Assembly: GCA_003151975.1 (NCBI GenBank)
Contig: PLZD01000067.1
Coordinates: 1,143 to 65,142, forward strand
DNA from: Elusimicrobiota bacterium
GTDB taxonomy: Bacteria > Elusimicrobiota > Elusimicrobia > UBA1565 > UBA9628
Direction of reading: 5' to 3'
DNA length: 64,000 nucleotides
Shown here: in pieces, positions 1 through 64,000 of the stretch
How the letters are laid out: every line of letters begins with the position of its first letter
How positions within the stretch are numbered: position 1 is the first letter of the stretch
Translations under genes and position numbers: made by a program
The notes under the pieces: model-generated
Seen by the model: only the letters and a program-made list of their open reading frames with translations
The model's database searches: none
Told to the model about the DNA's origin: nothing

Positions 1-89
1 GCGTCGACGTCGTCAGGTCGACGATCAAGAAGGACAAAATGGGCAACATCATCACCGCCGGCAAGAAGCCGACCGCGGTCAAGAAATAA
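1..89 (+). CDS. rplC: 50S ribosomal protein L3, C-terminal fragment (window edge)
   Basis: Lys-rich C-terminal tail ...MGNIITAGKKPTAVKK* ending 1 nt before rplD; position in S10 operon. Confidence 0.55.
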   Translation, partial: VDVVRSTIKKDKMGNIITAGKKPTAVKK

Positions 90-90
90 C

Positions 91-714
91 ATGCAAGCAG
101 AACTCAAGAACGTCAAAGGCGAACCCGTCGGCAAGCTCGAGCTCCAGGAGAAGATTTTCGGCATCAAGCCGATCAGCTCTTTCCTGCACGAGTTCGTCAC
201 TGTGTATGAGGCCAATCAGCGCCTGGGCACGGCTCACACTAAGACCCGCGCGGAAGTCTCGGGCGGCGGCAAGAAGCCTTGGAAGCAGAAGGGCACCGGA
301 CGAGCCCGCTCGGGCTCCAACCGCTCGCCGCTCTGGCGACACGGCGGCATCACTTTCGGTCCCCGCTACAAGGGCAAGCCGCGCCGCGAGATGCCGCGCC
401 AGAAAGCGAAGATCGCCTTGGCCCAGGCCCTGGCGTCCCGCTACGCCGACGGCGCGATCGTGTTCGTCGACAAGATCACGGTCGATGAGGCTAAGACCAA
501 GAACGTCGCCGCGCTCCTGAAGACGCTGGGAGCAACCGGCCGCGTGCTGATCGTTCTCGATCAGCCCGACAAGAACCTGACTCGGGCCAGCCGCAACCTT
601 CCCAACGTCGCGATCCAGCTCGCGTCGGATCTCAACGCCTACATCGTCTTGCGCAGCCACAAACTCGTCGTGACCCAGCCCGCCCTGGAAAAGCTCGGCG
701 CCCGCTGGAATTAA
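91..714 (+). CDS. rplD: 50S ribosomal protein L4
   Basis: 207 aa; KKPWKQKGTGRARSGS...PLWRHGG motif typical of L4; operon position. Confidence 0.93.
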   Translation: MQAELKNVKGEPVGKLELQEKIFGIKPISSFLHEFVTVYEANQRLGTAHTKTRAEVSGGGKKPWKQKGTGRARSGSNRSPLWRHGGITFGPRYKGKPRREMPRQKAKIALAQALASRYADGAIVFVDKITVDEAKTKNVAALLKTLGATGRVLIVLDQPDKNLTRASRNLPNVAIQLASDLNAYIVLRSHKLVVTQPALEKLGARWN

Positions 715-724
715 GGGAATAATC

Positions 725-1021
725 ATGGAAAAAGAAATTTACGGGACGATCGTTCGCCCGCTCCTGACGGAGCGCAGCACGATCATGAAGGAGAAGCACA
801 ACCAGTATGTCTTCGAGACCGCCACGAGCGCCACGAAGCCCGACATCGCGCGCGCCGTCGAGGAGCTCTTCAAGGTGAAGGTCCTCAAGGTGCGCACGAT
901 GATCCTTCCCGGGAAGTTTCGCCGCTACGGCCGCGGCGGGGGTTTTCGGCCGGACTGGAAGAAGGCGATCGTGACCCTCAAAGAGGGCCAGAAGATCGAT
1001 TTCACGGAGCAGGCGAGCTAA
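725..1021 (+). CDS. rplW: 50S ribosomal protein L23
   Basis: 98 aa; RPLLTE...YVFEV-type L23 sequence; between L4 and L2. Confidence 0.92.
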   Translation: MEKEIYGTIVRPLLTERSTIMKEKHNQYVFETATSATKPDIARAVEELFKVKVLKVRTMILPGKFRRYGRGGGFRPDWKKAIVTLKEGQKIDFTEQAS

Positions 1022-1024
1022 TCT

Positions 1025-1864
1025 ATGTCCATCAAGGTCTACAAACCCTACACCCCGTCGCGCCGCGGCATGACCTCGGCCGATTTCTCTGAACTGACGA
1101 CCGACCGGCCCGAAAAGAGCCTGGTCAACCGCGTCCAGCGCACCGGCGGCCGCAACAACACCGGCATGCTGATGGTTCGCCATCAGGGCGGCGGCCACAA
1201 GCGCGCTTTCCGCATGATCGACTTCAAGCGCGACAAGACCGGCGTCCCTGGCAAGATCGCGACCATCGAGTACGATCCCAACCGGAGCGCGCGCATCTGC
1301 CTCGTCCACTACGCCGACGGCGAGAAGCGCTACATCCTTCATCCCATCGGCCTCAAGGTTGGAGACGTCATCGTCTCGGGGCCTGCCGCCGACATCAAGG
1401 TCGGCAACGCGTTGCCGATCAAAAACATCCCGGACGGCCATTTCGTGCACAACGTCGAGCTGACCCCGGGCAAGGGCGGTCAGATGATGCGCGCCGCGGG
1501 CACTCAGGCTCAGCTCATGGCCAAGGACGCGGGCTACGCGCAGCTCAAGATGCCCTCGGGCGAGGTCCGGATGGTCCCGGACTCCTGCATGGCGACGCTT
1601 GGCCAGGTCTCCAACACCGACCACAACACGATCACGCTCGGCAAGGCCGGACGCAGCCGGCACCGCGGCATCCGCCCGACCGTTCGCGGCGGCGCGATGA
1701 ACGCGACCGACCACCCCATGGGCGGCGGCCGCGGCAAGTCCAAGGGCGGCAACCACCCGAAATCTCCGTGGAACCAGCTCGCCAAGGGCTTCAAGACCCG
1801 CAAGAAGAAGAAGGTCTGGGGCTGGATGATCGTCTCGGACCGCCGGCGCGCCAAGCAGGCCTAA
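1025..1864 (+). CDS. rplB: 50S ribosomal protein L2
   Basis: 279 aa; [15 protein letters not shown]... GGGHKR, GRSRH... PMGGG motifs. Confidence 0.95.
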
Positions 1865-1876
1865 TAAGAGGACACA

Positions 1877-2161
1877 ATGGGAAGATCGACAAAGAAGGGA
1901 CCCTGGATCGACGGAAAGCTGATGGAGAAGGTCAACAAGTTGAACGCGGCCGGTGAGAAGAAGCCGATCAAGACGTGGGCGCGCGCCTGCGTCATACCGC
2001 CGGAGTTCGTCGGCCACACCTTCTCGGTCCACAACGGGCGCAAGTTTCTGCCAATCTACATCTCGGAGCACATGGTCGGACACCGGCTCGGCGAGTTCGC
2101 CTTCACGCGCTTTTTCCGCGCGCACGGCGGCACTCACAAAGAGTCGAACTCCCTCACCTAA
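1877..2161 (+). CDS. rpsS: 30S ribosomal protein S19
   Basis: 94 aa; [17 protein letters not shown]...[13 protein letters not shown]. Confidence 0.95.
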
Positions 2162-2166
2162 ATAAC

Positions 2167-2538
2167 ATGGAAGCCACAGCCCACGCCAGATTTCAAAGAT
2201 TCGGAACCCGCAAGGTCGCGCAGGTCTTGAAAGAGATCCGCGGCAAGTCGGTGCTCGAGGCCGAGCAGATTCTGCCGCTCGTGCCGCGCGCCTGCGCCGT
2301 CATGATCGAGAAGGCGCTCAAGAGCGCCGCGCACAACCTCTCGATCAAGGCCGGCCGCGCCGGCAAGACCCTGATCCCGCAGAACGTCATCGTCAAGGAG
2401 TGCTGGTCGACGATGGGCCCGATGGGCCAGATGAAGCGCGTGATGCCCGCCCCGATGGGCCGGGCCAACACCTTCAAGCGCAAGGTAAGCCATTTGACCG
2501 TCATCGTCACCGATGAGAAACAGGCAGGCAAGAGATAA
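2167..2538 (+). CDS. rplV: 50S ribosomal protein L22
   Basis: ATG at 2167 (MEATAHARFQRFGTRKVAQVL...); the upstream in-frame extension from 1975 overlaps rpsS and is rejected. Confidence 0.9.
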   Translation: MEATAHARFQRFGTRKVAQVLKEIRGKSVLEAEQILPLVPRACAVMIEKALKSAAHNLSIKAGRAGKTLIPQNVIVKECWSTMGPMGQMKRVMPAPMGRANTFKRKVSHLTVIVTDEKQAGKR

Positions 2539-2541
2539 ATC

Positions 2542-3309
2542 ATGGGCAATAAAATCCACCCCAATTCAGTCCGTCTGGGCTACATTCACGACTGGGAGTC
2601 CAAGTGGTTCTCCCTGCGCGACATGCCGGCCCTGATCGGCGAGGACTTCAAGATCCGCAACCTCGTCAAGCAGACTTTCAAGATGGCCGCGGTCTCTTGG
2701 GTCGGCATCGAGCGCGCCGGCTCGTACCTGCGCGTCAACATTCACACCGCGCGGCCCGGCGTGGTCATCGGCAAGAAGGGAGCCGACATCGAAGCCATCC
2801 GCGGGCAGATCGAGAACATGACGCAGCGCAAGACTTTCATCAACGTCATGGAGATCAAGGAGCCCGAGTTGGATTCGCGCCTGGTCGCCGAGGCGATCGC
2901 AGTCCAACTCGAGAAGCGCATCGCCTATCGCCGCGCCATGCGCCGCGCGATGGAGCGCACGATGCAGTCCGGCGCTTTGGGCATCAAGGTCATGGTGAGC
3001 GGCCGTCTTAACGGCGGCGAAATCGCCCGCCGCGAGTGGATGCGCGAAGGCCGCGTTCCCCTGCATACCTACGCCGCCGACGTCGACTACGGCACCGCCG
3101 AGGCGTTCACGACCGCGGGTCTTATCGGCGTCAAGGTCTGGATCTTCAAGAAGCAGCTCTTCGTGAAGAGCCCCAAAGAACTCTTGCTCATGGCCAAGAA
3201 GGATCAGCAGCAGCAGGCGCCCGCCGCGGTGATCGCCCCCAAGGGCGAAGCCGTCGCCGCCGCCGCGGCTCCCGCCGCCCCGGAGGTGACCCCCGATGCT
3301 AATGCCTAA
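2542..3309 (+). CDS. rpsC: 30S ribosomal protein S3, with a Q/A/P-rich C-terminal tail
   Basis: 255 aa; [13 protein letters not shown]... KH and S3-C domains; low-complexity C-terminal extension. Confidence 0.95.
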
Positions 3310-3712
3310 GAGGGTCAAGTACCGCAAGCCGCACAGCCAGCCGCGCATCAAGGGCCCCGCCACTCGCGGGACCACGATGGCGTTCGGCGAGTTCGGTCTC
3401 AAGGCGCTCGAGCCCAAGTGGGTGACCGCCCGCCAGATCGAGGCCTCGCGCGTCGCGATCGGCCGCCACATGAAGAAGGGCGGCAAGCTTTGGGTCCGCG
3501 TGTTCCCCGACAAGGCCGTCACCAAGCACCCCGCCGAGACCCGCATGGGTAAAGGCAAGGGCGCGCCCGATCATTGGGTCGTCGTGGTCAAGCCGGGCCG
3601 TGTGCTCTTCGAGATCGAAGGCATCTCTTTGGCCGATGCCCAGAAGGCTTTGGGTTCAGCCGCCTACAAGCTTCCCATCAAGACCAAGTTCATCACCCGG
3701 GAGCACATCTAG
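3296..3712 (+). CDS. rplP: 50S ribosomal protein L16
   Basis: 138 aa; [13 protein letters not shown]...; overlaps rpsC end by 14 nt. Confidence 0.94.
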
Positions 3713-3916
3713 ATGAAGGCCAAGGAAAAGGAAGTCAAGAAGACGCTGTCCGCCGCCGAGCTCAAGGGCGAGCTCCATCAGGCGCAGGACAAGCTTTTCA
3801 AGCTGAAGTTTAAGCATCAGGTCACGCCGCTCGCCAATCCCTTGGAGCTGCGGACCCTCCGCCGTCATGTCGCGCGGCTCAAGACCTGGGTGCGCGAGAA
3901 GCAGGAGACGAAATAG
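3713..3916 (+). CDS. rpmC: 50S ribosomal protein L29
   Basis: 67 aa; LKGELHQAQDKLFKLKFKHQ; abuts rplP. Confidence 0.9.
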   Translation: MKAKEKEVKKTLSAAELKGELHQAQDKLFKLKFKHQVTPLANPLELRTLRRHVARLKTWVREKQETK

Positions 3917-3918
3917 TC

Positions 3919-4224
3919 ATGGCTGAGCAAGAAGAGAACAACGGCGCCGACGAGCGCAACGGCCGCAAAGTCTTCGAGGGCGTCGTCGTGTCCGACAAGA
4001 TGAGCAAGACCCGCACCGTGGCGGTTTTCCGCCTGGTCCGGCATCATTTCTACGAGAAGGTCTCGAAGAAGCGCAGCAAGTTCAGCGTGCACGACGAGTC
4101 CAACGCCTCCCACGAGGGAGACTTGGTCGAGATCATGAGCACGCGGCCGCTCTCCAAGACCAAGCGCTGGCGCCTGGTCCGCGTGATCAAGGCCGCCCCG
4201 CGCGTCGCCGAGGTCAAATCATGA
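3919..4224 (+). CDS. rpsQ: 30S ribosomal protein S17
   Basis: 101 aa; [16 protein letters not shown]...[10 protein letters not shown]. Confidence 0.93.
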
Positions 4225-4589
4225 TTCAGCTAAGATCCATCATCAACGTCGCCGACAACTCCGGCGCGCGCAAGCTTCAGTGCTTCCACGTCATGGGCGG
4301 CAGCTACCGCCGCTACGCCTCCATCGGCGACGTTATCGTCGCCTCGGTGCGCGACGCCCTTCCCAACGGCGCCATCAAGAAGGGCCAGGTCGTCAAGGCG
4401 GTCGTCGTGCGCGCGGTGCGCAACAAGCGCCGGCCCGACGGCTCGTACGTCAGCTTCGACGACAACGCCGCCTGCCTCATCGACGATCAGGGCGAGCCCA
4501 AGGGCACGCGCGTGTTCGGCCCGGTCGCCCGCGAGCTGCGCGACAAGGAATATTTGAAGATCATCTCGCTCGCACCCGAGGTCGTGTAA
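4221..4589 (+). CDS. rplN: 50S ribosomal protein L14
   Basis: 122 aa; [18 protein letters not shown]; ATGA overlap with rpsQ. Confidence 0.95.
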
Positions 4590-4590
4590 C

Positions 4591-4908
4591 ATGAGCAAGC
4601 TCAAGATTCGCAAGAAGGACAAGGTCCTCGTCATCGCCGGCCGCGACAAGGGCAAGACCGGGGAGGTCATCAAGCTCTTCCCCGACGTCAGCCGCCTGCT
4701 CGTCTCCAAGGTCAACATCGTGACCAAGCACAAGAAGGCGACCCAGTCCGAGCCCGGCGGGCTCTCGAAGATCGAGGCCCCGATTCACTATTCCAACGTT
4801 TTGCTGGTCTGCCCGAAGTGCGACAAGGGCGTGCGTCCCAAGCTCGAGACGCTTCAGACCGGCGAAACAGTGCGCGTCTGCCGCAAGTGCGGCGAGACGA
4901 TCCTCTAG
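4591..4908 (+). CDS. rplX: 50S ribosomal protein L24 (KOW), C-terminal Cys4 zinc-ribbon variant
   Basis: 105 aa; [19 protein letters not shown] motif; C-terminus CPKC...(18 aa)...CRKC. Confidence 0.9.
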
Positions 4909-4914
4909 AGGTTA

Positions 4915-5643
4915 TTGATCATGGCAGAGAAGGAAAAAAACGCAGCTGAAGTAGAGCGGGCCGCTAAGAAGGCCCTGGCCGCCAAGAAGGCCGGTCTTGA
5001 AGCCAAGGCCGCCAAGGCGTCCGGTCCGGCCATCCAGACCTCCGACGGCAGAGAGGTCAAGCACGAGACTCCCCGGCTCAAGAAGAGCTACAAGGAGACC
5101 ATCGTGCCGGCGCTCATGGAGAAGTACGAACTCAAGAACCCATTTCAAGTGCCGAGTCTCGAGAAGATCGTGGTCAACATCGGCGTCTCCGACGCGCGCG
5201 ACAACATCCAGAACCTCGATGTGGCGCGCGAAGAGCTCGCGATGATCACGGGCCAGTGGCCCCAGGTCCGCAAGGCCTCTAAATCCATCTCGAACTTCAA
5301 GCTGCGCGAGGGGATGCCCATCGGCGTCCGCGTGACCCTGCGCGGCGACCGCATGTGGGAGTTCATGGACCGTCTGATCTCGACGGCGATACCCCGCATC
5401 CGGGATTTTCGCGGCCTCGAGCCCCGGGGCTTCGACGGCCACGGGAACTACAACCTCGGCTTGAAAGAACAGCTGATCTTCCCCGAGGTCAACGTCGAGA
5501 AGTCGCCCAAGCAGCGCGGCATGAACATCACCGTCGTGACCTCCGCTGTCAACGACGAGATCGGCATGGACCTGCTCCGCCACATGGGCATGCCCTTCAA
5601 GCAGGTCCAGGAAGCAGAGACCGCCGCCGCCGGGAGAAACTAG
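4915..5643 (+). CDS. rplE: 50S ribosomal protein L5 with ~55 aa Lys/Ala-rich N-terminal extension
   Basis: 242 aa; L5 core begins near [18 protein letters not shown]...; no alternative in-frame start closer to the core. Confidence 0.88.
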
Positions 5644-5644
5644 A

Positions 5645-5830
5645 ATGGCCACCACCGCTTGGACCGCAAAGATGAAGAAGCCGCAGAAATTCTCCACGCG
5701 CCACCGCAACCGCTGCCAGATTTGCGGACGCCCCCGCGCGTACTACCGCGACTTCGGACTTTGCCGCATTTGCTTTAGGAAGATGGCTCACCAGGGCCAG
5801 ATTCCCGGCGTGAAGAAATCTTCCTGGTAG
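5645..5830 (+). CDS. rpsZ: 30S ribosomal protein S14, type Z (zinc-binding)
   Basis: 61 aa; [20 protein letters not shown] Cys4. Confidence 0.93.
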
Positions 5831-5837
5831 GCATAAC

Positions 5838-6233
5838 ATGGATCCCATTGCAGACCTTTTGACCCGCATCCGCAACTCGAACACGCGCCTCAAGGACCGC
5901 GTCGACGTGCCCTACTCGAAGCTCAAGCTCGAGATCGTCCGCCTGCTCAAGGACGAGGGCTTCATCGCGAACTTTAAGTCGCTCTACAACCAGGGCGGAA
6001 AATCCGGCACGATTCGCGTGTTCCTGAAGTACTCGCCGGCCAAGGAAGCCGTCATCAAGGGCATCAAGCGCGTTTCCAAGCCCGGCCTTCGCATCTACCG
6101 CTCCTACCGCGAGATTCCGCGCGTGCGCAGCGGCTTCGCGGTCACCATTTTGTCGACTCCCAACGGCGTGCTGACGGACAAGCAGGCCAAGGAGAAGAAG
6201 GTCGGGGGCGAAGTCCTCTGCCAGGTCTGGTAA
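5838..6233 (+). CDS. rpsH: 30S ribosomal protein S8
   Basis: 131 aa; [13 protein letters not shown]... Confidence 0.94.
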
Positions 6234-6238
6234 AAATC

Positions 6239-6817
6239 ATGAGCAGAATCGGAAGAATGCCGGTCGTCATCCCCGCGGGCGTGCAGGTCTCGATCGCGAA
6301 CTCGATCGTGACGGCCAAGGGCCCCAAGGGCGAACTCAAGGAGCTGCTGCATCCGGTCGTGAAGGCCGAGATCAAGGACGGCAAGATTCTTTTGACCGCG
6401 GATCTTACCGCGGCCAAGGACGCCTCCGCCATCTACGGCATGAGCCGCGCGCGGCTCAACAACCTCGTGCAGGGCGCCGCGCACGGGTTTGCAAAAGTCC
6501 TCGAGATCGTCGGCCTGGGCTTTCGCGCCGAGGTGGCCGGCCAGAAGCTGACCATGGCGCTCGGCAAGTCGCACCCCGTCATTTTCGAGGCGCCCCAGGG
6601 CATCACGCTCTCGGTCGATCCCAAGAAGACGCAGATCACCGTGGCCGGCGCCGACAAGAATCAGGTCGGCCAGACCGCGGCCAACATCCGCGAGCTGCGC
6701 AAGCCCGAGCCCTACAAGGGAACGGGAATCCGCTACCAGGGCGAGCACGTCCGCAAGAAGGCCGGCAAGACGGCGGCGGGCGCGAGCGCCGGCGCTGGCG
6801 GCGGAGCCAAGAAGTAG
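6239..6817 (+). CDS. rplF: 50S ribosomal protein L6 with Gly/Ala/Lys C-terminal tail
   Basis: 192 aa; [17 protein letters not shown]... Confidence 0.93.
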
Positions 6818-6828
6818 GAGCTTTATCG

Positions 6829-7194
6829 ATGAAAGACAAGTGGACTAGATACGAATATCGCAAGGGCCGCTCGCGGCGCAAGATCGCCGAGAAGGCCAAC
6901 GGCCGGCCGCGCCTGACGGTGCACCGCAGCCTCAAGTACATCTACGCGCAGATTGTCGACGACGCGCAGGGCAAGACCCTGGCGGCGGCGTCCTCGCTGT
7001 CGAAGGAGATCAAGGCGCCCAAGGCGACGTCCGCGAAGAACGTCGACGCGGCCAAGAAGGTCGGCGAGCTGCTGGCCAAGAAGGCCGTCGCCGCCGGAGT
7101 CAAGAAGGTCGCCTTCGACCGCGGCGCCCACATCTATCACGGACGCGTCAAGGCCCTGGCGGAAGCCGCACGGGCCGGCGGCTTGGACTTTTAA
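6829..7194 (+). CDS. rplR: 50S ribosomal protein L18
   Basis: 121 aa; [21 protein letters not shown]...[20 protein letters not shown]. Confidence 0.93.
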
Positions 7195-7207
7195 GAGGAG
7201 AATGTTT

Positions 7208-7792
7208 ATGGCAGAAGAAAACTCGACCCCCGCGCCCCAGCCGACAGCCCCGACGCCGGCGCCTCAGGGCCAGGATCGGCCTCGCGGCGGACCTCGGGGC
7301 TACAAGCCCCGGCGCCAGGACAACCCGCGCGACGAGGGCGGTTTCAAAGAGACCGTCGTCGCGATCAACCGCGTCGCCAAGGTCGTCAAGGGCGGCAAGC
7401 GCTTCTCATTCTCGGCGATCGTCGTGATCGGCGACGGCGCCGGCACGGTCGGCTACGGCTTGGGCAAGGCCAAGGAAGTCCAGGCGTCCATCATGAAGGG
7501 CAACGCCCAGGCGCGCAAGAACCTCACCAAGTTTCCTCTCGTCGGCGACACCATTCCCCACGAGGTGATGGCCAAGTACCGCGCCGGCAAGGTGTGGATG
7601 AAGCCCGCGGCTCCCGGAACGGGCGTCATCGCGGGCGGCGGCGTGCGCGCGGTCTTGGAGGCCGGCGGCGTCAAGAACGTTTTGACCAAGAGCCTCGGCT
7701 CGGCCAACGACTTCAACGTCGTGGGCGCGACGCTCGAGTGCCTGCGCATGCTTCGCACCGCCGAAGACATCGCCAAGCTGCGGGGTAAATAG
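7208..7792 (+). CDS. rpsE: 30S ribosomal protein S5 with Pro/Gln-rich N-terminal extension
   Basis: ATG at 7208 with GAGGAG 9 nt upstream; the in-frame region from 6953 overlaps rplR and is rejected; [10 protein letters not shown]...GSANDFNVV. Confidence 0.9.
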
Positions 7793-7794
7793 CA

Positions 7795-8244
7795 ATGAAT
7801 CTCAGCCAGTTGAAGCCCAAGTTCGGATCTCGCTTTAAGCATTTCCGGTTCGGCATCGGAGAGGGCTCGGGCGGCGGCCAGACCGCCGGCAAGGGTCAGA
7901 AGGGCCAGCGCAGCCGCTCGGGCGACGGCAAGCAGACGGGATTCGAGGGCGGCCAGACGCCGCTCCTGCGCCGCGTGCCCAAGCGGGGCTTTACCAACGG
8001 CGCCTTCAAGATCGTCTACCAGGTCGTGTCTCTGGCCGACATCGAGCGCGTGTTCAAGAACCAGAAAGAAGTCACCGTCGAGGCCCTCAAGCTTCACGGT
8101 CTCGTGAAGGGACGCCAGCCCGTGAAGATCCTCGGCGACGGCGAAATCACGCGCGCCTACAAGGTCTCGGCCCACGCTTTCTCGACTTCCGCCAAGGAAA
8201 AGATCCAGAAGGCCGGCGGTTCCGCGGAGTCCGTCAAGAAGTGA
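7795..8244 (+). CDS. rplO: 50S ribosomal protein L15 (no L30 gene between S5 and L15)
   Basis: 149 aa; MNLSQLKP...GKGQKGQRSRSG. Confidence 0.93.
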   Translation: MNLSQLKPKFGSRFKHFRFGIGEGSGGGQTAGKGQKGQRSRSGDGKQTGFEGGQTPLLRRVPKRGFTNGAFKIVYQVVSLADIERVFKNQKEVTVEALKLHGLVKGRQPVKILGDGEITRAYKVSAHAFSTSAKEKIQKAGGSAESVKK

Positions 8245-9581
8245 TCAAAGGACTCGCGGGCGTCGTCGAAGTTCCAGAACTGCGCAAGAAGGTCCTCTTC
8301 ACGCTCGGTGCCATCGCGGTCTACCGCGTGGGCGCGGCCATCCCCATTCCCGGCATCAACGGCGAGGCCCTGGCTTCCATCTTCAACGCGCAGCGCGGCG
8401 GCATTCTGGGCTTCCTGAACATCTTCTCGGGCGGAGCGCTCGCGCGCTTCTCGATCTTCTCGATGGGCGTGATGCCCTACATCAACGCGTCCATCATCAT
8501 CAGCCTCCTCCAGGGCGCGCACGTGCTGCCTTACCTCGACCGCCTATACAAGGAAGGAGAGCTCGGGCGGCGCAAGCTCAACTCCATCACGCGCTACCTG
8601 ACCTTGTTCCTCGCGATGTTCCAGTCCTTCGGCCTCACGATCGCGATCACCAAGATGCCCACGCCCGGCAACATCCCCGTCGTCTCGAACCCGACCGTCC
8701 CGTTCTATTTGATCACGGTGCTCACCTTGACCGCGGGCACGATTTTCATCATGTGGCTCGGCGAGCAGGTCACCGAGATAGGCGTCGGCAACGGCGTCTC
8801 CTTGATCATCTTCGCCGGCATCGTCGAGCGCATCCCGTCGGCCGTGCTCAACATGATCAATCTCGTGCGCGCCGAGGAAATGAGCATTCTCAAAGCCCTG
8901 GCGATAGTGGTCTTCGTGATCGGCGTCGTGGCTTCGGTGGTATGGGTCGAGACGGCCCAGCGCAAGATTCCCGTGCAATACGCCAAGCGCGTCGTCGGCC
9001 GCAAGATGTACGGCGGGGCGCAGAGCTACCTGCCGCTCAAGGTCGACCAAAGCGGCGTCATCGCGGTCATCTTCGCGGTTTCCCTTCTGGCGGTGCCGCT
9101 GACGGTCCTGCAGTTCGCGCAGGACAAGCCGTGGGCCGCCAAGCTGATGCAGTTCTGGACGCGCGGCTCGTGGTATTACCAGCTTTTCTACGCCGGCCTC
9201 ATCATTTTTTTCTGCTACTTCTACAACTCGGTCTCGATCAACCCGATGGACCTCGCCGACAACATGAAGAAGTCGGGGGGATTTATTCCCGGCTATCGTC
9301 CCGGCGAGTCCACGGCGCGCTACATCGAGTGGGTGCTCGAGCGCATCACCTTGGGGGGCGCGCTTTTCGTCGCGGCGATTTCCGTTCTACCGGACATGCT
9401 GCGCAATCAATTTAATATTCCTTTCTTTTTGGGCGGCACAGCACTCCTCATCGTCGTCGGCGTCGCGCTCGACACGATGGGCCAGCTCGAGGCCCAGCTC
9501 ATCATGCGCCACTACGAGGGCTTCCTCAAGAAGGGCCGCATCGGCGGCGGCAGCCGCTGGTTCAACGTGGGGAGCCAGTAA
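8241..9581 (+). CDS. secY: preprotein translocase subunit SecY
   Basis: 446 aa; GTG start overlapping rplO stop; 10 TM segments; GINGEALASIFN... Confidence 0.94.
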   Translation: MIKGLAGVVEVPELRKKVLFTLGAIAVYRVGAAIPIPGINGEALASIFNAQRGGILGFLNIFSGGALARFSIFSMGVMPYINASIIISLLQGAHVLPYLDRLYKEGELGRRKLNSITRYLTLFLAMFQSFGLTIAITKMPTPGNIPVVSNPTVPFYLITVLTLTAGTIFIMWLGEQVTEIGVGNGVSLIIFAGIVERIPSAVLNMINLVRAEEMSILKALAIVVFVIGVVASVVWVETAQRKIPVQYAKRVVGRKMYGGAQSYLPLKVDQSGVIAVIFAVSLLAVPLTVLQFAQDKPWAAKLMQFWTRGSWYYQLFYAGLIIFFCYFYNSVSINPMDLADNMKKSGGFIPGYRPGESTARYIEWVLERITLGGALFVAAISVLPDMLRNQFNIPFFLGGTALLIVVGVALDTMGQLEAQLIMRHYEGFLKKGRIGGGSRWFNVGSQ

Positions 9582-9582
9582 G

Positions 9583-10236
9583 ATGATCGTCATCCTTTTG
9601 GGCGCGCCGGGCGCCGGCAAGGGCACCCAGTCCAAGATGCTCGCCGCCAAATACGGGTTTAAGCATCTTGCGACGGGCGACATTTTCCGCGGCGAGATCG
9701 CGGCCAAGACCCCGCTCGGCCAGAAAGCGCAGGAGTACGTCAAGTCCGGCAAGCTCGTGCCCGACAATCTCGTGACCGAAATGGTCGCGGGCAAGCTCGA
9801 ATTCAATGGAACCCAATACTTGCTCGACGGTTTCCCGCGCACGCTTGATCAGGCGCAGTCGCTCGACAAGTTCCTCGCTCCGCAGAAGGCCACGATCAAC
9901 GTGGTCATTTATCTCAATTTGCCTCACGCGGAGGCGATCAGCCGCCTCTCCTCGCGGCGCGTCTGCTCGAAGTGCGGCGAGGTCTACAACATCACGACCC
10001 GGCCGCCCGCGGCCGAGGGAAAGTGCGACGCCTGCGGCGGCGACGTCGTCCAGCGCGAGGACGATTCCGAGGCCACGGCCAAGAAGCGCATCATGGTTTT
10101 CGAGGACCTGACCCATCCGCTGGTGGCCTACTACAAGGCCGAGCAGGTTTTTCACGAAGTCAACGCCGCCCAGTCCCCCGAGAAAGTCTCGGCCGACCTG
10201 TTTGCGGTGATCGACCAAATCACGGCGGCGCGCTAG
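9583..10236 (+). CDS. adk: adenylate kinase with Cys4 zinc LID
   Basis: 217 aa; GAPGAGKGTQ P-loop; CSKCGEVY...CDACGG. Confidence 0.94.
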   Translation: MIVILLGAPGAGKGTQSKMLAAKYGFKHLATGDIFRGEIAAKTPLGQKAQEYVKSGKLVPDNLVTEMVAGKLEFNGTQYLLDGFPRTLDQAQSLDKFLAPQKATINVVIYLNLPHAEAISRLSSRRVCSKCGEVYNITTRPPAAEGKCDACGGDVVQREDDSEATAKKRIMVFEDLTHPLVAYYKAEQVFHEVNAAQSPEKVSADLFAVIDQITAAR

Positions 10237-10237
10237 C

Positions 10238-10999
10238 ATGTTCTCCACCAAGACCATCGAACTCAAGAGCGCCAAGGAGATCGGCCTCATGCGCGAGGGT
10301 GGAGCGATCGTCGCGGCGACCCTTCGGGTCCTGTCGGAGGCGGCACGTGCCGGCGTTTCGACCGGCGAGCTCGACCGCATCTCGCGCGAGGAGCTCAAAA
10401 AGCGCGGCGCCAAGCCGGCGTTTCTCGGCTACCACGGTTTTCCCGCCGCCTTGTGCGTCTCGATCAACAACGAGGTGGTGCATGGCATCCCTTCGGAAAA
10501 GCGCAAGATCAAAGACGGCGATCTCGTGAGCCTCGATTTCGGCTGCGTCGTCGGCGCGCTTTACGCCGACGCGGCGGTCACCGTCGGCGTCGGCAAGATT
10601 TCGCCCGCGGCCCAAAAGCTCATGGATGTCACCCGCGAGTCGCTAGCCCGCGGCATCGAGCAGATCAAGGACGGCGGGCGCCTCGGCGATATCGGCCACG
10701 CGGTGCAGACTTACGTCGAGAAGAACGGTTTTTCCGTGGTGCGCGATTTCGTGGGGCACGGCATCGGCCGCGCCCTCCACGAGGATCCGCCGGTCGCCAA
10801 CTTCGGCAAGGCCGGCACGGGCATGCGGCTCTCGCCGGGCATCGTACTCGCCATCGAGCCCATGGTCAACGCCGGCGGCTGCGATGTCGAGACGCTCGAG
10901 GACGGCTGGACCGCGGTGACCAAGGACGGCAGCCTCTCCGCGCATTTCGAGCACACGATCGCGCTGACCGAAAAAGGCGCCGAGATTCTGACGATTTAA
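10238..10999 (+). CDS. map: type I methionine aminopeptidase
   Basis: 253 aa; pita-bread fold; metal ligands in DFG, HGIG and EHT contexts. Confidence 0.92.
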   Translation: MFSTKTIELKSAKEIGLMREGGAIVAATLRVLSEAARAGVSTGELDRISREELKKRGAKPAFLGYHGFPAALCVSINNEVVHGIPSEKRKIKDGDLVSLDFGCVVGALYADAAVTVGVGKISPAAQKLMDVTRESLARGIEQIKDGGRLGDIGHAVQTYVEKNGFSVVRDFVGHGIGRALHEDPPVANFGKAGTGMRLSPGIVLAIEPMVNAGGCDVETLEDGWTAVTKDGSLSAHFEHTIALTEKGAEILTI

Positions 11000-11215
11000 A
11001 TGGCCAAAGAAGATAAGATCGAAGTAGAAGGAAGCATCGTCGAGGCGCTGCCCAACGCGATGTTTCGTGTGGAGATCTCGCCCGGCAAGACCGTGCTCGC
11101 GCACATCTCGGGCAAGATGCGGATGCATTACATCAAGATCCTGCCGGGGGACAAGGTGAAGCTCGAACTTTCGCCTTACGACCTCACGCGCGGACGGATC
11201 GTATTCAGGGAGTAG
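11000..11215 (+). CDS. infA: translation initiation factor IF-1
   Basis: 71 aa; [25 protein letters not shown]. Confidence 0.95.
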
Positions 11216-11217
11216 CG

Positions 11218-11331
11218 ATGAAAGTCAGAGCCAGCGTCAAGCCGATTTGCCAGAAGTGCAAGGTCATCAAACGCAGCGGGGTCGTGCGCGTTCTTTGCTC
11301 GAACCCCAAGCATAAGCAGAGACAAGGTTAA
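11218..11331 (+). CDS. rpmJ: 50S ribosomal protein L36 (zinc-binding), 37 aa
   Basis: Not in the ORF track because it is under 60 aa; translated by hand as [37 protein letters not shown]. Confidence 0.88.
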
Positions 11332-11341
11332 GGAGAGTCAC

Positions 11342-11740
11342 ATGGCACGCGTAGCGGGTATTGATTTGCCGAAGAACAAGAGGATCGACGTCGCGTTGCA
11401 GTATCTCTATGGAATCGGAAAGGCCGTCTCCACCGAGCTCCTTGAGAAGCTCAACGGCTCCATCAAGCCGGACACTCGGGTCAAAGACCTCACCGAGAGC
11501 CAGGTCAGCCTCATCAACAATCTGATCACCAAGGAGTACAGGGTGGAAGGCGAGCTGCGCCGCGAGATCGCCGGGAACATACAGCGTCTCGCGGAGATCG
11601 GCGCGTACCGCGGCGCCCGCCACCGCCGCAACCTGCCCGTCCGCGGGCAGCGCACCAAGACCAACGCGCGCACGCGCCGCGGCCGCCGCAAAACGGTCGG
11701 CGCGGGCAAGGCCGAGAAGTCGCCCACGGGCAAGGCGTAA
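11342..11740 (+). CDS. rpsM: 30S ribosomal protein S13
   Basis: 132 aa; [26 protein letters not shown]. Confidence 0.95.
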
Positions 11741-11761
11741 TCAAAGAGGTAATGAGGTAAC

Positions 11762-12181
11762 ATGGCAGACGAAAAAGCAGCGGCTCCGGCCGCCAAGCCG
11801 CAGAGCGCTGCGGCAAAGAAAAGGAACTGGAAATCCCTGACCTTCGCGAAGGTCTACATCCAGTGCTCGTTCAACAACACGATCGTGTCCTTGGCCGACG
11901 ACAAAGGCGACGTGCTCGCCTGGGCGTCCGCCGGAGGCTCGGGCTTTCGCGGCACGAAGAAGGGCACGCCGTTTGCCGCCGGCGTCACGGCCGGCAAGGT
12001 CGCCAAGCGCGCCATCGAGCTCGGCGTCAAGCAAATCGCCGTTTTCATCAAGGGCCCCGGCCCGGGCCGCGAGACGGCCGTGCGGTCGCTGGGAAATTCC
12101 GGCCTCATCGTCGTCGCCTTGAAGGACGTCACGCCGCTTCCGCACAACGGCTGCCGCCCGCCCAAGGCCAGGAGAGTATAA
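11762..12181 (+). CDS. rpsK: 30S ribosomal protein S11
   Basis: 139 aa; FNNTIVSLADDKGDVLAWASAG... Confidence 0.94.
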   Translation: MADEKAAAPAAKPQSAAAKKRNWKSLTFAKVYIQCSFNNTIVSLADDKGDVLAWASAGGSGFRGTKKGTPFAAGVTAGKVAKRAIELGVKQIAVFIKGPGPGRETAVRSLGNSGLIVVALKDVTPLPHNGCRPPKARRV

Positions 12182-12184
12182 GTC

Positions 12185-12811
12185 ATGTCCCGCTACATCG
12201 AATCCGTCTGCAAACTCTGCCGCCGCGAGCAGACCAAGCTTTTCCTTAAGGGCGACAAGTGCTACACGAAGTGCGTCCTCGAGAAGCGCCCGACCACGCC
12301 CGGAATGGCCAAGCCCCAGCGGGGCAAGCCCTCGGCCTACGCCATCCGCCTGCGCGAGAAGCAGAAGCTGCGCCGCTTCATCTCCATGAACGAGCGCCCC
12401 TTCGAACGCTTGGTGGCCAATGCCTCGCGCGCCAAGGAGGCCTCGGGCGACCATCTTCTGCGCTCGCTCGAGCTTCGGCTCGACAACATCGTGCGCCGCG
12501 CGGGTGTGGCGACGAGCTTGAAGACAGCGCGCCAGCTCGTTCTGCACAACCACATCAAGGTCGGCGGGAAAACCGTCAACATCCCGTCGTTCGCGGTGAA
12601 GCCCGGCGACGTCGTCACGTTGTCGCCCAAGCTCAAGGAGAACGTCGGCGTGAAGCTCTCCTTGGAGACCTCCAAGCGGCTCAATAACCGGCCGAGCTTC
12701 CTCGAGTTCAACGAGGCGGACTTCTCGGCGAAAGTCACGCGCCTTCCGGAAAGGGCCGAAGTGTCCTTCCCCGTGAACGACCAGCTGATCATCGAGTACT
12801 ACTCGAAGTAA
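12185..12811 (+). CDS. rpsD: 30S ribosomal protein S4
   Basis: 208 aa; CKLCRREQTKLFLKGDKC; S4 RNA-binding domain. Confidence 0.94.
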   Translation: MSRYIESVCKLCRREQTKLFLKGDKCYTKCVLEKRPTTPGMAKPQRGKPSAYAIRLREKQKLRRFISMNERPFERLVANASRAKEASGDHLLRSLELRLDNIVRRAGVATSLKTARQLVLHNHIKVGGKTVNIPSFAVKPGDVVTLSPKLKENVGVKLSLETSKRLNNRPSFLEFNEADFSAKVTRLPERAEVSFPVNDQLIIEYYSK

Positions 12812-12842
12812 GTAACGACCCGGACATTAGAGAGGAAAACAC

Positions 12843-13850
12843 ATGGCTTACAAAGAACTGATCCTGCCGCAGAAGCTGAGCGTCGACGAGAAGACGATGT
12901 CGGACACCTACGCCAAGTTCGTCGCCGAGCCGTACGAGCGCGGCTACGGACACACCGTCGGCAACGCCCTGCGCCGCGTGCTCCTGTCCTCGCTCGAGGG
13001 CGCCGCCGTCACGGCCGTGCGCATCGACAAGGCCTCGCACGAGTACATGACGATCACGGGGGTCAAGGAGGACGTCATGAACATCCTCCTGAACCTCAAG
13101 AAGCTGCGCGTCAAGCTCTTCTCCAACGGCCCCGAGACCGTCTACCTCCAGGCCAGCAAGGAAGGCGAGGTTAAGGCTTCCCAGATCCAGGGCAACTCCA
13201 ACGTCGAGGTCGTCAACGGCGACATGGTGATCGCCAATCTCGAGTCGGGCGGCAAGCTCGACATGGAGATCGAAATCTCCAAGGGCCGCGGCTACGTCCC
13301 GGCCGAGGAACTGCGCGCGCAGGCTCATTGGCCCGCGGGTTTCTTGCCCGTCGACGCCCTGTTCTCGCCCGTCGTCAAGGTTCACTACGACGTCGAGAAC
13401 GCGCGCGTCGGTCAGGTGACCGACTACGACCGTCTGATCCTCGAGATCTGGACCGACGGCTCGCTCAACCCGGCCGAGGCGCTCATCCAGTCCTCGAAGC
13501 TGCTGCGCGAGTCCCTGAACATCTTCATCCCCGAGGAAGAGCAGGCCGCGGCGGCGGAAGCGGGCTTTGCCGAGGGCGAGGCCGGAGCCGGAATCGCGTC
13601 GGGTCCCGTCGACGCCAAGCTCAAGGAGATCCTCAATCAGCCCATCGAGATGATCGAGCTGTCCTCCCGCGCTTCCAACTGCCTCAAGGTCGCCCGCATC
13701 AAGACGATCGGCGAGCTCGTGAGCAAGCGCGACGAGGAGCTTTTGGCCGTCAAGAACTTCGGCAAGAAGTCTCTCGACGAGATCAAGGATCGATTGAAGG
13801 ACATGGGATTGAGCCTTGGCATGCAGATCGGCCAGGCGGCCGGCGCTTAA
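12843..13850 (+). CDS. rpoA: DNA-directed RNA polymerase subunit alpha
   Basis: 335 aa; NTD GYGHTVGNALRRVLLSS; CTD KTIGELVSKRDEELLAVKNFGKKSLDEIKDRL. Confidence 0.95.
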   Translation: MAYKELILPQKLSVDEKTMSDTYAKFVAEPYERGYGHTVGNALRRVLLSSLEGAAVTAVRIDKASHEYMTITGVKEDVMNILLNLKKLRVKLFSNGPETVYLQASKEGEVKASQIQGNSNVEVVNGDMVIANLESGGKLDMEIEISKGRGYVPAEELRAQAHWPAGFLPVDALFSPVVKVHYDVENARVGQVTDYDRLILEIWTDGSLNPAEALIQSSKLLRESLNIFIPEEEQAAAAEAGFAEGEAGAGIASGPVDAKLKEILNQPIEMIELSSRASNCLKVARIKTIGELVSKRDEELLAVKNFGKKSLDEIKDRLKDMGLSLGMQIGQAAGA

Positions 13851-13889
13851 CCCGCAAAAAGTTTGTAAGGAACACAACGGAGCAGAGAT

Positions 13890-14234
13890 ATGGTAAAACA
13901 GATGGGCGGACGCAAGCTGGGAGTGACCAGCTCCCACCGCAGGTCGCTTCTGCGGAACATGGCGACGAGCCTCTTCCTTCACGAGAAGATCGAGACGACG
14001 ATCGCCAAGGCCAAGGAGCTGCGCCCTTACGCCGAGAGACTGATCACCGAGGCGAAAAAGGGAAAGCACTTCATGGTCCGTCGCCAGATTCAAGACAAGA
14101 CCGTGTACAAGAAACTCTTCGAGATCCTCGCTCCTCGCTACGCGCAGCGTCCCGGCGGCTACACGCGCATACTGCGCTTGGCGCCTCGTCAGGGCGATAA
14201 CGCGACGAGAGGCTTGATCTCGCTGGTCTCATAA
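13890..14234 (+). CDS. rplQ: 50S ribosomal protein L17
   Basis: 114 aa; [14 protein letters not shown]... Confidence 0.94.
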
Positions 14235-14238
14235 AATA

Positions 14239-15291
14239 ATGTTCGACTTCCTCTTCAGCCTCTTCTCGAACGACATGGGCATCGATCTCGGCACGGCCAA
14301 TACCCTCGTCTACGTGAAGAACCAAGGGATCGTCCTGCGCGAACCCTCGGTGGTGGCCATCGACCGCGAGACCCGTCGGGTGCTCGCGATCGGAGCCGAA
14401 GCCAAGAGGATGCTGGGACGCACGCCTTCTTCGATCGTCGCCGTGCGGCCTCTGAAGAACGGGGTCATCGCCGACTTCGAAGTGACGCAGGAAATGATCA
14501 AGTACTTCATCCGCAAGGTCCACAACCGCCGCTCGCTGCTGCATCCGAGGATCGTCATCGGCATCCCCTCGGGGATCACCGAAGTCGAGCGGCGCGCGGT
14601 CCAAGAGTCGGCTGAGCAAGCCGGCGCGCGCGAGGTCTACCTCATCGAAGAGCCAATGGCAGCCGCCATCGGCGCGGATCTTCCGATCTCCGAGCCTCAC
14701 GGCAATTTCATCGTGGACATCGGAGGCGGCACGACGGAAGCCGCCGTCATCTCTTTGGGAGGCCTCGTGGTCTCCAAATCCATCGACATCGCAGGCGACG
14801 AGATGGACGAAGCCGTCATGATGCACTTTCGCAGAAAGTACAACCTTCTCATCGGCGAGACGACTTCTGAAGACGTCAAGATTCAGATCGGCTCGGTCTT
14901 CCCGCTCAAGGAAGAGAAGACGATGGAGGTCAAGGGCCGGGATCAGGCCACCGGCTTGCCGAAGACCGTGCTGATCACTTCCGAGGAGGTGCGCCAGGCT
15001 CTCATGGAGCCCGTGCAGCTCATTCTGGATGTGATCAAGAACACGCTGGAGGAGACTCCGGCGGAATTGGCTGCAGATTTGGTGGACCGCGGCATCATGC
15101 TCGCGGGAGGCGGTTCGCTGCTGAGGGGTCTACCCGACCTCATCCGGCAAGAGACCGAGCTCCCGGTGCATCGCGCCGCGGACCCCTTGAGCTGTGTCGC
15201 GATGGGGACGGGGAAGTTTCTCGAGGAGCTCGATCACATCATGGATCGGCGCCCGGACTTCGTCACATCGTACAGGTATCGCGGTTCTTAA
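14239..15291 (+). CDS. mreB: rod-shape determining actin homologue MreB
   Basis: 350 aa; [22 protein letters not shown]; starts 5 nt after rplQ. Confidence 0.94.
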
Positions 15292-15306
15292 AGAGCCGCC
15301 TTTTTT
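15281..15306 (+). terminator. possible partial terminator or attenuator hairpin overlapping the mreB stop (GCGGTTC-ttaaa-GAGCCGC followed by T6)
   Basis: 6/7 bp stem followed by TTTTTT at 15301-15306; sits between mreB and mreC. Confidence 0.3.
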
Positions 15307-15368
15307 CGACACCGCTGACTAGCTGCCGCCACCCCGCCGGCATTGGGCTTTAAAGCCCGGAACTGATC

Positions 15369-16286
15369 GTGCACCGCGAAGCGCGCATAGCGAACTACGC
15401 ACTGGCAGTCCTTTCGGTCATCGCATTGACCATGCTGTCTTTGCCACTCTCATCTCCCGTGCAGGCCTTCAAGGCCTGCGCGGCCTACGTGCTCAATCCC
15501 GCCGCCTACGTCGGCGCCAAAGCGACCGAGCGTTTGGCGAACGTCCCCGCCAACATCAAGGACCTCATTGCCGCCAACTCCGAAAACCGCCTGATGCGCG
15601 ACAAGATGAAGCAGGTCGAATGGACCGAGACCGAGTCCCAGGCCCTGCGCGCCGAAAACCAGCGCCTGCGCGGAGCACTCGGCCTCAAAGGCTTGCCGGA
15701 ACGCTCGCCCGTTTGGGCTCGCGTGATCGTGCGCGAACCGGAGCATTGGTATCGCAGCGTCACGGTCGACGCGGGCGGCAATCAGGGCCTGGCGGTCAAC
15801 TCCCCGGTGCTGGGCTCGCAGGGGGGCCGGTTGATCGTCATCGGGCGCGTCGTCTCGGTGCGCCCCGACACCTCGATCGTTCTTTTGCTGACCGATGAGC
15901 AGTCCTCGGTGGCGGCCTACGCGACGAGCCCGAGCACCGAGACCGTGCGCAGCTTCGACGGCCTGCTGCAAGGACAGGGCGGGCCCCGTCTGCGTTTGGA
16001 CTACCTCGTGCCCGACGCGACAGTGGAGAAAGGCGACCTCGTCTATACTTCTCCGACGTCGGCCACTTTCCCTCCCGATGTTCTTATCGGAACCGTGGTG
16101 CAGATTTTCCCGCCCAACCAGGAACTTGAGTGGAGGTCGATGGCCGTGGAACCCGCCGTCGACGCCTCGCGCCTGACCGAAGTGCTCATCCTCAAGACCC
16201 AGAGCGCCGCCGCTGAAGCGCCGAAACTGTCTTCGGCCGACGCGAACGATACTTCGGCCGATACGACGCAGGAGACCTCGGAATGA
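15369..16286 (+). CDS. mreC: cell shape-determining protein MreC
   Basis: 305 aa; GTG start; N-terminal TM, coiled coil, beta-barrel domains; Ser/Thr-rich C-terminal tail. Confidence 0.85.
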   Translation: MHREARIANYALAVLSVIALTMLSLPLSSPVQAFKACAAYVLNPAAYVGAKATERLANVPANIKDLIAANSENRLMRDKMKQVEWTETESQALRAENQRLRGALGLKGLPERSPVWARVIVREPEHWYRSVTVDAGGNQGLAVNSPVLGSQGGRLIVIGRVVSVRPDTSIVLLLTDEQSSVAAYATSPSTETVRSFDGLLQGQGGPRLRLDYLVPDATVEKGDLVYTSPTSATFPPDVLIGTVVQIFPPNQELEWRSMAVEPAVDASRLTEVLILKTQSAAAEAPKLSSADANDTSADTTQETSE

Positions 16287-16759
16287 ACCCGGTGAGGCTC
16301 CTCGTCATTTTCTTCGCGGCGATGGTCGCTCAATGGTGGTGGATGACGCATTTCTCTATTTTCGGCCTGGCGCCCCAGCTTCTCTTGGTGCTGACGGTCG
16401 CCTTGGCGGCGCGCTACGGCGCCTTGTGGGGGATGAGCGCCGGTTTCCTGTGGGGCCTGTTCCTCGACCTCATGAGCCCCCGCCTTTTCGGGGCCAACGC
16501 CTTGGCCTTCACTTGGATCGCTTGGGGCACCGGCTCGGTGCGCCGCCAGATCGACGTCGCCGGCCTGGGGCCGCAGGCCGTGGTCGTCGTCGCGATGACC
16601 TGGGCCTACTTCCTTCTGCTCGGCGTGCTGGGTCTGATCTTTTCGAAGAGCTTTTTTTGGGTGGGCTTGCCGGCGTTCTGCCTCGATCCGTTCTACAATG
16701 CCGTGGTGACGACGGTCTTATTCGCGCTCTGGACGCCGCGCTGGGAGCATCGAAGGTGA
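16283..16759 (+). CDS. mreD: rod shape-determining protein MreD
   Basis: 158 aa polytopic membrane protein, ATGA-coupled to mreC. Confidence 0.8.
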   Translation: MNPVRLLVIFFAAMVAQWWWMTHFSIFGLAPQLLLVLTVALAARYGALWGMSAGFLWGLFLDLMSPRLFGANALAFTWIAWGTGSVRRQIDVAGLGPQAVVVVAMTWAYFLLLGVLGLIFSKSFFWVGLPAFCLDPFYNAVVTTVLFALWTPRWEHRR

Positions 16760-16802
16760 CCGAAGGAAATGGTTTGACTCCGAAGGATATGGGTAGAAAA
16801 CC

Positions 16803-18668
16803 ATGATCCAAGGCCACCAGCCGCTGCACGACCGGCTCTCCATCATGTGGAACTTGGTGCTTTGGTCGGGCGTGGCTTTGCTGATCCGCCTTTTTCAACT
16901 CCAGCTCTATCAGAACGTCGAGTACAACGAGCTCGCCCTGCACAACAGCACGCAGATGATCTATCAAACTGCCCCGCGGGGCCGCATATACGACCGCAAC
17001 GGCCTGGCCCTGGCCACGAGTCAACCCGCCTTCTCTTTGATTTACCTGCCGCCGAAGGTCAAGGAGAAGGCCGACCTCAAGCCTTTGGCCGCCGCGCTCT
17101 CCAAGCAGCTCGGGCAGGACCCCGAGGCCCTGCTCGAGACCCTGCAAGAGGCCGTGCGCGAGCAGACGGCCCTGCGGCTTGCGGAAAACCTCCCGCGCCA
17201 GACCTATTTCCGCCTCAAGGAGATCGAGACGATCTACCCGGGCATCGATCTCATCGAGGAAGCGCGCCGGTATTATCCGCTGGGGCGCTTCGCCTCTCAT
17301 CTGATCGGCTATATGGGGAAGATCGATATTCAAAGCTATAAGCAGCTGAAGAACCAAGGCTACCGCGTCGATGCCCGGATCGGCAAGCTCGGCATCGAGA
17401 AGATTTTCGAGAAGGTTCTCCGTGGTCGCGACGGCGGCATCCGCATGGTCGTCGACGCTCAGGGGCGCCTCAAGCGGCGCTTAGGATCCTTCAAGTGGGA
17501 GACCGGCAGCAACATCCACCTGACGATCGATGCCGCCATGCAGTCCGCCGCCGACGAGGGCCTGCGCAAGTCGCTGACCGGGCGCGGGGCCGTCGTGGCT
17601 ATCGATCCGCGCAATGGCGCCATACTCGCGCTCTCCTCGACGCCGGATTTTGAGCCCAATCAGCTGCTTTCCTCCGATCCGGAAGTCGTCAAGTCCGCCA
17701 AGGCCGGCCTCGACTGGAACAACCGCGCCATCTCCGGCGTTTACCCGCCGGGCTCGGCCTTCAAGCTGATCGTCTCGGCGGCGGGCCTCAACGAGGGTCG
17801 CCTGAACACGCAGGACACGATCTTCTGCCCGGGCTATTTCGAATTGGGAAAAAATATTTTCCTGTGTTGGAACCACAAGGGCCACAAGCGCGTCGATTGG
17901 TGGCAGGGGCTCGCGCAGTCCTGCGACGTCTTCTTCTACCATCTTGGTCTCAAGGTCGGCGGGGATTTGATCGAGCGATACGAGACCGCCTTCGGCTTGG
18001 GACGCAAGACGAGCATACCGGGATTTGAACACTGGGAGAAGTCGGGGCATCTTTTCGGTCCGCAGACGCGCAAGACGGCCGGCCGCGGCTGGTGGGAGGG
18101 CGACAGCGTCAACCTCGCCATCGGCCAGGGCGAGCTGCTCGTGACTCCGATCCAGTTGGCCGTCATGATGTCGGCGATCGCCAACAAGGGCACGCTCTAT
18201 CGTCCCAATTACATCGATCGCATCGAATACGCCGACGGGCGCCCCGCGTACGAGCAAAAGCCGGAAAAGCTGGGCACTGTCGCTTTGAAGGATTCGACTT
18301 GGGCGACGCTGCAAGCGGGCATGGCGCTGGTCGTCTCGTCGGGGACAGGCATCTCGGCGAGGATCTCCGGCCTCGACGTGCGCGGCAAGACCGGCACGGC
18401 GCAGAATTCCGGCGGCGATGACCATGCGTGGTTCGTCGCCTACGGCGCGCGCCCGGGTGAGCCGTCGGCGGTCGCCGTCGCCGTGCTCGTCGAAAACGGC
18501 GGCCACGGGGCCTCGGTGGCCGCGCCCATCGCGCGCAACATCATCCTCGCGGCCTACCACCTCGAGGATAAAGGCGGAAGGATTATCCCCTCGACCGGAA
18601 CTCTATCCATACCCATTCCCGCCACGCCGATGCGCGCGGGCCCCGGGCCGGCGGTGAGGACCCTCTAA
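16803..18668 (+). CDS. mrdA: penicillin-binding protein 2 (elongasome transpeptidase)
   Basis: 621 aa; N-terminal TM; SAFK (SxxK), SCDVFF, KTGTAQ motifs. Confidence 0.92.
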   Translation: MIQGHQPLHDRLSIMWNLVLWSGVALLIRLFQLQLYQNVEYNELALHNSTQMIYQTAPRGRIYDRNGLALATSQPAFSLIYLPPKVKEKADLKPLAAALSKQLGQDPEALLETLQEAVREQTALRLAENLPRQTYFRLKEIETIYPGIDLIEEARRYYPLGRFASHLIGYMGKIDIQSYKQLKNQGYRVDARIGKLGIEKIFEKVLRGRDGGIRMVVDAQGRLKRRLGSFKWETGSNIHLTIDAAMQSAADEGLRKSLTGRGAVVAIDPRNGAILALSSTPDFEPNQLLSSDPEVVKSAKAGLDWNNRAISGVYPPGSAFKLIVSAAGLNEGRLNTQDTIFCPGYFELGKNIFLCWNHKGHKRVDWWQGLAQSCDVFFYHLGLKVGGDLIERYETAFGLGRKTSIPGFEHWEKSGHLFGPQTRKTAGRGWWEGDSVNLAIGQGELLVTPIQLAVMMSAIANKGTLYRPNYIDRIEYADGRPAYEQKPEKLGTVALKDSTWATLQAGMALVVSSGTGISARISGLDVRGKTGTAQNSGGDDHAWFVAYGARPGEPSAVAVAVLVENGGHGASVAAPIARNIILAAYHLEDKGGRIIPSTGTLSIPIPATPMRAGPGPAVRTL

Positions 18669-20008
18669 TGCCGATCAAGGTCGAGTCGGGAGTCAAAGGC
18701 CGGTTGGATCCGCCCTTTCTATTCGCGGCCGGCGGCCTGCTCGTCATGGGCAGCATCGCCATGCTTTCGGCGGCCAATCCCCTGCCCTACTACGCCCAGA
18801 TCGTGACGCGGCATTCCTTCGCCGTCATTGCGGGCATCGCGGCGCTCGTGCTGGGCTTGAGCTTCAACTACCAAGTCTTCCAGGACCAGGCCAAGGTCGT
18901 CTACGGGCTCATCTTCGCGCTGCTTTCGGCCGTGCTGGTGGCGGGCTCGACGCATAAGGGCCACCGCTCGTGGTTCGACCTGCCCTTCTTCAGCTTTCAG
19001 CCCGCCGAGCTTGCGCGCATCGCGCTCATCCTCGTCACGGCCGCGTTTCTCGACGCGCGCGCGCGCCGCATCCGCGAATTCTCGACGGTCCTGCTGGCCT
19101 TTGGTCTCGCGGCCCCGTGGATGATCCTCATCGTCAAGCAGCCCGATTTCTCCACGATGCTGACCTTCATCCCGATCCTGATCGGCATGCTGTTCTGCGC
19201 GGGCGCCGACATCATCCATTTGCTGGCGCTGATGGGCTATGGGCTTGTGACCGGCATGATGCCGCTCTTATTCACCTACTGTCAGGTCAATTATCCTCAG
19301 CCGACGCCGGGGACTTTGCCTTACCTCATCCTGCAGACCTCCCGCATGGGGACGGCCACGGTCGTCGTCCTTGTCGGCGCGTCCTTGCTCTGCTTGGGTG
19401 CTTGGCGGCTCTCCATCTGGCTGCGCATGCAGGCGCGCTCGGTGTTCTTCATCGCCGTACCAATCATTTTGGCGGCCGGAATGTTGTCTGGCATCGTGAT
19501 CAACAGCCGGCTTAAGAGCTATCAGCGCAACCGCTTCGTGGCTTATGTCGCGCCGCAGGCTGACATCCAGGGCGCGGCCTATCACGTGCATCAAAGCCAG
19601 ATCGCCATTGGCTCGGGCGGACTTCTGGGCAAGGGACTTTTCTCGGGCACGCAGAGCCAGTTGGGCTTTCTGCCCGAGCGTCACACGGACTTCATTTACG
19701 CCGTCGTCGGAGAGGAGATGGGATTTGCGGGGACGACCGTCATCCTCGGGCTGTACCTGCTGCTGATCTGGAGGATCGTGACCATCGCGCGCACCGCGCG
19801 GGACCGCTACGGCTATCTCGTCTGCTGCGGGCTGGCGGTCATGTTCGGCTTCGAATTCGTGCTCAATGTCGGGATGTGCGTCGGCCTGCTGCCCGTGGCC
19901 GGCATTCCGCTGCCGTTGATTTCATACGGAGGATCGAGCCTCGTGATCACCCTGTGGTCGCTTGGCATCGTGGCGAACATCTACTCGCGTCGCTACGCAC
20001 TTTTATAG
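18668..20008 (+). CDS. mrdB: SEDS peptidoglycan glycosyltransferase RodA
   Basis: 446 aa; TAATG overlap with mrdA; 10 TM segments; GSGGLLGKG...PERHTDFI. Confidence 0.9.
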   Translation: MPIKVESGVKGRLDPPFLFAAGGLLVMGSIAMLSAANPLPYYAQIVTRHSFAVIAGIAALVLGLSFNYQVFQDQAKVVYGLIFALLSAVLVAGSTHKGHRSWFDLPFFSFQPAELARIALILVTAAFLDARARRIREFSTVLLAFGLAAPWMILIVKQPDFSTMLTFIPILIGMLFCAGADIIHLLALMGYGLVTGMMPLLFTYCQVNYPQPTPGTLPYLILQTSRMGTATVVVLVGASLLCLGAWRLSIWLRMQARSVFFIAVPIILAAGMLSGIVINSRLKSYQRNRFVAYVAPQADIQGAAYHVHQSQIAIGSGGLLGKGLFSGTQSQLGFLPERHTDFIYAVVGEEMGFAGTTVILGLYLLLIWRIVTIARTARDRYGYLVCCGLAVMFGFEFVLNVGMCVGLLPVAGIPLPLISYGGSSLVITLWSLGIVANIYSRRYALL

Positions 20009-20023
20009 TCACTGGAGAACATC

Positions 20024-22237
20024 ATGTCCAACGAAGAAACTGATTTGAAGCAGCAAGAGCACGCGGCCAAAGAGCACGCGGCCCAAGAGCCGGCGGCGCC
20101 CGCGGCTCAGACTCCGGCGGCTCCCGCCGAGACCGCTCGCGCCGAGGCTCACGCGCCTTCCGAGCCCGAAGTCCGCGAAGCGCCGGCGCCCTCCCGCGAG
20201 GACGAATTTCCGTCGGGGCCCGTCGCGCCCACGGAGGACGTTCCGCAGCCCGCCGATGAGCCGGAGGACGACGAAGAATCCGACGACGACGAGCCGGAAG
20301 CCGAAAACTCGGAGGCCTCCGCCGAGCCCGCCGCTTCGGCTCCCGCATCGCCGGTCCAAGACGGTCCGCCGCAGCAGCCCGGGACTCAGCCTCCGGCGCA
20401 ATCCGGTCAGAATCCAGGCCGTCAAGGACAGCAACCGGGCGGTCAGGGCGAGAAGGGCCGCGACGGCGGAAGGCGCCGACGCCGCGGTCGCGGCGGTCGC
20501 GGCGGCGAGGGCCGCCAGCAGCAAGGAGGACAGGGTGGTCAAAGCCAGCAGGGACAACCGAAAGGTCCCGACCGGAACAGCGGTCGGGGCGAGGGCGGCC
20601 AGCAAGGCGGCGAGCGCCGGGAAGGCGGCCGCTCAGGAGAGCATAAAGGCGAGCGCCGCGATGGGCGCGATGGACAGCATCGCGACCGCACCGGCCAAGG
20701 CCAGCACAAGACCGAGCGTTCGGCGCACCACGACCGCGGCGGCCGCGGCGAGCGCGGAAGCCACGAGCACGTGCACCGCGGCCCGGAGCGCAACCCGAAG
20801 AAGCCCGTCAAGCGCGAGATCCTCGCCAACACGGGCTTTGACGAGAGCCGGATTGCGATCATCGAGGACGGGCGTCTGGCCGAGCTTCTTTGGGAACGGC
20901 ACAGCGAAGCCTCGATCGTCGGCAACATCTACAAGGGCGTCGTCGAAAACGTTTTGCCCGGCATCTCGTCGGCCTTCGTCAACATCGGCTACGAGAAGAA
21001 CGCCTACCTTTACATCTCCGACGTACTCGGCGAGCGCGGAGCGCCCATCGACTCGACGCTCAAAAAGGGCCAGCACATCATGGTGCAGGTCGCCAAAGAG
21101 GCCATCAGCACGAAGGGCATGAAGGTCACGATGGACGTGTCCTTGCCCGGCCGCTACCTGGTCTTTACTCCGTTCCAAAACTACGTCGGGGTCTCCAAGC
21201 ACATCGAAGACGCCGGCGAACGCCAGCGGTTGTCGGGCATCGTCGACAAGCTCGTGGCCGACATCCTGGGCGGCAAGGGCGTGGTCGTGCGCACCGAGGC
21301 CGAGGGCGCCAGCGCCGAGGAGCTCGAGCGCGAGGTCAAGTATCTCCAGCAGACCTGGCAGAACATCCAGAAAAAATTCGAGAGCACGCCGCCGCCGACT
21401 CTGCTGCATAAAGATCTCGACCTCACCTTGCAGGTGGCGCGCGACATCCTCTCGGACCAGACCTATGTCTATCTCATCGACAACAAGGAAGCCTTCAAGA
21501 ACGTGGTCGAATTCATCAAGGGGATCTCTCCCGAGCTCGAGGACAAGGTCCGGTTTTACGAGGCGAAGACGCCGATCTTCAAAGCGTTTGATCTCGACGG
21601 AGTGCTCGAGGACATCCGCAAGACCAAGGTCCCGCTGCCCAACGGCGGCTCGATCATCATCCAAGAAGCCGAGTCGCTCTGCGCCATCGACGTCAACACG
21701 GGGCGCTTCACGGGCTCCAAATCGCAGGAGGAGACCGTCACGCAGACCAACATCGAGGCGGCCACCGAAGTCGCCCAGCAGCTGCGCCTGCGCAACATCG
21801 GCGGCATCATCGTCGTCGACTTTATCGACATGCGCAAGGCCTCCAATCGAAACAAGGTCATGGAAGCCTTCGCCCAGGCCTGCCGCAACGACCGCGCCAA
21901 GATCCGGATCCTGCCCATCACGCGTTTAGGTCTTATCGAGATGACGCGCGAGCGCAAGCGTCAGTCGACGATCAGCCTTTTGACCGACGAGTGCCCCGAG
22001 TGCCGGGGCGCCGGCCGCGTCTTGTCGGCCGAGACGATCCGCATCCGCATCCAGCGCGAGATTTTCGAACTCACGGGCGGCCGCCCGGGCGGCCAAGTGC
22101 GCCTGCTGCTGCACCCGCATTTGGCGGACGTCTTTAGGTCCCAGCAAGCTGTTATTGAAAAGAACGTACAGCGCTCGGTCAAGATCGCCTCGGACCCGCA
22201 AATCCCTTGGGAGGATTACCGCATCATACTCGAATGA
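20024..22237 (+). CDS. rne: ribonuclease E/G family endoribonuclease with ~255 aa N-terminal acidic, Pro and Arg/Gly/Gln-rich disordered extension
   Basis: 737 aa; S1 domain, DNase-I-like AIDVNTG motif, CPECRGAG zinc link; the N-terminal 255 aa are low complexity (PAAP, EDDEESDDDE, RRRRGRGGRGG, QQGG). Confidence 0.88.
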   Translation: MSNEETDLKQQEHAAKEHAAQEPAAPAAQTPAAPAETARAEAHAPSEPEVREAPAPSREDEFPSGPVAPTEDVPQPADEPEDDEESDDDEPEAENSEASAEPAASAPASPVQDGPPQQPGTQPPAQSGQNPGRQGQQPGGQGEKGRDGGRRRRRGRGGRGGEGRQQQGGQGGQSQQGQPKGPDRNSGRGEGGQQGGERREGGRSGEHKGERRDGRDGQHRDRTGQGQHKTERSAHHDRGGRGERGSHEHVHRGPERNPKKPVKREILANTGFDESRIAIIEDGRLAELLWERHSEASIVGNIYKGVVENVLPGISSAFVNIGYEKNAYLYISDVLGERGAPIDSTLKKGQHIMVQVAKEAISTKGMKVTMDVSLPGRYLVFTPFQNYVGVSKHIEDAGERQRLSGIVDKLVADILGGKGVVVRTEAEGASAEELEREVKYLQQTWQNIQKKFESTPPPTLLHKDLDLTLQVARDILSDQTYVYLIDNKEAFKNVVEFIKGISPELEDKVRFYEAKTPIFKAFDLDGVLEDIRKTKVPLPNGGSIIIQEAESLCAIDVNTGRFTGSKSQEETVTQTNIEAATEVAQQLRLRNIGGIIVVDFIDMRKASNRNKVMEAFAQACRNDRAKIRILPITRLGLIEMTRERKRQSTISLLTDECPECRGAGRVLSAETIRIRIQREIFELTGGRPGGQVRLLLHPHLADVFRSQQAVIEKNVQRSVKIASDPQIPWEDYRIILE

Positions 22238-23811
22238 GGATGAGCGCTCTCTTGCTGTCATTGGCGCTGTCGGCTCCGCTCGCCGCGGAGGAGATCGGCG
22301 TCTCCGTCGGGGGGAAAGCCCGCGACGCCGTCGAATCCTACAAGGTGGGCTCGACTTATTACTTGAGCGCCCAACAGGCCGCCGCCATCTACGGCTGCCA
22401 AGTCTACTGGTATCCCGTCTCGGGGCGCCTGCAGATGAGCGCGCGCGGCAAGTCCCTGCAGTTCCTGGTCGGCTCCGACGAGGTTTCGGGTTTAACTGAG
22501 CCCGTGAAGCTCGACGCCGCGGTCATGCTGCGCACGTCGCACGCCTTCATCCCGATGACCTTCTTCCTCTCGGAGGAGTTCTCGGCGTTTGCCGGGGTGG
22601 AGAGCGTCTTCAATGCGCGCACGAAATTCCTGAGCGTCGAGCGCAGAAGCACGGTGGGCTCGGTGCGCTGGTTCTCCTACAACGACGCCACGCGCCTGAC
22701 CGTCGAGCTCGACAAGAGCCTCTCCTACAAAAGCACTTCGCGCGGCGTGGGCGGCGTCGAATTCGTCTTTCCGTTCGGCAGCATCGCGTCCAACGAGAAC
22801 GCCCAGATCGAAGACGGGATCTTGGGCTACTACGCCTTAAACCAGCGCTCCAACGCCGTAGCACTCGCGGTGAAGCTCGAGGATTCCAAGGTCCATTGGC
22901 GCGTCAAGGAGGTCGCCGAGCCGCGGCGTCTCGTGATCGATTTCTATCGCGGCGAGCTTCCATCCTTGCCGGCCGTCGAGACTCATCCCGTCGCCGCGCC
23001 CACCGTCGTAGCACCCGCGCCCAAAAAAGAAGAGGAGGAGGCGCAGTCCGCTCCTGAGACTGCGGCCCCGACTTCCCCGTCCCAGGGTCCGGTGATCGTG
23101 GGGGGAAAGGACGACAAGGTCAGGCGCCGCATCGTCGTCGACGCCGGGCACGGCGGGAAGGACCCGGGCGCGTCGGGCTACCACGGCACCGCGGAGAAGG
23201 ATTTTAACCTGCTCGCGGCCCAGGAACTCGCGAAGCTCCTCGCCCAGGAGAAAACCTTCGAGGTCATGCTGACCCGCAACGACGACACTTTCGTGCCGCT
23301 GGCCGACCGCTCGCGGCTGGCCAACGAGTTCGGCGCCGACCTGTTCATCTCCCTGCACTGCAACGCGTCCAGAAAACGCCAGGATGAGGGTTTCGAAGTG
23401 TACTTTCAGAGCGAGACGTCCTCCGACCCCGAGGCGCAGAAGGTCGCCGACCTCGAGAACTCCTCCATCGAACTCGAGGGCAAGACGACCCAAGACGCGC
23501 AGGCGGAGATGATCCTCGGAGAGCTCTCCAAAACGGAGTTCATCAACGCCTCCTCCGAATGGGCGGCCTTGCTCGCGCGCGACATCGGCAAGCGCGTCGA
23601 CGTGGAAAACCACGGCGTCAAGCAGGCGGGCTTCTACGTGCTGCGCGGCACGCACGCGCCCGCGGTGCTCTTCGAGATGGCCTACATCACGAACAAGTCC
23701 GACGAGGCCAAACTTGAGTCCAAGAAAATCCGGCGCAAGATCGTCGACGGCGTCTACGCGGGGATACTCGATTACGCCAAGCGCGAGGGTTGGATGGCGA
23801 GGCCAGACTAA
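22234..23811 (+). CDS. N-acetylmuramoyl-L-alanine amidase (AmiC-like) with AMIN domain
   Basis: Signal peptide MRMSALLLSLALSAPLAA; amidase_3 core RIVVDAGHGGKDPGA...ISLHCNA...E. Confidence 0.88.
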   Translation: MRMSALLLSLALSAPLAAEEIGVSVGGKARDAVESYKVGSTYYLSAQQAAAIYGCQVYWYPVSGRLQMSARGKSLQFLVGSDEVSGLTEPVKLDAAVMLRTSHAFIPMTFFLSEEFSAFAGVESVFNARTKFLSVERRSTVGSVRWFSYNDATRLTVELDKSLSYKSTSRGVGGVEFVFPFGSIASNENAQIEDGILGYYALNQRSNAVALAVKLEDSKVHWRVKEVAEPRRLVIDFYRGELPSLPAVETHPVAAPTVVAPAPKKEEEEAQSAPETAAPTSPSQGPVIVGGKDDKVRRRIVVDAGHGGKDPGASGYHGTAEKDFNLLAAQELAKLLAQEKTFEVMLTRNDDTFVPLADRSRLANEFGADLFISLHCNASRKRQDEGFEVYFQSETSSDPEAQKVADLENSSIELEGKTTQDAQAEMILGELSKTEFINASSEWAALLARDIGKRVDVENHGVKQAGFYVLRGTHAPAVLFEMAYITNKSDEAKLESKKIRRKIVDGVYAGILDYAKREGWMARPD

Positions 23812-23812
23812 A

Positions 23813-24616
23813 ATGAAGAAAAGCCAACGCCCTATCGGCGTTTTCGACTCCGGCATCGGGGGCTTGACCGTACTCTCGGCGCTGGCGCGCCGCATGCCCA
23901 ACGAGCACCTGATTTATTTCGGAGACACGGCGCACGTTCCTTACGGTTCAAAATCCAAGGAGGCCGTGACGCGATTCTCGCTGGCCATCGCGCGCTTCTT
24001 GGAATCCAAGGGCATCAAGCTGCTCGTCGTGGCCTGCAACACCTCATCGGCCCTGGCCTTGCGCGAATTGAAGAGCGCGTTGAAAATCCCGGTTTTGGGC
24101 GTCATCGAGCCCGGCGCGCGCGCGGCGGCCGCCGCGACGCGCAACGGGAGAGTCGCGGTCATCGGCACCGAGGCGACCGTCCGCTCCGGCGCTTATGTCG
24201 CCGCGCTCAAGAAGAAGCGCCCCGGCATCCACGCGAAGGCACTGGCCTGCCCGCTCTTCGTGCCGCTTGTGGAGGAGGGTTGGTGGGGCCATCGCGTGAC
24301 CTCGGAGGTCGCCAAGGATTACCTCAAGCCCTTGCGCGGTTCGGGGATCGACGCGCTGATCCTTGGCTGCACGCATTACCCGCTTTTGAAGAAGACGATC
24401 TCCAGGGTCGTGGGCCCTAAAGTTCGGCTCATTGATTCGGCCGAGCAGACGGCCGTCGAGACCGAGGAACTGCTCGACGAGATGGGGCTCAAGCGCCGCG
24501 GCGGTCCCGGGAGACGCGAGTTCTACGCCTCGGACGCTCCGAAGCGCTTCTTGAGGATCGCCCGTCTGTTGGGCGTGAAGGCAAAATCGGTCAAGCTGCA
24601 CCCATTTGACGCATGA
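23813..24616 (+). CDS. murI: glutamate racemase
   Basis: ATG at 23813 (MKKSQRPIGVFDSGIGGLTVL...); VACNTSS and GCTHYP catalytic Cys motifs; the track ORF from 23714 includes an upstream read-through. Confidence 0.92.
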   Translation: MKKSQRPIGVFDSGIGGLTVLSALARRMPNEHLIYFGDTAHVPYGSKSKEAVTRFSLAIARFLESKGIKLLVVACNTSSALALRELKSALKIPVLGVIEPGARAAAAATRNGRVAVIGTEATVRSGAYVAALKKKRPGIHAKALACPLFVPLVEEGWWGHRVTSEVAKDYLKPLRGSGIDALILGCTHYPLLKKTISRVVGPKVRLIDSAEQTAVETEELLDEMGLKRRGGPGRREFYASDAPKRFLRIARLLGVKAKSVKLHPFDA

Positions 24617-25197
24617 AAGAATACGCGAAGCTCGTAGGTCTTGCGAAATCCGCCGTCGACAACGGCTTCTCGCGCGTGGGCAAGTCGCTCGACAAGGGCA
24701 GCCCCGTCGACGAGGCGCTGATGCTGCTGTCGGCGCGCGCCGTCGCGGTCGGCAACGCGATCGTCGTGCTGGCGCAAGAGTCGCTGTCCAACGAAGCCTT
24801 GCCGCTCTTGCGCTCGCTCTTTGAACTTGCGGCCGCTATGCGCTGGCTCGTCGCGGAGGACCGCGAGAAGCGCGCGCGGGAAGTGCTCGCCGAGGCGCGC
24901 GCCTCCGATTGGGAGATGCTGTGGAAGACTTCCCGACTCAAAGAGCGGCTGCCGCTGCTTGAGTTGGCCGACGGCGACGCGCGGCGCGCGCTTGGGTTAT
25001 GCGTGGATTTCATGTGCGCCAACACGCAAGGCCTGCCGTGGGGGCACGTTTTTGAAGGGAACAAGGAGACCGGAGTAACGTCGGCCGAGCTCTTGAGGCT
25101 CGCGGCGATCGCCTCCGGTCATGTGGTCAAAGCTTTGGACGCGCGGTGGCCAGGGAAGTTCGAGGGCGCCGAACAACTGTGGGAGAAGGCAAAATGA
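24613..25197 (+). CDS. hypothetical cytoplasmic helical protein, translationally coupled between murI and rho
   Basis: 194 aa; ATGA overlap with the murI stop and ATGATGA overlap with the rho start; no family recognised. Confidence 0.55.
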   Translation: MKEYAKLVGLAKSAVDNGFSRVGKSLDKGSPVDEALMLLSARAVAVGNAIVVLAQESLSNEALPLLRSLFELAAAMRWLVAEDREKRAREVLAEARASDWEMLWKTSRLKERLPLLELADGDARRALGLCVDFMCANTQGLPWGHVFEGNKETGVTSAELLRLAAIASGHVVKALDARWPGKFEGAEQLWEKAK

Positions 25198-26342
25198 TGA
25201 GCGACGACAGAAGGGGCGGGCAAGGCGGTCAGGGCGGCGGAGGCGGCGGCCAGGGCGGGCAAGGCGGCGGATCCGGTGGATCCGGCGGGTCCGGCGGGTC
25301 CGGCCAGCATCACAACCGCGGCGGGCGCAACCGTCACCGGCACCACCGCGGCGGCCAAGGCGGCGGCCAGCAAGGCGGCGGCCAGCAGGGCGGCGGCCAG
25401 CACTTCAATCGCCCTCCCCAGCACAACCAGGGCAACCGCAGCAATCCCTCGCCCGCGCGCGCCTCGTCCAACGTCGTCAGCGACATCGAACGCGCCTACA
25501 ACGCCAAGACCCCGATCGATCCCAAGGAGTGGATCCAGCTGGAAAAAGGCAGCACGGAAATCTCGATGCGCGCCATGGACCTGCTCTGCCCGATCGGCCG
25601 CGGCACGCGCGGCCTCATCGTCGCGCCCCCAAAGGCCGGCAAAACGACCTTCCTCAAGCAGATCTCGAACGCCGTCCACGGCTTCGACCCGAAGATCAAG
25701 CAGTACTGCCTGCTCATCGACGAGCGCCCCGAGGAGGTCACGGATTTTAAGCGTTCGGTGCCCGCCGAGGTCTTCGCCTCCTCCTCCGACCAGAGCTACG
25801 AGAAGCACATCACGGTCGCCAACGAGCTCATCAAGCTCGCCGTCGAGCAGGCCAGCACCGGGCAGGACGTGTTCATACTGCTGGATTCCCTGACGCGGTT
25901 GGCCCGCGTGCACAACCAGTTCGCCACGGGCAATCGCACGATGACCGGCGGCTTGGATTCGCGCGCGATGGAAGTTCCGCGCCGATTTTTTGGCGCCGCG
26001 CGCAAGCTCGAGGAGGGAGGGTCTCTCACCATCTTGGCGACCATACTCGTCGACACCGGCTCGCGCATGGACGAGGTCATCTTCCAGGAGTTCAAGGGCA
26101 CTGGCAACATGGAACTCGTGCTCTCGCGTCAGGCCGCCGACATGCGCATCTTTCCGGCGATGAAGGTGCGCGAGTCGGGCACGCGCAAGGAAGAAAAGCT
26201 CCTGCCGCCCGCGATCATCGAGGGCGTCTGGAAGCTGCGCCGGGCTCTGGCCGACAAGGGCGACATCGACGCGTTGAAGTCCCTCGTCGAGGCCCTGCGC
26301 GTGCACAAGACCAACCACGCCTTCCTCGCGGCTCTCAAGTAA
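25194..26342 (+). CDS. rho: transcription termination factor Rho, atypical: N-terminal OB-fold RNA-binding domain replaced by ~100 aa Gly/Gln/Arg/His-rich low-complexity region
   Basis: 382 aa; GGAGAAGG SD; ATPase core PIGRGTRGLIVAPPKAGKT, Q- and R-loop regions, C-terminus KTNHAFLAALK; the region N-terminal to IDPKEW is low complexity (GGQGGQGGGGGGQ, RGGRNRHRHHRGG). Confidence 0.85.
   Translation: MMSDDRRGGQGGQGGGGGGQGGQGGGSGGSGGSGGSGQHHNRGGRNRHRHHRGGQGGGQQGGGQQGGGQHFNRPPQHNQGNRSNPSPARASSNVVSDIERAYNAKTPIDPKEWIQLEKGSTEISMRAMDLLCPIGRGTRGLIVAPPKAGKTTFLKQISNAVHGFDPKIKQYCLLIDERPEEVTDFKRSVPAEVFASSSDQSYEKHITVANELIKLAVEQASTGQDVFILLDSLTRLARVHNQFATGNRTMTGGLDSRAMEVPRRFFGAARKLEEGGSLTILATILVDTGSRMDEVIFQEFKGTGNMELVLSRQAADMRIFPAMKVRESGTRKEEKLLPPAIIEGVWKLRRALADKGDIDALKSLVEALRVHKTNHAFLAALK
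25269..25305 (+). repeat. GGATCCGGN-type 9-nt microsatellite encoding (GSG)n in the Rho N-terminal tail
   Basis: ggatccggtggatccggcgggtccggcgggtccggc. Confidence 0.8.
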
Positions 26343-26719
26343 TGAAGAAGGCGATCGCGACTCAGAACGCGCCGCAGGCGATCGGGCCTTACTCGCAGGC
26401 CATCGAGTCCGGCGGCTTTGTGTTCGCGTCTGGGCAGATTCCGCTCGATGCTTCAGGAAAGATGGTGGAAGGCGGGGTGCGCGAGCAGACCGAGCGGGTC
26501 CTGTGCAACCTCGCCGCGATCCTGGCGCAAGCGGGATTGGGCCTGGAGCACGTCGTCAAGACGACCGTCTTCATGACAAACCTAGGTGAGTTCGCCGCGA
26601 TGAACGAGGTCTACGCGAAGCATTTTGCGGCGCCGCATCCAGCGCGAGCGACCGTGCAGGTGGCGGCGCTTCCCAAAGGCGCCGCCGTCGAGATCGAGGC
26701 GGTCGCCTCCAGAGCGTGA
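26342..26719 (+). CDS. ridA: RidA/YjgF family reactive enamine/imine deaminase
   Basis: 125 aa; AIGPYSQA...ATVQVAALPKGA.VEIE. Confidence 0.88.
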   Translation: MKKAIATQNAPQAIGPYSQAIESGGFVFASGQIPLDASGKMVEGGVREQTERVLCNLAAILAQAGLGLEHVVKTTVFMTNLGEFAAMNEVYAKHFAAPHPARATVQVAALPKGAAVEIEAVASRA

Positions 26720-27813
26720 TCCCAATGAAAAGAATCGCTTGTCTGCTCGTCTTGCTGGGCGCGGTCGGACCACTGCGCGCCGAAGAGCCGAAGAAGGCCT
26801 TTATTTTCGTGGTTTCCGCGGGCGCCGGATCGCAGATTTTTCCGCCGAGCGAACTGGAACGCCGGCGTGACGCGGAAAAGAATTACTACGAGGCGCAAGG
26901 CTACAAGGTCGAGGTCGCGCCCGCCACGCAGGACGCTGTGTTCGACGCGATCGCCTCCGGTGCTTCCGCGATTTCGTATCTCGGCCCCGCGGCAGAAGGC
27001 GCCCTCGAGCCGACGTTGTTGGGCCTCAACGCCCGCGTTTGGAAGGGTGCGGCCGCAGTTTATTATTCGATGAAGCACGCCGACGTGCCTAAGAACCTCG
27101 GCCTGCAAGTCCTGCGTAATTTCTCGTGTCGCAGTCTCTGGGACAACAACCTCGCGGAGCTTTTCGTGCGGCCCGGCGGCCATTACTTCGGGGCCAAGAG
27201 CGACCTCGCCCACGATCCTTCCTACGAGAAGCTGGCGGGTGTCGTCGAAGGCTGCACGCAAGGCGGCGACTGCCGCTGCGCGACCGTGGGTCTATACTCG
27301 GCCGGCGATCTCAGGGATTACGAACTGCCTCGCCGCAAAGCGGAAACCGCGGCCGTTGCTTCCGCGGCGCCGTCTGTCCCCGTGATGCCGGCCGCGCTCG
27401 CGCCCGCAGCACTGCCGGCGGTGGCAGTACCGCAGGCGGCGGTGCCGCAGGCGGCGGTGCCGCAGGCGGCATCGCCGGCGCTGCCGCCGGGCCCGCTGTC
27501 GGGGACTTGGTACATTTCGCCCACCGGCACCATCGTGATCGACCAGCGCGGCGAGCAGGTCAGCTGGGTGCTGACGGTTCCCGACCGCAGCGTGCGCCAC
27601 GAGGGCCACGGCACTTTTTCCAACTCGATGCTCAACGGCGCCTTTGAGGACGCCGAGGACCCCACCGGCCTGCGCGCCGGCGAGTTCAAGGGTTTCCAGC
27701 TGACCTCCGAGGGCAAGCTTTGCGGCCAGGTGCGCTGGTGGAACAAGATTGATGCGGCGCGCGGCTCAGGGATGGGTTTCGACTGTTACTCGCGGCAGCC
27801 GCTTAAGAAGTAA
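26716..27813 (+). CDS. secreted hypothetical protein with internal (AVPQA)3 repeat
   Basis: 365 aa; signal peptide MIPMKRIACLLVLLGAVGPLRA; no family recognised. Confidence 0.6.
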   Translation: MIPMKRIACLLVLLGAVGPLRAEEPKKAFIFVVSAGAGSQIFPPSELERRRDAEKNYYEAQGYKVEVAPATQDAVFDAIASGASAISYLGPAAEGALEPTLLGLNARVWKGAAAVYYSMKHADVPKNLGLQVLRNFSCRSLWDNNLAELFVRPGGHYFGAKSDLAHDPSYEKLAGVVEGCTQGGDCRCATVGLYSAGDLRDYELPRRKAETAAVASAAPSVPVMPAALAPAALPAVAVPQAAVPQAAVPQAASPALPPGPLSGTWYISPTGTIVIDQRGEQVSWVLTVPDRSVRHEGHGTFSNSMLNGAFEDAEDPTGLRAGEFKGFQLTSEGKLCGQVRWWNKIDAARGSGMGFDCYSRQPLKK

Positions 27814-28852
27814 GCTCGGGGAGTTCGAAAAAGAAGGCTGTTCCTTTTCCCGTCGTAAATCCTATGCGCCCGCCGTGTCGCTCGACGATGGCCTTCGAAA
27901 TCGCCAAGCCCAGGCCGGAGCCGCCCTTCTTGTGGCCTTCGGCCTGCGCGAACCGTCCGAAAATCTTATCGCGAAAGGTCTCCGGTATGCCGGGACCGTC
28001 GTCGCGGATGCTCACGCGAAGTGACGCGGCGTCGCGCTCGATGCTCGCGCGTACCACGCCGCCCTCGGGTGAGAACTTGACGGCATTCGAGAGCAGATTG
28101 GTCAACACCTGGCGCAGGCGGTCGGGGTCGCCCATGACCTTGGCGCCGGGAAGTCCGGCCCTCATTTCGAGGGTGACGCCGGTCTTGGCGCCCAGCCCGC
28201 GCGCCGATTCGAGAATGGACTCCGTCAACGCCGAGAGCTCGAGCGGCTCGAGCTTGAGCGGCGCGGCCCCCGAGGTCAGCTTTTCGATGCTGAGATAATC
28301 GTTTATGAGATCCAGCATGAACTGGCTGTTGCGCATGGCCATGCCCAGCATCTTCTCCGCCGTGTCGGGGTGGCGGCGGGCCAGCTCAAGCGAGCCGATG
28401 ATCGCGGTCAGCGGCGAGCGGAGCTCGTGGGTGGCGAGTGCTATGAGCTCGTCCTTCATGGCCTCGACCTTGCGCCGCTCGGTCACGTCGCGGAAGACCG
28501 CGCGTACGTACTCGGCTTTGCCCGCGTCGTCGAAGCGGTAGTTGATGAAGCCCTCGACCTGGAACTCTGTCCCATTCTTGGAAACGAAGATGCGCTGAAT
28601 CTCGCGCAAGGTCTCTCCCGCGGCCAGCTTCGCCTCGTTTTCCGCGACCAGCACCCGCTGGTCGGGGTGCAGGACGTCGTGGGCGTTCATGCTGTTGATC
28701 TCGTCCTGTGAGTAGCCCAGCTTCTCGCGCCAGGCGCGGTTGACGTAAAGGATGCGGCCCCCGGGCGTGGCGAGGATGACGAGGTCGTCGATGTTCTCGA
28801 GCAAGTCCTCGAGGCGCTGGGTCTCCGCGGCGGGAAGTTGGGCGAGCGTCAT
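27803..28852 (-). CDS. cytoplasmic PAS-domain sensor histidine kinase (orphan), divergent from the megaprotein gene
   Basis: 349 aa; PAS (ILYVNRAW...); HisKA H-box ATHELRSPL; HATPase N, G1 and G2 boxes (NLLSNAVKF, DDGPGI, GSGLGL). Confidence 0.88.
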   Translation of the reverse strand: MTLAQLPAAETQRLEDLLENIDDLVILATPGGRILYVNRAWREKLGYSQDEINSMNAHDVLHPDQRVLVAENEAKLAAGETLREIQRIFVSKNGTEFQVEGFINYRFDDAGKAEYVRAVFRDVTERRKVEAMKDELIALATHELRSPLTAIIGSLELARRHPDTAEKMLGMAMRNSQFMLDLINDYLSIEKLTSGAAPLKLEPLELSALTESILESARGLGAKTGVTLEMRAGLPGAKVMGDPDRLRQVLTNLLSNAVKFSPEGGVVRASIERDAASLRVSIRDDGPGIPETFRDKIFGRFAQAEGHKKGGSGLGLAISKAIVERHGGRIGFTTGKGTAFFFELPELTS

Positions 28853-28884
28853 AGCTTATCTCATTGAAGCTCTACGGGCGGGAA

Positions 28885-28916
28885 TTGTCAATAAGGCGCG
28901 CCCCTTCCTTTAATAT
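28885..28916 (+). promoter_or_regulatory. candidate sigma70-like promoter for the megaprotein gene (TTGTCA, 18 nt spacer, TTTAAT) in the divergent intergenic region
   Basis: -35-like hexamer at 28885-28890 and -10-like hexamer at 28909-28914; the only AT-rich patch in the 156 bp divergent region. Confidence 0.3.
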
Positions 28917-29029
28917 GGCGCCAAAGCAACGCTGCGTCCTTTGACCCAAGCGAAGTTAGGCCCATTAACCGCTTCGTTTGGCCCAAAGGGCCCGAGCCCC
29001 GGGTCCATTTGCAGTGCAATAATGGGTCT

Positions 29030-32000
29030 ATGTTGCGGCGCTTCATTGCTACCGTTGTCTGCGCGGCCCTTATCGTGGCCTGCCCCGGCATCGAGTCATA
29101 CCACGCGATAGCCGGCGAGCTCGGCGAGATCAATGTTGGCGCGCGGCGCGCGCCCGCCCTTCCCGCTCTGCCGACCGCGATCCTGCCCGGCATCGCCAAC
29201 ATCACCCAGCTCTCGCAGACGCCGGGAAATCTAGCCACGGTCACCGAGGTCGCAACAGTTCATTCCGCGATCGCGACGCCTGGCGCGGCCGCTGCAAACA
29301 CTTCTTCGATCTCGAACGCCTCGGCGGTTGCTCAGCCTGAGACGGCGGAGGTTGAAAATGCGGGAAAACTGATCACACCGGAGGTCTTGGCGGGACTCAA
29401 CGCCACGACTAAGGGCGTCTCGGAAGCCGTCGAGGCCCTCGCCAAGCCCGATCTGAGCGCCGAGGGCGCGCACGCCGTCGGCGTCCGCCTCGAAGGCGCG
29501 GTTTCGCCTGCGGTCTCCGCCGAAGAGATTTCTCCCGCGGCCTCGGGCTTCTCAAATTTCTCGGGTAATGTTCATGCCAAGCAGAAGCGCGGCCTCGTCC
29601 AGTCCGTCGGCTTCTTTGCGAAAGCCAAGGGCTTCGTCCGCACAATTTCGGTCGCCGCGGTTCTGACGATCGCAACACTCGGCGGCCCCGTGCTGGCCCA
29701 GACCGTTCCGCAGGGCCCGGCGCCGGCCGGCCAGCAGCAGCAGGTTCCAGCTCCCGCCCAGCCCGGCGCGCCCGTGCTCGGCGCGCCTCAAGACACGGTC
29801 CAGGCCGAGGAGCCCGCGCCCAAGCAAATCGGACCCATCTCGGCGACCATCGCGATCCAAGGCCAGAACATGACGGTCGGCGATCGCTTCCACATCGCGC
29901 TCACGCTGACCAACAGCTCGGATAAGCCGGTCACGATCGCCAATCTGCGGAACTCGCTCAACGACGCCCTGCCCACGGACGTCGAGCTGCAGATGAACTC
30001 AGGGTCGGACGCCGTCACGCTAAAGCCCGGCGAGACGCAGACGGTCGTCTTCGAGACCATCGCGTTTGCCTCGGGCGACATCGCGATGGGCGGCCCGCTG
30101 ATTTTCAACGCGCAGCTCAATGGCCAGGCCGCCGAGATGCAGGCCATACTCGCCGACGGCGCGATCACGGTCAAGTCGGTCCTCACGCCCGATTGGAAGA
30201 AGATCGGCTTCAAGGATATCTACAGCGTCCTGCGCCAGGACGTGCCGCTCTGGGCGTGGCTGGCGGCGATCCCGCTGCTGCTGTCGCTGCTCGTCGCCGG
30301 CGAGCGCGTGCTCGCGGCCCAGCGCCGCGGCGCCAAGGTCCTCTCGGTGGGCCAGCCGCTGCTGGTCTCGACGCGCGCGCGCATGAAAGCGCTCGAAGGC
30401 GCCTTGGAGCAAAACGACGCGGCGTTCTACGCCGAGTACTACTCCATACTCTCGACTTTCCTGATCGACTCGCACGGCTTGTCCGTCAAGGAGCGCGACG
30501 CCAAGACCTTGATCTCGGACCTCAAGAAGGCTAAGAAGCTTTCCTCGGGCCAGCTTAAGGTCGCCTCAGATTTAGCGTTCTCAGCGGAAGCCGCGCGGTT
30601 CGGCGGCCGCGCTACGACGGCCGAGCAGCGCTCCGCCGACCTCGCGGCTCTGTCGTCTCTCGTGGACAACATCGCGGGTGCTTCGAAGACGCAGAAAACC
30701 GAAGGCCTACACAGCCTCGGCGGGCCGATGACGGGCCTGCAGTTCGGCAACCCCTACGCGCTGCTGCTCTTTTTGCCGCTGGCTGGGTATCTGGCTTGGA
30801 AGTTCATAGGCCGCAAGCAGGCCAGCGCCCAAGCCGCTTACCCGCTCTCGACGCTTTCCTCGGTCTCGCCGCGCAAGAGTTTCCGCCAGCGCTTCGGTTG
30901 GCTGACGAAGGGCCTTCGCGCCGCCGCCGTTTCCTTAATTCTGCTCGGCATCGCCGATCCCCAACTCGGCGTGCGCCGCCAGGAGACCATCACGCCGTCG
31001 ACCGACACTGAGCTCATCATCGACGTGTCGGGTTCGATGGACGAAGCCTTCAACGGTTCCGGCAGCCCCAGCAAGCTGGTGGCCGCCGAGGAGGCGATGA
31101 AGGCCTACATCAACGAGCAGCGGCGCGGCACGCAGAACCGCGTGGGCTTGGTCACTTTCTCGGACGAGTCTTACGTCGACATCCACCTCACTCAGGACTA
31201 CGACGCGCTGATCGCGCACTTGAAGGAGCTGCATACGATTTCTTCGACGGCGATCGGCAAGGGCATACTGACCGCGACGGGCCAGTTCCTCGAGGCCAAC
31301 GCCTACGAGCTGACCTCGCAGGACGACCCGCGCATCATCGAGGTTCAGCGCCTCATCCGCACCGAAGGCCTCGGCGCCGCTCTCGAGTATGCCAAGCCCT
31401 ACCCGGACCTCATGGACAAGATCGTCCGGCCCGACCGCAAGAAGGTCATCGTCCTTTTCACGGACGGCGAGTCCAACACTGGCCTTGAGCCCATCCCGGC
31501 CTCCGAGATCGCGGCGAAACTTGGCGTGCGCATCTACACGGTCGGCATCGCTCCCAAGGGCGGCACGGGCGTGGGCTACGATGAGAACACGCTGGTCACG
31601 GTGGCCAAGAACACCGGCGCGCAGTTCTTCCGGGCCGATGACGCCGACCGCATGCGCGAGATCCTGCTCGAAATCAATCGCCTCGAGAAGAGCCCGACCA
31701 AGATCGTGTCGGCCGTATCGGTCCAGAGCTACCAGCAATGGTTCATCATGCTGGCGCTGCTGGCGCTGGGCTTGGAGCTTGGCCTGGCCAACACGAGATT
31801 GCGCGTGCTGTCGGGCTTCTTGATGTTCACTTTGCCGTTCGGCAGCGTCGTCAATTTCAACCCGGCGCAGCAGCCTGCCGCGATCGTGCAGACCGTCGAC
31901 GCCCAGGCCCCGGCCGCGGAATCCGCTTTGCCGACCACCGGCGTGCCCGCCGAGGTCGCCGCGGCCAATCTGCTCTTCAACTCGGGCCGGTATGACGAAG

Positions 32001-35000
32001 CGCTCAAGGCCTACGCCAAGGCGCTCGAGAAGTATCCCGACATGGCCGAGCTCTACTACAACATGGGCAACGCCTACTTGAAGCTGGGCGACGTCGACCG
32101 CGCCAAGATCAGCTACGGCAAGTTTTTGAGCCTCAAACCCGACGCGAAGCTGGCTTCGAAGGCGATCTACAACATGGGCAACGCCGCGCTTTCCGCCAAG
32201 GACGTCGAAGGCGCTGTCGACAATTATAAGGAAGCCCTGCGCCGCGATCCGAACAACGACCGCGCCAAGTGGAACCTTGAGGTCATTAAGGCGCTCCAGA
32301 AAGAGCAGCAGCAGCAGCAATCCCAGCAGCAGCAGAAACAGCAGCAGAAGGAAGGCAAGCAGAAGCAGAACGGCAAGCAAAAGCAGAAAGGCGACCAGAA
32401 GGGCGATCAAAAGGGCGACCAGAAGGGCGATCAGAAAGGCGACCAGAAGGGAGACCAAAAGGGCGATCAGCAGGGCAAGCCCGGCGACCAGAAAGGCGAC
32501 GCCCAAGCCAAGCCCGGCGACAAAGAGAAGAGCGGCGCCGACCAGTTGACCGACAAACTCGGCGACCAGGAAAAGAAGGAAGGCGAGGCCGCGCGCAAGG
32601 CCATCCCGCGTAAGGGCGACAAGGTTTGGGGCCTCCTCGGACTGCCGCTGGCGGCCGGCGGCTCAACCGCCTTGGCTTTCGGCTCAGCCTGGATGCTCTG
32701 GGCGCTGGCTTTCGGCCTGCCCGTCGTCGCCGGCCTCATCGCCTACGGCATCCACAAGAAGATTCAAGCCGCCAAGCAGCTGACTCCGGGCACGGCGCCC
32801 GCGGGTTTTGCTTCCTGGTGGGGACGCAACGCTTTCCTGCGCAAGTCGGCGCTGATGATCACGGCGGCAGCCCTCCTTGGCCTGTCAGCGGCCAACCCGA
32901 AGAGCGGCTACAAGGACGAGCGCCTCAACTTCGGCGGCAAGGACATCGAGGTGGTGCTCGATAACTCGCTCTCCATGCTCTACGCCGAGGACGGCCGCGC
33001 CGACCGCACCCGCAAGGAGCTCACCGATTTCATCACGCACATGCAGGGCACCGACCGCATCGGCCTGGTGGTCTTCGCGGGCTCAGCAAGGACCGCGGCG
33101 CCCATCTCAATGGACTACGGCAATTTCGAGTACAAGCTGCAGAGGTTGGAAGTCGAGTCGCGCGGACTTAAATCCGGCTCGGACCTAGCCGCGGCGGTGC
33201 AGTTTGCCGCCAAGTCCTTCGAGGACGTCAAGCAGCTCGAGGGCCGCCAAAGGATCGTCATCATCATCTCCGACGGCGACATTTTCAACGAGGAACTCGA
33301 GGGCGCCGTAAAATCAGCGCAAGAGCACCACATCACGGTCTACACGATCGGCGTGGGCACGCCGGCCGGCTCCAAGATCAAGGTCCCGACCGAGGACGGC
33401 AAGGGCACCGAGTACGTCATCGACGAGAAGACCGGCCAGCCGGCCGTCACGACACTCGTCGAGGAGCCCCTGCGCCAGATCGCCTCGCGCACCGGCGGCG
33501 CCTACTTCCGCGCAGGCTCAGATTCCTCGATGAACCGCATTCTCGAGCAGATTTCGACGCTGCAGAAAGGCGAGAAGGGCGACACGATCAAGTCCCCGCG
33601 CGGCGTGGCGTCATGGTTCTTGTGGCCGACCATGCTCTTGCTGCTGCTCGAGATGCTGCTGCCGAGCAAGTCGGTGCTCAAGGACGACCGCAAAGAGAAA
33701 GCGCGCGGCGTAGCGGTTCTCGGCTTGGCCTCCTTGCCTTTGTCGGGTTATGCTCTGATGCTGCCTTTCGCCGTGCTCACGACCGTCGCCGTGGGCTTGC
33801 TTGCCGCCGACTATTGGAGCGGCGGAGCGATCCGGCGCAAGATCGCCTGGGAGCTCGAGCGCCGCCGCAAGCTCGTGGAAAACGGCGTCTTGACCGACGC
33901 CGCGGGCTTGTTCGATCTGCGCGAGACCGACGCCCCGAAGCTGTCGGCCTTCCTCAAGTCTTGGAGCGAGGCCGATGAGGCTGGAAAGAAAATCTTGTCC
34001 AACGAGGCGGTCTTAGACGAACAGCTGTGGCGCCAGAAGCTCGCCGCGGCCTTCGTCTACGGCAGCGCGCCGGAGACGCAGGAAGCGCTGCTCACGATGA
34101 TGGCGCGCACCGCGCAGAAGCGCCTCGAGCCGATGGCTCCGGTCGCCGAGCAGTTGCTCGCGCGGCGCGGCCGCCTGCCCTGGCTCGACCATGTCGACGC
34201 GGCGCGGCGCCTCGCGCGCCTCGCGCAGGCCTTCCTCGATAATTCGAAGCCTGAGAATCACGCCGCTTTGGTTTCGCTGCTCTCTCACCCCGACGCCGAG
34301 GTCCAGCAGGCCGCGCGCCAGGCGTTAGGCAGCGAAGTCCCGGCGCCGGCCCTCAAACGCGGGTTTTTCTTCAACTGGCGCAAATGGCTCTCGGTCGCCC
34401 TCTCGACTCTGATGCTCGCGTCCTCCATGACTTGGGCGGGCTTCTCCGGCTACAAGACGACGCAATTCTTCGAGGAGTCGGCCAAGGCGCGGGACTTCTC
34501 GATGCGGACCTTCTACCGCGAGGACATGTTCGTCTTCTCGGACCACTACGCCGACGACCGCATCACGACCGACGTCCTGCCGGCTCTCAAGGCGTGGCAA
34601 GAGAACCCGCAGTCCGCGGGCGCGGGCCTCGAGCGCGCACTGACGGTTCTCTCGCAGTCCCCCGATCCCAAGGCCGACAACGTGCTCGAAGTTATCCTTA
34701 AGCACGGCGACATCCTGCCGCTCACGCCGAAGGCGGAGTATATGCTGCTCCACACCCTCGTCATCCGCGACAACGACGACGTCTGGCGCTTCATGGAGGA
34801 CCACCTCCAGAAGAGCGCGCGCAACCCGCGCGCCGTCATCCTGATGGAGAAGATGATCGCCATAGGTGCTGCCGAGGGCAACGAGAAGGTTTTCCAGAAC
34901 ATCTTCCATTTCCTGAAGAGCCCCAGCGAGCAGATTCAGCAGGTGGCCACGGCCGCGATCGCGGCGTCGCTGTCGGCGCCCGACAAGGTGGCCAAGATCT

Positions 35001-38000
35001 TCGACCGCCTGACCGACGTGCAGTCGCGCTACGCTCAGGACCCCGAAATGAATTTGTGGGTGGAAAACTTCGTGCTCCAGCGTCTGGCGACGGCCGAGGC
35101 CAAGGACATCGACTCGGCCAAGGCGCGGGGCCTCATCGACAAGATTTTGGACGCGGGGTCGCCGTGGGCGGCGATGCGCGCTCAGGCGCTGGCCGCCCAA
35201 GCCGCGCAGCAAGCCCAGCAGCAGCCTCAAGCCGGCGCCGCCCCGGGCGCCGCTCCCCAGGCCCAGCAGCAAGCTCAGATTCCGCCGCCTTTCATCTTGA
35301 TCGTGTTCGGCCAGATGAACGACGCCGAGCAAGCTTTCGTTTCGAACGGCCAGGCCGTCCCCGGGCCGCTGGCCGACATGGTCAAGTACGCGGTCAACCG
35401 CACGATGACGCAGCTCATTAAGGAGGGCGAGGCGAAGTTCGGCGATTTGCACAAGCGTCTCATCGAAGCCGGCGTCGTCCTGCCCGATACTGAGAACTCC
35501 TACGGCGGCGGCTACGACGACGACTACGAGGGGCGCGGTTGGGGCGGCTACCGCGGCGGTCGCGGCGGCAGTTATTCCAGCACGTCGCAGAACTACCGCG
35601 AGCTCTACAAGCTCCAGCACATCCGCGATTTCGCCAAGCAGCTTTCCGAGGCCGCCCAGACGAGCGCCGCGGCCGACAGCGCATCGGTGAAGCCCGAGAC
35701 CCTCGAGTATCTCGACCGCGCCGCCCAGGCTTTGAAAATCATGGAGCCTCTGGGGCAAGCGTCGGGCATGCTCGATGGCGGCAGCGTGGGGGAGAAAGCG
35801 GCCGACGAGGTCAACAAAGTCCTCGACGCCACGGCCTCCAAGCTCACCGGCAGCGGTTTCCTCAACGCCCTGCGCGCCAAAAACGTCGCGCCCAGCAACG
35901 GGGTGGATTCCGGAGCCGCGCGCTTCCTCGAGACCTACACTTTCGAGAACATCGAGGCGATCAAGGCCGTGATCCGGGAGATCGCGGCATCCGGCAAGGG
36001 CTGGGACTACCAGGGCAACCAGCGGACTTTGCTGCTCAGCGAGAAGCAGGCGCTGGCCGCGGCCCTCGACGAGCTCACCGCCGCCGAAGCCAAGGTCTAT
36101 CCGGACAAGGCTAAGCCCGCGGCAGCGAGCGATTTCTGGAAGACGCTGGAGACGCCCGGCGAAGAGAGCCTGGCGTTGGCGCGCTTGAGCGTGGGCGCCG
36201 CCGCGCACGCGGCCGATGCCGAGTTCCAGCTGCGCGCGCTCAACTACCTGACGGCGCACGCCGACAAGAATTCCAATCCCGACGAGCTTTCCGAGATCAT
36301 CGCCCAACTGGCCAAGGCCGTCGAGAAAACCGACAAGGCCCCCGAGGTCCTCTCGATTCTCGCGCGCGTCGTCGACGGCAGGGCAGATAGCGATCCGCTG
36401 ACCGCCGCCATCCGAAAAGAGTATCAGCGCCAGGCGTCCGTCACGATCGCGGACGCGGTCTCAGGCTTCGGAAACCTGAGCCAGAAGCTGATCGATCTCA
36501 AGGTCCGGCCTTCCTCTTATTCCGATAAGCCGTACAAACTGATCGATCTCAAGGTTTTCCTTAAGGCGGTCGAGGACGAGGCGGCCGCCGTGGCCGGGCC
36601 GAATATGAGCGAGGACGCAAAGAAAGCGGCCGCTCGGGCACGGCTGATGGTGCCCAAGATCATCGAGCTGGGGACCAAGGTCGGCATCACGCCGGGAGAC
36701 TCCCCGGCCGATCTCGTCGCCGGTCCGGTCAACGATATCCTGCACCAGGGCTGGCAGCTCTTCGACGGCTCGACCTTCCTCGAGGCCATGCGCCGGCAGG
36801 GACTCGAGCCCGCGGGCAGCTCGACCGACATCTACACGGGCTACTACCAGGCTTACTCCAAGGACAGCCTCGAGAAGATCCTGAAATGGCTCAAGAACGT
36901 GAAGGCTTTGGGCGACGGCTGGAAATCGCAAGACATGTCCACCAAGCCCCTGAGCGACAAGGAGAAGGAATACCTCGACAAGGCCATCAAGGGCATCCAG
37001 GACCAGATCGACAACTATCCGAAAGCCGGGCCCGCCGCGACCGAAAAGAAAGTGTTCCACGGCATGGCGCTCGTCGGCTTGGGAACGCTCGGCACGGCGA
37101 TTTCCTGGATCGGAACCGGCCTGCTGATCGCGGCCGCGGCGGTGGTGATCTACTACGTGGTCCGCGCGGCGCTTAAGAAGACGAAGGCCGCGAGTCTGAC
37201 CCCCGTTTTCAACGCGGCGGCCGAAAGAACCGCGCCGGGACTCGACGGCAGATTTAAGAAAATCGAGATCACGGCCAAGCGCGTGGCCAACTCGGTGGCC
37301 GGCGGCAACTTTCGATCCGTTTTCATCGGCGCGGGCGGCACGGATTTCGCGGAAAGCAAGCCCTACGCCGGCGAGGACCTGCGCGACGTCGACTGGAAGA
37401 CCACCGCGCGCCAGGGCGAGCTCTACGCCAAGAAGTACGAGCTCGAAAAAGACATGCCGCTCATGCTGCTCATCGATCTCTCGCGCTCGGCCCAGTTCGG
37501 CACGCGCGGCGAATCCAAACGTGGCGTTATTGAAGACGCTTCCTCGGTTCTCGCGCTGGCGGCCGCCAACACCAACCTGCGCGTCGGCGCCATCATCTTC
37601 TCCGACAAGGTCGAGGCCTACATCCCGCCGCAATCCGGCGTCAACCACGCCCGCGAGATCGTGCGCCGCGTGCTCGCGTTTGATCCTAAGGGCCAAGCCA
37701 CGGACCTCAAGCCTGCGCTCGGTCTAGCGCTTAAGGAACTGCGTTCCCGGTCCATGATCGCGGTCGTCTCGGATTTCATCGCTCCTGATTTCAAGAATTC
37801 GCTGATGGCGCTCTCAGCGCGCCACGACCTGCGCCTGATCCGCGTCTCCGATCCCGCCGAGACCGCGCCCCTGCCAAAGGTGGGCCTGGTGCTCGTGCGC
37901 GACGCCGAGACCGGCGAGGTGCGCTACGTCGACACTTCCGATACGCGCTTCCGCACCGAGCACGCCGCCTTGCTGGCCAAGCAGGAAGCCGCCCGCCAGG

Positions 38001-38098
38001 CCGCTTTTACCGCCGCGCGCACCGTGCCGCTCACGCTTTCGACGGAAGGGGACCCTCTCGAGGCCCTGGCCGTGTCGCTTAGCCCCAAGAAAAAATGA
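29030..38098 (+). CDS. giant polytopic membrane protein (~3022 aa): single-polypeptide fusion of BatD-like, BatA-like VWA, BatC-like TPR plus Q/K tail, BatB-like VWA, ~1080 aa HEAT-like helical region and C-terminal DUF58 (MoxR-partner) domain
   Basis: Uninterrupted 9.07 kb ORF. Start is ATG 29030 (MLRRFIATVVCAALIVACPG signal peptide) or TTG 29009. MIDAS motifs DVSGSMDE at 31022 and DNSLSM at about 32960. TPR repeats at about 31961-32293. Q/K-rich (KGDQ)7 at 32387-32470. DUF58 signature KPYAGEDLRDVDWKTTARQGELYAKKYELE at about 37360. At least 14 hydrophobic TM segments flank the modules. Confidence 0.85.
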   Translation: MLRRFIATVVCAALIVACPGIESYHAIAGELGEINVGARRAPALPALPTAILPGIANITQLSQTPGNLATVTEVATVHSAIATPGAAAANTSSISNASAVAQPETAEVENAGKLITPEVLAGLNATTKGVSEAVEALAKPDLSAEGAHAVGVRLEGAVSPAVSAEEISPAASGFSNFSGNVHAKQKRGLVQSVGFFAKAKGFVRTISVAAVLTIATLGGPVLAQTVPQGPAPAGQQQQVPAPAQPGAPVLGAPQDTVQAEEPAPKQIGPISATIAIQGQNMTVGDRFHIALTLTNSSDKPVTIANLRNSLNDALPTDVELQMNSGSDAVTLKPGETQTVVFETIAFASGDIAMGGPLIFNAQLNGQAAEMQAILADGAITVKSVLTPDWKKIGFKDIYSVLRQDVPLWAWLAAIPLLLSLLVAGERVLAAQRRGAKVLSVGQPLLVSTRARMKALEGALEQNDAAFYAEYYSILSTFLIDSHGLSVKERDAKTLISDLKKAKKLSSGQLKVASDLAFSAEAARFGGRATTAEQRSADLAALSSLVDNIAGASKTQKTEGLHSLGGPMTGLQFGNPYALLLFLPLAGYLAWKFIGRKQASAQAAYPLSTLSSVSPRKSFRQRFGWLTKGLRAAAVSLILLGIADPQLGVRRQETITPSTDTELIIDVSGSMDEAFNGSGSPSKLVAAEEAMKAYINEQRRGTQNRVGLVTFSDESYVDIHLTQDYDALIAHLKELHTISSTAIGKGILTATGQFLEANAYELTSQDDPRIIEVQRLIRTEGLGAALEYAKPYPDLMDKIVRPDRKKVIVLFTDGESNTGLEPIPASEIAAKLGVRIYTVGIAPKGGTGVGYDENTLVTVAKNTGAQFFRADDADRMREILLEINRLEKSPTKIVSAVSVQSYQQWFIMLALLALGLELGLANTRLRVLSGFLMFTLPFGSVVNFNPAQQPAAIVQTVDAQAPAAESALPTTGVPAEVAAANLLFNSGRYDEALKAYAKALEKYPDMAELYYNMGNAYLKLGDVDRAKISYGKFLSLKPDAKLASKAIYNMGNAALSAKDVEGAVDNYKEALRRDPNNDRAKWNLEVIKALQKEQQQQQSQQQQKQQQKEGKQKQNGKQKQKGDQKGDQKGDQKGDQKGDQKGDQKGDQQGKPGDQKGDAQAKPGDKEKSGADQLTDKLGDQEKKEGEAARKAIPRKGDKVWGLLGLPLAAGGSTALAFGSAWMLWALAFGLPVVAGLIAYGIHKKIQAAKQLTPGTAPAGFASWWGRNAFLRKSALMITAAALLGLSAANPKSGYKDERLNFGGKDIEVVLDNSLSMLYAEDGRADRTRKELTDFITHMQGTDRIGLVVFAGSARTAAPISMDYGNFEYKLQRLEVESRGLKSGSDLAAAVQFAAKSFEDVKQLEGRQRIVIIISDGDIFNEELEGAVKSAQEHHITVYTIGVGTPAGSKIKVPTEDGKGTEYVIDEKTGQPAVTTLVEEPLRQIASRTGGAYFRAGSDSSMNRILEQISTLQKGEKGDTIKSPRGVASWFLWPTMLLLLLEMLLPSKSVLKDDRKEKARGVAVLGLASLPLSGYALMLPFAVLTTVAVGLLAADYWSGGAIRRKIAWELERRRKLVENGVLTDAAGLFDLRETDAPKLSAFLKSWSEADEAGKKILSNEAVLDEQLWRQKLAAAFVYGSAPETQEALLTMMARTAQKRLEPMAPVAEQLLARRGRLPWLDHVDAARRLARLAQAFLDNSKPENHAALVSLLSHPDAEVQQAARQALGSEVPAPALKRGFFFNWRKWLSVALSTLMLASSMTWAGFSGYKTTQFFEESAKARDFSMRTFYREDMFVFSDHYADDRITTDVLPALKAWQENPQSAGAGLERALTVLSQSPDPKADNVLEVILKHGDILPLTPKAEYMLLHTLVIRDNDDVWRFMEDHLQKSARNPRAVILMEKMIAIGAAEGNEKVFQNIFHFLKSPSEQIQQVATAAIAASLSAPDKVAKIFDRLTDVQSRYAQDPEMNLWVENFVLQRLATAEAKDIDSAKARGLIDKILDAGSPWAAMRAQALAAQAAQQAQQQPQAGAAPGAAPQAQQQAQIPPPFILIVFGQMNDAEQAFVSNGQAVPGPLADMVKYAVNRTMTQLIKEGEAKFGDLHKRLIEAGVVLPDTENSYGGGYDDDYEGRGWGGYRGGRGGSYSSTSQNYRELYKLQHIRDFAKQLSEAAQTSAAADSASVKPETLEYLDRAAQALKIMEPLGQASGMLDGGSVGEKAADEVNKVLDATASKLTGSGFLNALRAKNVAPSNGVDSGAARFLETYTFENIEAIKAVIREIAASGKGWDYQGNQRTLLLSEKQALAAALDELTAAEAKVYPDKAKPAAASDFWKTLETPGEESLALARLSVGAAAHAADAEFQLRALNYLTAHADKNSNPDELSEIIAQLAKAVEKTDKAPEVLSILARVVDGRADSDPLTAAIRKEYQRQASVTIADAVSGFGNLSQKLIDLKVRPSSYSDKPYKLIDLKVFLKAVEDEAAAVAGPNMSEDAKKAAARARLMVPKIIELGTKVGITPGDSPADLVAGPVNDILHQGWQLFDGSTFLEAMRRQGLEPAGSSTDIYTGYYQAYSKDSLEKILKWLKNVKALGDGWKSQDMSTKPLSDKEKEYLDKAIKGIQDQIDNYPKAGPAATEKKVFHGMALVGLGTLGTAISWIGTGLLIAAAAVVIYYVVRAALKKTKAASLTPVFNAAAERTAPGLDGRFKKIEITAKRVANSVAGGNFRSVFIGAGGTDFAESKPYAGEDLRDVDWKTTARQGELYAKKYELEKDMPLMLLIDLSRSAQFGTRGESKRGVIEDASSVLALAAANTNLRVGAIIFSDKVEAYIPPQSGVNHAREIVRRVLAFDPKGQATDLKPALGLALKELRSRSMIAVVSDFIAPDFKNSLMALSARHDLRLIRVSDPAETAPLPKVGLVLVRDAETGEVRYVDTSDTRFRTEHAALLAKQEAARQAAFTAARTVPLTLSTEGDPLEALAVSLSPKKK
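32387..32470 (+). repeat. in-frame tandem 12-nt repeat (aagggcgaccag)x7 encoding (KGDQ)7 within the megaprotein
   Basis: Seven consecutive near-identical 12-mers; lies inside a Q/K-rich low-complexity tail after the TPR block. Confidence 0.9.
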
Positions 38099-39615
38099 AC
38101 CGAGGTAACGCCATGAAGACGACGCTCTCGCAAATGATGAAGACTGCGGCCTTGCTGGGCCTGTTCGCCCTGCTCTGTCCCCGCGCGGCGCACGCTGTTG
38201 ATTTCGCCGAGCGCTCCGCGGTGACGCCCGGCGTCCAGCTCAAGCTTGTGACGCTCGACCCGAAGATCGGCGCGCTCGGCAAGCCCGGCGACGGCATCAG
38301 CATCGACCCCCTCGCGGCCCAGCTTCACAATGTCCTGACCGCGGCCGGCCTCTTGACCGAGGCCCCCGGCCAGATCGCGATCCTCACGATCCCTCAGCCC
38401 TTGGCGACGATTTCCAACGGCCCTAAAGCCGCCAACGACGTCGGGACTCCGGCGGAGGCCTCGCAGGCGCGTCTTGCCGAGATCACTAAGACGGTTGTGG
38501 ATATGCCCGACATCTCGAAGGCCGAAGGCACGGATGCCTCCGGCGCTGGACGCACGCTCTCCGACGCCGTCACCGGAGAGAAGACGGTCCACGCCGGCGC
38601 CGTCGAGGCCGAGGCGACGCCGACGGCTCCCGCTAAGCCGCTCAAGCAGCAAATCACCGAGGGCAAAGCCGTCGTCGACGGCATCCGCTCCGAAGTCAGC
38701 AAGGTCATCGTCGGCCAGAATGAAATGATCAACTCGATCATCATGACGATGATCGCGCGCCAGCACGTTCTGCTCGAAGGTCTGCCCGGCGTCGGCAAAA
38801 CCGAAACCGCCAAGGCCTTCGCCGACGCGATCGACGGCTCGTTCCAGCGCGTGCAGGGCACTTCCGACAAGCTGCCCTCCGACATCCTCGGCACCGAGGT
38901 CCTTCAAGAGGACCCGGCCACCGGCAAGAAGTTCTGGGAGCTCTCTAAGGGCCCCATCTTCACGAACATCCTGCTCGCCGACGAAATCAACCGCATGCCG
39001 CCCAAGGCCCAGGCGTCCTTGCTCGAAGCCATGGCCGAAGGCCGCGTGACCATCGGCCGCCAGACGGTCGACCTGCAGCGCTTCACGGTGCTCGCCACGC
39101 AAAACCCCGTCGAGCAGGACGGCACCTACCGCCTGCCCGAGGCGCAGCTCGACCGCTTCATGTTCAAGGTGCTCGTGCCTCAGCCGAGCGCGTCGGATTT
39201 GAAGGTCATCATGGAGCGCAACCGGTCGAAGGAGAACCGCCCGAAAGCGTCCAAGGTCACGAACTTGGCGCAGTTGGACGACATCCGGCGCACCGCCGAG
39301 CAGATCCCGATGGACGCTCAGATCGAGGACTACATCATCAAGATCGTCATGGCCGCCAAGGAGCACGCCGATCTCAAGGATAGTGTGGAATACAGCGTCT
39401 ACACGCGCGCGGCGATCTTCATGGCGCAGGCCGCCCGCATCCACGCCTTGATGGAAGGGCGCGATTGGGTGAGCCCCGCGGATGTGCGCGCGGTAGCACC
39501 CCTCGTCATGCGGCACCGCATCGTGCTCAACTACCAGGCCGCCGGCACGACGTCCGACCAGGTCATCACGAAGATTCTCGACTTGGTCGCTCCGCCGAAG
39601 GTCGCGGCCAAGTAA
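38095..39615 (+). CDS. MoxR-family AAA+ ATPase (AAA_3) with N-terminal signal-anchor and ~190 aa Ala/Pro/Thr-rich extension
   Basis: 506 aa; ATGA overlap with the megaprotein stop; Walker [10 protein letters not shown], Walker B LLADEINR, sensor ATQNP; N-terminal hydrophobic segment [20 protein letters not shown]. Confidence 0.88.
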
Positions 39616-39637
39616 GTTTCAGGCTGTCGCAATAAAA

Positions 39638-39666
39638 CGAGGCCCCCGAAAGGGGGCCTTTGTTTT
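39638..39666 (+). terminator. rho-independent terminator after moxR
   Basis: GGCCCCC-gaaa-GGGGGCC perfect 7 bp GC stem followed by TTTGTTTT. Confidence 0.85.
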
Positions 39667-39722
39667 GCCGGCAGAGTTTTCTCATATACAACAGACCGGC
39701 TTGTTCGTATGATCTGTGCTGC

Positions 39723-41471
39723 ATGCGGGTTCTTTGCTCAGGCCTTCGTTTCCTTTGCGTCGGCGTCGTTCTCGCGTCTGCGTGCGGTTCCGGCGATCAA
39801 CTGCGCGCGGCGTCGCCCGCAGCCTGCGAACAGTCGTTGATCTCGTCGTGGCAGCAGTCTCTCCCCTCGGTGGGATTTGCGAGCGCCGCGTCGGCGGCCG
39901 CGTATGACGCCGAGATCGCGGCCCTTCTTGATCGTCCCTGGATGGGGCATCCGCTGTCCACGTATCCGGGAGGACGCTGGCCCGCCGTCTCGGTGGCGGT
40001 CGTCCAGCAAGGCAGGCTCGTCTTCGCCAAGAGCTATGGCTTTGCGAATATCTCGCAGCCTCAGCTGGCCCACCCCGATGACCTCTTCCGTCTGGCAAGC
40101 GACAGCAAGCAGATCACCGGCGCCGTGATCTTGAAGCTGATCGCCGACGGTCAATCGGTCGACGGCGATCCGGCGCATCGGCTGACTCTGCAGAGCAAGG
40201 TCTTCCAGATCCTGGCCAGTCCGCCCGGTGCCCTCGCGCCGCTCGCGGGGCCCGGGACGCTTCATGCGGACCTCGACGACATCACGGTCGAGGATCTCCT
40301 GCACCACGCAGGCGGATGGAACGGCGGCGTCGGCGATCCGGTAGACTACGCCGGCAAGCCGGGGGCCGTCCTTCCGCCGACCGACAAGGATGTGGTCCGG
40401 TACATGATGAACCAGCCGGTCCAGCACAGGCCGCATGGCAGCACTTACTGCTACTCGAATTTTGGCTACAACGTGCTGGCGACTTTGGTCGAGAAGATAA
40501 CAGGCCGATCCTATGAGAGCGTCGCAAAAGACCTCGTGCTGCGGCCCTTGGGCATCACGCGCATGAAAATCGGTGATTCGCTCAAATCCGGTGCCGGCGA
40601 GGTCACGTACTACGCGGCCGAGGGCGGTGGAAACTTGAGGTCGCTGTTTCCAGAGATGACCGGGCCCACGGTCTCCGGAGAGGACGCGCCCTACGGCAGT
40701 TGGTCTCTCTACGCGGGCCGGGGCGCGGGCGGCTGGATTGGTTCTGCGATGGACATGGTGCGTTTTCAGATCGGCGTGGATGGGACGGGCCCGGTCCAGC
40801 TTTTCTCCTCGCCGCAAGCGATGGTCTCGAGCGCCAATATCTCGCCTAACGCCTGCTACCCAAATTACAATCCGGCGACGCAGTGGTACAACGCCGGCTG
40901 GATCGTCGTCAAAAACGGCGTGTGGGGACATGACGGCGGCGCCACGGGCGCGGGAAGCAACACGACGAAGCTTCCCAACGGCGACGGCTACGCGGCCGTC
41001 ATCAATATGTCCGCAGCGCCCCCGAAGGGAGAAGTCTTCGATTGGGACGGGGCTCTCTCGAGAGCTTACCATCGCACGCTCGCCAACGGCGGCTCGTTTT
41101 TAAAAACCGACCTTTTCGATCAATTTGGAGAGTGGACCGCGTGGCGCGGCAAGGCCGGCATTTCATCGAACGCCGCTCATGATCTTGGCGCCGGCTGCGC
41201 GTACAAGGGGAAAAACTATTCCGCGTGCTATCCTTCGCGAATCGAGGGACGGCAGACCCGGGCGGGGGCAAGCTACCGGGCCGAGTTCGTGCCGCTGCAT
41301 GCCGGAGGCGAGGTTAAATACTCTTTGGGAGCCGCCTGCAATGACTTCGCGGCGATGGATAAGAAATATTTGAGCGGCGGTTATCACCGAGTCAACCTTC
41401 AATGGTTCGAGGACCCGGCGGGGCGCATGCGCTTTCAAAGCGTGTGGGTCAAGGCGGCCGACCGGCGTTGA
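39723..41471 (+). CDS. beta-lactamase-fold serine hydrolase lipoprotein (PBP4/AmpC/esterase family) with ~200 aa C-terminal extension
   Basis: Lipobox LASAC; SDSK (SxxK) and YSN motifs; ATG about 63 nt into the track ORF (MRVLCSGLRF...). Confidence 0.75.
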   Translation: MRVLCSGLRFLCVGVVLASACGSGDQLRAASPAACEQSLISSWQQSLPSVGFASAASAAAYDAEIAALLDRPWMGHPLSTYPGGRWPAVSVAVVQQGRLVFAKSYGFANISQPQLAHPDDLFRLASDSKQITGAVILKLIADGQSVDGDPAHRLTLQSKVFQILASPPGALAPLAGPGTLHADLDDITVEDLLHHAGGWNGGVGDPVDYAGKPGAVLPPTDKDVVRYMMNQPVQHRPHGSTYCYSNFGYNVLATLVEKITGRSYESVAKDLVLRPLGITRMKIGDSLKSGAGEVTYYAAEGGGNLRSLFPEMTGPTVSGEDAPYGSWSLYAGRGAGGWIGSAMDMVRFQIGVDGTGPVQLFSSPQAMVSSANISPNACYPNYNPATQWYNAGWIVVKNGVWGHDGGATGAGSNTTKLPNGDGYAAVINMSAAPPKGEVFDWDGALSRAYHRTLANGGSFLKTDLFDQFGEWTAWRGKAGISSNAAHDLGAGCAYKGKNYSACYPSRIEGRQTRAGASYRAEFVPLHAGGEVKYSLGAACNDFAAMDKKYLSGGYHRVNLQWFEDPAGRMRFQSVWVKAADRR

Positions 41472-41486
41472 TGGGGTGAAGTTTGA

Positions 41487-42077
41487 TCAGGGCTTGGGCG
41501 CGCGGCCGCCCATCCACTTCAGCGCCGCGCCCGACGGTTTATGGCGGGAGAAAAGATCCAGCAGCTCCGACGGATCATTTGCTTCGTAGAAAAGCGAGCG
41601 ATGCTCGGCGCGGATCAGGCCCTGATCCACGGAATGATCGACGAACTTTAAGAAGTGATCGAAGTAGCCGTCGATGTTGAGCAGGCCGCAGGGTTTTTGA
41701 TGAATGCCGAGTTGCGCCCAGGTCACGATCTCGCAGAACTCGTCCATGGTCCCGAAGCCGCCGGGCAGAGCGATGAAGCCGTCGGAGAGCTTGGCCATCA
41801 TGGCTTTGCGCGCGTGCATCGAGCCCACGACCTTTAAATCGGAAAGATTCGCGTGAGCGACTTCGAGCTTAACCAATTGTTTCGTTATGACGCCGACGAC
41901 TTCGCCGCCCTCCGCGAGCACGGAATCTGCGATGGCGCCCATCAAGCCCACGCTCGCACCCCCGTAAACGAGGCCTAAACCGCGCCTAGCCATCAATTTA
42001 CCGAGGGTGACGGCCGCCGACCTAAACGAATCGCTTTTACCGGAATTTGAGCCGCAAAAGACGCAGATTCTTTTCAT
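41487..42077 (-). CDS. LOG family cytokinin riboside 5-prime-monophosphate phosphoribohydrolase / Rossmann-fold nucleotide-binding protein
   Basis: 196 aa; ICVFCGSNSG, GGASVGLMG, PGGFGTMDE motifs. Confidence 0.88.
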   Translation of the reverse strand: MKRICVFCGSNSGKSDSFRSAAVTLGKLMARRGLGLVYGGASVGLMGAIADSVLAEGGEVVGVITKQLVKLEVAHANLSDLKVVGSMHARKAMMAKLSDGFIALPGGFGTMDEFCEIVTWAQLGIHQKPCGLLNIDGYFDHFLKFVDHSVDQGLIRAEHRSLFYEANDPSELLDLFSRHKPSGAALKWMGGRAPKP

Positions 42078-43429
42078 CGCAAAGTGAGGTTCAGAGCCCA
42101 GACCATGAACAATACCAGCGGCACATGCACGACGAACTGCAGCGCCGTGTAGCCGACGATGTCGCGCGCCTTAAGGCCGAGAATCCCCAACAGCGGCAGC
42201 ATGAAGAAGGGATGGATCAAATTCGGCAAGGCTTCGGCCGCGTTGTAGATCTGCACGACCCAGCCCAGGTGCACCTGTAAAGTTTTAGCGGCCTCGAGCA
42301 GGTAGGGCGCCTCGATGAGCCACTTGCCGCCGCCCGACGGAATGAAAAGACCCAGCACCGCCGAATAAACGCCGACGAGCAGAGGATAGCTCTCGCGCGT
42401 GGACGCCGAGACGAACAAGTGCGCCAAGGACGAGGCCAGGCCTGACTCGGTCAGCATCTTGAGTATGCCCGCGTAGAGCGGATATTGGATCAAGATTCCC
42501 GCGGTTGCCGGGACCGAAGCACTGACCGCCTGCATATAAGATCTTGGGCGCCAATGCAGAAGCAATCCAATGATCCAGAAAACGAAGATGTAGTTGTTGA
42601 GCTCGAGCAGTTCGCTCAAGCCCTTGTCGCGCACGGTCGCGTATAGATATCCCGCGCCGCACAGTGAAAGAAAAACGCTCAATAGGGGCGAATGCTCGAG
42701 CCACTCGCCGGGCTTCGTGGGTTTCCCGGACTTGAAATGAACGGGCTCATACGCCAGGCCCATGTCCGACATCGACTTGGCGGCGCTGGCTGGCGGCGCG
42801 GAGGCCGCCGCGATCGTGACCGTGACCGTAATCAGCAATCCCGCGAGCAGCGCGCTCTGCCAAAGCCCCAAAGTCTGCGAGAGGGGGATGACGCCGCTGA
42901 CTTGCATCAAGCCGGGCGGTATCGAGCCGGGAGCCGCCATGATCAAGGCGGCCGATGACGACAAGCCCAGCGCCCAGGTCGAGCCCAATCCCATGTACGC
43001 GGCGGCCCCAAGAGCGCGGTAATCCGAACCTTTGACGCGATGCGCGACTTCCCGGGCCAAGAATCCCGAAAAGATCAGGCTGAAGCTCCACGAAAGCAAA
43101 GAAGTCAGCATCGAGAACAGCGCGACAAAGGCCACGGCCGAGCGCCCGTTCTTCGGAATGCCGGCCAACTTCTGAATCAAGGAATAAACGGCAGGCGAAG
43201 TCGCCACCGCGTAGCCGCAGACCAGCACCATCGCCATTTGCAGCGTGAACTTCATGAGATCCCAGAAGCCCGCGCCAAACCACTGCGCCGTCTGCAAAGG
43301 CGTCGCGCCCGCGCCGAGACAGGCGAAGAAAACCGCGAGCACGGCGCACAGCGCCAGCACGAACGAGTCGGGAAACCAGCGCTCGAACCAGTCGGACAGC
43401 TTGATGCCGGCGCGCGCCAGTCGATTCAT
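42074..43429 (-). CDS. atoE: short-chain fatty acid transporter AtoE family
   Basis: 451 aa; close match by memory to E. coli AtoE blocks (AREVAHRVKGSDY, IPSGGGKW, GILIQYPLYAGI). Confidence 0.8.
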   Translation of the reverse strand: MNRLARAGIKLSDWFERWFPDSFVLALCAVLAVFFACLGAGATPLQTAQWFGAGFWDLMKFTLQMAMVLVCGYAVATSPAVYSLIQKLAGIPKNGRSAVAFVALFSMLTSLLSWSFSLIFSGFLAREVAHRVKGSDYRALGAAAYMGLGSTWALGLSSSAALIMAAPGSIPPGLMQVSGVIPLSQTLGLWQSALLAGLLITVTVTIAAASAPPASAAKSMSDMGLAYEPVHFKSGKPTKPGEWLEHSPLLSVFLSLCGAGYLYATVRDKGLSELLELNNYIFVFWIIGLLLHWRPRSYMQAVSASVPATAGILIQYPLYAGILKMLTESGLASSLAHLFVSASTRESYPLLVGVYSAVLGLFIPSGGGKWLIEAPYLLEAAKTLQVHLGWVVQIYNAAEALPNLIHPFFMLPLLGILGLKARDIVGYTALQFVVHVPLVLFMVWALNLTLR

Positions 43430-43554
43430 GCGGGCTCATACTATCAAAAGGAGCGCTTAGGCCAATAGGGCCGATCTTGCCGGGACCAAAGATGAGCCGT
43501 CGTTGGGTCCATTGGCCCAAGCTGGCATGGCGTGAAACCCCTACAATGGGGTTG

Positions 43555-46527
43555 ATGAGGAGAATGTTGTCGCTCGCGCTTTTGGCCATGTTCGCAATGC
43601 CGTTATTTGCGGGCGAGTCCGTCGAGGTCAGAATCACGGGCTTTGACGCGGCCCCCAAGGCGCTTGGCACGGGCACTTCGCCTCTGCGCCTCGTCCCGAC
43701 CGGCGTCAACAACATTCCCCAGCTTCCCGCGGGCATCACCGATTTGAAGACGTACGACGGCCCCATGGGCGCGTTCCAGATGCCCGCGGCTTCATACTTG
43801 CCTCAATACGAGGTTTCAAAAGGCGCGGTCGTAGCCCCGGGACTGCGGCTCGCGACCCCCGAGGAGGGGGCGACTCCCGAAGCCATTGGGCCCAAGAGCG
43901 AACTCTCCGAGACCGGTCCGGCCAACCACGATTCCGAGAAGCCATCCGCGAAGGCCGAGCTCAACGCCGCGGGCGTCGAGGGTGCTTCCAATCCGCAGGC
44001 GCCCGCCGAGGACCTGGCCGCGGGCGAAAAGAAAGTTTTCGACGGCGAAAGCGCGACGACTCTGACTTACGCCGAAGTGGCCCCGAGCCGCATAGGACGG
44101 TTACTCAACGCGGCGGGGTCCCTGCTCAGCCGCGGCGTCAAGCGCGTGCTGCCGGCAAAGAAGGTCGACGCTCCTCCGACGACCGACGCCTACGGCGGCC
44201 CGCAGCGGCTCGAGCTGGGCTTCAAGGGCAAGATTTCCTACGGCCTCAAGTGGGGCCTCAACATGATCGGCCTAGGCGCGCTGGTCAACGTCGCGGCCAA
44301 GTTCTTCGCGATGATCCTGCCGTGGCAGCTGCTCGTTCCCGATTCCATGCTGCAGTCCGCCGGCCGTGCCGAGCTCTTGGCGCGCATGGGTCCCAAGGCG
44401 GTCGACGCGGCCTTGGTCCACTCGCCGTGGCACTTTCTCTTCGTGCAGCTGCCCAGCGCCACGTTCTGGGAGGAAGCCGGCACCCTTCCCATGATGCTGA
44501 CCGCCGTCGGCTTCCGCGGGCTTGAGCTCGGCGTGCTGTGGTTCATACTCAAGGGCGCGCGCAACGCCGCAAACGCGCTGTCGCAGAAAATCGGCCAGCC
44601 GGTTTTGAAGACGATCCTCGCCGCTTTGGGCGCGATTTCAAACAAGAAAGTTTTCTACGCCGCGCTGGCGCTCACCGTCGTGAGCTTCGTCGCTCCGCCC
44701 CTGCATATCGCGCTCGCGCCGCTGACTTACTCCGCGCTCGGTTCGCGCTTGTTCGGCTTCGGCGTGCTGTGGAGCGCGCTGGCCGCGGTCCGCCCCGTCG
44801 CTGACCAGCTGGCCAAGTGGCTCGAGGCGGTTCCCGATCTCATGGGCGTGCGCAGCGGCGCGCAATCCGCGCTCGGCCACATCGGCGGCATTTCAAAGAA
44901 GGCCTTCCCGATGGCCGCTTTCGTCTCGGCTTTGGCATTCGCCGCTAATCACTTCGCGGCCTGGGGCGTGAGCCCGTCGCTGATCGTTTTGCAGACGACG
45001 ATGGGCGCGACCTTGGCCTACATTAGCTACAAGACGCGCAGTCTCTTCGTGCCCTTCGTGGCGCACTACGCTTTCAACTTGCTGACTTTGGGCGGCGCGC
45101 TGCTCGCGGCCCACTTCCTCATGCCGATGGTAGCGCAGATCTACACGCTGGGCCTCGGCGTGACGGGAGTCGCTTTCCTTTATTACAACTGGCGCGCCAA
45201 CCACAAGACGAAGGCTCAGGCCAAGGCTCAGCACAAAGCGGATTTGATGGCGCGCGCCGGCAAAGTCGTCTTGCCTGTTCTCTTGATGGCGATGACGGCC
45301 GGCTCCTTGATCGGGCCCGGTCATCTGACCAAGTCCTTTAATGAGGCCGCCAACAACAAAGCCGCTCAGACTTGGACCGTGCAGGACGTGGACAAAGCCG
45401 ACAAGAAGGCTGAGTCCACGCCCGCGGCCGCCAAGCCCGCCGCCGATACCGCCAAGGCCCAGCCGGTGCGCGTCAGCCTCTCGCAGGCCATCGACATCAT
45501 GACGATCCAGGCCACCGCCAAGGCCAAGCCCGCCGTGGTCAAGATTTTTTCGGGCAACGCTTTGGGCTCGGGCTACATCATCTCGGCCGACGGCATCGTG
45601 ATCTCCAACGCCCACGTGACCGGGGCGGCGGAGGTCGGCGACATTCTGAACATGGAGTTCTCCGACGGCACCACCGGCAAGGTCAAGGTTCTGGCTTTCA
45701 ACCACAACAAGGACATCGCGATCTTGCAGCTGCCGGCAAAAGAGGGCGGCTGGCCGTTCATCCCGCTAGGCGATAGTAAGAAGCTCTCCGAGGGCCAGGG
45801 CGTGCTCGCGATGGGTTATCCGCTCGGCCTGCCCTTCACCGTGACGCGCGGCATCATCAGCGGCATCGGCGGCGGCCGCGGCAGCATCTACGTCCAGCAG
45901 ATCCAGACCGACGCGGCCATCAATCACGGCAACTCCGGCGGCGCGCTCATCAACATGGACGGCGAGGTCATCGCGATGAACACCGCGATCGCCGCCCCCA
46001 CGCCCGAGAGCGGCTCGATCGGCATCGGCTTTTCGATAACGTCGGAGGATATCAAGGCGGCGCTGAGTCAATACGCGGCCATGGGCAACATCAACACTTC
46101 TTGGATCGGCATCATCGTCAATCAGGCCAACCCGACGGCCCCTGATCAAGGAGTGCTCATCGAGGTCGTCCGGCCGGGCTCGCCCGCCGATAAGGCGGGG
46201 CTGCGCGGCGGCGACCTGCTGCTCGGCGCCGAGAAGCACCGCTTCGACAAGGGACCGCGCGGCCTGGAGGCGCTGGCCCGCACCATCGCTCAGCACAAGC
46301 CCGGCGAGAAGATCGAGGTGCTCGTGGCGCGTCAGGGCGACGTGGCGCCGGTCGCCGTCACTTTGGCCAACGAGCCCGGCTCGCCGACGGCAGTCGCCGC
46401 TCCCGCCGCGACGACTCCCGCCGCACCCGCACCCGCGCCCGCACCGAAGCCTTCGCTGTGGGGGCGCTTCACCGGCGCCTTGTCCGAGATCCTGCGGGCG
46501 ATCTTCTCCGGCCTCTCTCCTAAATAA
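43555..46527 (+). CDS. secreted/membrane fusion protease: N-terminal periplasmic region, CPBP (CAAX/Abi) intramembrane protease-like domain, HtrA-like trypsin serine protease and PDZ
   Basis: Signal peptide MRRMLSLALLAMFAMPLFAGE (alternative starts 43546 and 43564; track TTG 43477). CPBP motifs WEEAG, FAANH, HYAFN. Trypsin triad NAHV, NKDIAIL, GNSGGAL. PDZ GVLIEVVRPGSPADKAGL. Confidence 0.8.
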   Translation: MRRMLSLALLAMFAMPLFAGESVEVRITGFDAAPKALGTGTSPLRLVPTGVNNIPQLPAGITDLKTYDGPMGAFQMPAASYLPQYEVSKGAVVAPGLRLATPEEGATPEAIGPKSELSETGPANHDSEKPSAKAELNAAGVEGASNPQAPAEDLAAGEKKVFDGESATTLTYAEVAPSRIGRLLNAAGSLLSRGVKRVLPAKKVDAPPTTDAYGGPQRLELGFKGKISYGLKWGLNMIGLGALVNVAAKFFAMILPWQLLVPDSMLQSAGRAELLARMGPKAVDAALVHSPWHFLFVQLPSATFWEEAGTLPMMLTAVGFRGLELGVLWFILKGARNAANALSQKIGQPVLKTILAALGAISNKKVFYAALALTVVSFVAPPLHIALAPLTYSALGSRLFGFGVLWSALAAVRPVADQLAKWLEAVPDLMGVRSGAQSALGHIGGISKKAFPMAAFVSALAFAANHFAAWGVSPSLIVLQTTMGATLAYISYKTRSLFVPFVAHYAFNLLTLGGALLAAHFLMPMVAQIYTLGLGVTGVAFLYYNWRANHKTKAQAKAQHKADLMARAGKVVLPVLLMAMTAGSLIGPGHLTKSFNEAANNKAAQTWTVQDVDKADKKAESTPAAAKPAADTAKAQPVRVSLSQAIDIMTIQATAKAKPAVVKIFSGNALGSGYIISADGIVISNAHVTGAAEVGDILNMEFSDGTTGKVKVLAFNHNKDIAILQLPAKEGGWPFIPLGDSKKLSEGQGVLAMGYPLGLPFTVTRGIISGIGGGRGSIYVQQIQTDAAINHGNSGGALINMDGEVIAMNTAIAAPTPESGSIGIGFSITSEDIKAALSQYAAMGNINTSWIGIIVNQANPTAPDQGVLIEVVRPGSPADKAGLRGGDLLLGAEKHRFDKGPRGLEALARTIAQHKPGEKIEVLVARQGDVAPVAVTLANEPGSPTAVAAPAATTPAAPAPAPAPKPSLWGRFTGALSEILRAIFSGLSPK

Positions 46528-47401
46528 GGCCGAAGGCTTTTAGTTCGCGGCGGAGAACGGCGAGATTCTTGGGCGTCATCGTCGTCAGCGGCAAGCGCGG
46601 ATTGGGTCTGCAGAGCTTCATGAGCCCCAAAGCCGCCTTGACCGGGATAGGGTTGGTCTCGACGAACAGCGACTTGATCAGCGGGAACATCTTGAGATGA
46701 AGCTTGGCCGCCGCGTCCGTTTTGCCTTTTAGAAACAGCGCGCAGAGTTCCGCCGTCGCTTTGGGCGCGATGTTGGAGACCACCGAGATCACGCCCTTGG
46801 CGCCGGCCGCCATCATCGGCAAGGTCAGGCTGTCGTCACCCGAGAGCACGGTGAAAGAGGGCGGCACTAATGTGAGGATCTCGCTGACCTGATCCAAGGA
46901 GCCCGCGGCTTCCTTGACCGCGACGATGTTTGAGCAGGCCTTTGCCAATCGCGCGAGGGTCTTGGGCGCCAAGTTGACGGCGGTGCGGCCGGGGATGTTG
47001 TAGGCGATGATCGGCAGGCGCGTGCCGCGCGCGACGGCTTGAAAATGAGCGAAGAGGCCTTCCTGAGTGGGCTTGTTGTAGTACGGTGTCAGCACGAGCA
47101 AGGCGTCGGCGCCGAGAGATTCCGCCTCGCGCGCAAGCTCTAAAGCCTTCCAGGTGGCATTGGTTCCCACGCCCGCGATGACCGGCGTCTCGCCGCGCGA
47201 GACCTCCAGCGTGATCTCGATGACTCGCCGGTACTCGCCGTGGGTCAGCGTGGCCGCTTCGCCCGTCGAGCCGCAGGGCACAAGACCGGCGGTGCCGCCC
47301 TTGAGCTGGAGGGCCACCAAGCGCCGCAGAGTCTCCTCGTCGAGGCGCTCGGCCTTGTCGAAGGGAGTGACCAGCGCGGTGTATGAGCCTTGAAATTTCA
47401 T
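46520..47401 (-). CDS. dapA: 4-hydroxy-tetrahydrodipicolinate synthase
   Basis: Start MKFQGSYTALVTPF at 47401; Schiff-base Lys in AVKEAAG; the upstream 127 aa of the track ORF is rejected. Confidence 0.9.
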   Translation of the reverse strand: MKFQGSYTALVTPFDKAERLDEETLRRLVALQLKGGTAGLVPCGSTGEAATLTHGEYRRVIEITLEVSRGETPVIAGVGTNATWKALELAREAESLGADALLVLTPYYNKPTQEGLFAHFQAVARGTRLPIIAYNIPGRTAVNLAPKTLARLAKACSNIVAVKEAAGSLDQVSEILTLVPPSFTVLSGDDSLTLPMMAAGAKGVISVVSNIAPKATAELCALFLKGKTDAAAKLHLKMFPLIKSLFVETNPIPVKAALGLMKLCRPNPRLPLTTMTPKNLAVLRRELKAFGLI

Positions 47402-48189
47402 TTTATCTCCCCCGAGAACACGAGTTGCGCGGGGCCTTCGAGCCAGAGGTCGTGGAATTTGTCGCCGCGCCGGCTGAAATAGACTTTCAACGTCTGTCCC
47501 GATTTGACCGTCACGCGGACGGGGGACTCGGCCTTGCCCAGCGCGCAGGCCGCGATCGCCGACGCCGTTACGCCCGTGCCGCAGGCCAAGGTCTCGTCCT
47601 CGACGCCGCGCTCGTAAGTCCGAACGCGCAGGGCCGATTTTCCGAACTCGACGAAATCGGCGTTGGCGCCGGCCTTGCCGAAGGCTTTGTGGAAACGGAT
47701 CGCGCGGCCGATTTCGACGACGGGAAAGCGATCGAGGTTCGAGACTTCGATGACCGCGTGCGGCACGCCGGTGTCGAGCCACTGGGCGGTGAAGCCACGC
47801 CCCAAAGTCCTAATCTTCATGTTCATCTGAAGGACTTTGGGACGTGGCATACGAATTGCAAGTCGGCTGGGGCCACGGACCTCGGCTTGGAGTTCTCCTT
47901 CGATCGTGGAAAACGAGAACGAGCGCCGTCCTTTGGTCCAGCCGCGCTGGAACATCCACCAGGCCGCGCAGCGCGAGCCGTTTCCGCAGAAAGCCGCCGA
48001 GCCGTCGGCATTGTAATATGAAAGAGAGAGCCGCGGCCGTCTCGACACGACGAGAAGCCCGTCGGCGCCCACGCCCGCGCGGCGGTCGCAGAGGCGCCGG
48101 GCCAGCGCCGCGTATGACGGCGCGCCTTTTCTCTCCAGGAGCACGAAGTCGTTGCCGGCGCCCGAGAGTTTGTCGAAAGACACCTTCAT
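47398..48189 (-). CDS. dapF: diaminopimelate epimerase
   Basis: 263 aa; two catalytic Cys (FCGNGSRC, LACGTGV); ATGA overlap with dapA. Confidence 0.9.
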   Translation of the reverse strand: MKVSFDKLSGAGNDFVLLERKGAPSYAALARRLCDRRAGVGADGLLVVSRRPRLSLSYYNADGSAAFCGNGSRCAAWWMFQRGWTKGRRSFSFSTIEGELQAEVRGPSRLAIRMPRPKVLQMNMKIRTLGRGFTAQWLDTGVPHAVIEVSNLDRFPVVEIGRAIRFHKAFGKAGANADFVEFGKSALRVRTYERGVEDETLACGTGVTASAIAACALGKAESPVRVTVKSGQTLKVYFSRRGDKFHDLWLEGPAQLVFSGEIK

Positions 48190-49139
48190 AGGCCGCCGGA
48201 CGTGCCTTGAAGCTCGACGAGAAGGGCTGCCGCGGCCTTCGCGATGAACGGCGCGCGGCGCGCGGCGCCGGCCGCGCCGCGCAGGCTGCGCACCGCGTCG
48301 GCCATGCGACCTTCGCTTAAGCTTTCACGCGCGGAGATCCAGAGCGCCAGCGGGTCGGACGGATCGGCCTTGAGGCGAGCGGCCGCCAGATCACGGGCCT
48401 GATGGGGGCGGCCGGCCTCGAGCAGCCAGAGTCCCATCGTCAGCGCGATGTCGTCGCGTCCCGGTTGGGCCTTGCGCGCCAGCTCTAGCGTATCGATGGC
48501 GTCGTCAAGACGGCCTTGGGCCCGCTCGATGAAGGCAAGATCAATGGTCGCCTCGTTGTCAGCGGAGAGCGAGAGAGATTTTTGGATGGCGAGTTCCGCG
48601 GTTTTTGTGTCGCGCATCGCAAGCAGCACCTCGGCGTAGTCGCGCCAGACCGGAGCCTGTTCGGCGTTGATCTCGAGCGTGCGTTCGTAGTGGTCGGAGC
48701 TTTCGTCGAGCAAGCCCAGTTGGCGCTCGATCTCGGCAAGACCGAGGTGCGCGCGCTCGTTGTTGGGGTGGATGGACAACACTTTCTCGAAGATTGGCTG
48801 GGCCTGCTCGTTGAGCCCGACCTGATGCAGTATGCCCCCGAGCTCGCTGAGCAAGTTGATGTTCTTTGGAAACAGCTTGGTGGCGATTTGATACGTGGAG
48901 AGCGCCTCCGTTAGCCTTCCCATGCGCTCGTAGCTGAGACCGAGATAGAAATAGGCCTGCTGCAGTCTGTCGCGGTTGAGCTTCTGCAGGGACTCGGGAG
49001 AGAGAGCGGCGACCACCTCGTTGTACTTGCCGGCCGCGTAAAGGCTCTTGGTCTTTGGTGTGGGATCGGCGCCTTCCCAAAACCAGCCCCGGGCGGGAAG
49101 TGATGCCAGCAGCAGGGCCGTCGCCAGCAGCGGCCTCAC
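48186..49139 (-). CDS. TPR-repeat secreted/lipoprotein
   Basis: 317 aa; signal peptide; multiple TPR motifs. Confidence 0.7.
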   Translation of the reverse strand: MRPLLATALLLASLPARGWFWEGADPTPKTKSLYAAGKYNEVVAALSPESLQKLNRDRLQQAYFYLGLSYERMGRLTEALSTYQIATKLFPKNINLLSELGGILHQVGLNEQAQPIFEKVLSIHPNNERAHLGLAEIERQLGLLDESSDHYERTLEINAEQAPVWRDYAEVLLAMRDTKTAELAIQKSLSLSADNEATIDLAFIERAQGRLDDAIDTLELARKAQPGRDDIALTMGLWLLEAGRPHQARDLAAARLKADPSDPLALWISARESLSEGRMADAVRSLRGAAGAARRAPFIAKAAAALLVELQGTSGGL

Positions 49140-50101
49140 GGATTTTTGCTCCCGCGCGGCAAATAGTCCTTCAGCAGGCTGCCCATCGAGAAGATGATCA
49201 AGCTTTCCTCGGCCTTGGAGATGAGCTTGTTGGCGGCCATCGCGCCCTTCGTGATTGCTTCCGCGGTCCGGTCGGTCTCGTACATGCCGATGTAGCCGAC
49301 CGGCGGCTCGATGAGGAAATCGGCCTGCTGCCTTTGCTCGCGAGAGAGCAGCGAGCCGCGGATGTCGACGACCTGCTCGAGGCTTTGGAAGACGTTCTTG
49401 GGTTTACTGCGCGTGTAGTCGGATTCCGTCACGCTGGCCAAGACCCAGTCGGCGCCCAAAAGCCGCGCCGCGTCGATCGGAATGTAGTCGACGACGCCCC
49501 CATCGACGAGATAGCGGTGGCGGTATTCGACGGGCTCGAAGATGCCGGGGAGGTTCATGCTGGCGCGCACGGCCAAGGCGAGGTCGCCCTCGCGGAATAT
49601 GAGCGCCTCGCCGGAGTAGAGGTCGGCGGCGACGCAGGCGAAGGGCTTCTTTAGGTCCTCGAAGCGCATGCCGCCCAGGTGCGCGTGAATGAAGCCCTCG
49701 GTGGCGGCCGACGAGAGCAGTTTGTCGGCCAGGACGTAGCGGATCAGGGTGAACGCGTTGAGGTTGCTGCCGGAGCTGATGCGCAGGTGCAGGGCGATGT
49801 CGCGCAGCTTCTTGATGGGCGTGCCGCCCGCGTAGAGGGCGCCCATGATGGCGCCCATCGAGGTGCCCGCGACGACGTCGACTGGAAATCCCGCGTTCTC
49901 GAGCACGGAGGCGACTCCGACGTGCGCGGTCGCGCGCAGAGAGCCCGCCGAGAAGACCAAGCCCACCTTGGGGCGCTGAGTCGCGGGTTTGGCTGTGAGT
50001 TCACGCCAGAGATGATCGCGCAGGACGGCGTCCTCGGAGAGGTCGGCGGCGGCGGCGGGGATGGCCACCGCCAGCGCGAGCAGGGCGGCGAGAATCTTCA
50101 T
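49136..50101 (-). CDS. secreted patatin-like phospholipase
   Basis: 321 aa; signal peptide; GTSMG (GxSxG), DGGVVDYIP (DGG). Confidence 0.85.
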   Translation of the reverse strand: MKILAALLALAVAIPAAAADLSEDAVLRDHLWRELTAKPATQRPKVGLVFSAGSLRATAHVGVASVLENAGFPVDVVAGTSMGAIMGALYAGGTPIKKLRDIALHLRISSGSNLNAFTLIRYVLADKLLSSAATEGFIHAHLGGMRFEDLKKPFACVAADLYSGEALIFREGDLALAVRASMNLPGIFEPVEYRHRYLVDGGVVDYIPIDAARLLGADWVLASVTESDYTRSKPKNVFQSLEQVVDIRGSLLSREQRQQADFLIEPPVGYIGMYETDRTAEAITKGAMAANKLISKAEESLIIFSMGSLLKDYLPRGSKNP

Positions 50102-50107
50102 AGGCTG

Positions 50108-51403
50108 CTAGGGGGCGATGTCGCGGCCCACTGCGCGCTCGAGGCGCGCGCGGGCGATGATGTGCTCGGTGACCGCGGTCAGATAGGAAAGCTGGAGGTC
50201 GAGCAGGCCTTCCATGGCGCGCATGCGCGAAAGGGCGGCTGCGGTCTGCCTTGCGGCCGCGTCGTACATGTCGCGGACGCGGCGGTAATGGGTTTCACGG
50301 ATGGGCCATTCCTTTTGCCAGTAGCGCAGGTTCTCGTTGGCTTGGCGCACCTCGAGGCGCACGCGGTCCTGCAGCTCGGCGCGCTTGAGCTGGCCTTGGC
50401 GCTGCTCAGCCTTCTTCTCGCGCAGCTGGCTCCAAAAGTCGTAGGCGAAGGGGATCTTGACGCCGATGGAGGCGTCCCAGTTGTTCTCGCGGACGGGAAA
50501 GCGCTGGCCTGTGAGCTCGTAATCGCTGGCGACGAAGACCCGAGGGCTGCGGCGAGAGGTGGCCAGGTTGACGGTGATCGCGTCCATCTCGGCTTTGTAG
50601 GTCTCGCTTTGCAGCTCGGGACGCAGCTCGACGGCCCAGAGCACCGCTTTCTCGATGTCGATGTCGACGGGACGGGTCTCCAGGTCGCCGGAGACTTGGA
50701 AGGGCGTATCGAGTTCCAGATTGATGTTCTTGAGAAAGTTGAGGCGCGCCAGATCGAGGTTGTGCGCTGACTCGGAGTCCTTGGCCCGCGCGGCGCCCAG
50801 AAGGGCCTCGGCTTCGATGCGCTCCCACGCGTCAAGCCTCCCACCGTCGACCACGCGCTCGACGGCTTTGAGAAATTCCGCCGTTGCGGCCACGCGCTCT
50901 TGGGCCAAGATCAGGCGGAAGAAGACCTCCTTGACGGAAAGCTGCAGGTCCATGTGCACCGATTCGTGGTTGGACAGCGCCTGCTTCTGCGCGGCCTCGG
51001 CCAGGCGCAGGGTGTTGAGCGTCTTGCCGCCCTCGTAGAGGGACATGTTCATATAGCCGCGGCCCGAGTAGAAGGCATCCGTGTTGCCCAGCCCGTCGGA
51101 GAACGGGCCCTGGTTGGGAAACAGCAGGATGTTGCCGAGATCAGACGAGGTGCTCATAGGATAGCGCGCCTCGTACTTGGTCGCGGACGCCTGCAGGCCG
51201 AACTCGGGCAGGAACAGAAAGCGCGCCTCGTTGACCCGCTCTTGGGCGATGATGACGTCCTGCTCGGCCGAGAGCAGGCGCGCGTCGTTGAGCAGGGCCA
51301 GGCGCGTGGCGTCCTCGAGCGTGAAGGTCTTTAGAATCGGGGAGGGAGCGGCATGCGCTGAAGCCGCCAGGCCTGCCGCGAGCAGAACGAGCGCCTTGAT
51401 CAT
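50108..51403 (-). CDS. TolC-like outer membrane efflux protein
   Basis: 431 aa; signal peptide; two-repeat OEP architecture. Confidence 0.8.
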   Translation of the reverse strand: MIKALVLLAAGLAASAHAAPSPILKTFTLEDATRLALLNDARLLSAEQDVIIAQERVNEARFLFLPEFGLQASATKYEARYPMSTSSDLGNILLFPNQGPFSDGLGNTDAFYSGRGYMNMSLYEGGKTLNTLRLAEAAQKQALSNHESVHMDLQLSVKEVFFRLILAQERVAATAEFLKAVERVVDGGRLDAWERIEAEALLGAARAKDSESAHNLDLARLNFLKNINLELDTPFQVSGDLETRPVDIDIEKAVLWAVELRPELQSETYKAEMDAITVNLATSRRSPRVFVASDYELTGQRFPVRENNWDASIGVKIPFAYDFWSQLREKKAEQRQGQLKRAELQDRVRLEVRQANENLRYWQKEWPIRETHYRRVRDMYDAAARQTAAALSRMRAMEGLLDLQLSYLTAVTEHIIARARLERAVGRDIAP

Positions 51404-51960
51404 ACCTTGAACGATTGGGTCAGGTGGTCGAGCTCCATCTTGAGGGAGCGCAGCTCCTCGAGCAAGGCGGGCGAGGAGTCGGGGACGCGCTTGATCGCGG
51501 CCGTTAGACGCTCGGCCAGGTGCGCGGCCAAGTTGCGGTCTTTCTGGACGAGTCCTTGGAGGCTTGCGACCATGCCGTTGAACTCTTCTTGGAGCTCGAG
51601 GAGCTCATCGCCGGTGCGCAGCGAGACCCTATGCGTGAGGTCGCCCGAGGACACGATCTGCGCGGATTTTTCGAAGCGATAGATGGGGCCCGCGAACCGG
51701 TGCGAGACGTAGAGCGAGATCATCAGCATGAGGCCGAGGTAGAGCACGAGCTTGACCATGATGATCCAGTTGAACTGGGCCACCGAGCTCGTCAGCGAAG
51801 GGTTCTCGGTCAGGACCATCTTCGCCATCGTGTAGTAGATGTCTCCGCCCACGATCAGCGAGGCCAGAAGCACGCTCACGAAAACCATCCCGATGTACTT
51901 GAGCTGAAGAGCCCGTTTGATCAGGACGGTCCGGCGCTGGAACTTCTGGGTGTCTGCCAT
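51400..51960 (-). CDS. membrane protein with two TM segments and a HAMP domain
   Basis: 186 aa; HAMP-like AGPIYRFEKSAQIVSSGDLTHRV...ELQEEFNGMVASL. Confidence 0.65.
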   Translation of the reverse strand: MADTQKFQRRTVLIKRALQLKYIGMVFVSVLLASLIVGGDIYYTMAKMVLTENPSLTSSVAQFNWIIMVKLVLYLGLMLMISLYVSHRFAGPIYRFEKSAQIVSSGDLTHRVSLRTGDELLELQEEFNGMVASLQGLVQKDRNLAAHLAERLTAAIKRVPDSSPALLEELRSLKMELDHLTQSFKV

Positions 51961-51966
51961 CGTCTC

Positions 51967-53025
51967 CTAGACTTTCGCCGTCGCCTTCGCCTTGACCGCC
52001 GTGGAGGTTAGAGTGTCCGCCAGCGCGAGCCAGTCCTTGGTCACGGTCTTGAGTTTGGCCGTGGCCTCCTCGAGGCTGACGCCGAGAACTTCCGTGCCGC
52101 GCTGGGCGACCATCTGGCCGAATTTGCCTTGGTCGACGAGCTCGGCGGCTTTGACGCCGACCCTGGTTCCTAGAATTCTATCGAACAAGGTTGGGGCCCC
52201 GCCGCGCTGCATGTGGCCGATGACGGCCGAGCGCGTCTCGAGGCCGGTCTGCTTCTCGATGAGCTCCTGGAGCTTTTCCGCCACGCCCCGCTTTTTTAGG
52301 ATCATGTGCCCGAATTCGTCTAACTCTTCCTTGCCGGAATCGCCCAGATCAATCGCCTCGGAAGCTACGACGAGCGCGACTTTCTTGCGCGCGTGGGCGG
52401 CCTTGAGCTTCTCAACCATGTCCTTGACGTCGACGGGACGCTCGGGCAGGCAAATGTAGTCGGCCCCGGCGCCGATGCCGGTAAACAACGACACCCAGCC
52501 CGCGTGGCGGCCCATGACTTCGAGAACCATGATCCGGCGATGGCTGCGGCCCGTATCGAGAAGACGATGGGCCGCATCGACCGCGAGAGTGACGGACGTG
52601 TCGAAGCCGAAGGTGTAGTCGGTCGCCGAGAGGTCGTTGTCCATCGTCTTCGGAACGCCGACGATGGGGCACTTGTGCTCCTTGAAGAGCTTGCTGGCCA
52701 CGCCGAGAGTGTCCTCGCCGCCCATCGCGATCAAGGCGTCAAGCTTGAGCTTCTTGAAGGTCTCGAGCGTCTTGGGCACGCCGCCCTCTTTCTTGTAGGG
52801 ATTGGTGCGCGAGGTGCCGAGCATGGTGCCGCCCGTGCCGATGATTTCTTCCACCATATCGCGTGTTAGAGACACCGCGTCGGCGTTGATCATGCCCTTC
52901 CAGCCTTCCTGGATGCCCAAGCACTCGTAGCCGAGTTCATGAGCCTTGATCACGGCGCCCCGGATCGCGGGGTTGAGTCCCGGGCAATCGCCGCCGCCCG
53001 TCAGAATTCCGATGCGCTTAGCCAT
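51967..53025 (-). CDS. 6-phosphofructokinase (PfkA family, possibly PPi-dependent)
   Basis: 352 aa; IGILTGGGDCPGLN, MGGEDTL, MGRHAG motifs. Confidence 0.88.
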   Translation of the reverse strand: MAKRIGILTGGGDCPGLNPAIRGAVIKAHELGYECLGIQEGWKGMINADAVSLTRDMVEEIIGTGGTMLGTSRTNPYKKEGGVPKTLETFKKLKLDALIAMGGEDTLGVASKLFKEHKCPIVGVPKTMDNDLSATDYTFGFDTSVTLAVDAAHRLLDTGRSHRRIMVLEVMGRHAGWVSLFTGIGAGADYICLPERPVDVKDMVEKLKAAHARKKVALVVASEAIDLGDSGKEELDEFGHMILKKRGVAEKLQELIEKQTGLETRSAVIGHMQRGGAPTLFDRILGTRVGVKAAELVDQGKFGQMVAQRGTEVLGVSLEEATAKLKTVTKDWLALADTLTSTAVKAKATAKV

Positions 53026-53029
53026 GGTC

Positions 53030-54115
53030 TTAATAGTCGCCTTTCACCGCTCCGGAAGTCCCCGCCTTCTCGCCTTTGCCGAGGTACCAGTCCTCCTTGA
53101 TCGGAGCGAGCATGTCGGCGGGCGTGATGCCGTAGCGCGCGTTCCACGGCTGCGCTGCGGCGTCGATGATCTTGTTGAGCGTCTTCATGCGGTCGACGCC
53201 CGTCGTCGCGAGGAACTTGGCGCGCGCTGCGGCATCATTCTGCTCGAAGTATTCGTTGAAGATCGCGCGGCCGGCCATGTAGCCGGAGCAGCCCGCCTTC
53301 ATCGCCATCTCGACTTGCTTGGTGAAGAGGTCGAACTTCTCGCCCGCGGAGAGCAGGACCCAAGGGCGGATGGCCGCCTCGTTGAGCTTGCCGAGATTGT
53401 CGGCGATCTGCGCGTCCGAGTCGTCCTTCATGTTGGCGGGGAACTCGAGCTTCAGGATGTCGGTGAGCGGCCCGATGAGCTTGGTCGACTCCATGATGTT
53501 CTTGACCTTGCGGGATTTGTATGAGGGAGAATTCTTGTCCTCGCCCTTGCGCGGGAAGGAGAGCTCCTCGGTCATGAGCAGGATGTCGTTCTTGGAGCAG
53601 TCCTTGGAGACCAGCTCCACGAACTTCATCTGCTTCGTGGTGTACTCCTTGTCCTCGGTGTCCATGTAGACCAGCAGCTTGACGGCCGCAGCGCCCATGA
53701 GCTTGATCTTGTCGACGTTCCAGCCGGCTTCGTACTCGCCGGGGATGCCCGCGTCGCGCGAGGCCTCGGAGCGGACGATGAGTCCGACCGTCTTGGGGTT
53801 GGAGAAGGTGGCTCCGGCCTGCCGCGCGCCGTAGATGACGTCGAGCAGCAGCGCCGAGGAGTGGGGCGAGAGGGCCTTGACCATCTCGAGCTTGACGCCC
53901 AAGATCTCGTCGAAGGTCGGCTCGGCCGGCTTGCCCGCCTTTTCGTGCATGGCGCGCAGGGCCTTCTTGAAGGAATTGCTTTGGTCCATGGCGAGGACCC
54001 GGAAGCGGTTGTTGTCGTCGGTGATCTGGCGCAAGCCCTGGAGCTTGCCCGAGGTCAGATGGGTGAAATGATCCTTGAGTCCTGCGTTCGGCTTGGCGGC
54101 GGTGGCGTTGGCCAT
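53030..54115 (-). CDS. class I tagatose/fructose-1,6-bisphosphate aldolase, LacD family
   Basis: 361 aa; blocks matching LacD (LAMDQSNSFKKAL, VKLLVYMD, LKLEFPANMK, LLSAGEKF...MAGRAIF). Confidence 0.7.
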   Translation of the reverse strand: MANATAAKPNAGLKDHFTHLTSGKLQGLRQITDDNNRFRVLAMDQSNSFKKALRAMHEKAGKPAEPTFDEILGVKLEMVKALSPHSSALLLDVIYGARQAGATFSNPKTVGLIVRSEASRDAGIPGEYEAGWNVDKIKLMGAAAVKLLVYMDTEDKEYTTKQMKFVELVSKDCSKNDILLMTEELSFPRKGEDKNSPSYKSRKVKNIMESTKLIGPLTDILKLEFPANMKDDSDAQIADNLGKLNEAAIRPWVLLSAGEKFDLFTKQVEMAMKAGCSGYMAGRAIFNEYFEQNDAAARAKFLATTGVDRMKTLNKIIDAAAQPWNARYGITPADMLAPIKEDWYLGKGEKAGTSGAVKGDY

Positions 54116-54145
54116 ATGAGTTCTCCTATGAGTGCGTCTACGACC

Positions 54146-54979
54146 TTAGAAATTGGCGCTGTATCTGAGCTGAATGATCCTTTCCGGGCCGCGCGAGTCG
54201 CCGTTGGCGTAGTAGCCGCCCTGGCCGATGGCCCGGATGTCGAAGTCAGCCGCGAAATGCGAGGTGATGAAGACCCGGAAACCCGCGTTGATGCGGCTGT
54301 CGAAAAAGTTCTGGATGTTGTCCCACTCCATCATCAGGAGCACCTTGTCCTTGATGTTGTAGCTGAACGGGATCGAGGCGAAGATCGCGTTGCTGTCGAA
54401 GTCCGAGATGTTCAAGCTCGGATGCGCCTGGAGGCCGGGGACCCCAAGCTCCTGGGTCGCGCCGACGAAGAAGCCGCGCTGTCGGTTGTTGTAGCGCCGG
54501 GCGACGCTGTCGTAGTCGTTGCCCTGGCCGTCGTAGCCCACGGCAAGCGACGGCAGCCAATGGTCGCCGTCGTAGAAGCGCCACTTGACCTGGGCATTGG
54601 GGGCGCGCACCCGCACGCCGTGATCGCTGCCGATGAGGCTGTCGACGGCCATCGAGCCGCCGATGTTGACGCCTTGATAGACGCCAAAGGAGACGTATTG
54701 GAGGAGGCCGCCGCGCGAGTAGAAGCGCGTGCGCGACGAGTAGCCGCCGTAGTCCAGGACCGCCGAGGTGGGCGCGTCGATGAGATCGGCGTCGGGCGCC
54801 AGCAGGCCGCCGCCCTCGATAGGGCCGTCGGACGACGACTTCTTGGGCTTGATCTTGACCATGGAGCCGCCGCCGGATGAGGGCGGATCGGCGGCGAAGG
54901 CGGGCAGGCTGAGGAAAGCGGCGAGGAGCAGGAGCAGGGCCCGGCGATAGGTCATGGACATGATTTTATGGTTTCTCAC
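54146..54979 (-). CDS. hypothetical outer-membrane beta-barrel protein
   Basis: Signal peptide; alternating amphipathic strands; C-terminal ...LRYSANF aromatic terminus. Confidence 0.6.
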   Translation of the reverse strand: MRNHKIMSMTYRRALLLLLAAFLSLPAFAADPPSSGGGSMVKIKPKKSSSDGPIEGGGLLAPDADLIDAPTSAVLDYGGYSSRTRFYSRGGLLQYVSFGVYQGVNIGGSMAVDSLIGSDHGVRVRAPNAQVKWRFYDGDHWLPSLAVGYDGQGNDYDSVARRYNNRQRGFFVGATQELGVPGLQAHPSLNISDFDSNAIFASIPFSYNIKDKVLLMMEWDNIQNFFDSRINAGFRVFITSHFAADFDIRAIGQGGYYANGDSRGPERIIQLRYSANF

Positions 54980-55356
54980 TTTGTCTTGGCAAGGATCTCC
55001 GCGAGCTTGGCGTGGAGTGCTGCCATCTCGAAGGGCTTTTGCACGACTTCTTCGGCGCCGCTCATGAGCGCCACGCCCTTCTCGCGCGTGGTGTCGCGGC
55101 TGGTCATGATGACGATCCGAGGCGCCTTGGCGCCGAGCTTGTTGGTTAGTTCGTAGGCCACGTGGTAGCCGTCGATGTAGGGCATCATGACGTCGAGCAG
55201 GACGAGGTCGAGCTTTTCGGCGAGGCCAATCTGCAGCGCGTCCTTGCCGTTGGCCGCCCCGAAGACCTCGTAGCCTTGGTAGGACAGGTCCATCTTGAGC
55301 AGATCCAAGAGGTCTGGGTCGTCATCGGCCACTAGGATGCGCTTTCGATCCGCCAT
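54976..55356 (-). CDS. single-domain CheY-like response regulator
   Basis: Start MADRKRILVADDD; D-D-D-T-K receiver residues; the upstream 40 aa of the track ORF is rejected; overlaps the dnaE 3-prime end by 25 nt. Confidence 0.8.
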   Translation of the reverse strand: MADRKRILVADDDPDLLDLLKMDLSYQGYEVFGAANGKDALQIGLAEKLDLVLLDVMMPYIDGYHVAYELTNKLGAKAPRIVIMTSRDTTREKGVALMSGAEEVVQKPFEMAALHAKLAEILAKTK

Positions 55357-58300
55357 GATTTCTCCCCTAAAATTGTCTCGATGGATTCTAGCAGATTTTG
55401 ATCTAAACGGACCTTCTGGTCCGTGTCGAGGACGGCGTCGCCCTCGGGCGTGGCCAGCTCGATGCTGACCGGGCAATTGCCCGGATGCGAGGCGAACGCC
55501 ATGCGCAGGCGCTCGAGGGCGGCATCCTCCAAGCCGCCGGGCGCTTTGAGCCTGAGCTTGCGGCCGTAGCGCAGGACCGCCATGTCGACGGGCATGATCT
55601 CCTCGACGATCATCTCGGCGGGGCTCTCGGGACCTTCTCCGCGGAACGAGAGTCTGCCGCTGACACAGACGATCGAGCCGACTTTGAGCTGTTTGTCCAA
55701 GCCCGAGGCATATGCCTTAGGGAAAATGAGCAGGTCGATCTCGCCCGAGAGGTCTTCGAGGCGCGCCTTGGCCATTTGCTCGCCCTTGCTCTTGGTGACC
55801 ATGCGCTTGACCTGCACCATGAGGCCCGCTAAACGCACCTTCTGGTTCGTGTCGAGCTTGGCGGGGGATAATGCGGCGATCTCGCTGGTGGCGGCGGCCT
55901 TGAGCTTTTCCTTGACGCCAAGGAGGGGATGCCCCGAGAAATAAAAACCGAGGACCTCTTTTTCGAAATTAAGGACATCGTGCTCGGAAAGCGGGGCGAC
56001 CCCGTCGTCGGAAGACGAGGAGGACTGCGACGGGGCGGCAGATGGCGTCTCGAACAAGAGCTCCTGCCCGTGTTGTTTGTCTTCGCGAATGGCCGCTTGG
56101 CGGTCAACGGCGTCCTCCATGCGGGCCAGGAGTTTCGCGCGGATGTGCGCCGGAGTCAGCCCGGAGGCGAGGCTGTCCATGGCGCCCGCCTTGACCAGCG
56201 ATTCGAGGACTTTCTTGTTGGCCGCGTGCAAATCGATGCGCGCGCAGAAATCCTCGAGATCCTTGAAGGGTCCGTCCGCGCGGGCCTTGATCAAAAAATC
56301 GATCGCGCCCGCGCCGACGTTCTTGATCGCCACGAGGCCAAAGCGAATCGAGTTGGGGTCTTCTATTGTAAAACGAGCTCCAGAAGTCTGCACGTCGGGC
56401 GGGAGAATCGTGATGCCCATTGCCTTGGCTTCCTCGAGATAGGTGACGAGCTTGTTCTCTTTGTCCTCGTTGCCGATGGAGGAGTGCCCGATCTCGGAGG
56501 TGGCGACAGCCGCCATGAACTCGAGCGGGTAGTTGGCCTTGAGCCAGGCGGTCTGGTATGCGACGAGGCCGTAAGCGGCTGAATGGGATTTATTAAAACC
56601 GTAGCCGCCGAACTGCACGAGCTGGTCGTAGACTTTATTTGCAAGTTTCCCCGAAATCTTGTGCTTGGCCGCGCCGCTCACGAAGGTGTCGCGCATCTTC
56701 TCGAGTTCTTCGGGGATCTTTTTTCCCATCGCCTTGCGCAAGCCGTCGGCTTGTCCGGGCGTGAAATCCGCGAGCTTCTTGCTGATCTCCATGACCTGCT
56801 CTTGGAACACGATGCAGCCGTAGGTATCCTTGAGTATGGGCTCTAAGAGCTCATGGTCGTAGGCGATCTTCTTCTTGCCGTGCTTGCGCTCGACGAACAT
56901 GTCGAGCATGCCCGACTGCATCGGGCCCGGCCGATAAAGCGCGATGAGCGAGACGATGTCGTCGAAGTGCGAGGGCTTCAGGCGGAAGAGCAGGTCGCGC
57001 ATGCCGGAGGAATCCAGCTGGAAGACGGCCAGGGCCTTGCCGGAGCGCAGCAGCTCGAAAGTTTTTATATCGTCGAGCGGAAGCGCGTCGATGTCGAACT
57101 TCGGGTCGCGGCGCGCGTGAATGAATTTCACGGCATCGTCGATAATCGAGAGCGTGCGCAGGCCGAGGAAGTCGACCTTGAGCAGGCCGAGCTTCGGGCA
57201 AACGTCGCCGTCGTACTGCGTCGTCACGACGTCGGATTTGCTGCCCTTGGCCAGCGGGCTGTACTTGACGACCGGCTCCTTGGTGATCAAGGTGCCGGCG
57301 GCGTGCACGCCCGTGTGGCGCTTGAGGCCCTCGAGCTTGAGCGAGAGCTCCAAGAGGCGCTTGATCTGCGGGTCCTTGGCCGCTTCCATCATCTCGGGGC
57401 CCTTCATGGCCTCGTGCAAGGTCACGTTGGGTCCGCCCGGGATCATCTTGGCGATGCGGTCGGTCTCCGAGAGCGGCACGTTCATCACGCGGCCGACGTC
57501 GCGGACCACGAGCTTGGCGCCCAAAGAGCCGAAGGTGATGATCTGGGCCACGTTGGAAGCGCCGTACTTGTTGCGCACGTACTCGATGACGCGGTCGCGG
57601 CCGGTGTCGGCGAAGTCGATGTCCAAGTCCGGCATCGATTTGCGGTCGGGATTGAGGAAGCGCTCGAACAGCAGCCGATTGACGATGGGATCGATGTTGG
57701 TGATGCGCAGGGAATAAGCGACCAGGGCCCCTGCACCGGAACCTCTTCCAGGACCTACAGGGACGCCGATGCTGCGCGCGTGCTTGATGAAATCCCAGAC
57801 GATGAGAAAGTAGCCGGAGAAGCCCATTTTCCTGATAACGCCGAGTTCGTAGTTGAGCCGCTCGCGGTACGCGGGCGCAATTTCGCCCATGCGTTCCTTC
57901 AAGCCTTTGAGGCAGAGTTCCTCGAGATAGGTATCCTGGTTGAAGCCCTCGGGCACGGTGAATTCGGGCAGCAGCATCTGATCCATTGGGATTTGCAGGT
58001 GGCACATCTCCTGGATCTTGAGCGTGTTCGTCAGGGACTCGGGGCAGAACGAAAAAATCTTGTGCATCTCGTCGGCGCTTTTGACGTAGTAGTCTTTTCC
58101 CTCGAATTTGAGGCGCGTGTTGGCCGGGTCGTCGATCTTGCGGCCCGTCGCGATGCAGACGCGCGCGTCCTGGGCGTCGACGTCGTCGGGCTTGGCGTAG
58201 TGGCAATCGTTGGTGGCCACCAGCGGAATCTTGGTGCGCTCGTGCAGCTCGAGCAGGGCTTTGAGGACCTGCTTCTGCTTGTCGAGGCCGTGGTCCATGA

Positions 58301-58856
58301 TCTCGAGGAAAAAGGCGCCGGGCTCGAGCTGGTCGCGGTACCAGCAGGCCAGCTTCTCGGCCTCGACGAGATTTCCCGCGAGTATGAGCTGCGAGAGCTC
58401 CGACTTGAGACAGCCCGAGAGCACCACGAGACCCTTGCCGTGCTTGGCCAGCAAGTCCTTGTCGGCGCGCGGATCGTAGTAATAGCCCTCGAGAAAGGCG
58501 GTCGTGGCCATCTGCATCAGATTCTGATAGCCCTCGAAATTGCGGGCCAGCACGGTCAGGTGGCAGTTTTCCTTTTGGGAGTGGCCGCGGTCGGTCAGTT
58601 TGCCCTTCGAGAAATACATCTCGCAGCCGATGATCGGGTTGATGCCGACTTTCTTGCAGTTCGTGTAGAACTCGATGGCCCCATACATGTTGCCGTGGTC
58701 GGTCAGGGCCATGCCCTTGGTCCCTTCGGCGGCGAGCCGCTTCAGGAGTTCTGAAGGCCCGCCGGAATGATCCGAGATGCGGATGATGCCGTCCATCAGC
58801 GAGTACTCGGAGTGGTTGTGGAGGTGGACGAATTCGGCTTTACCGCTGGCGGACAT
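55332..58856 (-). CDS. dnaE: DNA polymerase III subunit alpha
   Basis: 1174 aa; PHP domain FVHLHNHSEYSLMDG; polymerase core; OB fold. Confidence 0.95.
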   Translation of the reverse strand: MSASGKAEFVHLHNHSEYSLMDGIIRISDHSGGPSELLKRLAAEGTKGMALTDHGNMYGAIEFYTNCKKVGINPIIGCEMYFSKGKLTDRGHSQKENCHLTVLARNFEGYQNLMQMATTAFLEGYYYDPRADKDLLAKHGKGLVVLSGCLKSELSQLILAGNLVEAEKLACWYRDQLEPGAFFLEIMDHGLDKQKQVLKALLELHERTKIPLVATNDCHYAKPDDVDAQDARVCIATGRKIDDPANTRLKFEGKDYYVKSADEMHKIFSFCPESLTNTLKIQEMCHLQIPMDQMLLPEFTVPEGFNQDTYLEELCLKGLKERMGEIAPAYRERLNYELGVIRKMGFSGYFLIVWDFIKHARSIGVPVGPGRGSGAGALVAYSLRITNIDPIVNRLLFERFLNPDRKSMPDLDIDFADTGRDRVIEYVRNKYGASNVAQIITFGSLGAKLVVRDVGRVMNVPLSETDRIAKMIPGGPNVTLHEAMKGPEMMEAAKDPQIKRLLELSLKLEGLKRHTGVHAAGTLITKEPVVKYSPLAKGSKSDVVTTQYDGDVCPKLGLLKVDFLGLRTLSIIDDAVKFIHARRDPKFDIDALPLDDIKTFELLRSGKALAVFQLDSSGMRDLLFRLKPSHFDDIVSLIALYRPGPMQSGMLDMFVERKHGKKKIAYDHELLEPILKDTYGCIVFQEQVMEISKKLADFTPGQADGLRKAMGKKIPEELEKMRDTFVSGAAKHKISGKLANKVYDQLVQFGGYGFNKSHSAAYGLVAYQTAWLKANYPLEFMAAVATSEIGHSSIGNEDKENKLVTYLEEAKAMGITILPPDVQTSGARFTIEDPNSIRFGLVAIKNVGAGAIDFLIKARADGPFKDLEDFCARIDLHAANKKVLESLVKAGAMDSLASGLTPAHIRAKLLARMEDAVDRQAAIREDKQHGQELLFETPSAAPSQSSSSSDDGVAPLSEHDVLNFEKEVLGFYFSGHPLLGVKEKLKAAATSEIAALSPAKLDTNQKVRLAGLMVQVKRMVTKSKGEQMAKARLEDLSGEIDLLIFPKAYASGLDKQLKVGSIVCVSGRLSFRGEGPESPAEMIVEEIMPVDMAVLRYGRKLRLKAPGGLEDAALERLRMAFASHPGNCPVSIELATPEGDAVLDTDQKVRLDQNLLESIETILGEKSWRIESAS

Positions 58857-58883
58857 GTCGCTTAGCTGTTATAATTCGTTTGC

Positions 58884-59456
58884 TTGGAAAAGAAATCCGA
58901 TAAGCACCTGATCGAAAAACTCGTGCGAAAAAACCCGGTCTACCGGGGCAATTCCGTCGATTTCTGCGTCGACGAGATCCTTCTTCCCAACGGCCGCAAG
59001 GCGGTCCGCGAGTACCTCGACCACCCCGGCGCCGTCGGCGTCGTGCCCTTCCTGGACGAAAAAACCGTGGTCCTGGTGCGTCAATACCGCTACCCGGTCG
59101 GCGAGGTGACCTTGGAGCTGCCCGCCGGAAAGCTCGACGACGGCGAGAACATCCTGGCCTGCGTCAAACGCGAGCTTCACGAGGAGACCGGCTATACCGC
59201 CAAGCGCATACGGCCGCTGCTGCAGTATTGGCCGACTCCCGCCTTCGCCAACGAGGTCCTGCACCTGTTCGTCGCCGACGGGCTCACGCCCGGGGCGCTG
59301 CATCCCGACGAGGATGAATTCATCGAGGCCGTCAAAATGCCCTTTCAGAAGGCGCTCGACCTCGTGCTGAAGGGAAAAATCAAAGACTCAAAGACCGTCA
59401 TCGGGCTGCTCGCCTGCGCGGTCGGGCCGCGCGCGTCTCGACGGAGAGCGCGATAA
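58884..59456 (+). CDS. Nudix hydrolase (ADP-ribose pyrophosphatase-like)
   Basis: TTG start (alternative GTG 58920); Nudix box GKLDDGENILACVKRELHEETGY. Confidence 0.85.
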   Translation: MEKKSDKHLIEKLVRKNPVYRGNSVDFCVDEILLPNGRKAVREYLDHPGAVGVVPFLDEKTVVLVRQYRYPVGEVTLELPAGKLDDGENILACVKRELHEETGYTAKRIRPLLQYWPTPAFANEVLHLFVADGLTPGALHPDEDEFIEAVKMPFQKALDLVLKGKIKDSKTVIGLLACAVGPRASRRRAR

Positions 59457-59476
59457 GGGATTCTACCAAATAATTA

Positions 59477-61540
59477 ATGACCCCGGAAGAAATCCCGGCT
59501 TGGGAGCCTTTCCTTAAAAGGATACAGCTGTTCGCCGGCCTCTCCGGCCCGGACTTAGCTCGGATCGCCGCGCGCCTGCAGACCCTCTCCTTGCCGAAGA
59601 ACTCGCTTTTGTTCTCGCAGGGCGACGAGAGCGACTCGCTCTACATCGTCGTCTCGGGCCAAGTTCGCATCATCAACACGAGCAAAGGGGAGGAAACCGT
59701 GGCCGCGATACTGGGCCGCGGCGAGATGCTCGGAGAAGGCGGCGTGCTCACCGGCGAGCCGCGCACGACCACCGTGCGGCTGGCGACCACTTGCGAGTTT
59801 CTGAAGCTCCCGCGCAAGGATTTCGAGGAAGTGCTGCGCGAAAATCCCGCGATCCTGCTGCACCTCTCGCGCCTGGTCACGATGCGCCTCATCGAGTCCA
59901 ATCGTCCTCAGAAAAAGCCGCAGACCGCCAACGAGCTGGTCGCATTGAACGCCGCCTTGAATCGCCCCGACCGCCTGCTGCTGGCGGTGCATATGGGTCT
60001 CGAGCTCATGGAGCAGACCCGGCGCCGCGTTTTGCTCGTCGACATGAACCCCGACGCGGGCGCCATCGCTAGAGCCCTGGGCCTCAAGCCAGTGCTCGCC
60101 ACCGAGACCTCGATCCGCGAGATCAACCTGCGCGACCCCGGCCAGATTCGGACCTTGGCGCAGCAGCATCCGTCGGGCCTCGAGATTTTGTCATTGCCGG
60201 CGGCGACTCTAGGGGGCCGGCTCTATTCGGGCATCTATCTCTTCCTGAATTTTCTGCGCGAGGTGCACGATATCGTGCTCGTCTCTCTCTCGGGAGAGTT
60301 AGGAGATGTCGAGAAAAGCATATTATCCGAGGCGGACCAGGTTCTGCTGGCCGGCGCCGAGGGCACGCGGCCCCAATACCGCCAGCTGGAAGCCGAACTC
60401 GGCTCGCTGGTAGACCCCAAAAGGCTGCAGAGGCTTTGGCTTGGCGACGCGGAGCACGAGGACGTGGCCGCCGCCCTCTTGAGCGCGCCACCCGTCATCC
60501 TGCCGTGGTCGGAGGGCCTGGCCTCCGAGTTCGAGCGCTCGGGCTCGCCGTATAAGCCCATGGAGGCGCATCCCAAATCGCGCCTGGCTTTGGAGCGCCT
60601 GGCGCGCCGCATCGGCGGCGTCAAGGTGGGCTTGGCGCTGGGCACCGGAGCGGCGCTCGGCCATTCGCTGATCGGCATCTTGAAGGTCTTCAAGCGCGAG
60701 GGCATACCGATCGACATCATCGCGGGCACGTCGATTGGCTCCTTGATCGGGGGATTTGTCGCGCTGGGCATGGAGCCCGAAGAGATCGAGGACATGGCCA
60801 TCAAGATCGACAAGAGCTGGGTCTACGAGAACCTGTTCTGGGACTTGACCATCCCGCGCTCGGGCCTCTTCGCGGGCCACACGCTGCTGCGCTTCATTCG
60901 CTCCTATTTCGGCAGCAAGGAGTTCCATGAGCTCGAGCTGCCCTACGCGTGCGTGGCCTGCGACATCGAGACGGGCGAGGAGGTCGTGCTGCGCGAGGGA
61001 CGTGTCGCGGAATCCATCCGCGCTTCCTGCGGGCTGCCGCTCATATTCGCGCCGGAGCGCATCGGCGGGCGCTACCTCGTCGACGGCGGCCTCGTCAATC
61101 CCGTGCCGACCTCGGTCGTCTCCGACATGGGCGCCGACATCACGATCGCCGTCAACCTCACGATGCCGGCCTCCGACCGCCCGCGGCAGGCCCCGCGGGG
61201 CCGGCCCCACGGCCTGCTCAACACGCCCGTCGATCTGCAGCACTTGAAGGACCTGACCATGCCCGACATGCTCAAGGCCCCCAATCTCATGGATGTTTTC
61301 TTTCAGATGATCTACACGATGGAGTACGAAGTCGCGCAGAATCGGCTCGCGCTCGCGCACGTCGTGATCCATCCGGACCTCAAGGGCTTCTCGTGGACCG
61401 AGATGCACCGCGCGCGAGAGCTTATACGCGCCGGCGAGCGCGTGGCCGAGCAGTACGTCCCGCAGATCAAGGCCCTGATCCCGTTTTTCGCGGATTCCTG
61501 CAAAGTCCCGATCCGGCTGTCGAGTCCCTGGTCGCCCTGA
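59477..61540 (+). CDS. cyclic-nucleotide-binding domain / patatin-like phospholipase fusion
   Basis: 687 aa; cNMP-binding FSQGDESDSLYIVVSGQVRI...GEMLGE; patatin GTGAALG, GTSIG, DGGLVNPVP. Confidence 0.85.
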   Translation: MTPEEIPAWEPFLKRIQLFAGLSGPDLARIAARLQTLSLPKNSLLFSQGDESDSLYIVVSGQVRIINTSKGEETVAAILGRGEMLGEGGVLTGEPRTTTVRLATTCEFLKLPRKDFEEVLRENPAILLHLSRLVTMRLIESNRPQKKPQTANELVALNAALNRPDRLLLAVHMGLELMEQTRRRVLLVDMNPDAGAIARALGLKPVLATETSIREINLRDPGQIRTLAQQHPSGLEILSLPAATLGGRLYSGIYLFLNFLREVHDIVLVSLSGELGDVEKSILSEADQVLLAGAEGTRPQYRQLEAELGSLVDPKRLQRLWLGDAEHEDVAAALLSAPPVILPWSEGLASEFERSGSPYKPMEAHPKSRLALERLARRIGGVKVGLALGTGAALGHSLIGILKVFKREGIPIDIIAGTSIGSLIGGFVALGMEPEEIEDMAIKIDKSWVYENLFWDLTIPRSGLFAGHTLLRFIRSYFGSKEFHELELPYACVACDIETGEEVVLREGRVAESIRASCGLPLIFAPERIGGRYLVDGGLVNPVPTSVVSDMGADITIAVNLTMPASDRPRQAPRGRPHGLLNTPVDLQHLKDLTMPDMLKAPNLMDVFFQMIYTMEYEVAQNRLALAHVVIHPDLKGFSWTEMHRARELIRAGERVAEQYVPQIKALIPFFADSCKVPIRLSSPWSP

Positions 61541-61550
61541 GCGCGGCCCG

Positions 61551-63701
61551 CTAGCCCTGCGCGCCTTTGGCCTGCAGCCACTTGAGCACGTCGATGAACT
61601 TGTCCTCGGAATTATCGCGCGGCGGCTCGTCGGCCTTGAGTACCCGGTAGACCGCCAGCCAACGATCGCCCGCGTCGCGCTCGCCGTACTCGATGACGAC
61701 GCCGCGGCGCCAGAAATCGGAAAGGGCCTTCATGCCCGCCTCGGACAACCGCGGAATCTTGTGGGTCCGGGCCTTCTCGGCGAAGTTGATCAGGATGTAG
61801 TCGACGCCCGCGGCGCGCAGGCGAGCCGCCAACGCCGCGCCGTCGGCGCTCTGGTTGGCCCAAACTTCAAGGACCTCGGTCTGGTCGGAGGAAGCCGCCA
61901 GCGCTTGCCGCTCGAGATAGAACGCGCGCGGATCGCCGTAGACGAGCACTTTGGCTGACGGCGGCGTCGCGGCGTTGATATAGCCGATCCCCGCGTAGGC
62001 CGGCGTCGGGTACGAGATCTCGTGGTGCTCGAGGTACTGCGCGTAGCCGATGTCTCCGCGGTAGACGGCGAGCTTGCCGCGGTTGCCGTCGAAAACCGAC
62101 CACCAAAATCCGGTGGCGGAAAAAAGGCACACGCCCAACAGCAGGACGGCGTTGCGCAGCGCGCGCGGCTCGGCGCGACTGACGCCGCAGGCGACAGCCA
62201 AGGTGATCAGCGCCAGGTGCGGGATGAAGTACCGCGTGAGTTCGGAGACCAGGCTCAAGGGCACCCAGCAGCACAGCGCGGTCCAGGCCAGCAGGCGCTC
62301 CTGCTCGGTGGTCCCGCGGGCCAAGACCAGCGGCAGCAGGCAAAGCGCGAACGGGCCGATCGAGAGCGAGAGGTCTTCGGTCGACACGAGAAAGCGCCAC
62401 GGATGCCATGCGTAGTGCTGCAGGCCTTGAAGGCTCAGCAGCGACACGGAGGCTCCCGCGCCCGCGCTGCTCATCTGCCGCCAATCGGGCAGAAATGCCG
62501 AATTCGGCGAGAAGAATTCCTGAAAGAACGGGTAGATGGGATTGCCGTAGAGCCAGATGTTCTTTATGATCCACGGCGCGAGCATGACGCCGGCCGCCGC
62601 CAGGACCGTGGCGATTTCGCGCGCTTTCGCGCGGGGGGAAACGAGGAGGGCCGGCAGAAGCGCCAGCGGCAGCAGCCAAGCCTGGTATTTCGCGGCCATC
62701 GTAAGGCCGAGAAGACAGCCGGCGAGCGCCAGCCAGCGGCGGCGCTCGGGATCGTCGCCGGTCTTGGAGAGCGCCGCCAGCCACGCCGAGAAAAAGCAAA
62801 GCTCGAGCAAAGTCCACTCAAGGCCCACCGAGGTCCGGTAGCACTCGGCCGTGACGACCGGCGCGAAAAAAAATGCGGCCGCGGCCAGCGCTCCCGCTCC
62901 CGGCCGGCCGAGCCTTCCGGCGAGCCCGATGAAGGCGAGCGCGATCCACCAAATCATGCTCGCGTGCAGCAGCGAGGCTGACACCCCCCAACGATCGAAG
63001 GCGAGCGTCAGGCCATAGAGCATCTGCGGCAGGGCCGGTATGCCGGCATAGGAGTTCTCGGGCACGGCGAGTATGCGCCCGTGCTGGAGGTAAAGGCTCG
63101 GCAGCCACAAGTGATATTGAAGAGCGTCGTAGAAAGTTTCTGGGATCAGCGAATAGCGCGCCACGTAGCACCAGCCCGCGAGCAGAAGGCCCAGCGACCA
63201 GCGCTCCCAACTTGTGGGGCTCCCCACGCTTGCGGCCGCAGGCTCCGCGGCCGAGCGTCGCCAGTCGAAGACGGCCCAGGCAAGGCCGAGAGCTCCGAGG
63301 GCCTCGAGAAAAGGCTTGCGCCAGAGCCCAGCCAGACCGAGCAGGAGAAGGCCTGTCGCCCAGGCGCCGTAGCCGAGAGTGAAGCTCAAAGCCAGCTCCT
63401 CGCAATAGTTGTGGGCGCGCAGGCCGAGAACGCGAAGCAGGCGCCTTCCCGTGGCCGCTAAGACGAAGCTCAAAGCCGCCGTGAAGACGACGCGCTTGAG
63501 CTGAGCGAGCACAGCGGGCCATTGCGGCAAGCCGACGAGCGGTTCGGCAAGCCAGCGCGCTAGAGGGCCGGCCCAGGGCACGCCCGCCACGCGCGGGATG
63601 TAGGCGACGTTGACGGCCGTCCAGACGAGGAGCGCGGCCAGCCACCAAGGCCAGGAGCTCGTCGCGGGCGCGTCGGGGAGAGCGGGTTTCTTTCGGCTCA
63701 C
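61551..63701 (-). CDS. polytopic membrane protein, GT-C-like glycosyltransferase fold (ArnT/PMT-like), function unknown
   Basis: 716 aa; GTG start; at least 12 TM segments followed by a ~150 aa soluble C-terminal domain. Confidence 0.5.
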   Translation of the reverse strand: MSRKKPALPDAPATSSWPWWLAALLVWTAVNVAYIPRVAGVPWAGPLARWLAEPLVGLPQWPAVLAQLKRVVFTAALSFVLAATGRRLLRVLGLRAHNYCEELALSFTLGYGAWATGLLLLGLAGLWRKPFLEALGALGLAWAVFDWRRSAAEPAAASVGSPTSWERWSLGLLLAGWCYVARYSLIPETFYDALQYHLWLPSLYLQHGRILAVPENSYAGIPALPQMLYGLTLAFDRWGVSASLLHASMIWWIALAFIGLAGRLGRPGAGALAAAAFFFAPVVTAECYRTSVGLEWTLLELCFFSAWLAALSKTGDDPERRRWLALAGCLLGLTMAAKYQAWLLPLALLPALLVSPRAKAREIATVLAAAGVMLAPWIIKNIWLYGNPIYPFFQEFFSPNSAFLPDWRQMSSAGAGASVSLLSLQGLQHYAWHPWRFLVSTEDLSLSIGPFALCLLPLVLARGTTEQERLLAWTALCCWVPLSLVSELTRYFIPHLALITLAVACGVSRAEPRALRNAVLLLGVCLFSATGFWWSVFDGNRGKLAVYRGDIGYAQYLEHHEISYPTPAYAGIGYINAATPPSAKVLVYGDPRAFYLERQALAASSDQTEVLEVWANQSADGAALAARLRAAGVDYILINFAEKARTHKIPRLSEAGMKALSDFWRRGVVIEYGERDAGDRWLAVYRVLKADEPPRDNSEDKFIDVLKWLQAKGAQG

Positions 63702-63710
63702 GCGGTGACC

Positions 63711-64000
63711 CTAGCGCGCGGTCGTCGATCTGCCCGGTTCGTAGGATCCCAGAATGGTGTGAGCCGCGTCGAGATCGCCGGTGGCGATCTTGACGAACAC
63801 GTCCTTGAGCAGGGCGCGCTGGCGGTCGTCGGCGAGCAGAGCGCGGCTGTAAGCCAGGCTCGGGGCCAAGCGCTTGGCATAATCGTCGACGATGACCCGC
63901 CAGCGGGGCTTGACCGTGTTGAGCGCGGCCAGGCGATAGGGCGTGTTGACGAAGTCTTGAATATTTCGGCCGAGGTCCTTGCGCAGATTGCCGTTGGTCT
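63711..64000 (-). CDS. hypothetical protein, C-terminal fragment (window edge)
   Basis: Hand translation ...DYAKRLAPSLAYSRALLADDRQRALLKDVFVKIATGDLDAAHTILGSYEPGRSTTAR* ending at TAG 63711. Confidence 0.45.
   Translation of the reverse strand, partial: TNGNLRKDLGRNIQDFVNTPYRLAALNTVKPRWRVIVDDYAKRLAPSLAYSRALLADDRQRALLKDVFVKIATGDLDAAHTILGSYEPGRSTTAR

Follow-up and report, generated by a model that had tools for sequence, protein, structure and literature searches.

The window analysed here, a 64-kb stretch of Elusimicrobiota DNA, carries at 25194..26342 on the plus strand a rho gene that runs from an ATG at 25194 to a TAA at 26340-26342 (stop included) and encodes a 382-residue Rho protein without an OB domain. 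The rho start codon overlaps the stop codon (AAATGATGA) of an upstream DUF5677 gene (24613..25197, plus strand; Pfam PF18928, E 7.7e-9), and the rho stop overlaps the ATG (TAATG) of a downstream ridA gene of the L-PSP family (26342..26719, plus strand; PF01042, E 1.5e-42). The start at 25194 is supported by the N-termini of homologues, which read MNEE, MNDD or MMNEE. Between M2 and M125 the reading frame has no in-frame ATG, GTG or TTG, and a start at M125 is disfavoured because the conserved connector would be deleted. Homologues of about 280 residues, as given by some gene callers, correspond to a start at an internal Met. An intrinsic-terminator scan around rho returned 10 sites against 9.1 expected.

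On the plus strand, the protein divides into a disordered N-terminal tail (residues 1-92, 25194..25469), delimited by composition, net charge and an AlphaFold2 (AF2) pLDDT below 50; a connector (residues 93-124, 25470..25565), equivalent to residues ~120-155 of E. coli Rho by alignment and AF2; a RecA-type ATPase core (residues 125-328, 25566..26177), defined by PF00006 and alignment; and the Rho C-terminal helical region (residues 329-382, 26178..26339), aligned to E. coli 367-416 and helical in the AF2 model. The core contains, on the same strand, the Walker A sequence APPKAGKT (nucleotides 25623-25646), the motif DERPEEV with the catalytic Glu and the Arg valve, the Walker B sequence LLDS, the Q-loop (nucleotides 25917-25958), the R-loop (nucleotides 26055-26075) and the Arg finger R318.

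The identity of the motor is clear. The NCBIfam Rho equivalog model NF006886 is matched at 371.9 bits, above its cut-off of 315, with residues 100-380 covering model positions 131-412 of 413, and TIGR00767 scores 351 bits, under its cut-off of 509, as is expected with the N-terminal third missing. Alignments to PDB Rho chains (E 7e-85 to 8e-77) begin at query residue ~101-104, which corresponds to E. coli ~135; the placement by eye in the initial annotation, at E. coli ~130-185, was correct within a few residues. The top 50 Foldseek matches of the predicted structure are all Rho, and the folded part of the AF2 model matches solely the C-terminal ~280-290 residues of those structures, the first ordered segment being the connector, with a helix at residues 97-104.

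Conservation across the OB-less proteins is strict at functional positions. Among 230 OB-less homologues, the equivalents of K184, T185, E211, R212, R269 and R366 are invariant, and the Walker B D265 equivalent is Asp in 229, as it is in the window protein. In the Q-loop, all 230 carry Arg at the position of K283, and that of T286 is Thr or Ser; in the R-loop, the position of K326 holds Arg or Lys in 229 and Gln in one. The connector residues E99, D109, P110 and W113 are invariant across the clade. The Rho C-terminal domain is 49% identical to that of E. coli and 55% to that of Thermus thermophilus, and the latter, a canonical Rho, is matched as closely as any other Rho, giving no sign of relaxed evolution in the motor. 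Relative to the related locus L001, this domain is 95% identical while the neighbouring genes reach 61-84%, making rho the most conserved gene of the block. It is thus evident from the sequence that the connector, both Walker motifs, the catalytic Glu, the valve and finger Arg residues and the two channel loops that grip RNA (Q and R) have all been kept, and the protein is predicted to be a ring-shaped, ATP-driven 5'->3' RNA translocase. The ATPase core and C-terminus had been described as complete, and every catalytic and central-channel RNA-binding residue is indeed present.

In Rho, the OB fold is the primary site, which binds YC dinucleotides and normally captures rut sites. The initial annotation held that both the helix bundle and the OB domain had been lost here, and Pfam, an OB profile, a six-frame search and AF2 all confirm it. 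Rho_N (PF07498), Rho_RNA_bind (PF07497), CSD and S1 have no Pfam match in the protein at E<=1, PF00006 (residues 125-328) being the sole Pfam match at that threshold, and no OB or CSD match was found within the first 130 residues. An OB profile built with jackhmmer had no match in the window or in L001-L022, a set of 22 related loci; as a positive control, it matched 54 of 58 outgroup Rho ORFs, with E values of 1e-27 to 1e-36 for full-length matches and three weaker partial matches. A jackhmmer profile built from E. coli residues 1-48 gave no Rho_N matches at all, outgroups included, and Pfam was used for this domain on selected sequences. The six-frame HMM search for an OB domain found nothing in the 64-kb window or in the 22 related loci with 10 kb on either side, and the same search recovered frameshifted OB domains in two outgroup genomes (L024 and L064). 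This contrast rules out a frameshift or a lost exon as the source of the missing domain. An OB domain recoverable by an indel in 24600-25200 had been raised as a possibility; the DNA at 24613-25197 encodes the conserved DUF5677 protein, not a frameshifted OB. Profile searches, the six-frame search, the predicted structure and over 200 homologues together support the reading of this protein as a Rho with a full motor in which a basic low-complexity tail replaces the helix bundle and the OB primary site.

The tail agrees with its earlier description as ~100 residues of Gly/Gln/Arg/His-rich low complexity. Residues 1-100 comprise 36% Gly, 13% Gln, 11% Arg, 10% Ser, 7% His and 7% Asn, and residues 1-92 have an AF2 pLDDT below 50 and no secondary structure. 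From the N-terminus, the tail consists of an acidic tip (MMSDD), GGQ/GGS repeats, a basic cluster at residues 39-52 (HHNRGGRNRHRHHR, 25308..25349, plus strand) that matches the RRRRRRHRGG block of most homologues, further GGGQQ repeats and a Pro/Asn/Ser-rich end. The net charge is about +8 (+7 to +8), with three RGG/GGR motifs and seven His, and the densest 12-residue segment holds eight R/K/H, which is also the median of the homologues. Tandem Repeats Finder reports imperfect repeats of 9, 15, 21 and 30 nt at 25214..25402, made of GGC GGN CAR units; these repeats, encoding the Gly/Gln tracts, are likely a substrate for length change by replication slippage.

A tail is present, in frame, in 105 of 121 sequences (the window protein and its 120 closest listed homologues), ranging from 35 to 117 residues. 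Its sequence and length are highly variable, and across these 105 its net charge is held between +5 and +10, Arg is used in place of Lys (~0%), hydrophobics make up ~4%, and every tail has a dense Arg/His cluster. Retention in frame, the narrow range of positive charge and the constant cluster indicate that the tail is under selection. Composition, disorder and charge make it a candidate for the functional, non-homologous class of RGG/Arg-rich disordered RNA-binding segments, and its near lack of aromatic residues argues against FUS-like self-condensation. Short Arg-dense blocks within a disordered scaffold are also found in an RNA-processing enzyme, as AR-RBD and AR2 of E. coli RNase E, and the RNase E/G encoded in the present gene cluster has a block of this kind too. 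These blocks belong to another enzyme and another position than the Rho tail, and the analogy is functional only.

To judge from the homologous sequences, the OB-less architecture is a clade-wide trait and not peculiar to the source genome, and some relatives are nearly tail-less. All 120 of the closest listed database homologues share the architecture of the window Rho. Sister genomes bear this out: 21 Elusimicrobiota species-representative genomes have both the architecture and the gene neighbourhood, among them a closed 3.8-Mb long-read genome (CP096137.1, assembly GCA_023213235.1). A second search extended OB-less Rho to metagenome-assembled genomes with the labels Omnitrophica, Hydrogenedentes and Sericytochromatia. 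Proteins of ~308-310 residues without any tail are frequent there, in Omnitrophica-labelled and other genomes. Given that tail-less OB-less Rho exist, the motor can be retained without a substitute for the primary site, and the tail may be an accessory and not a loading device. One OB-less match is labelled Verrucomicrobiae, a group that normally carries OB-bearing Rho. Among the 80 best genome loci, no Elusimicrobiota assembly has two Rho matches. In a search for an OB-bearing Elusimicrobiota Rho, none of the 150 nearest 50%-identity representatives had His at the R109-equivalent position; the nearest OB-bearing representatives include one labelled Acidobacteriota. A published alignment does include a Rho from groundwater 'Elusimicrobia' whose OB domain can be aligned (PMC11441560), so an OB-bearing Rho is present somewhere in the phylum.

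The conserved gene order around rho is mreCD-PBP2-rodA-rng-amiC-murI-DUF5677-rho-ridA, and it is found in the closed genome as well. The DUF5677 neighbourhood is kept in L001-L008, L012, L014, L015 and L081, and most Elusimicrobiota loci have ridA downstream of rho. DUF5677 is missing in L021 and in deeper OB-less lineages, and several loci have an insert of ~2 kb between DUF5677 and rho, which rules it out as an obligatory partner of Rho. The same conserved cluster includes an RNase E/G gene (20024..22237, plus strand; PF10150, E 2e-96, residues 373-644) with an N-terminal disordered arm of ~255 residues (20024-20788). The initial annotation placed this gene immediately upstream of rho and likened its arm to the Rho tail. 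It does lie upstream, but three genes away, and the likeness holds for the second half of the arm only, which is G/Q/R-rich; the first ~110 residues are rich in Pro and Ala and acidic in character, and the net charge over the full arm is -15, versus +7 to +8 for the Rho tail. Within the window, the Rho tail and this arm are the only G/Q-rich tracts in ORFs of at least 150 residues. Arms with (R)6-7GRGGRG recur in four RNase E/G orthologues (L002, L003, L004 and L021). The poly-R/GRGG motif of the Rho tails is also carried by the RNase E/G of this operon-like cluster.

The window protein stands apart from the known types of Rho. Canonical Rho of the E. coli type (Type 1; NF006886/TIGR00767) shares with it the connector, ATPase, Q- and R-loops, Arg finger and C-terminal helices, but has PF07498 and PF07497 where the window Rho has the 92-residue basic disordered tail. 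In the classification of Moreira et al. 2024 (PMC11347177), a functional Rho is defined by an RNA-binding domain plus the ATPase, and Types 1-4 all keep the OB fold, in agreement with the earlier claim that described variants do so. Lacking the RNA-binding domain, the window Rho falls outside these types, Group B included, and with one Rho domain detected it would by their definition enter the bin of single-domain 'Rho-like' sequences, which were left to the supplement, outside 'functional Rho'. That dataset consisted of RefSeq complete genomes, and the main text does not mention Elusimicrobiota (PMC11347177). A 2025 review (PMC12360218) makes no mention of OB-less Rho, and literature searches on OB-less Rho and on Rho in combination with 'Elusimicrobia' found nothing relevant.

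In PVC bacteria and Actinomycetota, second rho genes without the N-terminal domain ('Group B') have been described, with a proposal that their products form hetero-hexamers (PMC11347177). Group B/Type 4, Type 2d and the NF041509 family ('Rho, short form', paralog_Rho2) resemble the window Rho in having a shortened or remodelled N-terminus, and some of their planctomycete members also have the Gly-flanked poly-Arg disordered region; unlike the window Rho, these forms have lost Rho_N alone and retain the OB fold. NF041509 matches over model positions 79-360 of 360 with 304.4 bits against a cut-off of 628. The closest pattern-matched outgroup Rho proteins tested are of the Rho_N-less type, and the window C-terminal domain is equidistant (50-55%) from Group B-like and canonical Rho, showing no specific affinity to Group B. 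Given this equal distance and a genome scan biased by query-derived patterns, we claim no derivation from Group B. Low-complexity disorder N-terminal to the motor is shared with the disordered insertion (NID) of M. tuberculosis Rho, the IDR of Bacteroides thetaiotaomicron Rho and the prion-like domain of Clostridium botulinum Rho; in those three it sits beside an intact OB domain, whereas in the window Rho the tail alone stands upstream of the connector. The M. tuberculosis insertion is similar in composition: it is Arg/Gly-rich, belongs to a GC-rich genome and drives RNA recruitment, nearly all selection of Rut sites depending on it, with 1759 sites in its presence and 47 without it (PMC13650167). 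Two planctomycete Rho proteins (L031 and L054) carry a GG(R)10GGGG motif upstream of the OB domain, as in the OB-less tails.

The explanation that we favour, with somewhat better than even confidence, is that this is a genuine, selectively maintained rho of the Elusimicrobiota order UBA1565 and its relatives, that it has lost both N-terminal domains, and that its tail would serve as an RNA-capture arm. By analogy with the Arg/Gly-rich disordered insertion of M. tuberculosis Rho, an electrostatic capture arm is the most likely role of the tail. The 92 residues, with a net charge of about +8 per subunit and ~+48 per hexamer, would act with low specificity, presenting a central Arg/His cluster between flexible Gly/Gln spacers, gathering bare nascent RNA at the ring entrance and passing it on to the secondary site. 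The tail would thereby substitute for the primary binding site, much as the insertion dominates substrate recruitment by M. tuberculosis Rho in another GC-rich genome. Specificity would come mainly from the accessibility of the RNA (untranslated and unstructured), possibly with NusG or RNA polymerase contacts, and not from C-rich sequence. The ancestor may have had a basic disordered region followed by OB and ATPase domains, as in the planctomycete proteins, with the OB domain lost afterwards. A broader proposal, which we advance tentatively and hold to be more probably wrong than right, is that these genomes, like a wide range of uncultured groups (Elusimicrobiota, Omnitrophota, some Hydrogenedentes, Sericytochromatia and others), have no Rho other than the OB-less one, which would terminate without a primary site or rut reading, and that in the UBA1565-type lineage the poly-Arg/Gly module would draw Rho and RNase E/G to one RNA-rich condensate, coupling termination and decay.

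A different possibility, rather unlikely in our judgement, is that the OB-less protein is an accessory paralogue and that a canonical OB-bearing Rho is encoded elsewhere in the genome. The OB-less form could then be specialized, for R-loop or RNA-protein remodelling or as a degradosome-associated helicase, or it could assemble with the canonical Rho into mixed hexamers, relying on this partner for the primary site. The second rho genes and proposed hetero-hexamers of Group B (PMC11347177), the Rho_N-less type of the closest pattern-matched outgroup proteins, the OB-bearing groundwater sequence (PMC11441560) and the single Verrucomicrobiae-labelled match all fit such an arrangement. Opposing it are the lack of any Elusimicrobiota assembly with two matches among the 80 best genome loci and the absence of an OB domain from the 64-kb window and from the 10 kb on either side in 22 loci. 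Accessory gene copies usually diverge faster, and the C-terminal domain is instead the most conserved of a housekeeping block and as close to Thermus Rho as any Rho is. The NF041509 paralogue model also scores below the main Rho model, at 304 bits against its cut-off of 628.

Less probable still, and in our view quite unlikely, is a sole Rho whose tail does not load RNA. RNA would then enter the ring directly, or recruitment would run through RNA polymerase or NusG, and the tail would serve condensates or co-localization with RNase E/G, pH sensing by His, or autoregulation. Tail-less OB-less Rho of ~310 residues are common in related lineages, the tails vary strongly in sequence and length, the poly-R/GRGG motif also occurs in the RNase E/G arm of the cluster, and disordered regions drive Rho condensates in Bacteroides thetaiotaomicron according to work cited in the 2025 review (PMC12360218), all of which would suit this reading. 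Against it, a closely maintained positive net charge and a reliance on Arg alone would be expected of a nucleic-acid-binding segment, the aromatic 'stickers' of self-associating prion-like domains are missing, and the compositionally similar M. tuberculosis insertion acts in RNA recruitment (PMC13650167). Finally, an artefact or pseudogene (a 5'-truncated or frameshifted rho that lost its N-terminal domain during assembly, an untranslated low-complexity leader or another RecA-family ATPase) is effectively refuted: internal-Met products of ~280 residues and the frameshifted rho of L024 and L064 might suggest it, but the same architecture recurs in more than 200 independent sequences and a closed long-read genome, the upstream DNA codes for a conserved protein, the frame offers no start codon from M2 to M125 and the M125 start costs the connector, and the models for FliI, type III secretion and F1 ATPases reach at best 73.5 bits against cut-offs of 380-750 (FliI/type III secretion <=74 against ~380-750).

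In the textbook view, Rho picks its targets through the OB primary site, which reads C-rich, unstructured RNA and whose occupancy is coupled to ring closure. The sequences described here form a large conserved clade of Rho with an intact motor and no OB primary site, some with a basic disordered tail and some without, and they pose the question of how targets are found by a Rho that lacks the OB domain. If these proteins are paralogues, they would be a new class of Rho-derived translocases. If they are the sole Rho factors of their hosts, the primary site would be dispensable for Rho function in nature, and targets would be chosen by electrostatics, RNA accessibility, tethering to NusG or RNA polymerase, or condensates. 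In that case they would also provide a natural minimal system for what each of the two RNA sites contributes, and surveys that demand an RNA-binding domain of a 'functional' Rho would under-count Rho in candidate phyla. As compact Rho motors, the OB-less proteins lend themselves to structural and engineering work.

The rho open reading frame (ORF) encodes 382 amino acids on the forward strand, from an ATG at 25194 to a TAA at 26340-26342. A longer ORF could be read from a GTG at 25146, but the N-termini of homologues (M(M)NEE or MNDD) align with the ATG, which also overlaps the stop codon of the upstream gene (AAATGATGA), and for these reasons the coordinates 25194-26342 were kept. No in-frame ATG, GTG or TTG occurs between M2 and M125, and a start at M125 would remove the connector, the first ordered segment before the ATPase core, which is invariant across the clade; the N-terminal tail must therefore be translated.

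Pfam, NCBIfam, alignment to solved structures, AlphaFold2 and Foldseek all bear out the initial annotation of a Rho without the N-terminal helix bundle and the primary RNA-binding (OB) domain, with a low-complexity tail in their place. The sole Pfam match is the generic ATP-synt_ab domain (residues 125-328, E<=1); Rho_N, Rho_RNA_bind, CSD and S1 gave no match even at this permissive threshold, so the absence of an OB or cold-shock domain from the first 130 residues stands. The protein passes the NCBIfam Rho equivalog NF006886 (371.9 bits versus a cut-off of 315) with residues 100-380 only, aligned to model positions 131-412 of 413, and falls below the stricter TIGR00767 (351 bits versus 509), as expected for a protein that lacks a third of that model. 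Identity as a FliI or type III secretion ATPase was rejected, as those models reach at most 74 bits. Alignments to solved Rho structures begin at residue ~101-104, the counterpart of E. coli ~135, and Foldseek matched only ~280-290 columns of Rho chains, corresponding to the C-terminal domain. In the AlphaFold2 model (32-sequence alignment), residues 1-92 have pLDDT <50 and no secondary structure, and order begins with a helix at residues 97-104.

A jackhmmer OB profile started from residues 48-130 of E. coli Rho matched 54 of 58 outgroup Rho ORFs (1e-27 to 1e-36 for full-length OB domains, with three weaker partial matches) and no stop-to-stop ORF from the window or the nearest related loci, L001-L022. 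A six-frame search with filters off, covering all 64 kb of the window and all loci retrieved, likewise found no OB domain in the window or L001-L022. In two planctomycete MAGs, L024 and L064, the same search did recover an OB domain, out of frame with rho and just ahead of it, which provides a built-in positive control for a frameshifted N-terminal domain. In these two loci (L024 ~9679-10867, L064 ~9225-10846) the OB and ATPase domains lie in different frames, through assembly frameshifts or as pseudogenes. An OB domain lost to a frameshift between 24600 and 25200 in the window can be dismissed, because the six-frame search is negative there and the 585 bp at 24613-25197 code for a DUF5677 protein (Pfam) that keeps the same position in relatives. 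This gene, directly upstream of rho and overlapping its start, is kept in the close clade (L001-L008, L012, L014, L015 and L081) and absent in L021 and deeper OB-less lineages. About 2 kb of inserted sequence separates it from rho in L006, L007, L012, L014 and L015; in L006 and L014 the insert is a large (>650-aa) ORF.

The ATPase core is complete, as the initial annotation had stated. When 230 OB-less homologues are aligned to E. coli Rho, no variation is seen at the positions of K184, T185, E211, R212, S266, R269, G287, T323, E334, G337, R347, R353 and R366, and all but one (229/230) keep Asp at that of D265. The K283 equivalent is Arg in 230/230, that of T286 Ser or Thr, and that of K326 Arg or Lys with a single exception. 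The C-terminal domain is 95% identical to that of locus L001, the highest value of the neighbourhood proteins (RodA, PBP2, MurI, RNase G, AmiC, RidA and DUF5677, 61-84%), and 55% identical to canonical Thermus Rho, as close as to any Rho. Judged by conservation, the pattern is that predicted for an active enzyme under constraint rather than a copy in decay.

Such conservation also weighs against the possibility that the OB-less protein is a paralogue beside a canonical rho in the same genome, as do the absence of any assembly with two matches among the 80 best genome loci and of any OB domain within 10 kb on either side of rho in related loci (six-frame search). In favor of coexistence, Moreira et al. 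(2024, PMC11347177) describe Group B second rho genes in PVC bacteria and Actinomycetota, an alignment in PNAS 2024 (PMC11441560) includes a groundwater Elusimicrobia Rho with an OB-domain position equivalent to R109, and one OB-less match is labelled Verrucomicrobiae. On balance we consider a paralogue unlikely.

The OB-less architecture is widespread. In a search of a 5.8-billion-protein collection, PF00006 was the sole Pfam domain of all of the best 120 matches (280-408 aa), which, where named, are 'transcription termination factor Rho' of Elusimicrobia or Elusimicrobiota MAGs. A tail of like kind, 35-117 aa long, is present in 105 of 121 sequences (the window protein and these matches); shorter homologues are mostly gene calls begun at an internal Met. 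The comparison with sister-genome orthologues that had been proposed initially gave the same architecture in the 21 closest loci of GTDB species representatives (L001-L021), of which 19 carry an Elusimicrobia or Elusimicrobiota label and two (L019, L020) the label 'uncultured bacterium'. An orthologue 70% identical (P0110), in the mreC-to-ridA gene context given below, lies on the closed 3,802,950-bp chromosome CP096137.1 of an uncultivated freshwater Elusimicrobiota of order UBA1565 (SILVA Lineage IV; 68.6% G+C).

A second search, for which the deepest OB-less branch (L020) supplied the query, gave 120 listed matches (P0121-P0240), all PF00006-only and of 260-376 aa, some with the labels Candidatus Omnitrophica, Elusimicrobiota or Verrucomicrobiae. 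The tail of many is no more than a short Arg/His/Asn-rich stretch, and many are ~308-310 aa and essentially tail-less ('MR' then the connector); L082 10001-10927 and L084 10001-10978 are examples of these short-tail or tail-less forms. In both L082 and L083, a gene for a 66-aa cold-shock-domain protein is found 2.3 kb downstream of rho. Against 1.84 billion 50%-identity representatives, the OB-less clade comes down to three or four (60-84% identity), beyond which identity levels off at 47-56%. Of the top 150 representatives, 21 lack an OB match. Several of these 21 have Arg-rich tails, including a cluster with a Hydrogenedentes-labelled member (P0257/P0405); a bare form (P0360) is labelled Sericytochromatia. 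In an unbootstrapped neighbour-joining tree built on the C-terminal domains, L001-L021 form one clade, with L022 and Eisenbacteria L078, both OB-less, as sister. OB-less Thermoanaerobaculia L051 is nested among OB-bearing Acidobacteriota, a position that suggests, without proving, more than one loss of the OB domain, including an independent one in L051. Among the OB-less Rho proteins outside Elusimicrobiota (L051, L078, L022, P0257/P0405, P0360), the disordered regions of some are very long, Lys/Ala/Pro-rich and poly-Arg.

In the classification of Moreira et al. (2024, PMC11347177), a 'functional Rho' requires the RNA-binding domain; Types 1-4, including Group B and the NCBIfam 'Rho, short form', all retain OB; single-domain 'Rho-like' sequences form a supplementary category only, drawn from RefSeq complete genomes; and the main text mentions no Elusimicrobiota. 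The initial view that known variants keep the OB fold agrees with these types and with a 2025 review of Rho mechanisms (PMC12360218), which does not mention OB-less Rho, and a full-text literature search found no description of one. Unlike canonical Rho and every published 'functional' type, the window protein is missing both defining features, Rho_N and OB; from its sequence, it would work like a Rho motor yet differ from all of these types.

The first 100 residues are 36% Gly, 13% Gln, 11% Arg, 10% Ser, 7% His and 7% Asn. Among homologues the tail changes fast in both sequence and length, and the coding DNA consists of imperfect 9-, 15-, 21- and 30-nt repeats. Over 105 homologues, net charge is +5 to +10 (median +8; window +8), with about 12% Arg, about 0% Lys, about 4% hydrophobic and about 3% acidic residues, the last concentrated at the extreme N-terminus; the densest 12-residue stretch holds 5-11 basic residues. 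The basic cluster is usually RRRRRRHRGG, and HHNRGGRNRHRHHR in the window Rho. The Gly-flanked poly-Arg motif recurs in OB-less Thermoanaerobaculia Rho (L051).

Only two window ORFs of at least 150 aa have G/Q-rich tracts, Rho and RNase E/G, so within the window such a tract does not reflect the composition of the proteome in general. The RNase E/G gene (20024-22237) begins with a disordered arm of ~255 aa (20024-20788), in which an acidic Pro/Ala-rich block precedes a G/Q/R block that bears a poly-Arg motif. The likeness to the Rho tail drawn initially holds for the G/Q/R block and not for the acidic block, and the gene lies three genes upstream of rho, not immediately upstream. Its orthologues in L002, L003, L004 and L021 carry (R)6-7GRGGRG, resembling the poly-Arg block of Rho tails, and the two enzymes may share a module for RNA binding or co-localisation.

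The order mreC-mreD-PBP2-rodA-rng-amiC-murI-DUF5677-rho-ridA is common to many of the closest loci, L001-L021. Between 19500 and 29000, from PBP2 to ridA, the genes stand close together, with several overlapping stop/start pairs, and intrinsic-terminator-like hairpins are not enriched (10 found versus 9.1 expected from shuffles). A RidA/L-PSP family gene (26342-26719) directly follows rho with a stop/start overlap, and members occur in L081 (11197-11598) and L085 (11031-11501). On a 4.4-Mb metagenomic contig, a YjgF/L-PSP gene adjoins an unrelated OB-less rho in divergent orientation; the linkage may be recurrent or a coincidence. Farther downstream, a 3029-aa ORF with TPR, VWA and DUF58 domains, followed by a MoxR-type AAA ATPase (29009-39615), looks like a giant fused Bat/MoxR-VWA-type system.

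The best precedent for the tail is M. tuberculosis Rho, also from a GC-rich genome (window G+C 63.6%), whose Arg/Gly-rich insertion domain is intrinsically disordered and required for nearly all productive Rut-site selection (1759 sites versus 47 without it; PMC13650167). By our model, six tails, with about +48 in total, would form a flexible cationic collar round the Rho ring, capturing exposed RNA non-specifically and passing it to the Q- and R-loops. Planctomycete Rho proteins L031 and L054 (Planctomycetaceae/Gimesia) have GG(R)8-10GGGG within N-terminal disordered regions of ~250 aa; an intact OB follows, and Rho_N is absent. The form ancestral to OB-less Rho may have been of this type, with a basic disordered region, OB and ATPase, from which OB would then have been lost. 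The tail-less OB-less relatives show that a Rho motor can persist without any N-terminal RNA-binding device. In a less likely alternative model, loading would be direct or occur via RNA polymerase/NusG, and the tail would serve condensation or regulation. Because of the tail-less relatives, we hold with only moderate confidence that the tail is the RNA-loading device, a reading we slightly prefer. Loss of the primary binding site at the scale of a phylum would be surprising from the standpoint of a Rho specialist, and OB-less Rho would open the old question of that site's contribution to direct testing.

Follow-up and report, generated by a model that had tools for sequence, protein, structure and literature searches.

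A conserved two-gene locus of Elusimicrobiota encoding a predicted five-component Bat-type fusion protein and a MoxR ATPase

The 64,000-nucleotide stretch of Elusimicrobiota DNA analysed here (the window) contains a two-gene operon that we read, with a probability of about 70%, as the MoxR-associated Bat system in all-in-one form. Five Bat/MoxR proteins that are elsewhere encoded by separate genes are joined in one conserved chain of ~3,000 residues, a predicted polytopic membrane protein of ~330 kDa, which is followed by a MoxR AAA+ ATPase. The five-component fusion and the additional domains within it are new, whereas the Bat system itself and pairwise bat fusions are known. The features of the locus are compiled in Table 1.

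Table 1. Features of the megaprotein gene and the adjoining MoxR gene, in window coordinates.
Feature	Coordinates	Strand	Remarks
Megaprotein gene	29030..38098	+	3022 aa plus stop; from open frame, GC3 and homologue starts
Leader H0, Sec-signal-like	29030..29119	+	RR n-region, hydrophobic core, conserved xPGxxxYxAxA motif
Low-complexity linker (A/P/S/T/L), N-terminal module	29120..29629	+	
H1, second signal-like segment	29630..29707	+	K/R-rich n-region, hydrophobic core, AxA followed by Q
Single β-sandwich, ORF3/BatD-DUF11-like type	29837..30229	+	
TPDW motif, TM helix H2 and helical DUF4381-like tail (FYAEYY...ARF)	30230..30694	+	
BatA module	30725..31804	+	Pre-segment, BatA_N TM1, K/R loop, TM2, VWA, C-terminal TM
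BatA MIDAS DVSGSM	31022-31039	+	
BatC module	31922..32614	+	TPR repeats, Q/K-rich tail
(GDQK)n tandem repeats	32384-32476	+	12-nt repeats, BatC tail
BatB module	32615..33679	+	Pre-segment, TM1, K/R loop, TM2, VWA, C-terminal TM
BatB MIDAS DNSLSM	32960-32977	+	
Double-length hydrophobic unit, probable helical hairpin	33707..33820	+	Both flanks >4 K/R
cenA, family-specific helical domain	33821..34369	+	AF2 pLDDT 80-90
H11, conserved single hydrophobic segment, probable TM	34388..34450	+	
cenB, all-α	34460..35218	+	Invariant SPDPKADN motif
Repeat 1, new ~240 aa helical domain	35342..36139	+	
G/Y/D/R-rich insert within repeat 1	35498 to about 35590	+	
Repeat 2, same ~240 aa domain	36362..37069	+	
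Last hydrophobic unit, one TM or hairpin	37061..37168	+	Positively charged flank after
C-terminal DUF58 (VWA-like)	37232..38095	+	
DUF58 motif KPYAGEDLRDVDWK	37358-37399	+	
DUF58 motif DLSRSA	37475-37492	+	
MoxR AAA+ ATPase	38113..39615	+	500 aa from ATG 38113
AAA_3 and lid domains of MoxR	from ~38668	+	
Intrinsic-terminator-like hairpin, strong	39639..39660	+	Closes the two-gene unit

The reading frame and its conservation

The frame runs uninterrupted from 29009 to 38098 (3029 aa counted from a TTG at 29009), which confirms the single ORF of ~3020 aa described in an earlier note on this DNA. The start is better placed at the ATG at 29030 (MLRRF...), where the homologues begin, giving 3022 aa; judged from these N-termini, initiation at the TTG, as the note had it, is unlikely. 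In-frame GC3 lies between 0.78 and 0.89 in all 900-nt slices, the frame never changes, and the ORF contains neither stops nor start-like intergenic spacers between its modules.

The same architecture followed by MoxR was found in 29 Elusimicrobiota species genomes and in no other taxa, with an identical module order in all 29 loci. About 22 of these hold a single ORF of 2,780–3,420 aa, and MoxR lies downstream in each related locus that reaches beyond the end of the megaprotein gene. Full-length relatives (n=7) have 37–46% identity, and module lengths are tightly kept, with 286–290 aa for DUF58 and 350–357 aa for BatB. The suggested search for the same fusion in other genomes was thus successful within Elusimicrobiota, and because architecture and MoxR recur in 29 species genomes the ORF is not an artefact.

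Identity of the modules

The motif of the leader H0 is matched by a regular expression in 21 of 27 homologues (CPGIESYHA in the window), and the linker that follows it ranges from 20 to 245 aa among homologues. H1, whose flanks carry 3.3 K/R before and 0.5 after the segment, stands where canonical ORF3 N-termini have their signal peptide; ORF3, third in Bat operons, is the unnamed gene of ~235–370 aa between DUF58 and batA. The module that follows had been described as BatD-like, and the β-sandwich, TM segment and tail on which that description rested are present, but its closest relative is ORF3 and not the multi-sandwich BatD. It aligned with a four-member ORF3 alignment at 93.9% in hhalign (E 1.5e-7, 249 columns) and with a five-member alignment of multi-sandwich BatD at a probability of 1.5%, Pfam BatD (PF13584) gave no match at E<=10 on the segment assigned to BatD, and an HMM built from 27 Elusimicrobiota modules covered Prevotella ORF3 over its entire length (27 bits; E 4.5e-9 with a database of 37 sequences). 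The AF2 model contains one sandwich, an architecture that agrees with the Pfam pattern of canonical ORF3, in which a signal peptide (here the signal-like H1) precedes a lone BatD-like sandwich, a TM segment and a DUF4381-like helical tail. Classical BatD was rejected as the identity of this module on account of the single sandwich, the absence of PF13584 and the closer ORF3 match. The ORF3 counterpart of B. fragilis, bf2420, has been termed a second BatD-domain gene (PMC5700661).

The assignments of BatA, BatC (TPR repeats with a Q/K tail) and BatB were recovered by Pfam, NCBIfam, BLAST and the MIDAS motifs. Pfam places VWA or VWA_2 on three stretches of the megaprotein (E 1e-36 to 1e-42), and the D/S residues of both MIDAS motifs and of DLSRSA in DUF58 are invariant in 8 homologues. 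Residue numbers of Pfam matches count from the TTG and are 7 above the ATG-based numbering used elsewhere. BatA_N at 577–651 is weak in the window (E 6e-3, 17.3 bits against a Pfam cutoff of 25.9) and above cutoff in the family member P0053 (31.2 bits), while TPR families exceed their cutoffs at ~980–1090. In reciprocal BLAST searches with five annotated canonical operons, we obtained all five canonical BatA proteins as the top matches of the first VWA module over full length (E 1e-31 to 3e-18), BatB as the top three for the second (E 8e-24 to 4e-22, with BatA near behind), and BatC as the best for the TPR module (E 5e-15 and 8e-13). NCBIfam matches to BatA, BatB and BatC_Lepto are present, each under its own cutoff; that of BatB_Lepto spans 1278–1548 with E 1e-23, under a strict cutoff. 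Canonical BatC has a Q/acidic low-complexity tail of like kind and a signal peptide, which the segment 3' of BatA TM3 resembles. Both Pfam (PF01882, residues 2787–2994 in TTG-based numbering, E 4.7e-58, above cutoff) and BLAST (35% identity to DUF58 of P. distasonis, E 3e-60) support the C-terminal DUF58 call. The second protein matches AAA_3 (E 1.1e-52) and AAA_lid_2 (E 1.2e-18), is 41% identical to canonical operon MoxR (E 2e-81), and has intact catalytic motifs (Walker A and B, sensor 1, Arg finger, sensor 2) that 16 MoxR homologues share. Among the families that the note proposed to scan for, VWA, TPR, DUF58 and AAA_3 were therefore found where expected, BatD being the exception.

Between BatB and DUF58 lie ~1,100 residues of family-specific all-α sequence. 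The central region gave 56 matches among 1.84 billion representatives, all of them with this architecture, so that the large uncharacterised domain announced earlier is indeed confined to this family. The helical, family-only character of the region was seen correctly; its description as HEAT-like gives way to three new all-α parts split by a TM helix. No HEAT, HEAT_2 or Arm match reached the Pfam gathering score (E 0.05–0.16, 13–14 bits against cutoffs of 20–28), and the central model as a whole matches only the generic fold of HEAT/TOG/ARM-like α-solenoids, for which reasons membership of the HEAT family was rejected. The first part, cenA, belongs to no Pfam family and, from its positively charged start, is probably cytoplasmic; H11 is of low confidence in the AF2 model. 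The ~240 aa domain is tandemly duplicated and restricted to the megaprotein family, the two repeats aligning in hhalign at 100% (E 2.8e-42). This domain, which includes a small β-hairpin, had no specific structural or sequence match. The repeat 2 region measures 236 aa in the window against a median of 509 aa in homologues, which would fit a third copy in most of the latter.

Topology, the MoxR leader and alternative readings

The megaprotein contains ~15 or more hydrophobic segments, typical of a polytopic inner-membrane protein; they do not show the envelope-spanning complex that had been proposed. Together with their charge flanks, these segments fit BatA and BatB with cytoplasmic K/R loops, and the flanks would permit a cytoplasmic TPR module, as against the signal peptide on canonical BatC. 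The number of TM crossings between the second VWA domain (VWA-B) and DUF58 is ambiguous in parity; if the two double-length units are given the same reading, DUF58 comes out on the side of VWA-B. Positive charge marks the flank 3' of the last TM and is strong in the divergent members P0040 and P0043. For the BatA homologue BB0173, three TM helices and a periplasmic VWA domain have been mapped experimentally (PMC5700661).

The MoxR ORF is already open from an ATG at 38095, and the ATGA overlap with the megaprotein stop that had been noted does exist; the homologues, however, start at the equivalent of ATG 38113, which has GAGG 8 nt upstream. The MoxR start is thus probably at 38113, 14 nt after the megaprotein stop, and translational coupling through ATGA is probably not real. 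Residues 1–185 comprise a signal-like leader, a linker and a conserved motif, an extension that varies from 144 to 309 aa across the family. The leader, found in the majority of family members and in each lineage that was analysed, has n/h/c structure with AxA followed by Q, and resembles other signal peptides of the genome. Canonical MoxR proteins have 309–331 aa, and four of the five have no hydrophobic segment above threshold (L035 has one, residues 33–49). In two lineages a hydrophobic hairpin of ~40 aa is added to MoxR; in L017 it precedes the AAA+ domain and is flanked on both sides by K/R-rich sequence. A leader resembling a cleavable Sec signal, together with a low-complexity linker, is present on both MoxR and the megaprotein, which is hard to square with a cytoplasmic ATPase.

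In the all-in-one Bat system that we favor, a cytoplasmic MoxR hexamer would engage the VWA-like DUF58 and use ATP to pull or twist it, as in NorQ/NorD. Because the last TM helix connects directly to DUF58, force or conformational change could run through the membrane-embedded chain to the two MIDAS VWA domains, both of which would be periplasmic by analogy with BB0173. These domains and the sandwich, possibly with the new repeat domains, may bind or remodel a putative envelope client. Candidate outputs, as for canonical Bat systems, are aerotolerance, envelope integrity and signalling. The fusion, as the earlier note argued, is of the Rosetta-stone kind, and its conservation in Elusimicrobiota is good evidence that DUF58, the ORF3-type module, BatA, BatB and BatC act as one physical unit. 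The 1:1 stoichiometry claimed for all parts cannot extend to MoxR, since this is encoded by a separate gene and the MoxR family members that have been studied form hexamers.

Considerably less probable is a polyprotein precursor cut by signal peptidase or a dedicated protease into Bat-sized subunits of fixed stoichiometry. The signature of H1 is retained with AxA followed by Q in nearly all homologues, the BatC-signal-like segment 3' of BatA TM3 could be read in the same way, and a CPBP(Rce1-like)-trypsin-PDZ membrane protease is encoded no more than a few kb downstream both in the window (43477–46527) and in 11 of 26 related MoxR-holding loci, and overlaps the MoxR stop in L037–L039. A convincing cleavage motif is nevertheless present at H1 only and is lacking before BatA, BatB and DUF58, and many loci carry the protease on the other strand or lack it, so that its proximity may reflect synteny and nothing more.

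That the MoxR leader is a working Sec signal and that MoxR and DUF58 act outside the cytoplasm appears improbable, even though the leader is canonical in the most divergent family members as well and DUF58 and VWA-B lie on the same side if all hydrophobic units are read alike. The motifs for ATP binding and hydrolysis are strictly conserved, and the periplasm is not known to offer ATP; the positive flank 3' of the last TM and the L017 hairpin argue for a cytoplasmic location, and in canonical systems DUF58 and MoxR are both soluble and cytoplasmic. We give equally little credence to periplasmic MoxR and DUF58 with paralogous leaders that form a new Elusimicrobiota-specific targeting or docking device. 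If true, it would be an extracytoplasmic AAA+ machine in need of another energy or nucleotide supply or of a nucleotide-independent mode.

More doubtful still is a surface VWA adhesin or a MoxR-VWA anti-phage module in place of a Bat-type envelope machine. VWA/MIDAS mediates adhesion in BB0172 (PMC5700661), low-complexity linkers are present, and MoxR has a secondary match to bpMoxR (E 6e-12), but this scores 45.5 bits against 178 bits for AAA_3, and the β-propeller of the MoxR-vWA-β-propeller conflict system is absent, as is any effector domain. The best matches are BatA, BatB, BatC, DUF58 and MRP-type MoxR of canonical operons, PADLOC gave no match for the megaprotein, the ~15 or more hydrophobic segments are typical of an inner-membrane protein, and the genes around the locus have housekeeping roles (PBP2, RodA, RNase E/G, amidase). 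An artefact or pseudogene, in which mis-assembly, lost stops or frameshift errors join separate bat genes, is effectively refuted despite frame changes inside the gene in L007, L018 and L027 and a frameshift shortly 3' of the leader in L003, as ~22 independent assemblies from different studies keep the frame open at only 30–70% identity, GC3 is uniformly high, the junction segments between modules are conserved, and stops and start-like spacers between them are absent.

Comparison with Bat operons and other MoxR systems

The canonical Bat/MRP operon has the order moxR-DUF58-ORF3(or DUF4381)-batA-batB-batC-batD(-batE), and was compared here in Parabacteroides distasonis, Prevotella, Cetobacterium, Leptospira and Persicobacter (L032–L036). 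It shares with the Elusimicrobiota pair the MoxR subfamily, DUF58, BatA, BatB, BatC and the ORF3-type module, but has as separate genes the five non-ATPase components that form one polypeptide in Elusimicrobiota, and it lacks both the ~1,100 aa of inserted new sequence and the N-terminal leader modules found on both Elusimicrobiota proteins. The Elusimicrobiota order is ORF3-A-C-B-X-DUF58, then MoxR. This is not the rough reversal of the operon described earlier, as ORF3-BatA-...-BatB keeps the canonical direction, but a permutation with BatC between A and B and with DUF58/MoxR at the 3' end. Canonical BatD (450–860 aa), with its signal peptide, several PF13584 BatD/DUF11-like sandwiches, TM and tail, has no counterpart in the megaprotein by Pfam or hhalign; for BatE (TPR plus SH3) there was no SH3 match, and tblastn with BatE found only the BatC TPR region.

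Bat proteins have been proposed to form a complex (PMC3557215). The fusion principle is not new, since pairwise fusions have been published for batB-batC of Leptospira biflexa, bb0170 of Borrelia (BatD with TPR and SH3), Spirochaeta thermophila and Francisella (PMC3557215, PMC5700661); among the loci compared here, L033 has a BatD-BatE fusion of 858 aa and L036 a BatB-TPR fusion of 575 aa. In all of these, neighbouring bat genes are merged in one frame and physical association is therefore implied. Each of the known fusions links two neighbouring components, DUF58 never being one of them, whereas the Elusimicrobiota protein links five, has the cytoplasmic MoxR adaptor DUF58 among them, and adds new domains.

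NorQ/NorD, CbbQ/CbbO and RavA/ViaA resemble the Elusimicrobiota pair in combining a MoxR-class hexameric ATPase with a VWA/MIDAS partner. NorQ pulls on the VWA domain of NorD (PMC13036017), which points to a likely mechanical principle: the AAA+ pore engages the VWA element and a linker is remodelled. The adaptors of these three systems are soluble proteins with defined clients, either soluble or membrane enzymes, whereas in Elusimicrobiota the adaptor domain forms the C-terminal end of a 3,000-aa polytopic membrane protein that contains two more VWA domains.

Modules shared with canonical Bat operons

The megaprotein and the ORF 3' of it were compared with five annotated canonical operons, from Parabacteroides, Prevotella, Cetobacterium, Leptospira and Persicobacter, in which the gene order is moxR-DUF58-ORF3 (or DUF4381)-batA-batB-batC-batD(-batE), ORF3 being the gene, as yet unnamed, that separates DUF58 from batA. 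In Pfam the megaprotein matched DUF58 (E 4.7e-58), VWA/VWA_2 in three stretches, a TPR block and, weakly, BatA_N, and the next ORF matched AAA_3 (E 1.1e-52) and AAA_lid_2, as expected of a MoxR ATPase. The NCBIfam matches, to BatA, BatB and BatC_Lepto, were each under the strict cutoff. Together with reciprocal BLAST against the five operons, the Pfam matches confirm the BatA, BatC, BatB, DUF58 and MoxR assignments of the earlier note. The MIDAS DxSxS residues are invariant in both VWA domains and in DUF58 among eight homologues, and no further bat genes were found elsewhere in the window's 64 kb. Tandem repeats make up the DNA that codes for the Q/K-rich tail of the BatC module; they include 7.8 copies of the 12-nt unit CAGAAGGGCGAC (= GDQK) and are likely the site of length variation in the tail, which spans 82–154 aa among homologues.

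The first module, previously read as BatD-like, is not a classical BatD. Pfam and NCBIfam scans of sub-segments gave no BatD or DUF4381 match at E<=10. The AlphaFold model (pLDDT 74) contains a TM helix and a helical bundle besides its single β-sandwich, an architecture exactly like that of canonical ORF3, where a signal peptide and one weak BatD/DUF11-like sandwich are followed by a TM helix and a weak DUF4381-like tail; the megaprotein has a second signal-like segment, located where ORF3 has its signal peptide. An HMM of 27 Elusimicrobiota first modules aligned end-to-end with Prevotella ORF3 (27 bits, E 4.5e-9) and only weakly, in the TM-tail region, with BatD, while hhalign scored the first module at 93.9% against the ORF3 alignment (E 1.5e-7, 249 columns) and at 1.5% against the BatD alignment. 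A search of the 5.8-billion-protein set with the first-module (A2) profile returned two extra Elusimicrobia fragments only, and no annotated BatD. As the module is ORF3-type, the multi-sandwich BatD and BatE are absent from the megaprotein. The B. fragilis counterpart of ORF3, bf2420, has been counted as a second BatD-domain gene (PMC5700661). ORF3-BatA-(BatC)-BatB keep the canonical direction, with DUF58 and MoxR shifted to the end, so that the module order is a permutation of the operon and not its reverse, as had been proposed.

Features of the megaprotein/MoxR pair, its neighbours and the loci compared (window coordinates unless residues or a locus are named)
Feature	Position	Strand	Remarks
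Megaprotein leader and linker	29030-29629		
BatA	residues 566-925		reciprocal BLAST: top hits are all five BatA proteins, full length
BatC	residues 940-1200		reciprocal BLAST; Q-rich tail also in canonical BatC
BatC-tail tandem repeats	32297-32476		
BatB	residues 1195-1550		reciprocal BLAST: best three matches are BatB
Central region	residues about 1598-2680		
cenA	residues 1598-1780		AlphaFold block
Conserved hydrophobic segment	residues 1787-1807		between cenA and cenB
cenB	residues 1811-2063		AlphaFold block
Repeat 1	residues 2105-2370		
Insert in repeat 1	35498-35590		
Repeat 2	residues 2445-2680		
DUF58	residues 2735-3022		reciprocal BLAST E 3e-60
MoxR	38113-39615	+	downstream of megaprotein; reciprocal BLAST 41% identity
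MoxR leader, linker and motif	38113-38667		
Terminator-like hairpin	39639-39660		3' of MoxR
Rho-like ORF	25146-26342	+	
PF00144 gene	39660-41471	+	
CPBP-trypsin-PDZ protease	43477-46527	+	
CPBP-trypsin-PDZ protease	L037 13733-16216		
CPBP-trypsin-PDZ protease	L039 11117-13600		
MoxR hydrophobic stretch	L001/L020 MoxR residues about 230-268		probable helical hairpin
MoxR hydrophobic stretch	L017 MoxR residues about 217-251		probable helical hairpin; K/R-rich on both flanks
Prevotella BatD	L033 9719-12295		858 aa
Persicobacter BatB	L036 7904-9631		575 aa

A two-gene unit in one phylum

A single frame is open on the + strand from 29009 to 38098, corresponding to 3029 aa counted from the first TTG, whereas all homologues start at the equivalent of ATG 29030 (MLRRF...), giving 3022 aa. 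Residue numbers count from this ATG; the Pfam/NCBIfam coordinates count from TTG 29009 and are 7 higher. In all 900-nt slices of the ORF GC3 is 0.78–0.89 in the same frame, and this uniformity gives no hint of a hidden frameshift, in agreement with the one uninterrupted ORF described in the earlier note. The ATGA overlap reported between the megaprotein stop (TGA 38096-38098) and a downstream start exists, at 38095, but the start homologous to that of MoxR in other species is ATG 38113, which lies 14 nt past the stop with GAGG ahead of it. Given the ORF, this MoxR start and the strong terminator-like hairpin that follows, the unit comprises two genes. Just past the terminator lies a gene for a beta-lactamase/transpeptidase-like protein (PF00144, E 2.7e-40), which is not conserved beside the pair at other loci. 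Upstream, an ORF that by eye resembles transcription terminator Rho has a long G/Q/R-rich low-complexity N-terminal extension, and at locus L037 a gene with an ATP-synt_ab match occupies a similar position upstream of the megaprotein.

At least seven full-length relatives (2,753–3,389 aa, 37–46% identity) with the same Pfam content were found among 5.8 billion proteins, in a search whose candidate list was dominated by low-complexity words and is uninformative on other fusions. One of them, from an Elusimicrobia MAG, is annotated just as a 'VWA domain-containing protein', and the contigs of two have the extended MoxR next and otherwise different neighbours. With each GTDB species represented by one genome, a scan with the central region matched 29 loci, 28 of which carry Elusimicrobia or Elusimicrobiota in their titles; the remaining one, a 3.9-kb contig, is titled just 'bacterium'. 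When the window modules were searched by tblastn, the check suggested for finding the fusion in other genomes, the same architecture was recovered in Elusimicrobiota loci: the module order is identical in every complete locus, with MoxR downstream. Because a single ORF of 2,780–3,420 aa is found in about 22 of these loci and GC3 is uniform, an assembly artefact was rejected. Exhaustive HMMER with the central-region profile against 1.84 billion cluster representatives matched 56 proteins in total; in a Pfam scan that included the three most divergent (P0040, P0043 and P0053), the long ones contain VWA, plus TPR and DUF58 in varying combinations, and match the central region at the equivalent place in the chain; the remainder are fragments. 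Module lengths are tightly conserved, and linkers and repeat number alone vary. The architecture is restricted to one phylum. Frame changes within the gene occur in three MAGs, L007 (a 3.1-Mb contig), L018 and L027 (a complete genome), and in the closest relative, L003, the frame changes just after the leader (~5200-5300), so that the leader frame differs from the rest; these may be sequencing or assembly errors or real decay.

The central region and the signal-like leaders

Sub-segments of the central region matched no Pfam or NCBIfam family at E<=10, and no sequence relative was found in the PDB. AlphaFold (pLDDT 76) predicts an all-alpha region of three blocks, for which the earlier term HEAT-like is acceptable as a loose description of the fold, though not as assignment to a Pfam family. 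The C-terminal part is internally duplicated (repeat 1 versus repeat 2, hhalign probability 100%, E 2.8e-42); the duplication emerged from hhalign of sub-alignments, self-BLAST for internal repeats having returned nothing. In other members the region homologous to repeat 2 runs to a median of 509 aa, compared with 236 in the window, and this excess in most members is consistent with a third copy. Repeat 1 contains a G/Y/D/R-rich low-complexity insert, SYGGGYDDDYEGRGWGGYRGGRGGSYSS, that is missing from repeat 2 and disordered in the AlphaFold prediction. HMMs of cenA, cenB and cenC, the parts of the central region, gave no significant match to canonical Bat proteins, and the region is therefore not a diverged ORF3, BatD or BatE. 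The megaprotein family adds three new domain families.

The MoxR of this family is 458–621 aa where complete, versus 309–331 aa in the canonical operons. Its N-terminus comprises a K-rich n-region, a hydrophobic core of ~15 residues and AxA followed by Q, after which the chain passes through a P/A/S/T/L linker, for the most part uncharged, and a short conserved motif into the AAA+ domain. Most loci have the signal-like leader, and so does every lineage examined, the most divergent included. The extension matched no Pfam or NCBIfam family (sub-segments, E<=10), and a MoxR with its own signal peptide was not described in the literature searched. The megaprotein opens with a similar leader and linker, and hhalign of the two leader sets gave 95% (E 2.6e-8), a score that generic signal-peptide composition may inflate; the two look like paralogous modules. 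A second motif noticed by eye in both (MPxLSKA...GAGxxLExxLTG) was rejected, since its best score of 4.1 bits versus 1.3 for shuffles is not significant. Two MoxR lineages carry, after the leader module and ahead of the AAA+ domain, an extra hydrophobic stretch of ~40 aa that is probably a hairpin.

Topology, mechanism and relation to known systems

Topology was inferred from hydrophobicity and flanking charge (positive-inside). The hydrophobic units are single spans and four double-length uncharged units of 36–45 residues, located before BatA TM1, before BatB TM1, after BatB TM3 and before DUF58. As in BB0173, whose experimentally derived topology has the VWA domain in the periplasm (PMC5700661), the K/R-rich TM1-TM2 loops of the BatA and BatB modules fit periplasmic VWA domains. 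The unit after BatB has more than four K/R on each flank and is for that reason probably an in-out-in hairpin, which would leave cenA cytoplasmic. Past the last TM the flank carries positive charge, markedly in P0040 and P0043 (HKPLRARARA), and favours a cytoplasmic DUF58; were every hydrophobic unit read in the same way, DUF58 and VWA-B would share a side.

In NorQ/NorD, a VWA-domain finger reaches into the AAA+ pore, and a linker is twisted and stretched as ATP is hydrolysed (PMC13036017). By analogy, the C-terminal DUF58 domain is most likely gripped by the MoxR hexamer. Because DUF58 is tethered to the last TM helix within about 25 residues, work on it would pass into the membrane-embedded chain and from there to the periplasmic MIDAS VWA domains and sandwich, which would bind a putative envelope client. 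For canonical systems, Bat function "remains elusive" (PMC3557215).

It is possible that the megaprotein is a polyprotein, cut into pieces after the internal signal-like segment or by a membrane protease with Rce1-like (CPBP), trypsin-like and PDZ domains. This protease is often a neighbour, recurring a few kb downstream of MoxR (in the window, L037 and L039, and also in L003, L011, L013, L018, L021, L022, L026 and L030). In the most divergent lineages its gene and the MoxR stop overlap; in many others the gene lies on the opposite strand, and the proximity could reflect a functional link, perhaps processing, or plain synteny. Despite the leader, the family conserves each of Walker A/B, sensor 1, the arginine finger and sensor 2, and this clear purifying selection on the ATPase motifs makes export of MoxR by a functional signal-like leader improbable. 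Such a leader on an AAA+ ATPase is puzzling and merits follow-up. A defence system was considered and rejected.

The Bat/MoxR-DUF58-VWA system is widespread, and its function and architecture are elusive more than two decades past its discovery. The phylum-wide single chain covalently joins DUF58, the cytoplasmic MoxR adaptor, to ORF3, BatA, BatB and BatC; no genomic evidence to date argues more strongly that these five belong to one assembly, and in the Elusimicrobiota lineage their relative stoichiometry is thereby fixed. Since a single chain carries every module, the membrane orientations of all of them have to agree with one another, and topology models of the canonical proteins are constrained accordingly; one polypeptide with one ATPase is attractive for structural work.

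Pairwise batB-batC and batD-batE fusions have been published (PMC3557215, PMC5700661). In the Prevotella operon (L033) BatD extends further, through a TPR block and two hydrophobic segments to a C-terminal part that is BatE-like by eye, and a separate batE is not annotated. The Persicobacter operon (L036) has no separately annotated batC, and its BatB is consistent with a BatB-BatC fusion; as no TM segments lie beyond residue 331, the C-terminal part would lie in the cytoplasm. A five-component fusion with DUF58, new domains and a leader-bearing MoxR was not described in the literature searched. The pair differs from a Bat/MoxR-proper operon in BatD, in BatE and in the separateness of the genes, and fits that kind in its MoxR, DUF58, ORF3, BatA, BatB and BatC.

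Follow-up and report, generated by a model that had tools for sequence, protein, structure and literature searches.

A MoxR-type AAA+ ATPase with a signal-peptide-like leader and tether, encoded directly downstream of a giant Bat fusion gene in Elusimicrobia

A MoxR gene with an N-terminal extension

Within the window (the whole 64,000-nucleotide stretch of Elusimicrobiota DNA that was analysed), a MoxR-type AAA+ ATPase gene was found to encode, ahead of a canonical core, an N-terminal extension of ~190 aa that consists, from N- to C-terminus, of a signal-peptide-like helix, ~90 disordered residues, a conserved two-helix motif and a short linker to the AAA_3 core. Start signals, codon usage, selection and conservation establish this extension as real in-frame coding sequence that is translated and selected, beyond what chance would produce. 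The original prediction of a MoxR with a signal-like N-terminus, a ~190-aa extension and a canonical core was thereby borne out by the ORF, Pfam, GC3, dN/dS and homologues. The locus comprises the following features:

29030..38098, + strand, fused Bat polyprotein gene (3,022 aa), immediately 5′ of the MoxR gene
37106..37990, + strand, final TM segment (37106-37162) of the giant and, after it, DUF58 (37367-37990; 196 bits), with which the ATPase is presumed to interact directly
38101..38105, + strand, Shine-Dalgarno-like GAGGT, 7 nt 5′ of ATG 38113 and directly past the stop codon of the giant gene (38096-38098)
38113..39615, + strand, gene of an MRP-type MoxR AAA+ ATPase, 500 aa when read from the preferred start (ATG 38095 would add 6 codons)
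38113..38196, + strand, signal-peptide-like segment (basic n-region, 12-residue hydrophobic core, Pro and A-x-A; AlphaFold helix 4-26; dN/dS 0.18)
38197..38448, + strand, tether, disordered and rich in A/P/T/G/L (residues 35-118 in the 506-aa frame; pLDDT about 35; in-frame GC3 0.78-0.92)
38449..38601, + strand, conserved two-helix motif (family consensus hydrophobic-P-D...A.G.G..(L/I)(E/D)DA(M/V)TG..S)
38641..39612, + strand, canonical MoxR core, made up of an N-terminal helix, AAA_3 (38764-39165) and AAA_lid_2 (39379-39576); pLDDT >90
39639..39668, + strand, intrinsic-terminator-like hairpin GAGGCCCCC-GAAA-GGGGGCCTT followed by a T-run, closing the two-gene unit

The core was assigned by Pfam to AAA_3 (aa 224-357, 177.8 bits, cut-off 27) and AAA_lid_2 (aa 429-494, 67 bits, cut-off 22.7), with intact Walker A (GLPGVGKT), Walker B (LLADEINR), sensor-1 (N337) and DRF arginine motifs; K235, T236, D296, E297, N337 and R354 were invariant in the alignment of 20-22 family members. 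Both domains above their gathering scores, the intact ATPase motifs and the adjacent DUF58 and VWA modules make the protein a MoxR, in line with the MRP definition that includes such neighbours (PMC12067865), and its ATP hydrolysis and chaperone-like remodelling are predicted activities. With its 500 aa and signal-like N-terminus, however, it departs from the typical (though non-defining) MoxR layout of ~300-335 soluble residues lacking a hydrophobic N-terminus. Public records name the product of 38113..39615 'MoxR-like ATPase'.

The N-terminus continues with VDF past the putative cleavage site, as had been read in the sequence, and residues 35-195 are composed of A (17%), T (10%), G (9%), L (9%), V (8%) and P (8%). 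AlphaFold returned a helix at 4-26, disorder from 27 to 118, and helices at 119-135 and 147-160 (pLDDT ~65 for the latter two) that overlap the conserved motif. The low-complexity linker of ~190 aa described originally was thus recovered as an A/P/T/G-rich disordered tether, but it is not uniform, the conserved two-helix motif lying inside it. Among relatives the tether varies in length and aligns poorly, whereas G152 of the motif is nearly invariant, and an HMM of the motif recovered every independent MoxR locus, the seven not used in building it (E 5e-5 to 2e-15), while matching nothing other than MoxR loci in the window and the relatives' loci scanned. Neither Pfam nor NCBIfam matched the extension (Pfam was silent on aa 1-195), and the extension alone, used as query, matched just one fragment, from the same organism.

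Start codon and coding status of the extension

The MoxR ORF was present as first described (38095..39615, + strand, 506 aa), but judging from the initiation signals its translation most likely starts at the second ATG, 38113 (MKTTLSQ...), and not at 38095. When the in-frame starts of the ORF were scanned, only ATG 38113 was preceded by a Shine-Dalgarno motif (GAGGT), none of the internal starts had one, and codons 137-211 contained no in-frame ATG, GTG or TTG. ATG 38113 is also the start chosen in public gene calls and matches the start position in the closest relative, L005. The same Shine-Dalgarno and ATG arrangement recurs in L005, with AGGAG in L006, L010, L012, L014, L015 and L016, so that AGGAG or GAGGT stands 6-8 nt 5′ of the ATG of the signal segment in at least six distant relatives.

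In-frame GC3 was 0.85 in the extension, 0.90 in the core and 0.86 in the upstream gene, the coding frame changing over exactly at 38095. Compared with L005, dN/dS was 0.39 for the extension, 0.18 for the signal segment and 0.19 for the core. The suggestion that the true start is internal is contradicted by the start-free stretch, the missing internal Shine-Dalgarno motifs, the one kept before the signal segment and the conservation captured by the motif HMM. Likewise, the MoxR homologues beside fused bat genes in relatives, to which the original prediction pointed for comparison, have the same layout, but with the Shine-Dalgarno motif before the signal segment they lend an internal start no support.

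The giant Bat partner and its coupling to MoxR

The upstream giant consists, in order, of a signal-like N-terminus, an Ig-like domain, BatA_N and VWA, TPR, a (QKGD)n repeat, a BatB-like VWA, a HEAT/Arm-like region, ~870 aa of unknown function, a TM segment and DUF58; in this ORF Pfam recognised three VWA stretches plus DUF58. BatA (BatA_N and VWA), BatB (VWA), BatC (TPR), DUF58 and MoxR thus occur together, and the NCBIfam scores of the giant are 177 bits for BatA, 84 for BatB and 68 for BatC; owing to the fusion of the modules, none reaches its full-length cut-off. The Pfam BatD 'oxygen tolerance' domain had no match, and the nearest thing to it was a weak Ig-like hit at aa 286-356 of the giant (Transglut_C, E 0.005). 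Nor are there separate genes in the order moxR-DUF58-batA-batB-batC-batD, the partners forming one ORF with moxR last.

A homologous giant precedes MoxR in every complete locus, including those of divergent members, which confirms the proposed tie to a giant membrane partner. The Bat fusions of the family measure 2,950-3,390 aa, end with DUF58 and leave a gap of 1-15 nt to MoxR, and the MoxR gene is always translationally coupled to the DUF58-encoding 3′ end of the giant. The DUF58-proximal TM segment is followed within 12 residues by 2-4 K/R, with none before it, in seven of the eight giants scanned, the scan revealing no such segment in the L008 giant. This charge pattern predicts DUF58 to be cytoplasmic; the BatA/BatB-type VWA domains are predicted to be periplasmic. 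The giant's own N-terminus contains a signal-like segment, ~170 aa, a basic stretch and then a second signal-like segment.

Distribution of the MoxR family

The layout of signal, tether, motif and core was found in at least 27 homologues (35-58% identity), and the top matches of an exhaustive search share the signal-like N-terminus, the A/P linker and the motif. Of the family members, all 27 whose N-terminus is complete have the signal-like features, which no other extended MoxR shows. All homologues that could be placed derive from Elusimicrobia MAGs, and the 12 genome loci all belong to Elusimicrobia or unclassified MAGs. This distribution shows that the leader-tether module marks an Elusimicrobia-restricted MoxR subfamily, which also has the signature R(I/V)QGTPDK(L/M)P(S/A)DI, the usual form being RIQFTPDLLP(S/A)DI.

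Among the best 150 MoxR representatives, 61 exceed 380 aa, FHA fusions and K/E-rich tails among them, and 23 have a signal-like N-terminus, all from the Elusimicrobia family. An N- or C-terminal extension by itself is therefore common among MoxR relatives, and in this respect the original prediction went too far; by this comparison only the signal-like N-terminus is special. The layout had rightly been called unusual, given canonical lengths of 310-335 aa and a signal-like N-terminus confined to this family.

Several members deviate further. Long variants (P0012, P0014, P0017, P0019 and L010) have TM segments ahead of the ATPase, and C-terminal TM segments or W/K-rich tails occur in P0017, P0030, P0060, P0078 and P0014. 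In six members the motif is separated from the ATPase by an uncharged hydrophobic insert of ~42 residues. In the comparison with L010, which has the insert, it is absent from P0013 (83% identical core) and L016 (75%) and present again in P0012, the next relative.

Signal peptide or membrane anchor

By heuristic criteria rather than SignalP (basic n-region, core of 7-15 residues, helix breaker, small residues at –3 and –1), the N-terminus has the make-up of a Sec (SPase I) signal, with a basic n-region, a hydrophobic core, a helix breaker and small –3/–1 residues (PRAAHA). The sequence after the putative cleavage site, VDFAER, has a net charge of –1 in the query subclade, whereas many relatives reach +2 to +3 (e.g. 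AFARVIKVRLN, QAARASGRAARA, RTLSRVSNTK). Cleavage of the segment and export of its passenger are putative, and the ATP dependence of this passenger argues against export.

The core comprises 12 residues in the window protein (family range 9-17), short of the about 18-20 or more that span a bilayer. Its best 19-residue window scored about +4.1 kcal/mol on the Hessa scale, compared with –0.5 to +1.7 for the internal and C-terminal TM segments of relatives; the topology arguments use hydrophobicity and positive-inside rules applied by hand rather than a trained predictor. The window protein has no second hydrophobic segment, only the N-terminal 19-residue stretch coming within +4.5 kcal/mol and none falling in the TM range. 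The N-flank of the core carries +2 (K2, K10) and the following 15 residues net 0, and a basic N-flank occurs in 27 of 27 family members. An N-out/C-in topology would go with a positive C-flank; the basic N-flank and the neutral or acidic C-flank instead point to N-in/C-out, so that an uncleaved anchor would still put the ATPase outside and leave the ATP problem unsolved. The uncleaved membrane anchor originally favoured thus fares poorly (12-residue core, about +4 kcal/mol, N-in).

Membrane side of the ATPase

The reading that we prefer, tentatively and at slightly under even probability, is that MoxR is cytoplasmic and its signal-like N-terminus serves as a membrane-targeting tether, keeping the ATPase on the cytoplasmic face by DUF58. 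The leader-tether module (a Sec-signal-like helix, a ~90-residue A/P/T/G tether and the two-helix motif directly before the ATPase) would localise the ATPase ring at the inner membrane and hold it there beside the giant; the helix would act as a membrane-targeting or attachment element, and ATPase and motif would lie on the cytoplasmic face adjoining DUF58. The membrane side, the anchoring role and the cleavage of the signal-like segment are points that we infer.

The insert bears on this question, since its repeated gain and loss among close kin would be tolerable only if it were topology-neutral, i.e. a hairpin, which would in turn place extension and ATPase on the same side of the membrane. 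Its flanks contain 5 and 4 K/R in P0012 and 3 and 1 in P0014 (2-5 before and 1-4 after, by hand counts), and its turn, W-x-P-A, is uncharged. The C-terminal tails of P0017, P0030, P0060, P0078 and P0014 have K/R on the ATPase side, and the invariant Walker A/B, sensor-1 and Arg residues were likewise counted for a cytoplasmic ATPase. Insert-flank charges, C-terminal anchors, the DUF58 partner and the invariant residues agree in predicting a cytoplasmic ATPase.

Against the tether reading, AlphaFold modelled the P0012 insert as one 38-residue helix (215-252, pLDDT 60-78) and not as a hairpin. Moreover, the N-terminus bears all sequence features of a cleavable Sec signal peptide, which by the standard Sec mechanism would export the downstream chain, and the helix is too short for a stable anchor and oriented N-in. 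Like envelope linkers, the tether has few charged residues, whereas the cytoplasmic extensions found in other MoxRs are rich in K/E. If the ATPase is cytoplasmic, its signal-like N-terminus is unexplained.

Alternatively, MoxR might be exported, the signal being cleaved after AHA and tether, motif and AAA+ core crossing via Sec to work, torsin-like, on the periplasmic VWA domains of the Bat partner; we consider this unlikely. The signal-peptide features kept in all 27 complete members, the acidic early mature region of the query subclade, the A/P-rich, charge-poor tether and the placement of extension and ATPase on one side would all fit. Because the VWA domains of the giant are predicted to be periplasmic, as mapped by experiment for the VWA of BB0173 (PMC5700661), an exported MoxR would meet them, and loading of the Bat VWA MIDAS by MoxR has been postulated (PMC3557215). 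However, the periplasm has no known ATP supply, yet the ATP-hydrolysis residues are invariant; K/R on both insert flanks and on the ATPase side of the C-terminal TM segments would be on the wrong side; and the translationally coupled neighbour, DUF58, is predicted to be cytoplasmic. A positive early mature region disfavours Sec export, and several members carry +2 or +3 within ~10 residues past the putative cleavage site. A search of full-text literature found no precedent. If true, export would make this an AAA+ ATPase acting on the periplasmic VWA/MIDAS of the Bat complex and would settle a long-standing paradox of topology, namely how Bat VWA domains can be serviced by MoxR. Either the periplasm would then have a nucleotide supply so far unrecognised, or the AAA+ ring would be energised in a new way.

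In a further alternative, which seems decidedly improbable, the signal would bring only the tether, perhaps along with the motif, into the periplasm, and the ATPase would remain in the cytoplasm. Long variants would cross by a single-pass TM segment, in a type-I layout possibly derived from a small exported membrane protein fused to MoxR; short variants such as the window protein would cross by unrecognised means or be processed. A split of this kind would reconcile the signal features with the cytoplasm-side indicators, and the continuous AlphaFold helix of the P0012 insert, the marginal hydrophobicity of the insert's second half (3.2-3.8 kcal/mol) and the same puzzle posed by the N-terminus of the giant partner are consistent with it. 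Nevertheless, a second hydrophobic segment is lacking in the window protein and in most of its family, and a single-pass insert that differs among close kin would flip the conserved ATPase repeatedly, while a comparison of the L010 and L012 giants revealed no compensating change or TM segment in the partner. An annotation artefact or functionless fusion relic (an internal canonical start or a neutral leftover of the upstream ORF), with which the unmatched, mostly disordered extension and its single same-organism hit might agree, is highly improbable and largely refuted by the start, codon, dN/dS (<1) and conservation evidence, the last being a signal-like segment and motif kept at 35-58% identity in at least 27 proteins.

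Comparison with known systems

The window MoxR shares its AAA_3 and AAA_lid_2 core, its catalytic motifs and its linkage to DUF58, BatA/BatB-type VWA and TPR modules with canonical MRP-type MoxRs (Bacteroides BatI, Borrelia BB0176, mycobacterial MoxR1 and 2R44 of Cytophaga hutchinsonii). The canonical 331-aa MoxR of PDB entry 2R44 matched aa 191-491 (E 1.2e-63), aligning only from aa ~197. Canonical MoxRs differ in having ~310-335 aa and no hydrophobic N-terminus, instead of an added 190-aa signal-like, tether and motif module, in preceding rather than following DUF58, and in having separate partner proteins rather than one ~3,000-aa ORF.

ZipA of E. coli combines an N-terminal anchor and a long P/Q-rich unstructured tether with a cytoplasmic globular domain, and the window MoxR resembles it in its hydrophobic N-terminus and its long flexible leash rich in proline, which would keep a cytoplasmic domain at the membrane. 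However, the TM segment of ZipA has ~21 residues, its N-tail carries no charge and its C-flank is strongly basic, which yields N-out/C-in, whereas the window MoxR has a 12-residue core, a basic N-flank and a neutral or acidic C-flank. FtsH, Bcs1 and Msp1 are AAA+ rings held at the membrane by N-terminal hydrophobic segments, and the long variants (P0012, P0014, P0017, P0019, L010), with a real TM segment before the ATPase, are similar; the window MoxR has no TM-grade segment. These three belong to the classic AAA clade and have bona fide TM segments, and none is known to combine a cleavable-signal-like N-terminus with a long disordered tether. Torsins, eukaryotic proteins of the ER lumen with a cleavable signal peptide, are the only AAA+ proteins widely known to have a secretion signal, and offer a formal precedent for an exported ATPase. 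However, the ER lumen imports ATP, whereas usable ATP is not known from the bacterial periplasm, and torsins are not of the MoxR clade and, beyond the AAA+ fold, have no sequence relationship to the window protein.

BB0173 of Borrelia burgdorferi has been mapped N-out with its VWA domain facing the periplasm (PMC5700661). Like the window giant, it contains BatA_N and VWA and a K/R-rich loop between its first two TM segments, but it is a separate 341-aa protein beside an ordinary MoxR, whereas in the window the modules are fused and MoxR has a signal-like leader.

The MoxR open reading frame and its start

The open reading frame at 38095-39615 on the plus strand, encoding a MoxR-type AAA+ ATPase, was recovered as originally predicted, giving 506 aa when counted from its first ATG, with the N-terminal sequence as then given and residues 35-195 rich in A, T, G, L, V and P. 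In this 506-aa numbering, Pfam placed AAA_3 at residues 224-357 (177.8 bits) and AAA_lid_2 at residues 429-494, while no Pfam match was obtained for the first 195 residues, and the one relative with a solved structure, MoxR 2R44 (331 aa), aligns from around residue 197. The extension of ~190 aa ahead of the MoxR core is coding sequence, since its in-frame GC3 is 0.85, compared with 0.90 in the core and 0.86 in the gene upstream, and codon-position periodicity changes frame precisely at the junction with that gene. An antisense open reading frame of 530 aa (37924-39516, minus strand) was rejected as a GC-rich artefact because codon-position GC matches the plus frame.

All in-frame ATG, GTG and TTG codons within the first 230 codons of the MoxR open reading frame were scanned, and only the ATG at 38113 is preceded by a Shine-Dalgarno motif (GAGGT, 38101-38105, 7 nt upstream). 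Public gene calls use this ATG as well, yielding a protein of 500 aa. The closest relative (locus L005) has a matching GAGGT-N6-ATG-MKKTLSQ arrangement, and in more distant relatives AGGAG lies 6-8 nt upstream of the ATG that opens the signal-like segment. Between codons 137 and 211 there is no in-frame ATG, GTG or TTG. Together, the sole Shine-Dalgarno motif, this gap and the arrangement in relatives place the predicted start six codons downstream of the one first proposed, and refute the earlier alternative that the true start is internal. Met137 (MPD), a position occupied by L, M or V in relatives and lacking a Shine-Dalgarno motif, was likewise rejected as an internal start.

An extension shared across the family

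When 1.84 billion representative proteins were searched exhaustively and without a profile for matches to the window MoxR, most hits were canonical MoxRs of 310-335 aa, but the best ~20 measured 460-733 aa and aligned well into the extension. These extended relatives share a basic n-region, a hydrophobic core of 9-17 residues, a Pro or Gly followed by small-x-small, and a charge-poor A/P-rich stretch ahead of a conserved motif with an almost invariant G152 (hydrophobic-P-D...A.G.G..L-E/D-D-A-M/V-T-G..S). A signal-peptide heuristic was positive in every family member whose N-terminus is complete (27 proteins) and in none of ~38 other extended MoxRs (FHA fusions, K/E-rich tails and similar). An HMM of the motif recovered seven MoxR loci outside its training set (E 5e-5 to 2e-15), with no further match elsewhere in the window or across 12 related loci. 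Compared with the closest relative, the core has a dN/dS of 0.19, the signal segment 0.18 and the extension as a whole 0.39, values that are approximate given that dS is near saturation. AlphaFold divides the window MoxR as follows.

Predicted structural segments of the window MoxR
Residues 4-26: helix (pLDDT 53-73)
Residues 27-118: disorder (pLDDT ~35)
Residues 119-135 and 147-160: a pair of helices that coincides exactly with the conserved motif (pLDDT ~65)
From residue 183: confident core (pLDDT >90)

Searching 5.8 billion proteins with the extension alone produced a single match, a fragment of 139 aa belonging to the same organism, and a 22-sequence profile of the extension matched two known members and nothing else, its candidate list being swamped by low-complexity words; neither of these two weak searches turned up the leader module as a protein of its own. 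A twin-arginine (Tat) motif is absent from the leader. We conclude that MoxR with a signal-like segment, tether and motif is a genuine and conserved form of a known family that had not been described before, and that it belongs to the MoxR/MRP family by every criterion that could be assessed from sequence. Public records label these proteins only 'MoxR family ATPase', so that the leader is invisible in current annotation, and literature searches on periplasmic AAA+ proteins or MoxR in Elusimicrobia returned nothing relevant and no paper describing such a leader.

Distribution and the fused Bat partner

Scanning genomes with a single MoxR protein gave zero matches, whereas a family-specific alignment with the pattern DK[LM]P[SA]DI[LI]G, derived from the family signature RIQGTPDKLPSDI (ordinary MoxRs have RIQFTPDLLPSDI there), yielded 12 loci, 10 in Elusimicrobia/Elusimicrobiota MAGs and two in unclassified 'bacterium' MAGs. 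As far as seen, the extended subfamily is restricted to Elusimicrobia. The gene forms a unit with the giant directly upstream.

Features of the two-gene unit
29030-38098, plus strand: giant, a single open reading frame of 3,022 aa in which essentially the whole Bat operon is fused
39639-39660: terminator-like hairpin closing the two-gene unit

From the N-terminus, the giant comprises a signal-like segment, an Ig-like domain, BatA_N plus VWA, TPR and a BatB-like VWA, followed by HEAT/Arm-like repeats, ~870 aa without family match, a TM segment and a terminal DUF58 domain. All related Elusimicrobia loci encode a homologue, 2,950-3,390 aa long, and in every locus with sufficient upstream sequence such an open reading frame precedes MoxR at a spacing of 1-15 nt or with an ATGA overlap. 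The comparison with homologues beside fused bat genes that had been proposed revealed a terminal DUF58 in the upstream open reading frame even for the most divergent members (P0078 and P0054).

The membrane side of the ATPase

The sequence signals on the membrane side of MoxR conflict; topology was called by hand-applied rules of thumb. We tentatively prefer a reading in which the ATPase is cytoplasmic, because the resemblance to a signal peptide is outweighed by the need for ATP, by a parity argument and by three mutually independent positive-inside patterns. The N-terminal helix would direct MoxR to the inner membrane, or to the giant's TM body, and attach it there, the disordered tether would supply reach, the two-helix motif would serve as docking or regulatory element, and the ATPase ring would act on DUF58 in the cytoplasm.

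The parity argument derives from an uncharged hydrophobic insert of ~42 residues between motif and ATPase in six members (P0012, P0014, P0016, P0017, P0019 and L010). It is missing from P0013 and L016 (83% and 75% core identity to L010, respectively) as a clean ~68-residue indel, and is present again in P0012, the next relative; no compensating change in the partner was found between relatives with the insert and those that lack it. Because the insert varies among close relatives while both flanking modules are conserved, it is probably topologically neutral, which would make it a hairpin and put extension and ATPase on the same side of the membrane. Each flank carries K/R residues and the conserved W-x-P-A centre has none (partly hand counts), which by the positive-inside rule is the pattern of a hairpin whose two ends are cytoplasmic. 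AlphaFold instead models the P0012 insert, with moderate confidence, as one continuous 38-residue helix and does not support a hairpin, which we nevertheless infer on evolutionary grounds. Comparing L010 with L012/P0013 and L016, we also observed a G/S-x-x-x-G-like second half in the 42-residue segment and a conserved basic R-x-L-L-G-R-P-x-G stretch before the indel site.

At the C-terminus, P0017 and P0030 carry a TM segment and P0060, P0078 and P0014 a W/K-rich or amphipathic tail, with the basic residues on the ATPase side in all five. Such tails (KPWWKRWGRG, KSLWKPWTWFK, VSWLQRILRAVRLKKA), or a full TM preceded by one, constitute a second, independent membrane-attachment device, which the window MoxR lacks. 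In the giants, DUF58 is preceded by a TM segment with 2-4 K/R after it in 7/8 scanned, and in the window the DUF58 codons end 14 nt upstream of the MoxR start. The placement of basic residues in these C-termini and after this TM segment counts in favour of a cytoplasmic ATPase.

A truly periplasmic MoxR, exported past the inner membrane, seems unlikely. Its N-terminus does resemble a cleavable Sec signal, oriented N-in, with a 12-residue core too short for a stable anchor (the best 19-mer scores ~+4 kcal/mol versus -0.5 to +1.7 for TM segments of relatives, on approximate Hessa-scale values), and its tether is composed like envelope linkers. The BatA/BatB-type VWA domains of the partner are moreover predicted to be periplasmic, with a K/R-rich loop between the first two TM segments and K/R after the closing one, the topology mapped experimentally for Borrelia BB0173 (PMC5700661). 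However, the ATP-hydrolysis residues are all invariant across the family, and the Pro/Gly and A-x-A of the leader would follow automatically from an A/P-rich linker after any hydrophobic helix. The uncleaved anchor invoked in the original prediction offers no rescue from the ATP problem, because in the N-in orientation it would still place the ATPase outside. A split topology, with the tether alone outside, is less probable again, and an annotation artefact or functionless relic is highly improbable.

Relation to known systems

Few AAA+ chaperones are as widespread as the MoxR ATPases, and few are as poorly understood. In working principle, the preferred cytoplasmic tether recalls ZipA (hydrophobic N-terminus, proline-rich leash, cytoplasmic domain) and the N-terminally anchored AAA+ proteins FtsH, Bcs1 and Msp1, but the window MoxR lacks the length and orientation that define their anchors. 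Torsins, the only known AAA+ proteins with a secretion signal, would be the analogue if MoxR were exported. The giant carries the modules of the Bat system, although it yielded no BatD match and departs from that system in gene order and in being fused. A BatA-type VWA domain has been mapped to the periplasm (PMC5700661), whereas MoxR is assumed to be cytoplasmic while loading the metal site of such a domain (PMC3557215), which is a standing topological paradox. A MoxR subfamily with a leader, hard-wired to a single-polypeptide Bat machine, is in this respect a natural experiment: its topology bears on the old Bat/MoxR puzzle and is easily testable, and either outcome, membrane tethering or export, constrains how the machine assembles.

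The giant N-terminus and neighbouring genes

Two signal-peptide-like segments lie ~190 aa apart in the giant, one N-terminal (MLRRFIATVVCAALIVACPG; 29042-29092, aa 12-28) and one internal (KAKGFVR-TISVAAVLTIATLGG-PVLA|Q; 29642-29698, aa 212-230), the latter with K/R before and the Ig-like domain after it, as if a ~190-aa leader had been set ahead of a protein already bearing its own signal. The arrangement is conserved in L005, L008 and L014 and poses the same topological puzzle as MoxR. In L005 (221-330; JACQAZ010000012.1) the giant N-terminus is in another frame than the rest, and the signal-like LRRLIATAVSAALIVVCPG is visible only after a +1 shift, suggesting an assembly frameshift or a real one. 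We rejected the idea that the giant opens with the MoxR module, in which an A/P linker joins a signal-like helix to a ...PDLSAEGAHAVGVRLEGA... motif. In hhalign the expected segments paired up with little significance (E 0.009, probability 4%) and the motif HMM matched no giant, so that the resemblance is rated as architectural only. TM counting is self-consistent in the C-terminal half of the giant but not in its N-terminal third, where the two signal-like segments and BatA TM1 conflict with one another; the giant is therefore unusable for fixing the side of the leader modules. It further contains a 12-bp tandem repeat (CAGAAGGGCGAC x 7.8; 32384-32476, also 32297-32401) encoding (QKGD)n, within a K/Q/D-rich low-complexity stretch downstream of the TPR module.

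Beyond the terminator, the following were noted.

Features downstream of the two-gene unit
39660-41471, plus strand: 582-aa beta-lactamase-family protein with a lipoprotein-like N-terminus (…VVLASAC)
39685-39713: sigma-70-like promoter match just ahead of the beta-lactamase-family gene, the only one in the region
43564-46527, plus strand: 987-aa fusion of an Rce1-like (CPBP) intramembrane protease, a trypsin-like protease and PDZ domains

The Rce1-trypsin-PDZ protein has a signal-like N-terminus and an A/P-rich region, resembling the MoxR leader in architecture only. On the contig of the closest homologue (P0002), a gene of the same type lies directly 3' of MoxR and is followed by DHDPS and DapF genes, the same pair as in the window; the proximity may reflect a conserved functional association or synteny alone.
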